Assembly (NCBI GenBank): GCA_040954595.2
Contig: CM082592.2
Span: 10,920,017-10,984,016 of the forward strand
Direction of reading: 5' to 3'
DNA length: 64,000 nucleotides
Origin: Balanoglossus misakiensis
Taxonomy: Eukaryota; Animalia; Hemichordata
Shown: positions 1 to 64,000 of the stretch, one piece after another
Layout: each line of letters starts with the position of its first letter
Position numbering within the stretch: the first letter of the stretch is position 1
Position numbers and translations under genes: made by a program
The notes under the pieces: model-generated
Told to the model about the DNA's origin: nothing
Seen by the model: only the letters and a program-made list of their open reading frames with translations
The model's database searches: none

Positions 1-2122
1 GTCAATTAGGCAATCAGTTGTAGTCAATCTAAACTCAGATGGATGTCTGAATCCGAAAAATGATCTTTATTTTGGTGACTGATGTTTTTCTATCTCAGAG
101 ATTTTCTCATATGTCAGTCATCAATTTGACCTCACTGACTGAGTTATCATTGTCCCGTAACCATTGGTAACATCCATGCTAGCATAGCTATTCCTTCCAC
201 TCAGCTGTGTTCAACAGAGCAAAAGTAATCTATTGAAATCAAATTTCATATGTAACACTTTCTTTTTGAGATCTTTCTTGTTTTGAGAGAAACTTTTGAT
301 GACATGCTGACAGTTTGATTCATGTGTTTGACCTTTGAGTAACCTACATTTCGATTTCTCCGTACCACGTTGGGGGAAATGTCAATCTGAACTTTCACCC
401 TGTTGCTGAGCAACATCTGTAGCAGCCAAGCATGCCATATTTTCCCCCTGAGCTGCTCAGATACCAGTGTTATAGCAGAGAGTACTCTTGCATATTGTAT
501 TTGCATAAAATGTATCTACACCTCATCTGCATCATTCTTATAATGTTAGCACTGTGCTAGTCCAAGGCTAGTGTGTTTACAAGAACTCTTTGGTCTGCCT
601 TGCAGCATTAGAACAACAGAAAACTTGAAAACAATCCCTCTCTACATGAAACTCTTGATACTCTCAAAATTAGCAACAAAACATGATCCTAGTGGGCAAG
701 AATTCATCGATAATAACAGAGCTCAAAGCGGTACCACAGTAGTGGAATATAGACAGGATTTGTTAAACTGCAAACACAAAGTTTGTTAGGATTGAAGAGA
801 TCCCATTACAAAGCATGCTGTGGAATTTTGCACAGTCAAGCTGTTTTAATTGTTACCAGTAAATACTTGACTGGGACTGTTCATGGCTGTTAGCACGGTT
901 CATTTCAGAATACAGGAAACACATTGCAGCGTCAATGCAGGCATTTCCTTTTGGGCTGTGGGATGAATGTTGGAGAATTCTCTGAAATATATTCTGAACC
1001 AAGGTCACACGTTCTCATAGTAATGTGACAGTGAAGTAAAACGACCATATGTTGTGACGTGTCTGTTGTAGGTTTTAAACTAAAAATACATGCATGTAAA
1101 CATCTATAATATAAATAGCCATTTTCACAGTTGTCATATGCATAATTGTGTTCAATAAAAGTGATAGTCAAAATTACTGCACCAGTGTCACATGTGGGGA
1201 AACTCATCAATGCGGTCATATTTCTGTATGTTAAATGTATCTTTTGCTGAGACTTTGAAAAGGGGTTTATTTACTTTTTTCAGATGACACTGCCAAATAT
1301 ATCATCTCTGTATGGTCATGAGTGCAGATGTTGCCCCATGAAAGTGTTGAATAATACGCATGTTATCCATTTTGTTGTTACATAGGGCGTCCGTGTACAC
1401 TATGTAAATACTGGGGAGAAATGTAATGTCCTGGTTAATGTGCAGCAGATTTTGTGTCTCGTTAATATTTCATTTCATGTAATTTTCATTGTGTGATTGA
1501 TTTGCCAGTTTCTGATGGTCACTTTGAATGTCAGAAACTGGAATTCTATGCATCAAATTGAAATTTTGTGCAAAAACTTTAGAGAATGCACAATAACTCT
1601 TTTAACAGTATGTGTTATGGCTTGATATTGGCCTCATGTTTATTCACTCACAAGAGTGTATCTATTAAAATACATGTCTGCATTTAAATGGATGCTGTAG
1701 ACTGTGTGTGTAGGAATGTATGCCAGTTCACTCATGGTGGCACTCTGTGACTTTTCCCATGATGCTCTGTGACCTGTCTTATGCCTGGCTTCAAATTGCC
1801 GAGGTACTTTAACCATAAAACAATCAATCTAACATCAGTGTAATTACACTACCACCTGTTTTTCTATAAATATTGGCCTGTACAGCCTGGGGGCTTGGAG
1901 TTCAGATTCTGTCTGATTTATTCAGTCAATGTACTTGCAATGTACACTTAACTTCTTAAGCTTTTCTGTTTTGATCTGTGATTAAATATAATTTTTGACA
2001 AAAGTTAAAGTTACATGTTGAAGTTCAGAAGTTTTCCAATATGCCAACAAGTGATTCTTTTTTCCGACATATGATTAAGGCAAATTATTTCAACATAGCA
2101 ATTTTCTCTTTTTCTTTATCAG

Positions 2123-29508
<27,386 letters not shown>

Positions 29509-32053
29509 TCAGATCATGGGAAAACTTTTTGACCATGACGATATCTTTATTTGCTTTTTTCTCTTTCTTGTCTGTCTTTTTTTACTTATCATCAACAGCT
29601 CATATATCTGAATGATGATGTAGTCAGTTATTCTTTTGCCAAAGTACAGTGTATGTGTTTCAATATTTAACGAGAAACGTAAAATAATATCTACTGTCTT
29701 CCTAAGTTGTTGAACAATTTCTTTCCCTCCATGGTTTATCCACCCCTACTCTGCTGAATGGACTGACCCATGTCAAATAGCTTTACACGTTCCATTGTGC
29801 AGAAGGGGTGGGGAAAGGGGGTGATTGCTGTGATGTGAGGAGTGAATCAAGACAGCATGAAATTCTGAGTGCCAGTACTAGAATAGAATCCTCCTGTTTG
29901 AACATTTGATTCTGAAATGGTAACGGCCATTGTTTTTAATACTGTTAACTAATGCAAAAAAATCAAATATTTGCCCCAAAGTGCATTGAAATTGTTTATT
30001 TTCCATCTTCTAGATTTAGAATTTTTTTGTTTGTTTTTTCATGAATTTATAAATTTTCTACTAATATTTTTAATTAGCTAAATATGGTGGTTTCTGACTC
30101 AGTTGTAGAGCAGTGCAATAATTATGATAATAATAACTGCTTTTTAAAAAAATGCTGTTTTTTGTAAAATAAATGTTGGGAAATTTAACTTGAGAAAATT
30201 CTCCATATTTGAAATTTTACTACTTGTACATGATAGAAGTGAGGTTAGCTTTGTCACACACTCAGGATTGTTTTCCAGCCTCTAAGTGGGGAAATTGTCA
30301 ATGTTTGTTTTTCAAATTATTGACTGGTGAAATGTATTGATCAGTAGAGTTGAGTGCAAATCACATCTGCAATCGAAATGTGTGTCACACTCAGATGATG
30401 TTTGTGAAGAGATGTGCAACAAATGAGACTGAACAATAATCAAAAATTACTCAAAAAGCAATAAATAGCACATGTCTTGGGCAACTCAGGTTATAGTAAT
30501 TTGTGAAATCAATATTCAACTCCCTAACTTTTATCAGAATTCTTGATCTCATAATGCCAGTCCGTCTAAGGGTGAAAACACTTGTCTCCATGGTGATCAG
30601 TAAATTTCAAAACGTGGAATAAAAATTACAACTAATAATCCTTAATAATTTATGATATTCTCTGCATAGATTAGAATAATATTGTGTGTAATATATGCTT
30701 GTAAAAATATTTATTGGTCAACTGAAGATTGGAAGTAGTGATGCAAGGAGTTGACATTTTTTTTAAGTCAGAAGGTCAGAAAGTGAGCATGTTATTTGCT
30801 GAAATTTTGAACTGTTGAGGAAATGCAGATTTCACAGAATTAAAATATTTACTGGCCTACGTAGATGTACATTTACCAAATGCATTTACTGTAAAAAAAT
30901 TATAAAACCATGCAATAGTTTTGGAAGATGCCTCAACTGTAATGTGTCATTTTCTGTATGAATGTGCATGTTGATTTTACATGGAATCTTTTTGTAAGAT
31001 GATGTTATTGCCAGTGTTTTGAGTAGTAGCTAGTGTGCTGATAGTCAATTTTGTGTGTGAGGGTGATAGTTTTGACATTAAATAACATTTGTACATAGTC
31101 TACTGCCCAACTTGAGAATAATAATGCGTATTATAATTTTGCAGTTCATTTCTAATTATTTTTTTCAACAATAAATGTAGCATAAAACATCTCCATGAAA
31201 ATTCTGCATTTTACTGGGATTTTCGCTCATATTCAACGATGAGATTTGTTTGCTTTTTCAATTGTGTGTCACATGAGCACAGCTGGACCAATAAGGTCAG
31301 TATTCTCAACTAATATGTAATTAGCAGACTGCCATTGGACTATTTTGTCATGTGATCACACAGGATTTACATTGATGTGTGCCAGCATAATTTGAAAAAA
31401 AAAATCAAAATTTATATAATTTACAATAATGCAATTTCAAAAGTCCTTGCACAGTTTAGCTTTGGTAATATAGTCAAACCTGTCCATAGTGGTCAGTCTT
31501 CCTAAACTGAGGTGGCCAGTCTTTTTAACATACATGTATTTCACCAGTTTCTGTTGACGTTGCTGTCTGGAAGTTGTGAAAGCTTTCCGTATATTCATGC
31601 ATCCTCATACGCACTGATGAATCTACATAGATCTGCTTCTGACCGGAAGAGTTTCGGATCACCTTTCGATTTTGAACATTTTGAACATTTCACTACAAGC
31701 ATGTTATCTTTAATTCTGTGCAGGATTGAACATGACAGCCATAACACAACTTTAAACAACTTGTATATTATTATTATCATTATTATTATTATGAATTTGT
31801 TACTTTAATGTGTTAACCACTTTACTTTGTAAATGACAATTTTGTTAAAAATATTTGTTACTAACTGGTAGTTAATTTATGATTTCAGCAATATTATAAT
31901 GTATTTCAGTCTGGCCTTCTGTAGAAATTGTATGTTTAGAGTCTCTGGAAAGTTTGACTGTGTCACTGCATGCTTCTGAGATTGGACACATAATTTCTGT
32001 GGCTAGACCTGATGGTGCAATTTTACTGCAAACCATTAAGATATTAGTTTGAT

Positions 32054-32059
32054 AATAAA
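32054..32059 (+). terminator. Candidate polyadenylation signal ending a long AT-rich smoothelin 3' UTR
   Basis: AATAAA followed by a T-rich tract where the AT-rich UTR-like sequence ends. Earlier AATAAA sites (about 30168, 30460, 30618, 31170) are alternatives. Confidence 0.4.
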
Positions 32060-32964
32060 TCGGTTTATATTCCCATTTATTTTTGACTCAGATTATCTTT
32101 CAACGTATACCCTGTTGAGGCTCCAGTTTCAGTTGCCCTCTTCCACAAACCTTCACGTAAAAGGCCAATATTCATGATTCACTCATTTGCATATTGTTCT
32201 CAACACCTGTGTGCCTCGTATGGTGCACATGCGAAGTTGGTGCCACGCCATGACTGAGCAGTTACTGAAGTGCTGATTTTGCGGCCTTGCTTTCTGGACC
32301 TGTATTTGTCGCAGTTTTTTGAACTTGAGATAGTGTCCTGTCTACTTGAACTGAAGTGTCTCGAAGGGACTGTCTTACACTGGTGTCATTGGTGGGATAG
32401 AAAGGAGCAGAGCCTGGTGGTTCCAAGTACATGTGACTGAAACTCAGGTAAGTTCCCGGACATAGTCTGGTGATCTTTTTCCAAGCGAATTCAGACCTAA
32501 ATTTGAAATGATGTCGCTAGCATTTAAACTCAAAACCAGTCATCAATCGTTGGAATTAATGCCAACACGCGCCACAAGTCATAGAGACATCGGGAGAACA
32601 ACCACAGCCGTAACAGAAGGAGGTATAAATCTCGTTTCTATGGTCGCAAACATAAATCCCACGACCACACAACTATTGACGCTGTACACTGTTTAATTAC
32701 TATAGTTGAGACAGTCAGTCAATCAAACGCATAACTATCTTTAAATATATACAATTAACTGTCGTGATCAATATTGTCGGGCTTATTAATTGTTAAACTC
32801 CACTGTATGAAATGTCAACCTTCACTTAAATCGACCAAAATTTGGTGAAATCTAGATTCCTACAATAATTATCTTTCTTGTGTAATTCTTTGTTTAAAAT
32901 ACGTGGACCTGTTTTAGGTGCTTTCTTTGGTTGTAGCCTAAAATACGGGGCATTGTATCATCTC

Positions 32965-34135
32965 CTATTTTTCGTTCAGTTTGGTTCTGCAGGACTTGCG
33001 TTGTTTGATGAGAAATATTATGTCCAGTATGACGATGACCGTGACGGTCACAAGAATCACTGTCGTGATCAGCGAAAAGGGCAGATTTCGTTTAACTGCA
33101 TCACTTGATCTTGCTTTCTTGCCCCCGCCTGGGTTCGTTTCTGTAGTGGTTGTTACCATGGTGTCGGTAGATTGTATGGTTGTAGTTATTTCTGGCTTTG
33201 TCGTGAGAGATGTTGTCTTCGTCGACGTCGGCTGAGGAGCGAGCGTGGTCACTGCAGCTGAAAGTAACCATCAGTATGCGTTGTTAGATGGCCACTCTTT
33301 GATTATTATATGTGCATATGGTGAAAAATATTATAAAGAGATTTAATCGATTAATACAGTTTAGTCTTCGCGGTTCGCATGCATATTTTCTTACCTGGAT
33401 ATCTGCAGATGTAGAACGTCTTCACATGACACGGCTGAGTTAACCAACTGTATCCTTCCGCCCTTTTCAGAACCACGCATTCATCATCCGGGATTTCCAC
33501 CCAATCTGTGTATCCCGTCATGTCCACATAGGTGCTGTCAACCCACTTGTAGTTGTCAGCGCCCAAGTCGTACCTCAACCCGAGCCAATAATCTTTGGTT
33601 TGGTCGACTATGGTCAAAAGGAAGTCTTTATCAGCTTGTTTTTTGACCATAGCCACATCACCTCCAGAAGTTTGGCAGAAACTTCTGGCGTCATTGTAAG
33701 TCTCACTCGTTGCTGAAAATACTTCGTATTCGTCACCTTCGTACAAATGATTATCAGCTATTCGAACAGAAAACACGTGATAGAAAAAGAAAAGAAAACC
33801 GTTATTTTATCCTTACCAGAAAAAAATACGCTAATTATTTACATGTATACAAAAAGGGGAAATTATGTTTCCTCTTCCTTTGAAGTTGACTGTAAATGAC
33901 TTTAAAACATAAGGTAACGGTGACAGTAATATTAAATGACGCAGTCAACTGAAAGTTAGGCACTTAACTTGTAGTATTCATATTAATTGCAGGCAAAACA
34001 CGATTATGGCCAATATTTTCACTTTCTAATTCCGAAAGTTGGGTACTCACCTTGTAGAGTTAAAAATTGCAGGCAAAACGTGACAATGGCCAAGATTTTC
34101 ATCTGTCGAATCGGAGGAACACTCGCTGTCTCCAT
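32965..34135 (-). CDS. Type-I membrane C-type lectin domain protein 1 (signal peptide, CTLD, Thr-rich stalk, TM)
   Basis: Exons 34135-34051 (METASVPPIRQMKILAIVTFCLQFLTLQ), 33757-33395 (CTLD: YNDARSFCQTSGGDVA..YWLGL..WVDST..ECVVLK..W.TQPC..FYICRYP) and 33257-32965 (Thr-rich stalk, TM LPFSLITTVILVTVTVIVILDIIFLI, basic tail); all introns phase 1. Confidence 0.85.
33962..34038 (-). pseudogene. Degenerate tandem copy of the lectin-1 signal-peptide exon
   Basis: aattgcaggcaaaacacgattatggccaatattttcac mirrors aattgcaggcaaaacgtgacaatggccaagattttcat in the real exon just upstream. The internal ATG reads GTG and the donor GT reads TT. Confidence 0.65.
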
Positions 34136-35114
34136 CACTTTCCAACATTCACTGTGCACTTAATGTTAACATGTCTGAGTAACATTTGATCAGAATGCAT
34201 AGTACACTTAATAATGCTCACAAAAGGCTTATTTGACTGCTTTAATCATCTCAATACAATCTTTCGTTTTTACACTCGCAAACAGAGACCACCTTTCTTT
34301 TGCTGTTTGTGTGGGCCTTTCACTGCGTCTTATACAAACTCATTAGGACTGCTTTCAAAATACGCTTTGGGTCAGAGTTCACTGCTTCACTACCAAGGCA
34401 ACGTACTTTACAGTGTTAATAAGTTTTTTTCTCCGAATATTTCAAAATGTCCAAGTGAGTGAGGCAGTGTGAAGCTGTCTCGTAACATTGTTATTGATAA
34501 GTAAGTTCTTTATCAGTTCACTCTTCAAACAGGTATGCACTAATATGACACGTGCACGGATGATGTAACCTACGAGGACAGGCCTATTGCATTTTCAAGT
34601 TTACATACAACGGGCTGCAAAGAAAACGCTTATTGTGTACGTGCTCTCTTTTGCTATTGGCATCGGCTCCAGACCAAAATAGGTCAACTATATAAAAATG
34701 TATTTTCACGGCTTCTGTGTGAAAACTATCGATCGCTGCTGTTGAATAGATGAGAACTATACAGCTCTAAAGTATTGATTGCTCCAATTATGTTATCAAT
34801 TCAAAAAAATCTTTAAAAGTACACTTATTGTGGATTGACAGTGATTCAAAATCTATATCATACTTTGCATACGATGGAGTTATTCTTGTATTAGTGCTTG
34901 CGAACGGTATCAAGGGGACTTTGTCGGGGAGTCATTACTTATTAAACATGTTAAACACGCCCGGTCCGAAAGTTTTTTTTAAATGGTTAAATGATCATTC
35001 ACTTCGACTTGTGCAAGTTGAGTTCTTTTTGCGATACGATCCAATGCAGTGCGCATACTTCCTCAACAGCAAGAAAGATACTACGGGTAAACAGTTTTGG
35101 TGTACAGTACGTTG

Positions 35115-37779
35115 TCATGGTATATGACGAGTGGGCACTGTCGATGTCCCTTGGCGCGCTGTGCTGTGCATCTTGAGGTAACTGTCTACCACAGAGAAGA
35201 GGGCCTGGCGATTAGGTGCAACTTTCCCATTATTCGTTTTACCTTGAGTGCGTGCAGGTCTGTTTTTGTCTTGTTTTGCATCCAAATTGGCCTTTCCTGG
35301 TTGGGCAGTATTGGTCACTGATCCACTTTTCTTTGCCATTGCAATGAAGAAGAGCAGGTCGACCACCACGAGAGTGACTGCGATTGCAACAAGTAGGGAA
35401 GGGAAGGCGTATGACGACACTTGCCGAAGCAATTGATCGGATTCCTTGAGAGTTTCTTCGTGTACTGCTGTGGATTCCTCGGGCGTTGTTGTTGGCGCTT
35501 CCGAGGAATTAACTGTGACCGTGCCATTTGTAAGGATAGTTGATGTGACGTTAGAACTGTCAGATACAACGCGTGTAGACACTGGGATGTTCAAATTTCC
35601 AGTTGACGAAGATGGCGACAACTCGGCTGTTGATGATTCAGTTGTAGGCCTTTGTGAGGACGTTACTGCAGTACTGGTCGATGTTGTGGTAAATGTTTTT
35701 GGATTGAGAGTTGTTCTGGGTTCAGTTGTTGGCTTTTGTGACGTTACTGCAGTACTGGTCGATGTTGTGGTAAATGTTTTTGGATTGAGAGTTGTTCTGG
35801 GTTCAGTTGTTGGCTTTTGTGACGTTACTGCAGTACTGGTCGATGTTGTGGTAAATGTTTTTGGATTGAGAGTTGTTCTGGGTTCAGTTGTTGGCTTTTG
35901 TGACGTTACTGCAGTACTGGTCGATGTTGTGGTAAATGTTTTTGGATTGAGAGTTGTTCTGGGTTCAGTTGTTGGCTTTTGTGACGTTACTGCAGTACTG
36001 GTCGATGTTGTGGTAAATGTTTTTGGATTGAGAGTTGTTCTGGGTTCAGTTGTTGGCTTTTGTGACGTTACTGCAGTACTGGTCGATGTTGTGGTAAATG
36101 TTTTTGGATTGAGAGTTGTTCTGGGTTCAGTTGTTGGCTTTTGTGACGTTATTGCAGTACTGGTCGATGTTGTGGTAAATGTTTTTGGATTGAGAGTTGT
36201 TCTGGGTTCAGTTGTTGGCTTTTGTGACGTTACTGCAGTACTGGTCGATGTTGTGGAAAAAGTGCTTGATTTAGGAGTTGTTCCGGATTCAGTTGTATGA
36301 CCGCGTGTCGATCGCGGAGGCTTAGTTGATGTACCATCTGTAAACGTGTCCGAAGTGCTTTGGGAGGGCGTACTTGACTTGATAGAAGACGATTGTTGAA
36401 CAGATGAAACCTCAATCGTTCCTGCCTGTAATGTAACTGTTGGCCCCGTTGACGCAAGTATCGATGACCAAAACCCAGAAGTCCTGGGAACAGCTCCCTG
36501 AAAGCCTGAGTGTGACTGGTCGGGAATCATGGTTCTTGGTAGGGCTGGAAAGGGAACATACAGAATATGGAATCTATAAATGAACTGTTGGCATCTAAGT
36601 CTACTAAAACGAATCAATATGACCAGTATCCAACGCTCAATCAGTCAATCACGATTTTTAAAACGTCAAACAGAATTTATGTAAATGACCTGAATATTTG
36701 CTGATAGGAAACAAAGCAAGACTGTATTCACTTACCGGTTATTTCTGTCGTTGCCAATCCTTGTGTTTGTGTTGTAGATCGGTCAGCAGGTGTTGTCGCT
36801 GTAGTAGTCAGATAACCTTGACGGAAACACAAGAAATAAAAACACGTAGAGTGAATCCTGTCATTACGGACACCTCTCTTGTCAGGACACTTCTCTACAT
36901 GTATTACACATTTTCCCATGGCGTTGGAGAAATTACTTGAGCAAACCTATACATGGTTCGGCATTTGTTAAAATACCGTGTTCCCTAACTATTTGTTGAT
37001 AAAACTTCACTGTACCTTGATATTCGCAAATGAATCCCATATCTTCAAAATCACAACTGCTTCCTGTCCACTGAAAATAGTTGTTGGCGCTAATGTAAAC
37101 GCAGTTGTCACCACTTTGTGGTTCCTGGTTAGCCCAGTACTGGAAGGTGAGGTCTGTCCCGTCGTACCATCTAAATATGTTGTATGATTCGCGATGCAGT
37201 CCAATATAGTATCTATCAGATTTTCCCGCCAATGCATGCTCCAAACAAAGTTGTTGCTGTTGATTTCTTATCGTTGCTAGTTTTCCGCCGTACCACTGAC
37301 ACTGTGATTTCGCTTCCGATAAACTCTCATAGTCTTCGCTTCCATAATAAATCCTGTAGCACACGTGTCCGCATGTAAATTGGCCCGTGTCACACCCTAG
37401 AATGACACAGTGCGTCCTTAACATTTGAGAACATTTAGACTTGGAGGTTCACTCGAACAACACAGCAAACTGTTAATAATATTGTTGTATACCGTGGCAT
37501 ATCCAAGGAGGATTTTAAAAGGTGCCAACCTGACTTGTAAATGAACGTTTGCCTCTGTGTACGAAACAAATCATAGTGTTGTGATAGATAAGATAGCATT
37601 CTTGTCCAGACTGTTCGTTGTGCTCCAACTGAAGGACAAGGATCAAACTTGCCATGGATCACAGACTAAGCTTAGGTTTATTTGACGACGCAATAAACTG
37701 GAATCCTACCTTCAACCAATAATGAAGCAAAAGCCATTGTGATAGAAACTCTCAAAGCTGTTTCTCGGAGTATCTTCAT
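35115..37779 (-). CDS. Type-I membrane C-type lectin domain protein 2 with a long mucin-like repeat stalk
   Basis: Exons 37779-37710 (MKILRETALRVSITMAFASLLVE), 37396-37016 (CTLD: CGHVCY..EAKSQCQWYGGKLA..YYIGL..WYDGT..YWANQEPQSGDNCVYI..WTGSSC..FICEY), 36816-36736 and 36497-35115 (Ser/Thr stalk, TM AFPSLLVAIAVTLVVVDLLFFIAMA, tail). Confidence 0.85.
35659..36255 (-). repeat. Coding minisatellite, 81-bp unit x 7 plus a partial copy (27-aa TSTSTAVTSQKPTTEPRTTLNPKTFTT)
   Basis: The anchor gacgtta recurs at 35659, 35740, 35821, 35902, 35983, 36064, 36145 and 36226. Copies are near-identical; one encodes Ile instead of Val. Confidence 0.97.
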
Positions 37780-37865
37780 GACTCCAGTCTCAGTCTCAGC
37801 GAATTACCACAATCTCCACGATCTGGGTTTCTTGTGATATTGTTGTCATTCAAGAGGAAACTCTC

Positions 37866-37874
37866 CTTTTATAA
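37866..37874 (-). promoter_or_regulatory. Candidate TATA box of lectin 2
   Basis: Reverse complement reads TTATAAAAG about 90 bp upstream of the ATG at 37779. Confidence 0.45.
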
Positions 37875-38892
37875 CCTCGTAGCGACAGCTGAGAACCAAT
37901 TTACTGCTTTATTGAGTCTTGAAACAAAAGCTTTTCCTATAACTCACACAGTTCTGGCGATAGTTTTCCGAATTTTATTGATTTTGTAGCCCTACTTCTT
38001 ATAACATTTAAATGGGGTCGTTCAGAACATGAGAGACACGCCTCAGGACTTTACATTTCGGTTATTTATCTATCTCAATGCTTTCTGACACAGATTTCAT
38101 TGATATATTTTGTTTCCGTGAGTTAGTGAAAGATGAAGTCTTAAAATATGTGTCTGGGTCAAGGAAGTGACGCAAAACTGTTCGTCGATTAGTCACGTAG
38201 TATTGTGAACGAAAAGAATGGACACGCCAGGAAACCAGAGCCCCTAACTTAGTCAGCCTCTGAGATCAGAAAATGTGACTTTTTTTCCCTGAATTACAGG
38301 ATAGGACACCCTGTAGCTACGACAGCTACCAATAGCCGTTAGATGTGGGGGAGGGGTTTAAATTGACTCTTCTGTGTAACCTTGAATCCAAATTTTCTCT
38401 GTAACCTCGGGCACTGTTAATTATGGATAGCACCGTTCACAGGGGAAGGCCACCAGTTTGGATGAAACAAGTGCAAAATTACTTTTCAGGTCTCGGCGTG
38501 TCGAGACTTGAATCAATAAAAAAACACTGTTCGGGCAAGTTCATAATTCATAAAAGAGGACTTGTCTGTGTACATTTGTACGTGAGGGGTACCTTAATCA
38601 CGAAAATGAAGCATACCCGAAAATAGTAGGTAACCTTTCTGCTAATAGAACTCATTATAGATAATTGACATAGCAGGTACAGAAATGTTCATGAATTGCT
38701 TTCGTATATCAAATAATGTTCATATTGACTGAGCACCTAACCCAGGGTGTATCTCAGTTTAACACCCTTTATGGTGACAATAACCTTGCTGTAGCGCTAA
38801 ATTTAGTTTGTAGCACACATAAATCCGAAAACATTGTTTACTGGAATTCGTTCAGACAACAGCAGAAGCCAAGTTCCTGACTCCTAAGTAAC

Positions 38893-41800
38893 ATGAAACA
38901 CATCAGAAAGATTTCGCGCTTTGTGATTTTGATAAGTTTGGCTGTCCAATTGGCTGATGGGTTTGATAAAACAGAGTGGGTTCGTACGAGTGCTGCTCAT
39001 GATGCGGGTGAGTGGAAATAAAACTCCGTTTGTTACACTTTTCATATCAAAAGCAGTAAATTGAAGCCCAGTCAAGTTTTGTTTTGGTCAAACATTAAAC
39101 CAAGTGTTGCTGTTCATATCAGAACTGTCGCAATTGAATTTATGAAGAATCGACCACTGAAACGTCACAAACGGTGTGTTCTTCATTATGCAGAAAACAG
39201 CGGTTCTTATCTTGACTGGCCGCGTTTTCATTTTGCCGGGACGTTCTTAGCGGACACACCGACAGGAAACAACTTGGTTAAAAACTACGACACCGAGGCA
39301 TTTGATGAACGACTTCGACAGGAGCCAGACATGATGGGGTTCAACCCTGATGGATCAGGAACCTTTCAGTTGTTAGACTGTCAAGTGACATCAGTCTGCT
39401 ACAGACGAGGTGAATGCATCATTGCGCATGCGGATTCAAGTTCGAATGAAGACGCACTATTAGGAACAACTATCTTGAGTAAGTCTGATAGGTCGGTGAT
39501 TTTTTTTAGCGAACTCAACAAAGAGTGAATAAACTCTCCCATTCAGCCAAACTGCAGTAAGTCCCTTTAATATTAAAAACATTTTATAATGTAGAAGAAA
39601 TTGGCTTTAGGTTCCTTCTTTTCTAGGTAATATTAACCGTTCCCAAGCCAAGATGGCGGACCTGGACCCTGAGTATGAATTAGCATCGACCATTTTTGGA
39701 ATGTCTGTCCATTTACCAGGCGCTTTCTCAGCCAATTTACAAGAAACAGCATTGGCAAATTTATTTCGTAAAATACCCACTGGCAAAAGCAATGATAATG
39801 CGGAAGGGGCCGAATTCTTTTCCTTGCTGACCGATGTGGATTGGCAAGATGAAAAGGCATCGCAGCTTTTGGATGAGTTAAAGCTGTATAGTTCCGCCAG
39901 TACGAATCCAAATGTGCTATCGATAAAATTTAACCTCGATTCTTACGTATCCGATGTCGAATCCGCAAAGTTTCTCACTGGTAGAATCGTCGGAAGTGTT
40001 GGCGTTGCTGGGTCTTCCCTGCCATTGCACGGTCTTCGCAGTCGACAGCTGAAGCCATTAGAATCAGATGATTTTGGAATAGCACATATTGCAGTCTTTG
40101 CAGACAGGGGAAAGATACTGGTTGACCTTGGCAATGCCCTCCAGCATAACACGCAGGGATTCCCAGACCCAGACTTAAACCAAGTCTTACAAGTCGCAGT
40201 TCCATCAAGTCCAGTAACCCAGCAGCCTCTAGGTTGCAAAACTCAAGTTGAAGTCCTAGCACACGTTAACTATACAGGTCACCGGTGGTATGAAACCACT
40301 GCAGGAATCGTCGCCATTCCTGAAACAACTGTTCTCACCCAACAGCAGCTCAGTGATATTTCTAATCGACCAGTGATGATTCGACAGTTGGATAAGGACA
40401 CTCGTGTCTGTCTGGGTGTTGTTCTCTCAGAGAGAAAGGATGGCGTTGCAAGCGGCAGTTTGGGAGACAGCATATTCAGACAAATTCCTGGCGATACATG
40501 GCAATTTTACGCATTCTTGACTGTATTTGGAAGACCCTTAAGCAACGTTTCACTGGAGATTTTCAACCAAAATGGTTCGTCTTCCTGTACCAATGATAGT
40601 CATATACCTGTCACTCAACTCGCTGTTGAACATTCGGGTTGTCAGATTACTGATGATCATGGAATTGCTTCTTTCAATTTCAATGGAAGCAGTCCTGGAA
40701 ATCCACGGAAAATAATCGATGGACAGCTATATCTCTTTGACGTCAAAGTCCACGTCCAAGAAATGTTTACTTCAAAACAGCAAATAGCTGTACTCATGCA
40801 TGATGACTTTCAGGTTTCAAAAGGCGGGCCAACTTGGTATCAGGACATTTACCCTTTATTCAGAATCTACGCCAATCTGTATCCCGGTATGGTCAATGTT
40901 ATAAACATGGCGTCTTACGAAGATGTTGTACGTAAGACAGAACTGATGAAACTGGCCATGTCCCTGCCGAGAACGGACCCAGCATTCATGCCTGTGACAA
41001 GAGACCTTTCCAGACAAAAGCAACAGGTGGTTCTCCAGTGGCTTGACAACCCCCAGCTTGGTGAGGTCCCGCCATTAAGTCTGACAGAGCTTAAAAATCA
41101 CTTGCAACTGGCGATGGAACTTGAACTTGCTACAATTCCACCTTATCTGACCGCACTGTTATCCATCAAGAAGGGGGACAATTTGGAAGTTGCCAACACT
41201 CTCCGCCGTATCGCTATAGAAGAAATGCTTCACATGGCTTTGGTGGCTAACATCCTGAGAAGCGTATGCGGCAATCCGATTCTTGATGACATCCGGGTCA
41301 TTCCGAAGTACCCATCGAAAATGCCAGGGGGTGTTCATCCCCATTTGACTCTATCCCTCCGGCGACTGAGCAAAAGTCATATAGAGGATGTATTCTTGAA
41401 AATAGAGGAACCAGACAGCACCCTTCCTATTACATTACGTCAAACTGTTCTGCAAAGCATGAAAGACAATTCCAGATCCAAGTTGTCCTTGGGGGACCAC
41501 TATGATACAATTGGGAAATTCTACTTTGAGAAAATCTGGAAATCACTGAGTCACCATGCGGCCATTGACAAGACCTTGTTCAGATGTGCAAACAAAAGCA
41601 CCCAGATTACTGGGGATGACTGGTATAGTCACGTGGCTGACAAGCCATTTCCGGTGTATAATATAGAAGATGCAAGAAGAGCCATTCAGATGATCACAGA
41701 GGAAGGAGAAGGGAGTTCTCCCACCAGACCATTCGACTCTGGCGGTAATCTTTCTCATTACTTCAGATTTCTGGAGATTGTGATGGGCAACAGACTGGTA

Positions 41801-42253
41801 AATACCGTCAAAGCAAATAATACAATTGACGCCTGTGATGTTAAATATTTTGACAGATATACACCTAAGTTCTGTGGGTATGATGAGAAAACATGCCACT
41901 TTATGTACGTGCTTGAGAGGTGTGAAGTACCTTATCAATTTACAGGGGAGAGGGTTCCATTTTATTCTGATGGGATCTGGCCTATTATTGATGATCCAAC
42001 TACTGACAGTTATCCCACGGGTTCAAAGGTGAAACGCTTGTCTGACCGTTTCAACACCGAATACTCCAACTTGCTGCGATGCATCCACTGTGCTTTCAAC
42101 GGCAACCCCAGAACGATGAAGGCGTGCATGTCAGTTATGGCAAAACTCGAATTGCTGGGGCGCCAGTTAGTGAAGACGCCGATCCACCATGATGGGGATC
42201 CAAACACAGGTCCGAACGGCGCACCAACATTTGAATTCACTTCGCTTTCCTAA
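38893..42253 (+). CDS. Secreted VioB/RebD/StaD-like protein (iminophenyl-pyruvate dimer / chromopyrrolic acid synthase family) with C-terminal ferritin-like domain, 1008 aa, 3 exons
   Basis: Exon 1 38893-39007 (MKHIRKISRFVILISLAVQLADG-FDKTEWVRTSAAHDA, donor G|gtgagt), exon 2 39194-39478 (cag|...A|gtaagt), exon 3 39627-42253; both introns phase 1; 3027 nt open. Motifs collinear with VioB as recalled: SYLDWPRFHFAG..TGNN, AKMADLDP, GRIVGSVG, YANLYPGM, FMPVTRDLSRQK, LQLAMELELATIPPYLTALLSI, IAIEEMLHMALVANIL, AIQMITEEGEG, SHYFRF, GAPTFEF. Confidence 0.88.
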
Positions 42254-42423
42254 CTTAAACTTATACAGATAGAAGCTGCAACATGCCAGTAAGAATTGAA
42301 ATCGAACTGTAGCACCGTGTAATTGTAGTTGTGATGCTTAGATATAGATTGTTTTTTCTTATTCAAAATATGACGAATCTATGACTCAAAATAAACAAAT
42401 CATTTTATCTGGAGTCGTCCAAC

Positions 42424-42438
42424 AGAGAGAGAGAGAGA

Positions 42439-42479
<41 letters not shown>
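42424..42479. repeat. Compound microsatellite (GA)n(CA)n followed by a poly-C run
   Basis: agagagagagagagagacacacacacaca..., between the convergent 3' ends of the VioB-like and sialyltransferase genes. Confidence 0.95.
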
Positions 42480-42481
<2 letters not shown>

Positions 42482-42636
42482 CCTGTGTCCTCAACCCCCC
42501 CCCCCCTCCGGTCTCCATTCTCCCACATCTAGGATAAATGTTCACCAATTCAACTCATCCTTTTACCCCGCTTTAATACATATTTAGATGGTTACACGTG
42601 TATCAAGTCATCTTCAGTTAACATCTCGAAATGCCA

Positions 42637-45131
42637 CTAGAGGGCGTCCTTACAAGGTGCTATATTAATCTTGAGGACTCCCAACCGGTGCAGCTCCAGG
42701 AGTGCCTTGAACTCGCCACTGAAATCATGAACGCGGCTCATGGCCAGCGTGTCGTAGTAGTGGTACTTCAGTTCTTGTCCATCCAGGCCTTTGGCAAATG
42801 GCCAAAATCCGTACAAGTCCACTTGATCGCAATTCGCCAGAACAGTGGTCGCCAGATAGAAGCCTGCAAAATTAACGGGACACATGGTGTCATTGTTTTG
42901 TAAAATAGTGAACTAAGTAATGATTTAAGGTCTAAAGCTGTTTTTAAGGAATGGTTAATGAGACAAATTCAAGCTGTACTCAGTGTACACACACTAGGAC
43001 TAGGAAATAATTAAAGTCATATCACCTGAACTAAGACGTTTGTCATGTCCCCGGGTCTTCCAAAATTCCTTCACCGAATTGAAATGAGAAGGATGTATGA
43101 TATACATGTTGGCATGTCCTTTCAGAACCTTTGCTCCTCTGAGGGAAACCGGAATAAGCATTGGCGTCGAATGAACCAACACTAGAATGTTTTTATATCC
43201 TTTCATTTCGGCGATAAATTTCTGTATATCCTCTCTACGATGAAGGTTATTAAAGCTCCTAAAGAAAAAAGAAAATACATTTTGAGAATAACTACAACGC
43301 ATATCGATGAATAGTATTTAAATTCCCGCCAGCGTATAGTCCTCTTTCATGACCCCCATGTGACCTTTACATCCTGGCATTTTGTCGGTATGATTTCGCC
43401 ATTTTGAATATAAACTCTGGTATAGTTGACCATAATAAGATTATGGAATCTGAACATTCCAAATCATCATAGAACATAAAGCCGTAGCCAAAACGAACAA
43501 AAAACATGCAAGCCCTACTTTTGGAACTGGGATTTGTTGAACGTTGTGAGCGTTGTTTTATTTCCAACGTCGTTTGAAAATCCCCCAATGGTTGGTGCAT
43601 TAAATCTGTAATTGCGACAAAAGCATTCATTTTATTCTTTGAAACTAAAAAGTAACCATAATTTCGGTAGTTTCTCAGAAATTTAATTTTAACAACACTC
43701 AGCTAGTACGCGCAATATGACAAAGTTGGAGCAAAGAATAAGATTCGTCAAACATGGTTCAGTGGACATGCAAATACCTAATAACACTCTCTGCCGAATC
43801 AATCTGCCGTCCACAGCTACTATTGAGAAGGATACCACTACTACCAACAACGCTGCATGTTTTGTATTTTCTATCAACAAAGAACTGCGCCTGGAAAAGG
43901 TTTGAAAATAGTGGGAAACAACTTGAAGGTCAAGTAAAAACACAGAATTAATTTCAAGTGGCAAATAAAAGTGAAATTTCATATACCATGTTTGCTACCG
44001 AGAGAGGGGGACTGAGGGATGGAAAGGGATTGGGAGAGAGGGGGAAGGGAATCGGGAGAATTAGGCAGGGCAAGGGAGGGTGAGAGAGAATGAGAGAGAG
44101 AGGTGGAGATAGGGTGATTTACCTCGGGTAACAACCGATGTACCGAATATTCGATTTTGAATCGTCGGTCGCCTAGTGTTCCATTCACAACCTGTGAAAT
44201 GTTGGTGTTTTCCTTTGTAAGAATAAACATTCGTCTTGTGTCCACAATATCCGCAAGTTTTTGTCTGTCAAAAATGCAAATCACATAAAATTAAACATTT
44301 CTATCTACATCAATGTTAACAGAAACCGCACAGAAACCAGGATTGAAAGTAGTATTTCATTTTTACAACTGCCTCGGATTTATGATCACAGCTACCTTAT
44401 ATTATTCCTGTTTTCCTCGCTTAGTTTCCATGGTAAAGACAACTGATGTATTATCTCTTCAGCCGATACAGTGCCATTTCCTTGAGGAGTAAGCTCCGTT
44501 CCATTTACCGCCGTTTTGTTGCTTGTGTGTTCTGTCATCGATACTGTCCCTGTGGAATTGGACGAGCTTGCAGAAATCCACGTGCCTTGAATATGTGTCC
44601 TGCAAAGAATGGCAATGAATAGCTTTGGAGATCATTTGAGTCATGTCCTTGCCGATATAGTATTTCTAATAATTCTTGTTGTCGATGGTGCAAAACCGAA
44701 ACAGTGGCCTGATTAGTCGTGAAAATAACAGTGCTGTATTAGTTTAAACATGTATAACACAGTTGGAACATACCTGTCCAAGTCATAATTTTGATATAGT
44801 TATGTCAAATTCCAATATACCAGTATATATTACTTGTGACTGCTCAGAATCCTGTGGTATTACTTAGATGGTGCAGAAATGAGCACCGTTTCGTTTTAGA
44901 CACATAATCAATATCACATAGTTTATACTCTTTAGTCTCACGTAGGACTTACCGTACTGAAAGCGTTGCATCATGTGTGACCTTCGGGCCTCCGAAAGAG
45001 AGATCTCTGAAGTGACCCCAAGTAAGAGCAAGGTATAGGATGGACAGAGTGAGCACAAGACTGGCTAATATCTTCATCTGGACAAACAAACATCGTTTGC
45101 TACTGTAAGGGTTTCGTGTACAGCTTGCCAT
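42637..45131 (-). CDS. ST8SIA: Alpha-2,8-sialyltransferase-like protein (GT29, ST8Sia family)
   Basis: Exons 45131-44953 (type II anchor [18 protein letters not shown]), 44599-44396, 44264-44123, 43890-43778, 43605-43519, 43258-43026, 42863-42637. Sialylmotif [36 protein letters not shown]; motif S LSSGFYL..C.QV.LYGFWPF; motif III HYYD; motif VS HDFSGE; near-terminal Cys typical of ST8Sia. Confidence 0.9.
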
Positions 45132-45511
45132 TGCACCAAATACCTGTGAAATTAAATAATCTGGGATTGTTCAGCAAAGCATGACGGTGAATCATCATCA
45201 GGCGATCGTAGTTAGTCGTTAGACTGACAGTAGGACGTACCTGCTTAAACATGATAATTTACTGTGCAAACCGTTGACCTTACATGCTGATTGACTTCGC
45301 GCATACAATTCCCAGGTATTCGTGGAAGAGAATGTTGTCTGTGGAGTCAAATGGCAAATTGAAAGGTGACATAATTGTAGAATTTTTTTTGTTCAAGTTT
45401 TGACGACTGCTGTTCCATATGTTGTTAGAAATGATTGATCGAACCTAAAAGGTGAGGGTTAGGATACTCTTTCCTGACAGCCCGCTTATTGATTCGGGCA
45501 TACTCGCGTTA

Positions 45512-45545
45512 GGCAGCGTTCAAAAACGCGTGTGGGCGAGAGAGA

Positions 45546-45576
<31 letters not shown>

Positions 45577-45727
45577 TTGAAAAATGTGGCACTGTGTCAG
45601 GGGGAGCTAAAAATGTGACTGCCAGGGGGGACTTAACATTGTTAGGGTGATTTAGATATCTGAAGAAAATGGGAATATCTTTCTATATATTCCCGCCCCC
45701 TCCCCTGAGGTGTTTGTGAAAACTGAG
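45512..45727. mobile_element. Degenerate short MITE related to the 49277-50067 element
   Basis: Left end tta|ggcagcgttcaaaaac resembles ggctgcattcacaaac. Right end tcccgccccctcccctgaggtgtttgtgaa-N7-|tta resembles the intact right TIR. The same G-run/ttgaaa subterminal motifs are present. Confidence 0.5.
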
Positions 45728-46327
45728 TTACGTAGTTACATATATATATATATATATTCAATACATAATTGGGTCAATTGCCGTGTGCATGGACCGTCTG
45801 TCTCCGTTTACTGTATCTTTAAACACTTAACTACACAAAGAACATGCGGGCAACTGTTCAATGGCAATAGGTGACTGCAGGATGAACAATTGAAAGCTTA
45901 CCATATTGCCCGGGACCATATGTATGTATGTAACTGATGGGATTTAAAAGCTCTATCTTATTATGTAGTTCCACATGTTTATTTTCAACAGCCGCCAGGT
46001 CAGACACTAAGAACTTTCCCATTTATCTTTTCGAATTCAATTCTGGTATATGCCATATTTGCACACATTGGCAGAAATACATGGTGACAGGCGGTCGTTC
46101 ATAGGGAAGCCACAATTATTGTGAAAAGGACGAAGGTTTAAAGTTTGGCATTTAATTTGGTGGTTTTGGTACATTTCTCAAATCATGCCTGAAAAAGACT
46201 TGGAATCAACCAATGAGTATTAACAGTGCATAAATCTTTTCTGACGTTAAACAGGTGATTTCGACTAATAGCGTCCACTGAAAGTGCTGGAAACAATTCT
46301 GACGCCTTGTTTGATGGATAAACGCGT

Positions 46328-47787
46328 TCAGAGTACTTGCAGCGTATAGATACAAGCACGGCAACAATGGTCGCTGTGGACGTTGTAGAGGTAGTTTTCC
46401 TTGAAGCATGTGTTTATCAGTTCCATTTTCTTAGATTCGGTTAACTTCCTGAAGGTTTCGCCTTCGACTAGATTCAAGTACTTCTCAGAAGCAACCAGTA
46501 TGATGAAGCCTCCTGTTAACACAAATGATTCATATTGTTATGTGTTTGCAGCGACAACATAGTTGGGGCAGCATGGTGTCGAAATTCTAAACATTTAAAC
46601 CAAGGAAAATAGGCGGGATATGTTTTATTATCCTAGCAAAAATTTCTCAGGCACTCTTGCCACTATGGGGCAAAACCAATTTTTTCTACGCGTACATTTG
46701 TGCTGACTATTGATAAATGTAAGCATTCCCACCTGGCTTCACAATTCTAGTCCATTCCTGCAGAACATCATCGTGTAAATGTCCGTCACCAACAAAACTG
46801 CCAACTGTAGTAATGGCATCGTAGGAGTCTGGGGAGGGAGGGGGTAGAGAGAGATACACAGAGATAGAACGGAGAGAGAGAAAAGAGAAAAAGAGGGCGT
46901 GAGAGAGAGAGGGGGAGGGAGAGAGAGGGAAAGAGAGAAAGGAGAGAAGTATTGCCATCCACGACGTCAGTAACACATGGCCATAAGCTGTATGGACAGG
47001 CAAGATCAGTTTTTATTAATTGAATTGGCGAATGACTAGTAATGATGCTTTATCACAGAAATATGAATCATGAGTGTCGATAATTGAAAAAGTTAAACAA
47101 TACCTCTCTCGATTCCTTCTATCGGGTCTGCCCCCAAAACAGCAGTGATAAGATTTTTATAAATGCCCTTCTCTCCAGCAACTTGGAGAAGACCCTCTGA
47201 CATATCCACACCATCGAGGTTATCGTAGCCTGCATCTCTGAGCTATAGGTGGATAAAAAGGGTTATTGTCTTTAGTCCGTATCCGAATGATGTCTAACAC
47301 AGTAGCACACTGATTGACAGGTGACTGACATCTATTATACAGTCAAAGTTATATCGAAATGACAGCCAGTAGCGGAAATGGGAGAGGGGACCAGACATAC
47401 CTCCTCGCCAACTAATCCAGTACCACAGGCACAATCAAGGATTCGCGCGTGTTTATTCTCCATAACTTTAGAAAGTCCTTCCGCGGCGAATTTTGGTGCA
47501 TTGTACGTATCTCGCGACAGCTGTATTTTATATAAAGAAACACAGAACACGCATATGTGATTAGTAAAATTAAACAAGCGACCTAGCACCCGATGGTGGT
47601 GGTGGTGGTGGGGGGGGGGGTGGTGGTTGTGGTGGTGGTAAAGGTCATCATTTGAAAATTCATTTTCACAGATTACCGTATCATATCTGCCGGCGATTTT
47701 ATTGTACAATTCTTTGACTTGCTGCGTTGTAACTTTGGGAGCATATAGTTGCTCTAGTATCTCAAGAGTCTCTTCATACATTAACAT
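46328..47787 (-). CDS. METTL27: Class I SAM-dependent methyltransferase, METTL27/WBSCR27-like, copy 1
   Basis: Exons 47787-47677, 47520-47401, 47242-47104, 46828-46733, 46512-46328. Motif I RILDCACGTGLVG, GVDMSEGLL, DSYDAI, RIVKPGG; N-terminal ELYNKIAGRYD. Confidence 0.82.
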
Positions 47788-48768
47788 CTGTAAATAGAGA
47801 TTGAGTGGCATGTCAAAAGTTGTTGCTTAAAATACAAGCGCAGCATCCGGCAGACAACTTTGGTCACTGAATAGACACTTGATAAAAAAACTAAATGTTA
47901 TTCTTTTAAAGGCTGCTTCCCTGACTATCACTGATAATTTTTAGAAGTACAAGTTGAATACGTCCACAGAATGTCTGCAGTTTTGCCAACATTACCACTG
48001 ACAGTCTATGCCTTTCAAAAATGCACATTGATCGACCTATATCAGTGACGTGCATAGGGGTTCCGGGTCATCTTGAAGCTTGTTTTCTTCTTATCTTGCA
48101 CAAGCGAACCTACAGTAGGCTATGCTAGTAAATATTCTGTATGTAATAGAAGTAATTCACTGTATATCATGCTATCACGTTTTAGAGAGTCTTTAAGTTC
48201 AGAGAATCTGGCGATCGTGGTAGTTGGTAGAATTGCTACCAGTGGTTTGACCTTTGAATCAAGCGCTGCAGGTCAGCTTTGAATCCAGGGCTGATCATCT
48301 GTAGACCAGCCGTTTGCTTTCTGTTGATGTTTGACCTTGAAATCCAATGACAAACAGCCATCTGTTTGACCATGTTGGGTTTGACCTTTAAACTTACCAC
48401 AGCACATATCCGTTGGCACAAATTGGGCCCTAGTCTGCTGCGCTTATAGCATGCAACGCCTCCCTTGCATTATGCAAATCATGGACTTTTAGGGGCGGAC
48501 CAGTCCATATCTGGGAGAGGTTTTTTGAAAAACAACAGTCTTGCCAGTAATCACTTTACTTTTTAGAGCTGACTTTAATAATAGTTAAGAAGGTGTGCAT
48601 GATGAGACATGCATTTAAGGTTTACTTGGTTGTTGTTTTTTGTGAGTGCCGGTATGTATAACATAGCACTAGACTTTTTCTGCGTCGTGTTAAATGGTTA
48701 ATTTCAAATATTAGCGTCGTAACTGAAAGTGTCGAAGCCGGAAATAATAATTGTATGGACCAATGCGT

Positions 48769-50771
48769 TCAGAGTACTTGAAACGTATAGATACAAGCAC
48801 GGCCACAATAGTCTCTGTCAAGGTTATAGACATAGTCTTCCTTGAAGCATGTGTTTATCAGTTCCATTTTCTTAGATTCAATTAACTTCTTGAAGGTTTC
48901 GCCTTCCACTAGATTCATGTACTTCTCAAAAACAACCAGTATGATGTAACCTCCTGTAAACACAAAGGATTCATATCATGTGTTAGCCACAAGAACACAG
49001 TTGGAGCAGTAGGGAAATAGGCGTTTTTTCTGACTTATCTACATATTTCAGGCACTCAACGAGTACAACCAAGACAATATGTACAATATGTACTGATTTT
49101 CATTAAAGTAAGCATTCACACCTGGCTTCACAATTCTAGTCCATTCCTGCAGAACATCATCGTGTAATTGTCCTTCGCCACCAAAACTTCCAGAGCAAGT
49201 AATGGCATCGTAGGAGTCTTAGAGAGAGAGCAAAAAAACTATTGTCATCCACGATGTCAGTAACACATGGCCATAAGGCTGCATTCACAAACACCTCTGG
49301 AGGGGGGGGCAGGAGAATTGAGGGGGGGGATTTGAAAAAATTGAGGGTATGTAAGGGGGGGGATTTGAAATAATTTAGGGACTGAAAGGGGGGGACTTGA
49401 AAACTTTGACGACTAAATATTTATTTTGAGTCCACAAAAATGCAGTTTCGCGCCCTTTATTTTACAAATTTTCTAATGTGGGAGGGGGACACCCCCTTCC
49501 ACACCCACCCCCTCCATTCATCAACACCTTTCAATCATTGACTGCTTTATCTAGTGTCCCAGGTCAGGGGACTTGCCCCCACCCCATGATAACTCTGAGC
49601 GTCGACGGTTAAATTTGTCCTCCCCAACATACCGGTAGTTGAGTTAATTTGCTTTTGCTGGGTTCATTAAAATGCAGCTTTGAGCTCTGTATTTTATAAA
49701 ATTTTCTTACGTGGGAGGGGGACACCCCCTCCCAAACCCACCCCCTTCAATTCTCGGTTTACAATGTCTCCCAACACAGAATACAAATACTTAAAAAATA
49801 AAAACAATGTTCAGTTTTAATACCCACTGATGAGGGGAAACATCAGTTTCAAATTCTTTTCATGGGAACGCTGTTTATCTTTTTTACAAGATAGATGTGT
49901 TTTGCTCTGTGAAAGAAAATGGGGGGGGGATTTCAAAATTTTGGCAGTACGGAAGGGGGGGATTTGAAAATATTTCGGGTTGTGTGGGGGGGCATGTGAA
50001 AATTAGCGGTAAAAAAAATTGAATTCTCCCGCCCCCCCCCCCTCCAGAGGTGTTTGTGAATGCAGCCTAAGCTGTATAGACAGGCAAGAATCAGGTCCGA
50101 TTAGTACAAACTGGTAAGGATGCTTTATCACAGAAGTATGAATCATGAATGTCGATAATTTAAGGAATTGAAATACCTCTCTCGATTCCTTCTATCGGGT
50201 CTGCCCCCAAAACAGCAGTGATAAGATTTTTATAAATGCCCTTCTCTCCAGCAACTTGGAGAAGACCCTCTGACATATCCACACCATCGAGATTATCGTA
50301 GCCTGCATCTCTGAGCTGAAGGTGAATAAAAAGCGTTATTGTCTTTTGTCCATATCCGAATGATGTCTACCACACTACTAGGTGCTAGTATAGACTTACC
50401 TCTTTACCAATTAATCCAGTACCACATGCACAGTCAAGGATTCGCGCGTGTTTATTGTGCACCACTTTAGAAAGTGCTTCCGTGGTAAATTTTGGCCCAT
50501 TGTACGTATCCCGCACAAGCTGCAAGAAGCACAAGACAAAATGTTCATGTATATGTGATGTGGTAGAAAAATAAAACAAGGGCCTTAGCAGCCGATACAG
50601 TTCTAAAGTGATACTTTGCACTATAAACAAGATAACTGCTTCAGAATTTAAGGTCATTCTGATTACCGTATCATATCTGTCAGCGATTTTATTGTACAAT
50701 TCTTTGACTTGCTGCGTAGTAACTTCGGGAGCAGACAGTTGCCCTAGTAACTCAAGAGTCTCTTGATCCAT
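48769..50771 (-). CDS. METTL27: Class I SAM-dependent methyltransferase, METTL27/WBSCR27-like, copy 2 (tandem paralogue)
   Basis: Exons 50771-50667, 50519-50400, 50315-50177, 49217-49122, 48953-48769. Same structure as copy 1, motif RILDCACGTGLIG; exon 3 is nearly identical to copy 1. Confidence 0.82.
49277..50067. mobile_element. 791-bp non-autonomous DNA transposon (PIF/Harbinger, Tourist-type MITE)
   Basis: Perfect TIR of over 30 bp, ggctgcattcacaaacacctctggagggggggg...ccccccctccagaggtgtttgtgaatgcagcc. TAA target-site duplication at 49274-49276 and 50068-50070. The paralogous intron (about 46971-46993) shows the empty site taacacatggccaTAAgctgtat. Confidence 0.93.
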
Positions 50772-51793
50772 ATTCACCCACGGTCACTCCACACACCGTG
50801 ATTCACCTGTCAGTATAAAAAGATCGAATGGCATGTCAAACCATGGACGTCCATGGTTAAATTAATTGCCACCAGTGGTTTGAGTTTGACCACGGTCAGG
50901 TGACCGTGGTTTGACCTTCAAATCAAATCAAGCGCTGGTGGTCAGCTGCTAACGTTTGAGCTTTGAATCGAGGGCTGATCACCTGTAGACCAGCCATCTG
51001 CTATCTGTTGGTGTTTGACCTTGGAATCCAATGACAAACAGCCATCTGTTTTGACCTTGTATGGTTTGGCTATGAACTTACCACAGCACAAATCCGTTGG
51101 CACAAATTGTGTCCCAGTCTCAGGCTGCAAAACATGCAAAAGAGTCCATTGAAATGCAAATCACATGCTTTTAGGGCTGGACCAGAAAATATCTGGCAGA
51201 GGGGCTGGAGGATTGTTGACAAAACACTGTTGCCAGTTAGCTGTGAAAAAGATGTCTTGGCACTAGAATAAAGTGTTGCGGCCCGTTTCACCAGTCAACT
51301 GCACCTGTCGCATGCATGTTACGTCACAGTCCGGTTACATCTTCACTCATTTTTGTTGATACTGACTCAGAAGTGCCTTTAAATAGCTGTTGGTGGGTAT
51401 ACCCATATAGACACGAGTCTACTGTCTATGTTATACCATAGACCCTGGAGACATATATACCTGAGACTGAGAGTCAGACCATTCATGGTCAGTTAGCAAT
51501 CATTACGTAAGCAGAATGTTTTGTGTGTATTGATGTTTGTCGAGGCACAGTCCTGCCAACCACAGTCCAAACCAGGGACTGTGATTTAGGTTTTATTGGT
51601 CTTGAGATATCGCTAAATGGTACACGCTCGTGATCTGATGTTGACATTAGTCAGTAAACACACGTTTCACTTCTTCAAATATGATTTCTTTTATTGACCA
51701 ATTCGTAAAAAGGGCGTGTTGCCGGTCTGTGGTCTTCTGAAAAAGGCCTATTTGTTGCGCAAAATTCTTCCAGTCTGTCTCATTTAACGCACC

Positions 51794-53280
51794 ATGGGTT
51801 GCTGTAATATACAAAAATCTGACTTTGGACTCCGTTACCATGACAATTCCGTCTTTGCAAATTCTCAGGTAAGCATGATAGTATTAACTTTACATTGGCA
51901 ACAGACTGTCTCAATTATTGGCTATCTAGTATCTATCCCCGCCATTGAAAGACACCTGCATTCCATGATACAAACTAACTGCCCACATAAAGGTTACGGT
52001 AGGCTATACTGTAAGCATTTCTATGACCAGTGGTGATAATTATTATGGACATATTTCTCTGAATGTGGGCCATGATATGCAACAATTTCCTCCAAAGTTC
52101 ACTGAAGCTGTTGCATAATAGTTTTCAAACACTGTACTGTGTTGACAATCCTCCTAATCCAGTGAGAGTAAATTTGACGTAGCATAAGTTGCACCAAGAT
52201 TCTTTCGGCAGCTTTAAGAGCATGACGATTGCATAGCAACGCATTGTCGCCGCCATCTTTACTGATTCGACAAGAATCATGCATTGCGCACCCGTTTCTT
52301 TTCTCTTCCAGTGGAAATTCATACCGCCATTGCTGTTTCTATTATACCGTGTACTGTTGGCATTATACTTCGTTGGATGGTGCTGTTATACCATGACAGC
52401 CTCCATCCTTAGCAGTGGTGGGCAATATTTCCTTTATTTGACCAACTGGGGGTTCATCACTGTGACCCTTTACCTCTTAACAGCCTCGTTCTCAACGTGC
52501 TATTTTCACATCCGCACGAGGTTTAACTCTGACCTAGGTAAGTACTGAGCAAGCGCACATTAATTTTCTAGGCGCAAGAATAAAATTACTCAAACTGGTC
52601 GAATAAATTCCGATGTGATGTCGGTAACGTTACTAGTTATTTCGTATATATACAGTATTCACATACGAGTAATAATTTTGTCATTTTCAGAACGCTTATC
52701 GGAATATGATCAACATTCTACTCCTTGGTACTTCAGGTTGTCATGGTTACTCTATAACCTTGCCGTCGTGGTTGCACCAGTCATAACACTGGTATACTGG
52801 GTGGCTCTATATGAAGGCCACGGATTGCAACTGGTTGATTTCCACATACACGCTGTAAACTTCATCGCCATGGCCCTGGAGGCCATTATAGCCGCCATGC
52901 CAGTTCGTTATGTTCACGTGATCTATCCCGTGATCCTTGGCGTCTGTTACACCGTTCACAGTCTGATTTACTGGGGGATCACCGGCAATGCCATCTATTC
53001 CATCTTAGATTACACAGAAGACCCCGCTCTGGCCGCTGGCACCTCATTTGGATGTCTTGCTCTCATCATCTTCTTTCAATTACTACTTTGGGGAGTGTTC
53101 CATGCAAAGCAAAAGCTAAGCCCATTCTCTTTAGCATCGACCAATAAGATTCACGAAGCCGTTGTTTCCAAGGACACGCCCCAATGTGATGGAGTCGATA
53201 ATGTTACTTTCACATTGGAAAAGTCTACGCAAGTGGATTTAGAAGACGAACACGATGCTAACTATAATCAAATCATATAG
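51794..53280 (+). CDS. rost: Protein rolling stone-like multi-pass membrane protein
   Basis: Exons 51794-51868 (MGCCNIQKSDFGLRYHDNSVFANSQ), 52312-52537, 52691-53280. Motifs YRVLLALYF, FLYLTNWG, PWYFRLSWLLYNLA, ITLVYW, HIHAVN, PVRYVHVIYP, IYSILDY. Confidence 0.85.
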
Positions 53281-53507
53281 CTCTCTGATTCGGGGTGGTT
53301 TGTCCCTTATAGTGCTATTTCTTAGTTGTAGAAGCCCTTTCATTACACTCAGTAACTATGGATAATTTTCAAACCTGCAAACCAATAGATATGTGTGTAC
53401 CTGCGTGTACTAGTATATTCTTAGAGTATAATATACCGTCAAATAAATCATCTCACTAACCAAGCAAAAATGGACATTTTCTGTACTTGACGCTCACTAT
53501 GGTGGCG

Positions 53508-53517
53508 GTCACGTGAC
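53508..53517. promoter_or_regulatory. Perfect CLEAR-type E-box palindrome GTCACGTGAC
   Basis: Exact MiT/TFE (also USF) consensus in a CpG-richer patch, upstream of a probable non-coding first exon (donor gag|gtaagg about 53689). Confidence 0.5.
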
Positions 53518-54337
53518 GTGCCGGGACAACACACTCGCTGATGGCCTCAATTTAACCCCGGCAGTCAACGAACGCACAATACGTGGGGCGTCGTTGTATG
53601 TATACAACAAAGCTGTAGCTCCATGCTGTATAATATGTGTAAAATGCCTCGTTGCGTTTTACAAGGCTTCCATGGGAACTCGTGATGAGGTAAGGTATTC
53701 TTAGCTGTCGAAGGCAGGACAACTGAATAAAATACCGCACAAAACTTGACCCAGGAGTATCCTGGGAATATGATGTGACCTCGGGGGTGTCACACTCCAT
53801 TTTAAGAATAACCTTGCTTTGTATGTACTAAAGCACAATACAAAGGGTCTAGTTCTGATTCTGTCAAAGTGTATAGTAGCTTTAAGTAGTATTACTGTGG
53901 TGTTTGTAATTTCGTTCAGTTAAACACTGGAATAGCGATTCGAGCGTTCATGGTGAATAGCATTAACCAAGAACGCATTGTGACGTCTTCTGCAAATTTA
54001 TGGTGTTGACCTATACATGTGAATATACGGTCACATGTGGAGTCAAGACTTGTATTTAGCACGCTGACGAGACCCCATTACTATTGTCGTTCAGGCCTGG
54101 TTCACTACCACTGCAGTTGCAGCCTGAAGGATAAAAAATGTGCGTGACAATTATCAGCTTGTGTATCACTGATGCCACACATCAAAAACTTCCATGGCAT
54201 TTTTTCAATCGTTTGCCCTTTTATTGAGATTTTTGTTTGTTTAACTTTTTTCTACAGAAAAATAAATCAGATGTCACTATGTAGTTGGGATAACATCTAA
54301 AAGACTACGTTCAGCGAACTCAACACCATCTGTCAGA

Positions 54338-55524
54338 ATGTGTTCAGCGCGTGTGTGGTACGCCCTCACCGTCACCTTCTTGGTCATCGTTTCCCTGGTG
54401 TTTGTTACCACGGGCATCTTCCTGACGATGTGCATGAGAACCTACTCTTTCAACCAGTGTGTGTTTGCTCGAGATTCGGGCGACATGGCCATGATTTACG
54501 AAGTACTGTCGTCTTTGGCAGTGGTGATAGAAATGATATTGGTGTTTTGCACGCTGCGTCTTTATGGAGTTACATTGCATCTTTCTTTTGGACACGAGCT
54601 TCGTAGTCTGTATAACGCCTTGGCGTTTTCTTGGGCCAGAAATCGTTTCTGTATACTTATCAGCGTGGTCATTTATCTGGCTATATTGGTCGCACAATAT
54701 TCCACTAGTCTTCACAAATGGGAAGCGTTAGATAACTTAACATTGATGCTGCAGGTGGTTTTCCTGTTCCTTCTACTGGTGGTTACCAACGAAAATGGCC
54801 CTTTGGTACTGGTGTACCCTACCGTTCGGGGAACGCCAACTTTGAAAGTTAAAGTACTTTCCTTTGTCCTCTTCACTTACCTGAGTTTAACTGACCTCTT
54901 TCAATTTGCGAGGGTCACGATTCTTCAAACGACATCTCACTGGAACAGTGGTGGAGGTGATGACGACAATGATTCCCTGAATGTAGTGACGTTACTCGGA
55001 CTTACTGCACACATAGCACTCAGGTAAAGTGTAAAAAATACTGAAAGACCAAATAAACAGACAATCCCTGTAGTCTCAATTATGTTTTCACACACGGAGC
55101 TACTGACGCAAAATAGTTTGTTCATTTTTTTAATTATAACAATCAAATTGGCCTTAATGGTAGAATGATTCTAATGATTCAGTACTAAAAAAGTTGAGCC
55201 TTCTTGTCGGTTATATTTGATATAGATATCGTTCTCTCTTCCTCACTCAGAGTGGATTACGCACAATTCTTTTGGGAAATGGCGTGTCTGGCTTTCAAGA
55301 AAGAGTTGCCACTCTACGGCGGCAGAAACACGGTTTTGCGGGATATTACCGACGACTGGGAACCAGAAATGCAGGACGTTGGCAGCAACGGTGACTATGA
55401 TGCAAACCGTGGCGCCGAAGTGTTCAGGAATGTCCCTGACGCACAGGAAGAAACCGAACCACTGCTAGATGTTGACGAGGAAGGTCTACGCACAGAGTAT
55501 GGTTCTGGTGCAAGTGTTCGATAA
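54338..55524 (+). CDS. Uncharacterised multi-pass (about 6 TM) membrane protein with an acidic cytosolic tail
   Basis: Exons 54338-55023 (cag|gtaaag) and 55251-55524 (cag|agtg) join in frame. Several long hydrophobic segments; tail contains EETEPLL. Confidence 0.75.
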
Positions 55525-55916
55525 GGTAACAAGAATCCACGACGTGCTAAGGATACATTCAGGACAGCCTTGTCATCTGAGTTGTCTCCGCTGATCTGAA
55601 TGAAAGATATAGCTCAAAGTATGGGTTAGGAGCCAATGTGTAATATGTAGTTAAACGTTTGTCTTGTTTGCTTTGGTTGCCAGACTTTGTTTTACACTGC
55701 GAACAACATTTTATAAATGGCACTTTTCTTAAATAAAAGTTGAATCTAGCATGGAAAATATAACGCTTCAACATACTGGCGCATGGCGTTTACGAGTTGA
55801 AGCAGGGGTAACTGAGCGGACGGATTCGACAGGCAAGGGGTATTTGCATATTGCACGTGATGCATCTGTTTGTTGTCATCGATTGCACCAATTAGCTTTG
55901 AGGTCACGGAGTGGAC

Positions 55917-56176
55917 ATATAAAAGGCTTATGCTTCAGAGTCCGGGGGCTCCATTCTCCAACAGCGTTCTTCTGGTTACCATTTGCTGCTCCAGGGTGCA
56001 GAGTCACCATTTCCGTTCGTGCCCGTGTTACTAGTAGTTGGACATATTTATCTGTTGTACTGTCACATACCACTCGTCGGTTGAGAGCTCCGGTCAACTA
56101 CCCACGTGTACGTCTGCACTGCCGTCTAGTCTGTTGTCACGTATTCTTCAAGCAAGTAGCTGTGTTCCACTCACAG
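55917..56176 (+). promoter_or_regulatory. Candidate TATA promoter and non-coding first exon (possibly of lectin 3)
   Basis: ATATAAAAG at 55917, octamer ATTTGCAT and CACGTG just upstream, consensus donor cag|gtaagt at 56176. Confidence 0.35.
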
Positions 56177-57454
56177 GTAAGTTGCCGTATCGTCCGCTGC
56201 CAGCTCTTGCTCTATCGTTCTTCGGCTCGGTACTAGGGAACTTCATCACAGAAATATCAAGCTCCTACTAGTCAGAAAGAGTGAATGTTAATTATTGCCA
56301 GTGATGCTAGGTTTGTGACATGTTTATTCCTCAATTCACTTGCACAACATCAAATATTTGACAATGCTTTCACCGGAATTAGAAATGTATTGAATCTGTA
56401 GATATTTTGCTGTAAACCAGCTCAACTAAGTTGATTTGCCTGAGCGCTGTTGTGTCTAATTACTCTATCTGTCAATCACAGTAAACAAGGTCAAAGGTGA
56501 AGTAGAGAAGTTAGCATTGGTAAAGATGAGCCAAGCAATATAAAGCTAATATCTTGCGGTCGAAATAAACCCGTTTAGCGTTGGCTGCATGGCGGGGCGA
56601 CTGCCATGGGGTAATATTGATCATGTCTATGAATGCGTGCAAATGTAGGTAAAGCTTGTATAAAAACAAATTGAAAGAACCTGTGCAGTCCATGCACGGG
56701 CGCGGGAGAATGCTTGCCTGAAAGATCGTTTAATCAAATCACGCAATTCAACGGATATTACATTGGAGATTAACCTTTCTCACGCTACTTTCATCGTACG
56801 TTATCGATTTGTGATGCAGCACTGTTACTTGTTTCCACGGTACTTCTTGTTCAAGTGAATGTTTTCAGGCTCTTTTCAGTTTTTAGAGTATCATAGGGTG
56901 AAAATAAGCCGCATTACTTCCAACTGGCAAAATGGGGGACTATAGTCTATGCCACATCAGTTACAAAATAGTGAAAAGAGTAAATCCTGATTCCGCGATA
57001 AAAACGGGAATTAAAATCTCCGCGTGTTCAGGAGTTCGTTATTATTTTTTCTTAATTTTAGTGATTTTAGAAGATGGTTGTAGGGTAACAATGGTATCTA
57101 GTTTTGTACGTCTGACGCGTACATCATCACGTGCGAAATACTTGCCCAAACACGGACAAACAGACAATGGCCACACCACTTGATGATCGCTCTCTAGTCA
57201 TCGTATTACGTTGCCATAACAACATACATGGAGATTGCGCCAGGTAATGCAAGCCGCGTGTAGTAACCATGGCAAAATCGAAAATCGTCTGCATGTTTGT
57301 CCTTTGTGTGTGATAGGACATTAATCAAATTGCCAATAATGTAAAGAGAAATTTTATGATGATTAGTTTTTGCGCATTTGACACATGGAAAGGGGAGTTG
57401 GTAGTTAGCTGTTCGTCATACGTGATTCAGAGTGCAAGTCGTTACATCCGAGAG

Positions 57455-59841
57455 ATGATGTCTCGTATACCGCAGTTCCGTGTTATCAGCGCTACATTTC
57501 TGGAATTTACAATTCTTGGACTTTTATGTCAAATATTGTCTGCCCGAGCAGGTAGGAACATTTAACCTTTATAGCATCGAAACGAAACATGTCACAGATA
57601 TGAAGGGTGAAGGTTCCTATAGTTTTTTTAACATTTCCACGCACTTTCCTAGCATGCAACATAGCATTATCAATCTGTGCAACATCGCTCACATTGTTTA
57701 GACTAATAGGAACATATATGAGGAAGACAACAAGAATGTCAACAACAATAACAACAGTAACAACAACTATTGTCTTTTCAGCTTGTTCGGTCAATCAGCA
57801 TGCATACGAAGGCGATTGTTATGAAGTCTTCATCGTCAACAAGAAAAAATACAACGAAGCCAGGGACGAATGCAAACTGGCCAGTCCCGGCGGGGATTTC
57901 CCAATCTTGCAGAAAGCCGCAGATCACGACTTCCTTGTGTCCATCATCGATCTCTCGAAGGACTATTGGATCGGATTTCGGGATGCGGACGATGATGGTA
58001 TCTACACGTGGGTGGACAACACGACGCTGGTGGAGACCAACTACACAAACTGGAAGAGCGAAGGGGAAAGCGGATCCAACGAATGTGCAGTCATGAAAAG
58101 ATCTGAAAATTTCAGATGGGATGCCGTCAGCTGTGGATCAAGTTTTCATTTCATCTGCAGATTTCCAGGTACATTTTTTATTTCGGAAATTACATGGGAT
58201 TCTTTGTTTCGCTGTCATTTTCTCCAAATAAGTGTTCAATCATTCCCTCGGGGTTTTAATAGGGGAAATAAAAACGCCACCCTCACTGATATCACCAGTG
58301 AATGTCAAAATACATTAGGATAGTGTACTGTTACGGAAATTTGGTACAGTGATTTTGATGCCGTGGATTGTGATTCTTTTTCAAATTTCTCCCGGAAATT
58401 TGTCCAACGGGAAGCAACAAAATTAGGTCGTGAGTTTGAACCTTACTGTGTGCATCGATGCGGTAGGTGCCGAGTTCGAAGCTCATTCAATACAAGTTTA
58501 CTTCATTTGCGTTTTAATTCAGCTTTGAACTAAGGGATATATGTCCATAACTACTGCGTCAAATTGGTGGAACGTGCCTGCAATTCACAGCAGGGGGTTC
58601 GTACATACACAACATTATAATGACACAACATTCCACCCACGGGGCATATTCAGCTCACACCTGGTGAAATTAGCTGTAATCCTGTTTCTTGTGAAGTTCC
58701 AATACCCATATTGGCAAATACGTTGATCCATTGTTCCGATAGGATACAAATTCGAAAGGTGCCCTCCGCATAGAAATGGGCTTCATTTTTTTCTTTAATA
58801 TGTGTTCGTTTTATTAGCCTGAATTATTGCGCCAGCTTTCGTTCAATACTTCATCGACTGCATATTCAAATGTAAACTCAAGATTGACAAGCAATTTCCT
58901 TCGTAATAATCTTGGTGTTGTTGCTCCGCGAAGGGTTATGCACGCACAAAGCCGGAAATGACAGCGAATTAACAAAAACACAGGATGCATGTAATTTTGA
59001 CGATAAAGTGTAATATTTCATAGGTTCCATGCTTTTCTATGGGACGAAGTGTATTCAGGACTACATGTTGAATGAATGTAGTGACATATTGAAACGTTTT
59101 GTTCTGCAAAAGGATTGCTCGAACACACCTAGGACTATTGCGAAGACACGTGACAAGCGGAGTTGCAAGCTATAATTGGCATCATCATTACCCATAACAT
59201 TTTCAGAATTTCATTTCTGACGATTTATGATAGATCGTCGTCGGCCATTGAAGCTGACGTCATTAAAGTCATCGACAGAATAGTTTCCGAAATGATTGTA
59301 GAGTTCCACGCAAGTTCCATTTTCAGACCACACTGTTTTCTTTATCATATTAGGCGTTACAACCCCAGCACCTGCGACCACATCATCTCCCACAACACCG
59401 CAGAAAATAACGACGTCTTTCACAACTTTACCGGACACAACGCCATTACCCACGACTCTACTAGTTACAACGCCCTCACCAACGACACCACGTGACACAT
59501 CCCCATCACCAACTACGCAGCCAGATACAACAACGTCCTCGCCAGTAACTCAACAAGAAACAGATTTGACATCACACAATCTCCAAGAAAGCACAACAGT
59601 TGATCCAGCCACGACTCAATCTACCACCACTCTACCAGTCACAACAAAATCGCCTGTCGTAGTTAGACACAAGGGCGGGCTGTCGGAAATTCAACGCCAG
59701 GCCCCATTTTTGACGATTACCACAATTCTCGCTATCATTGTGGCCGTCATTGTCATTTTGGACCTCCTCTATCTTTATGGATGCCATCTAAAATTTCAAT
59801 CGCGACCAAAGGAGCAAGATTTCAGTCTTAAACGCTTCTAA
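57455..59841 (+). CDS. Type-I membrane C-type lectin domain protein 3
   Basis: Exons 57455-57551 (MMSRIPQFRVISATFLEFTILGLLCQILSARA), 57782-58168 (CTLD: YEGDCY..EARDECK..YWIGF..WVDNT..NECAVM..WDAVSC..FICRFP), 59354-59841 (Thr-rich stalk, TM APFLTITTILAIIVAVIVILDLLYLY). Confidence 0.87.
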
Positions 59842-60888
59842 AAAATTACCCCCCTTTTAAACTCTCGAATGTCTATCAATATACCATTTTTCTAACTTCG
59901 CGAGAGTCTCTAAATATCCCTTTCGGGAGTTTTCTAATATCTTTGAGGTTTGCTCCAGACACCAGTAGACTGACTAATTGACTACATCGAATTTCCCCAT
60001 GTGTTTTCGTCCTCGGTCTTTCCTTCAAGTCTTTGTTGCCGTTCGCGTGTGGGTGGATGTATAGGAAAATGTTAAAAGCTTTAGATATTCTGACCAGTAT
60101 AGGCCTACAATCGGAAAAGTCTATATTTTTGTTTTAAAGCCTTGTTCGTTATTTCTACCAGACGGCGGGTGAGTTTTATGGTTAACAAAGAATGTTATTA
60201 AACGAGTCAGACGTCTGGAGCAGTTTTTAAATAGGTTGATTTTCCTGAGAATGTGTCAATATTAAACACCTGTAAATTTTACTATAATTTGTTTGTGATT
60301 GTAATGCTATGTATGTAAATTCGTTCCGATCGCATTGCTGTATAAGCCGTAAGAGTGCTTTTCAATCGTTAAACACATCAATATTTTCGGCTGTCGCTTC
60401 CGGTTCGCTTTTTTCATCACCAGTAGTACATTTTAAGAAAATTTCAAACGTAAATGGTTTTAATTAGCAATGATGCAAAGTACATTAACACCGCCGTTCG
60501 CGACACTTGTCAAAGTCAATTGTCAATGTGGTGTTCTGCAGCAAACGACATGAAACTGCAGATAAGGAGTAAATCATTCAGGAAATCGCGTTCGTCATTC
60601 TATCTCGTTGCTACAATAACCACCAGCTTTTATCATGTCGAAGGCATTAAAAAACACTATGTAGTTTCCATGACAATATCGAAAATCGACAACATGTTTG
60701 TGCTTTCTATGTGGAAGGACATTAATTGGAAAAAAGTCAATAACATTATGCTTGAACATGTGACAAACTGATTTGGTCGACAAACAACTGATCAGAAAGC
60801 AGAAAATAGGACTTGGTTAGATTTCAGCAGACGATCACAGTGTCACGTCCGGCGGTAGTCAAGTCCGGCGGTGATTTCTACAGCAAAG

Positions 60889-62687
60889 ATGAATCGGAAA
60901 CCATTCTGCCACGGGGTTCGTGCTGTTGTTCTGGAATTCACGGTTTTTGGACTTCTAGGCCATATGATTTCCGTCGGAGCAGGTAGGCACAAACGGTTAA
61001 ATTCATACGATAATTTCACTGCAATATTTAGTCTATTCACACGTTTATCGACTCGTGCAGGTTTTTGTCACAGTGGCGTTGTGTATAGAACTCGATTGAG
61101 ACTACATGTACTTTGTGACAATGAGATTTTTAAAACTTCTGTGGTTAACGTTAGGCGAAGGAAGGGACATTGCCGACGGGGAAAATGTTTCTATTTTCCA
61201 ATTACCTAAGATGTGCTGAACACGGAAGCTAATGAAAATACGACATTATTTCCAGCTTGTGCAGCTTTAAACCAGCATGAATACGAAGGCGGTTGTTACG
61301 AAATCTTTGTTCTTAACGACTTGAACTACGAAGAAGGTAGAGCAGTTTGCAAACTGATCAGTTCGGACGGCGATTATCCAATCCTACGGAAAGCCGCAGA
61401 CAGCGACTTTCTCTTGTCCATCATAGATCTCTCCAAGGACTATTGGATCGGATTTCGGGATGCGGACGATGATGGTATCTACACGTGGGTGGACAACACG
61501 ACGCTGGTGGAGACCAACTACACAAACTGGAAGAGCGAAGGGGAAAGTGGGTCAAACGAGTGCGCGGTGATGAAGAGATCTGACGACTACCGATGGGATG
61601 CCGTCGGTTGTGGTTCAAATTATGAATACATCTGTAGATTTCCAGGTAATGTTTTGACGGCATATGATGACATGTAGATCTGACTGGAATTTCTCCTTTT
61701 GCCACTGACGCTGTTTTAAGTTGGCATGATGGACAATGGTGGCATTTAAGACTTATTTTCGTTTCCTATGAATATGCTCAAAGCAACGAGAATAGTTATC
61801 GACCGACATGGCATACTTGAATGTTTTTCAATCCAAGGCCTCTGAAAAAAGCACACTGAACTTCTGCGAATGGAACGCAATAATCAATGGCACGAGTATA
61901 GTACTTCTTGCAGATACTCCCCAGTTATAGTCCCGGACATCTGCCGACCTAAATTCACAGATTACACATCGATTTTGTGCCAAATTCCGAGAAGAGTTCG
62001 ACCAATCTTAGCTAGAATTCTATATTTAGAGTTTGTTGGACGGAAACTACCCTTGTAAAGGTGGCTTCTATCGTTACATAAGATTGGTCGTACCTTGTAA
62101 AGGTGGCTTCTATCGTTACATCAGATTGGTCGTACCTCATGGTAGTTGAACATGCTTTTGATTTCCTTTTGAAGACTAATGAAAGAACGTTGACATTTTT
62201 AACAGTATCAAGTGGATCAACTCCAGCACCAACGACCTCGCCGTTGCCAACAACAACCTTAAAGGAAACAACGACGATGTCCGTCACCACCCTTCAAGAT
62301 ACGACGCCATCGCCAACAACTCTTCCAGATACAACGTCTTCAAGTTCGACCAAGGCTGCACTGGTGACAACGACCTCCCCGACCACCCAACAAGAAACCA
62401 GTCTGTCGCCTGCCACCACAGTTGATCCTACCACGACCGTGTTTGCCACCACAACCATCACCACAACCGAATCAGTGACAACGCCATCTGCGGTAATCAG
62501 AAACAAGGACGGACTGACAGAGATTCAGCGACAGGCACCGTTCTGGACAATAACCACAATTCTCGCCATCGTCGTCGCCGTCATCGTCGTCTTGGACCTC
62601 GCCTGTCTTCTTGGATGCAATTTAAAATCGAAAAAAGCACAGAGGAAAAGGGAGACTTCAGTCTCAAGAATTTCTGACTCGAAATAA
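60889..62687 (+). CDS. Type-I membrane C-type lectin domain protein 4 (tandem paralogue of lectin 3)
   Basis: Exons 60889-60982 (MNRKPFCHGVRAVVLEFTVFGLLGHMISVGA), 61256-61645 (CTLD), 62206-62687 (stalk, TM APFWTITTILAIVVAVIVVLDLACLL). Confidence 0.87.
62051..62137. repeat. 42-bp intronic tandem duplication (2 copies)
   Basis: ccttgtaaaggtggcttctatcgttacat(a/c)agattggtcgta at 62051 and 62093. Confidence 0.9.
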
Positions 62688-62770
62688 ATTGGTTCCGAAG
62701 TTACTTGGACAAAGCATCATTTACAGAAATAATTATGATTATCGTGGAACAAAGTTGTGCGATACGTAAT

Positions 62771-62812
62771 GACAGATAGACAGACAGATAGATAGATAGA
62801 CAGCTAGATAGA
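62771..62812. repeat. (GACA/GATA)n microsatellite
   Basis: gacagatagacagacagatagatagatagacagctagataga. Confidence 0.85.
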
Positions 62813-63011
62813 TGACGATGTTAAAGTGTGAATGTTTGAGTTCGGGTAGTTTTATGTGCCACTTTCCTTCCAAAATCGAAAACGCAGGGTGCCATCTTTG
62901 TTCTCGCGATAAACACGTTCCAACGAGATCTAAACGCTGGTGCGTTCTATTCCACACAATGGGATACCTGTTCCGTGAAGAACTTCCATCTTCCAATTGA
63001 ACATTTGCGAA

Positions 63012-64000
63012 ATGGGTTGTTTGATGTCGAAGAGGCGCCAATCTTTCGATTTTTCTCGGGCACAAGAAGGAAAATTGCGCACGTGCACGGAAGAGGATAA
63101 ATGGCAACTACTCCATGATGCTATTATAACCGACAACGGGAAAGTTTGCGAAAAGGTTCTGAAATCTGGTTTTGAAGTCAACAGTCCGGGTTCACTTGTT
63201 CACCGTCGCTGTACACATTGTAAATGCTCCGACGAACTGAGCGAAATCGAAGCATTCTGCAAAAATGGAAGCATCAGGATTCTTCACATAGCTGCGCTTT
63301 ACAGACGACCAGAAATAATGAAACAATTGCTTGACTTCGGTGCTGATCCGAACATATATGACGACAGGGGGCGGAACCCTTTACAAGTATGTGTAATGTG
63401 TTGGCCACATTTGGGAGGAAGATACCAATCCATAGAATCTTTCGGCAACACCCCGGATGAAGATGACTTGTATAAAAGGTACTTGGAGGCGTTAAAAGAA
63501 AGATGTTTGGAGTGCATCGAACTTTTGTGCAACTACAATGTTTCGCTGCACTTCGATACAGAGGAGCGTTTCACTGCAGTGCACATGGCGTCACAGTTCG
63601 ACGCCGTTGAAATTTTGAGAATTTTTTGCCGGCATTTCACTGTCGAACAACTGGACACGCGAGAAAACGTGTTCGGTTTGACGCCAGCCATGCTAGCCGC
63701 GTTTGAAGGGCGAAGACGAGCCTTGAGAATGCTATTACAGAAAGGTGTCAACATCAATGCCAAAACGATCGGGGGAAGAACGATGGTTCATCTGGCAGCG
63801 GCGAGTGGGAGAGGAGACCCCGGGGCCAGTTGTTTGAAACACCTGCTTCGACTTGGTCTGGATTCCAACGTCCAAGATGACGATGGTTGGACACCTCTGC
63901 ATGTAGCTGCGAGACACAAAGTTTGGCCACAGATCAGGACGCTGTTAGAGTACGGAGCAAATACAGAAATTCTTTGCACAAGATCGCACACTGCCCTCTA
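63012..64000 (+). CDS. Ankyrin-repeat protein, 3'-partial, with a predicted N-terminal acylation motif
   Basis: Open frame from the ATG at 63012 (MGCLMSKRRQSFDFS...) to the window end; absent from the ORF track because it has no stop. ANK motifs LHIAALYRRPEIMKQLLDFGADPN, TAVHMASQFD, GLTPAMLAAFEG..LLQKGVNINA, DGWTPLHVAAR..LLEYGANTE. Confidence 0.88.
   Translation, partial: MGCLMSKRRQSFDFSRAQEGKLRTCTEEDKWQLLHDAIITDNGKVCEKVLKSGFEVNSPGSLVHRRCTHCKCSDELSEIEAFCKNGSIRILHIAALYRRPEIMKQLLDFGADPNIYDDRGRNPLQVCVMCWPHLGGRYQSIESFGNTPDEDDLYKRYLEALKERCLECIELLCNYNVSLHFDTEERFTAVHMASQFDAVEILRIFCRHFTVEQLDTRENVFGLTPAMLAAFEGRRRALRMLLQKGVNINAKTIGGRTMVHLAAASGRGDPGASCLKHLLRLGLDSNVQDDDGWTPLHVAARHKVWPQIRTLLEYGANTEILCTRSHTAL

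Follow-up and report, generated by a model that had tools for sequence, protein, structure and literature searches.

A predicted secreted VioB-like protein of an acorn worm belongs to a sister clade of the VioB/RebD/StaD enzymes and is of likely bacterial origin

Introduction

VioB and the related RebD, StaD, RedD and Tjp2 are proteins of about 1000 amino acids, and two papers report that VioB and the chromopyrrolic acid synthases bind heme (PMC9705886, PMC10851217). A bacterial sister clade, for which the literature searched describes no function, includes single proteins of 888-926 aa in Chitinophaga and pairs of split genes in Flavobacterium, Azospirillum and Mycetohabitans, found in ebo operons, beside P450 and aminotransferase genes, or in neither context. 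The ferritin-like domain PF12902 also occurs alone, as in the 317-aa protein CC_0557 of Caulobacter (PDB 3hl1). In hemichordates, microbe-like genes with alignable microbial relatives, some of them belonging to secondary metabolism, have been described, and are deuterostome-only (Simakov et al., 2015; PMC4729200).

We analysed a VioB-like gene in a 64-kb stretch of DNA from the acorn worm Balanoglossus misakiensis (the window). Its protein resembles VioB and RebD/StaD/RedD/Tjp2 in length, in domain order and in motifs that run from the first residue to the ferritin-like domain, and shares with VioB and the chromopyrrolic acid synthases a set of invariant putative di-metal ligands and linker residues. 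It differs from them in its low identity (23-24%), its separate clade, its introns, its signal-peptide-like exon and its cysteine pairs, and the VioB-specific His/Cys residues and a linked tryptophan oxidase are missing. The same invariant residues are found in the bacterial sister clade, whose members have no counterpart of the signal-peptide-like stretch of the window protein. CC_0557 shares the fold of the C-terminal domain but lacks the N-terminal module. Like the hemichordate microbe-like genes, the window gene has alignable microbial relatives; unlike them, its family is also present in a sponge, a jellyfish and a brachiopod.

Results

Gene structure and surroundings

The gene and its two nearest neighbours have the following features.

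38893..39007, + strand: exon 1 of the VioB-like gene, with the start codon, a hydrophobic stretch that resembles a signal peptide (roughly residues 1-23) and a short extension of the N-terminus lacking in bacterial relatives
39008..39193, + strand: intron 1, 186 nt, GT-AG (GTGAGT..TGCAG), phase 1
39194..39478, + strand: exon 2, in which the conserved VioB-like N-terminal beta domain begins, with the LDxPRxHFxG motif
39479..39626, + strand: intron 2, 148 nt, GT-AG (GTAAGT..pyrimidine tract..TAG), phase 1
39627..42253, + strand: exon 3, with the remainder of the beta-rich N-terminal module, the helical linker, the ferritin-like domain and the stop codon
36933..37448, - strand: C-type lectin exon, a neighbour outside the gene (PF00059, E 8.5e-15)
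42646..42864, - strand: last exon of a family-29 sialyltransferase, a tail-to-tail neighbour outside the gene (PF00777, E 2.2e-14)

The joined exons comprise 3027 nt and encode 1008 aa with a single terminal stop, in exact agreement with the original prediction of a 1008-aa frame interrupted by two canonical phase-1 introns. GC content was 0.37 and 0.34 in the introns, compared to 0.43-0.47 in the exons, and reading through exon 1 without splicing leads to a stop after 42 codons. The spliced protein was 56% identical to the Ptychodera gene model P0001 and aligned without gaps over both junctions. Residues 9-39 of P0001 correspond to exon 1 and residues 42-130 to exon 2 (66% identical), and the split codon and both junctions are therefore in register with an independently made gene model. 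Because exon 1 has counterparts in the models of other acorn worms, we did not adopt an alternative start that lies within intron 1 and shares the frame of exon 2. The signal-peptide-like nature of exon 1 had been missed earlier.

Both neighbours had been recognised as animal genes in the original prediction, and the Pfam matches listed above bear this out; smoothelin and rolling-stone genes lie farther away in the window. GC content continues unbroken from the gene into the rest of the window, orthologs are present on contigs of 24-39 Mb in other acorn worms, and two trees placed the protein within the Ptychodera group (support 97-98). Together with the canonical introns and the uninterrupted frame, this effectively refutes contamination, chimeric assembly or a pseudogene as the source of the sequence, explanations that now have almost nothing in their favour.

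Relationship to VioB and the bacterial sister clade

The C-terminal PF12902 domain that had been predicted was found with 183.9 bits (E 5e-54; gathering threshold 22.3). Full-length homology to VioB, also proposed earlier, was detected by hhalign with a profile of 79 relatives, whose alignment to a VioB from a vioABC locus begins at the first residue and covers 782 columns (E 1.1e-33, 24% identity). In pairwise BLASTP the similarity to VioB was reduced to two pieces of 37 and 32 bits (23% identity), while a Chitinophaga protein aligned over 970 columns with 485 bits. All eight of the motifs noted earlier were present in order in the window protein; a true VioB has seven of them, its DxDP motif reading DNNP.

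Membership of the VioB/RebD/StaD family itself, as first claimed, did not hold. On the VioB equivalog model TIGR04492, the 880-aa exon-3 frame scored 15 bits, far below the cut-off of 1250, whereas true VioB proteins, drawn from vioABC loci (5 of 201 genomes exceeded the cut-off), scored 1779-1908 bits. A clade of VioB and chromopyrrolic acid synthases, represented by 20, 6 or 5 rows in three trees, excluded the window protein with support of 100, and the branch that parts it is about 1.9-3.5 changes per site long. RebD and StaD were represented among the compared rows by Tjp2 and by proteins that bear the name chromopyrrolic acid synthase, and no StaD or RebD emerged when 351 actinomycete genomes were searched with TIGR04492. 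The closest bacterial proteins belong to the uncharacterised sister clade (31-34% identity over the full length, E 1e-160), with which the window protein grouped to the exclusion of VioB and shares the motifs DLDP, IDGQ, TIPPYL and MPVTRDLS; this was the fallback that the original prediction had allowed for. Judged by its sequence, the window protein belongs to the VioB superfamily over its full length, but to this large sister clade and not to VioB/RebD/StaD proper.

Predicted fold and candidate active site

An AlphaFold model of a Ptychodera homolog (pLDDT 87, pTM 0.82) places a helical linker between an N-terminal module rich in beta structure and a ferritin-like bundle. The C-domain of this model matched 3hl1 (Z 27.2, rmsd 2.3 over 254 residues) and, at Z 9.7-11.4, Dps, bacterioferritin and Mn-catalase. 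Two regions of the window protein carry most of the residues considered below.

40835..41044, + strand: helical linker, residues 537-606, with near-invariant W537, Y548, M555, M588-P589 and R592; candidate cofactor or substrate site
41102..41782, + strand: PF12902 ferritin-like domain, with putative di-metal ligands E633, E666, H669, E727, E828 and H844

The six putative Glu/His ligands were conserved in 167-169 of the 171 aligned proteins, including 20/20 rows of VioB and chromopyrrolic acid synthases, and H669 and H844 were the only near-universal histidines in the 171 rows. This pattern would fit a di-metal centre. In the linker, R592 was conserved in 171/171 proteins, M555 and M588 in 170/171 and Y548 in 164/171.

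Only 79 of the 231 columns that are invariant in the VioB clade were kept. The VioB-specific H54, H89, H123, H194, H774, H889 and C539 were absent, in columns that lie partly in poorly aligned stretches, and Tyr/Met candidates for heme ligation are present. Since the VioB-clade histidines are missing from the sister clade, heme binding is not assured in the animal protein, and the heme site may be missing.

PDB sequence searches returned only 3hl1 and bacterioferritins, and VioB gave nothing significant; no VioB, RebD or StaD structure was found in the PDB. For the N-terminal module there was no clear PDB match, only generic beta-sandwich and small-barrel folds with a TM-score of 0.17 of the query or below, and a model of a bacterial stand-alone N module (pLDDT 94) reached at best Z 5.0 among 48161 chains. 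A weak likeness of residues 1-220 to avidin, dirigent or pericyclase barrels was discounted as evidence.

Features acquired in animals

A hydrophobic N-terminus was present in 20/23 animal rows and in 0/26 bacterial rows, by a crude hydropathy test rather than a trained signal-peptide predictor. VioB-type enzymes have no such leader, and for the animal protein we therefore predict secretion and a site of action outside the cell. Cysteines including C107/C113 and C952/C967 are seldom present in bacteria but conserved across the eumetazoan group. Some homologs are fused to further domains: TSP1 in tunicate copies (Ciona), and LDLa in one Branchiostoma model.

Distribution and origin

Full-length homologs could be named in the acorn worms Ptychodera (3), Glandiceps and Saccoglossus (4), in the chordates Branchiostoma (several paralogs), Ciona, Styela and Clavelina, and in Lingula, the jellyfish Sanderia and the sponge Corticium (3). 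These names come from 30 matches looked up among the best 150 of 2709 representatives; within this set every named eukaryotic full-length match was an animal, and no vertebrate, arthropod, mollusc or echinoderm was named, which describes a sample and does not prove absence. A protein search with an all-animal alignment recovered 25 relatives of its first row only and did not widen the named distribution. Two more eukaryote-looking groups were found. One joins Corticium; the other, from ENA/Logan, is rich in Cys and sequons, has several paralogs on one 1.28-Mb contig, and is taken here to be sponge.

Among 80 metagenome loci, 15 had a GC content below 0.50, and two, L110 and L145, span the second junction within multi-exon genes. 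In both, a phase-1 GT-AG intron coincides exactly in position with intron 2 of the window gene, lying four residues past a conserved Gly and seven ahead of the AK in AKxxDLD. L145 also has a phase-1 acceptor ahead of the first conserved motif, six codons upstream of that of intron 1, in a poorly alignable stretch. L110 and L145 grouped with the jellyfish protein (support 95 in a 73-row tree and 91 in an LG+C20 tree), and dN/dS was 0.08-0.34 in 21/21 pairs among seven cnidarian-like contigs.

The LG+C20 tree with VioB as outgroup was built from 44 rows chosen from 79; all 20 animal-labelled rows, 10 of them named to species, formed one clade (SH-aLRT 99), with bacteria on either side of a root that falls among bacteria in an unsettled placement. 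In the unrooted 73-row tree, 36 bacterial and 37 animal-labelled rows were split at 98, and bilaterians were grouped at 98. Supports throughout are SH-like or SH-aLRT values from quick searches. If L110 and L145 are cnidarian, the gene was certainly acquired before the cnidarian-bilaterian parting, and a single acquisition from bacteria, at or before the sponge-eumetazoan split, is probable; we read the present distribution as the outcome of many subsequent losses. Several independent transfers, or old vertical inheritance with losses, would also account for a patchy distribution. In a FastTree analysis of 171 rows the very long VioB branch attached among animals (support 0.78/0.65), and a C-domain tree of 118 rows, in which animals were nested in bacteria, left the ENA group outside the other animals in a polytomy; both results count against a single origin, and the distribution was drawn from the best 150 of 2709 representatives. 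We nevertheless consider these alternatives unlikely, given the single clade under the mixture model, the bacteria-animal split, the intron position common to the cnidarian-like contigs and the finding that the named eukaryotic matches in that sample are all animal. The bacteria-to-animal transfer proposed earlier thus stands in part: a bacterial origin near the origin of animals is likely and introns were gained, but the event was not lineage-specific, since homologs extend from sponge to chordates.

Gene contexts in bacteria

We compared 84 bacterial loci, of which 25 were fused, 27 were split and 32 held the C-domain only or a fragment. In the two-domain loci the N-terminal module with its linker was always fused to the C-domain or encoded next door. 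No VioA-like oxidase was detected in the 2750 ORFs of the 84 loci or in the 64-kb window, by a single-sequence search that distant oxidases may escape. Animal genes need not cluster with a partner oxidase.

Clusters of ebo (thallusin) genes accompanied 11 of the 52 two-domain loci, from four phyla, and none lay within 8 kb of the other 41; the 11 include near-copies (four Flavobacterium, two Streptomyces and two Undibacterium-like). For comparison, a preprint on thallusin gives core ebo genes in 4,405 of 124,295 genomes (10.64898/2026.05.21.724671). At three actinomycete loci the gene sits between a P450 and a PLP aminotransferase. By analogy, this order resembles the oxidase-staD-staP core of indolocarbazole clusters, and the aminotransferase might supply an arylpyruvate. 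The stand-alone C-domain adjoined GMC oxidases in 23 of the 32 C-only loci, and PF12902 was also found fused to LodA.

Discussion

We favour, with moderate confidence, the reading that the window gene encodes an intact sister-branch homolog of VioB, acquired once near the origin of animals, which acts as a secreted di-metal oxidase coupling aromatic small molecules. Exon 1 would route the protein to the secretory pathway, which would put the cysteine pairs and sequons specific to animals to use. With E633, E666, H669, E828, H844 and E727 as ligands, two metal ions would be held in the C-terminal four-helix bundle, and this site would activate O2 or H2O2. The linker (Y548, M555, M588, R592) and the N-terminal beta module may hold two aromatic substrates, whose radical C-C coupling would be steered as in VioB with indolepyruvate imine. 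The substrate would most likely be an arylpyruvate or a phenol derived from an aromatic amino acid and supplied by an enzyme encoded elsewhere, and the product would serve for defence or as a pigment in mucus or tunic.

Coupling of aromatic molecules is supported because the bacterial relatives occupy small-molecule clusters (11/52 with ebo; three with P450 and aminotransferase). Against it count the weak pairwise similarity to VioB (37 bits, 23%) with 79/231 columns kept, the absent VioB-specific histidines, the lack of a VioA-like oxidase at the 84 loci and in the window, the link to ebo, which points to hydroxyquinoline rather than indole chemistry, and the stand-alone C-domain beside GMC oxidases and fused to LodA, which fits the handling of peroxide. 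That the animal protein makes bisindole or diarylpyrrole alkaloids specifically is a narrower claim, and a doubtful one. Arylpyruvate dimers are the presumed source of the lamellarin-type pyrroles found in ascidians and sponges; acorn worm products include halogenated phenols, indoles and pyrroles, and secreted L-amino acid oxidases are known from animals. Animals might have owned, since their origin, a secreted VioB-type C-C coupling enzyme, working with a di-metal site instead of or beside heme, that makes the 3,4-diarylpyrroles and bisindoles of sponges, ascidians and acorn worms; this too we regard as improbable. The scaffolds meant here are of the lamellarin, ningalin or arcyriaflavin type, usually credited to symbionts.

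Other activities have to be weighed against aromatic coupling. The enzyme could oxidise catechol- or hydroxyquinoline-type rings, by cleavage or cross-linking, in place of coupling pyruvate imines; it would then perform the missing oxidative step beside ebo in bacteria and serve in animals as a matrix-hardening or phenol-processing oxidase. The ebo clusters in four phyla and the TSP1 fusion of tunicates, which suggests anchoring in a matrix, agree with such a role, and the thallusin preprint describes an iron-dependent oxidative ring opening with no enzyme assigned (10.64898/2026.05.21.724671). The preprint reports no conserved ring-cleavage gene and does not mention the VioB-like family, most two-domain loci have no ebo cluster nearby, and the remainder include near-copies; we consider ring oxidation possible but somewhat unlikely. 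A secreted catalase, peroxidase or ferroxidase that makes no biosynthetic product but controls H2O2 or iron at the surfaces of the body is suggested by the fold matches to Dps, bacterioferritin and Mn-catalase, by the catalase activity of VioB (PMC9705886) and by the company that the stand-alone domain keeps with the H2O2-producing GMC and LodA oxidases. It leaves unexplained the 600-residue N-terminal module and the invariant linker shared with VioB, and we think it unlikely.

The strictest form of the original prediction, an animal chromopyrrolic acid synthase using heme and an L-Trp-derived imine, draws on full-length homology and the order of the motifs. The position of the protein outside the VioB/chromopyrrolic acid synthase clade, beyond a very long branch, the absence of the VioB histidines and the lack of a linked tryptophan oxidase make it distinctly less probable than any of the activities above.

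Homology to this family is already recorded in databases, since UniRef gives the domain name to some Branchiostoma and Clavelina proteins. Our literature searches found no paper on animal VioB-like genes. The list of microbe-like genes in Supplementary Note 10 of the hemichordate genome paper reportedly may name a chromopyrrolate synthase. If so, the novelty within deuterostomes would fall, leaving the pan-animal origin, the secretion and the shared intron unaffected; two spreadsheets of PMC4729200 contained no match for the VioB-like family.

The VioB-like sister family represents unstudied enzymes that marine animals, sponges as well as chordates, have retained and in many cases expanded. 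The residues conserved throughout the superfamily are those of the putative di-metal site and of the Met/Tyr/Arg linker, not the histidines of VioB, a point relevant to how VioB, RebD and StaD themselves work. The animal gene provides an expressible candidate for the long-standing question of an endogenous origin of bis-aryl pyrrole and bisindole alkaloids in marine invertebrates.

Genes around the VioB-like gene

The window also carries the following genes.

2099-25151 (+), smoothelin-like gene with many exons (PF12510)
32965-37448 (-) and 57604-62687 (+), a number of genes for C-type lectins
46707-50783 (-), small SAM-methyltransferase-like gene in at least two tandem copies, with weak Pfam matches only
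52237-53280 (+), Rolling-stone gene (PF21534)
54266-55524 (+), frame for a multi-pass membrane protein following the Rolling-stone gene, without any Pfam match

The methyltransferase-like copies lie 4-8 kb away from the VioB-like gene. The lectin genes encode mucin stalks rich in Thr/Ser along with a transmembrane segment, and one of them contains a 27-aa tandem repeat (~35700-36300).

Relatives in eukaryotes and bacteria

In the eukaryotic transcriptome proteins P0096 and P0098, a LodA oxidase is fused to the ferritin-like PF12902 domain, and the C-domain tree placed both far from the animal VioB-like family. Features at the loci of other relatives were as follows.

L145:6883-8226 (-), degraded reverse-transcriptase-like fragments in an intron of the cnidarian-like homolog
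L023:6494-12562, L027:6409-12645 and L028:6148-12682, actinomycete clusters of a P450, a VioB-like sister gene and a PLP aminotransferase
L003:1225-4286, Mycetohabitans LodA/GoxA-type oxidase and a gene annotated as tryptophan 7-halogenase
L173:4890-13017, split and fused VioB-like copies, tail to tail on a single bacterial contig

The aminotransferase of the actinomycete clusters is a 715-aa protein, which in L027 carries a methyltransferase domain. These clusters are a candidate pathway to an aryl-dimer natural product, itself undescribed. In Mycetohabitans, the oxidase and annotated halogenase lie upstream of a split VioB-like pair, ~3.5 kb away from it. Near the L173 copies are an alkaline-phosphatase-like ORF and a TIM-barrel ORF, resembling EboF and EboE.

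VioB-like genes, fused or split, were found within or adjoining ebo (thallusin) clusters at 11 loci spanning four phyla (L002, L003, L016, L017, L022, L024, L031, L032, L053, L057 and L072). The ebo-associated gene is a candidate for the enzyme of the unassigned oxidative step in the thallusin pathway.

Follow-up and report, generated by a model that had tools for sequence, protein, structure and literature searches.

The window, i.e., the whole 64-kb stretch of Balanoglossus misakiensis DNA that was analyzed, contained a forward-strand gene in which the spliced segments 38893–39007, 39194–39478 and 39627–42253 formed an open reading frame of 1008 amino acids with two GT-AG introns, both of phase 1. 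The ATG at 38893 had an A at position −3, and an in-frame TGA was located five codons upstream. Introns were also found in the C-type lectin, sialyltransferase and rolling-stone-domain genes of the window, which indicates animal DNA. The features of the locus were as follows:

37710–37779, reverse strand: phase-1 signal exon of a C-type lectin gene in head-to-head orientation at a distance of 1.1 kb; not homologous to exon 1
38893–39007, forward strand: coding exon 1, 38 codons plus 1 nt, with the phase-1 donor GTGAGT
38893–38961, forward strand: predicted signal peptide, residues 1–23, cleavage after G23 (KD of the best 9-mer 3.2; A at −3, G at −1)
38962–39007, forward strand: first 15 residues of the mature chain, conserved among acorn-worm homologues
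39008–39193, forward strand: intron 1 (GT-AG), containing an in-frame ATG at 39142; the acceptor AG precedes 39194
39194–39478, forward strand: exon 2, including G42/S43, the start position of bacterial relatives
39479–39626, forward strand: intron 2 (GT-AG, phase 1); the protein alignment is gapless there in five of six homologues, with a deletion in the Glandiceps model
39627–42253, forward strand: exon 3, encoding the beta-rich N-terminal, cytochrome-c-like and ferritin-like domains and ending in the stop codon TAA
40823–41071, forward strand: cytochrome-c-like helical domain, residues 533–615, without CxxCH; predicted haem-b site
40889–40891, forward strand: invariant M555 within the cytochrome-c-like domain
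40988–40990, forward strand: invariant M588 within the same domain
41102–41782, forward strand: core of the ferritin-like domain (PF12902; Pfam E-value = 5 × 10−54), predicted di-metal ligands E633, E666, H669, E828 and H844
42390–42395, forward strand: candidate polyadenylation signal AATAAA

Exon 1 had been described in the earlier note as a separate signal-peptide exon. On DNA alone it did not stand out from chance: when hydrophobic ATG..GT[AG]AG exons were scanned for, seven candidates came up in the 64-kb window and from one to eight in each of ten shuffles. In the comparison anchored on the exon 2 motif, the last 15 residues encoded by exon 1 aligned without gaps with all six full-length acorn-worm homologues (4–8 identical positions of 15), and the match score was reached in 0 of 5000 shuffles. 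Since the proof is supplied by conservation among homologues and not by the DNA scan, exon 1 is accepted as a real part of the gene, which sequence comparison confirms. It is a genuine signal-peptide exon, although not a signal-only one, because the 23 signal residues are followed by 15 conserved residues of the mature chain. The splice falls within codon 39; the position corresponding to the bacterial Met comes three residues later and S-Y-L four residues later, in contrast to the distance of five residues to the bacterial N-terminus that had been proposed. The N-terminal match to VioB itself was reproduced with the VioB protein of locus L083.

The alternative that exon 1 was miscalled, the product being a cytosolic protein started at ATG 39142 or the DNA a bacterial contaminant, draws on the one to eight comparable exons per shuffled 64 kb and on the in-frame position of this ATG. 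However, the intron-derived peptide had 0–1 identities of 15 and negative scores against the homologues, all six of which matched the exon 1 peptide; thus, the start at ATG 39142 is unlikely and was rejected. Contamination is opposed by the two GT-AG introns, the animal neighbour genes and the 44–57% identity of the six full-length acorn-worm homologues to the window protein. As a whole, this alternative is extremely improbable.

According to a heuristic evaluation based on hydrophobicity, the −3/−1 residues and homologues, the N-terminus had the features of a eukaryotic Sec signal, and the n/h/c layout given in the earlier note was borne out: a basic n-region was followed by residues 10–18, the 9-mer with the highest hydrophobicity in the entire protein, and by A(−3)/G(−1) ahead of F24. 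A hydrophobic leader with the shared mature start was present in six of six full-length acorn-worm homologues; the leaders were unrelated in sequence, with small −3/−1 residues in most, so that the conserved part set in at the predicted cleavage site, as a signal peptide would lead one to expect. At a threshold of KD ≥ 2.2 in the first residues, a leader was detected in 23 of the 28 named animal rows (isoforms and paralogues counted; sponges, jellyfish, brachiopod, amphioxus and tunicates, among others) versus none of the 115 bacterial-type rows, i.e., the non-animal matches of the homologue search (maximum 1.72). Nearly all bacterial relatives began at M-S-Y-L, and the nearest of them have no signal. 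The five leaderless animal rows were a Saccoglossus fragment, a Branchiostoma belcheri model, one Clavelina isoform, an Ephydatia model and a Corticium row that was narrowly below the threshold (2.09). The gain of the leader is placed at or before the common ancestor of the three sampled acorn-worm families, and probably early in animals.

N-glycosylation sequons had also been put forward as an argument for secretion. The nine listed sequons exist; the enrichment does not (9 versus 6.9 ± 2.4 in shuffles, p = 0.24), and only N348 (3/6) and N841 (2/6) recurred in more than one other acorn-worm protein. Sequon enrichment was therefore rejected as being at chance level and mostly unconserved. The secretory pathway is better supported by animal-only cysteine pairs, which are candidates for disulfides: C107/C113 was found in 6/7 acorn-worm and 9/11 other animal rows (C113 in 0/16 bacterial rows), and C952/C967 in 7/7, 6/11 and 0/16 rows, respectively, at a cysteine content of 1.6–2.0% in the animal proteins versus 0.7%. 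Extracellular modules were fused to the family in some relatives, namely, TSP1-type modules in tunicate members and LDLa repeats in one amphioxus member. These fusions suggest binding roles, and together with the loss of the di-metal ligands in the jellyfish homologue they speak for a protein that enters the ER and is then retained in the cell (ER, granule or lysosome), or for a non-catalytic matrix or immune protein. Two homologues (P0003 and P0004) end in tetrapeptides that we take to be KDEL-like, which points the same way. The window protein had neither a KDEL-like end nor a second strongly hydrophobic segment, and the full set of di-metal ligands was kept in 17 of 18 animal rows, both of which count against retention or a non-catalytic role; this explanation is considered decidedly unlikely.

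Four neighbouring lectins of the window had phase-1 signal exons, as the earlier note had stated, and capture of exon 1 from one of them had been proposed there. No DNA likeness was found between exon 1 and the lectin exons (best other blastn E-value = 0.11), the exon was conserved in Ptychodera, Glandiceps and Saccoglossus, i.e., in three acorn-worm families, and leaders occurred across phyla; exon capture was consequently rejected. Phase-1 signal exons are common among animal secreted genes.

The best homologues of the window protein were annotated proteins of Ptychodera flava (three), Glandiceps talaboti (one) and Saccoglossus kowalevskii (three), and it grouped with the Ptychodera copies in three trees (support 97–100). 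The homologue search returned 1817 representatives at E ≤ 1 × 10−10. Names were looked up for 30 of the 150 listed, and the named animal members among the matches listed included proteins of Branchiostoma, Lingula, Styela, Clavelina, Sanderia, Corticium and Ephydatia; a Dysidea member came up separately. An alignment-driven search added one animal protein and missed known ones, and it says nothing on echinoderms, molluscs or vertebrates. The distribution of the family across many animal phyla is an observation that the earlier note had missed. The animal homologues bear automatic database names, with no function given beyond the dimer-synthase label of UniRef.

In an unrooted tree of 48 rows, 14 named animal rows were split from 20 bacterial rows (SH-aLRT 99), the sponges standing apart from the other animals, whereas a mixture-model tree that included four VioB/RebD rows united the animals in one clade with a support of 73, and a FastTree of 116 rows placed the root inside the animals. 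It should be noted that the first two trees were subsets of the 116 rows plus six and one new rows, respectively, and that the bacterial rows were picked by likeness to the animal queries. A single early animal origin is thus compatible with, rather than established by, these trees.

The window protein had been regarded as a VioB/RebD/StaD enzyme redirected to secretion. Exon 3 scored 15 bits against TIGR04492, the VioB equivalog (cut-off 1250), whereas true VioB loci scored 1596–1922, and BLAST against VioB and a RebD-type protein, both taken from genomic loci (VioB from L083), gave 24–28% identity in local stretches (E-value = 1 × 10−5 to 1 × 10−7). The VioB/RebD rows formed their own clade (support 100) with the window protein outside. 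Membership in VioB was rejected on the bit score and the local identity, and the protein is placed on a distant sister branch. The broad order of the VioB superfamily was present (N-terminal beta region, MPxTR[DE]LS domain, PF12902 domain), and the positions R49, T62, R273, E402, Y548, T591, R592, S595 and K598 were invariant with VioB/RebD in nearly all rows.

In the C-terminal domain, a four-helix bundle with an E, ExxH, E, H ligand pattern was found, forming a predicted metal site. The five ligands were kept in 7/7 acorn-worm, 10/11 other animal (the exception being the jellyfish homologue), 16/16 bacterial and 7/7 VioB/RebD rows, and among the histidines of the window protein, conservation across nearly all rows was confined to H669 and H844, both of which belong to this site. 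In the AlphaFold model of the Ptychodera homologue P0002 (pLDDT 80), beta-rich domains were accompanied by a small helical domain and, at the C-terminus, by a further helical domain. The C-terminal one matched 3hl1 (Z = 23.2, rmsd = 2.7, 253 residues aligned); its other fold neighbours were Dps, bacterioferritin, Mn catalase and rubrerythrin-type proteins (Z = 7–10). Foldseek with the whole homologue model returned only 3hl1 and weak rows of Ig/macroglobulin type, and Pfam gave no match on the non-ferritin parts.

The small helical domain (residues 533–615) contained M555 and M588, which were invariant in 41/41 rows (7 acorn-worm, 11 other animal, 16 bacterial and 7 VioB/RebD). CxxCH was found in none of 491 family segments, and therefore no covalent haem c is expected. 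The domain folded alone gave a pLDDT of 88.9, and seven of its top eight structural matches were c-type cytochrome entries, headed by monohaem PccH (4rlr; Z = 6.5, rmsd = 3.0, 78/83 residues aligned), a Z score that for a small helical domain is under the structure-comparison tool's own safe range. In hhalign against 27 PSCyt1 domains, the score was 26.3 versus at most 17.2 in 99 shuffles (P = 1.7 × 10−4; P = 1.1 × 10−3 in a five-row run), and M588 fell on the axial Met of the profile alignment. Searching PDB sequences with a profile of the small domain yielded nothing credible. Since the Z score is middling, the Foldseek match is not significant (E-value = 5.3) and the Atlas scores (0.75–0.76) are leads only, residues 533–615 are regarded on these models as a likely, not proven, haem-b site. 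The predicted site fits the report of haem b and catalase activity for VioB in the accessible part of a 2021 review (PMC9705886), according to which VioB is without a structure.

The closest non-animal relatives were bacterial PF12902 proteins that are uncharacterized; they are either single chains of about 900 aa or pairs split into about 620 and 350–390 aa. In their gene neighbourhoods, tblastn with VioA and RebO was too blunt as a test for L-amino acid oxidase (LAAO), because these two proteins do not match each other, and it was replaced by a motif scan. A flavin amino-acid-oxidase motif adjoined 18 of 18 VioB/RebD-type loci, whereas beside 79 loci of the closer bacterial relatives (54 of at least 15 kb and 25 of less than 15 kb) the scan, which would miss oxidases of other classes, revealed no credible case; three matches in two of the 79 loci were judged to be shadow frames, and Pfam gave nothing for the one that was scanned. 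The 64-kb window was likewise free of flavin LAAO motifs and matches, although an animal genome would not be expected to show such linkage. These results bear on the model of the earlier note, in which a VioB-type imine-dimer synthase, provided with a signal exon captured from lectins, would act together with a secreted host LAAO. The N-terminal motif and metal ligands common to VioB-type enzymes and the phase-1 signal exons of the four lectins are in its favour. It is opposed by the missing LAAO linkage in the closer bacterial branch, by the dissimilarity of exon 1 and the lectin exons at the DNA level, by the occurrence of this exon in three acorn-worm families and of leaders in further phyla, and by the generality of phase-1 signal exons in animal secreted genes. 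In this exact form, the model is highly unlikely; a pairing of the coupler with an LAAO, by itself, may still apply.

Other enzymes making imino or keto acids adjoined a minority of the closer-relative loci. An ebo cluster was found in 12 of the 79 loci, a P450 gene in 10, an aminotransferase–methyltransferase pair in 9, lodA in 2, a lodB-like gene in 3 and a multicopper-oxidase-domain gene in 2, whereas 51 loci had no recurrent partner of any of these kinds (aminotransferase, P450, lod, ebo or multicopper oxidase). The clustered cases came from few lineages, 7 of the 12 ebo loci being near-identical Undibacterium-type clusters. Consequently, the bacterial branch is accompanied, irregularly, by several enzymes forming imino or keto acids and H2O2. 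The ebo genes were tied to thallusin in the main text of a preprint, which made no mention of the closer-relative PF12902 gene.

Taken together, these data suggest, with a probability of roughly 0.45, that the window gene encodes an old, secreted haem/di-iron enzyme for the oxidative coupling of small aromatic molecules. According to this tentative scheme, the protein would enter the ER, be cleaved after G23 and form the new disulfides. Haem b would sit noncovalently in the cytochrome-c-like domain; M588 would occupy the customary axial position, the second ligand being M555 or a Tyr close by. Two irons would be bound in the ferritin-like bundle, and electrons would pass between the haem and this bundle. 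With O2 or H2O2 as the oxidant, substrate radicals could be made and two aromatic units joined, on the pattern of the C-beta coupling carried out by CPA synthases, which are described in the accessible part of PMC10851217 as haem proteins coupling two imines. The substrates might be imino or keto acids, or phenols or indoles derived from aromatic amino acids, and the site of action might be secretory granules or mucus. Imino acids hydrolyse fast in water, so that an open mucus layer would suit such a coupler poorly. The biosynthetic-type neighbours of the bacterial relatives (aminotransferase–methyltransferase, P450, lod and ebo) count in favour of oxidative coupling. The remoteness of the homology to characterized enzymes, as judged from sequence, counts against it, as do the missing flavin LAAO partner and the 51 partnerless loci.

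The main rival to oxidative coupling is a secreted enzyme for handling peroxide or iron, be it a catalase, a peroxidase or a ferroxidase, which would guard mucus and epithelia and make no dedicated coupling product. The fold neighbours of the C-terminal domain listed above are consistent with such a role, as are the catalase activity of VioB and the position of PF12902 genes beside the H2O2-producing lodA/lodB in fungi, as described in the accessible parts of PMC9705886 and PMC4417212, respectively. In bacteria, lodA/lodB neighbours were found in loci L011, L060 and probably L016, and most relatives had no pathway partner; moreover, some amphioxus proteins consisted of a signal and the ferritin-like domain only (P0194). 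However, about 600 N-terminal residues keep the positions invariant with VioB/RebD, more than a scavenger should need, and the actinomycete clusters with P450 and aminotransferase genes look biosynthetic. Peroxide or iron handling is judged possible, if somewhat unlikely.

No paper on the animal VioB-like family was found by a search of the open-access literature. The family was not mentioned in the main text and two supplements of PMC4729200, in eight supplements of PMC11175523, in the text and one supplement of PMC13390645 or in the texts of PMC13012124 and PMC5133447; the look-ups took in hemichordate, tunicate and amphioxus genome papers. PF12902 in a schistosome preprint referred to ordinary ferritins and not to this family. 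As for possible substrates, a peroxidase-type luciferase has reportedly been described for Balanoglossus. Enteropneusts contain many halogenated aromatics (phenols and indoles) and secrete much mucus, according to the accessible part of PMC6315191, and lamellarin-type pyrroles can arise by oxidative dimerization of arylpyruvates, as stated in that of PMC4278223. Halogenated aromatics, luciferase and lamellarins are substrate leads and not functional evidence.

A bolder version of the coupling hypothesis, which we consider unlikely in its full form, is that animals have their own secreted VioB-type coupler predating the split between sponges and other animals. It would be a bis-Met haem-b enzyme, derived from cytochrome c and also containing di-iron, that makes dimeric aromatic alkaloids or is the peroxidase-type luciferase of Balanoglossus. 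The alkaloids may include ascidian and sponge diarylpyrroles or halogenated indole and phenol dimers of acorn worms. If this were true, the animals themselves could be the makers of such alkaloids, and the place of the haem in VioB/RebD/StaD, enzymes for which the search returned no structure, would be given by the cytochrome-c-like domain as well. In its design the single exon is nothing unusual; what is surprising, and directly testable, is the secreted branch among animals, in five phyla or more, of a superfamily otherwise known here only from cytosolic bacterial alkaloid pathways, together with the predicted domain of cytochrome-c-like type with its two Met residues, at which the haem of VioB itself could be sought. 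For the chemistry of marine invertebrates, the gene is a concrete candidate, suited to expression, for an oxidative coupling enzyme encoded by the host.

Comparison with known systems revealed both common and distinguishing features. With VioB/RebD/StaD, the window protein shares domain order, length class, the N-terminal motif, the ferritin-like ligands and the two invariant Met residues; it differs in scoring far under the family cut-off, in its separate long branch, in its signal peptide, introns and extra cysteines, and in that its closer bacterial branch has no adjacent flavin LAAO. The bacterial PF12902 proteins are about 30–38% identical to it and share its motifs, whereas they start at M-S-Y-L without a leader and have fewer cysteines; their genes lie in operons with ebo, with lodAB, or with P450 and aminotransferase genes. 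CC_0557 (PDB 3hl1) and the Dps/bacterioferritin/Mn-catalase superfamily resemble the C-terminal fold of the homologue model (Z = 23.2 for 3hl1) but have no counterpart of the 600-residue N-terminal part. Class I cytochromes c (PccH 4rlr, PSCyt1) may share the fold predicted for the small domain and have a C-terminal pattern in common with it, M-P-x(n)-L-S-x(n)-W, whereas the family has no CxxCH and has a second invariant Met near the place of the His. The annotated animal proteins, labelled 'Iminophenyl-pyruvate dimer synthase domain-containing protein' in UniRef, are true homologues, most of them with a hydrophobic leader, although their N-termini vary by phylum, from TSP1 modules in tunicates to nearly no spacer in some amphioxus proteins.

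In the window, the gene encoding the VioB-like protein (38893..42253, plus strand) was accompanied by the following animal genes and exons:

36933-37779 and 35115-36644, minus strand: C-type lectin gene, head-to-head with the VioB-like gene, 1.1 kb from its exon 1
42637-45077, minus strand: sialyltransferase (PF00777) gene, tail-to-tail with the VioB-like gene
52564-53280, plus strand: exon encoding a Rolling-stone (PF21534) domain
57455-58323 and 60889-61677, plus strand: two tandem C-type lectin genes

The product of the head-to-head lectin gene had a transmembrane-like segment and a long stalk built of Thr/Ser-rich tandem repeats, and this gene possibly shares a promoter with the VioB-like gene. 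The first exon of the sialyltransferase gene was hydrophobic and ended in phase 2. The tandem lectins had an identical run of about 48 residues, with diverged sequences elsewhere, which suggests a recent duplication or gene conversion.

Among the homologous proteins, the jellyfish homologue P0170 had lost the di-metal ligands, and the amphioxus protein P0194 consisted solely of a signal and a ferritin-like domain. The acorn-worm homologues P0003 and P0004 ended in tetrapeptides that we take to be KDEL-like. A clade of seven proteins (P0156, P0161, P0163, P0165, P0171, P0175, and P0176), several with N-terminal extensions, was nested among the bacterial rows in the tree; the three members looked up were all Logan records. 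This clade possibly represents a second acquisition, by non-animal eukaryotes.

In Pseudomonadota and Bacteroidota, the family gene was found within or adjoining ebo (thallusin) clusters (bacterial loci L006, L031, L033, L035, L040-42, L050, L054, L059, L065, and L079), where it occurred in a fused or a split form; a search limited to the text of two ebo papers found no mention of it. In actinomycetes, it was grouped with genes for a P450 and an aminotransferase-methyltransferase fusion (L037, L043, L049, L051, L058, L066, L069, L071, L073, L076, and L078), frequently with a GH95-like hydrolase and a penicillin amidase, in what is apparently a biosynthetic cluster. The lodA/lodB quinoprotein amino-acid oxidase genes adjoined the family gene at L011:269-11213, which had two tandem copies, at L060, and probably at L016.

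Both invariant methionines of the cytochrome-c-like domain (M555 and M588) were also present in VioB, as M522 and M557 (true VioB locus, L083:1498-4494), and in RebD-type proteins; consequently, judging from this conservation, the pair would be predicted to provide haem ligands in VioB and RebD-type enzymes as well.
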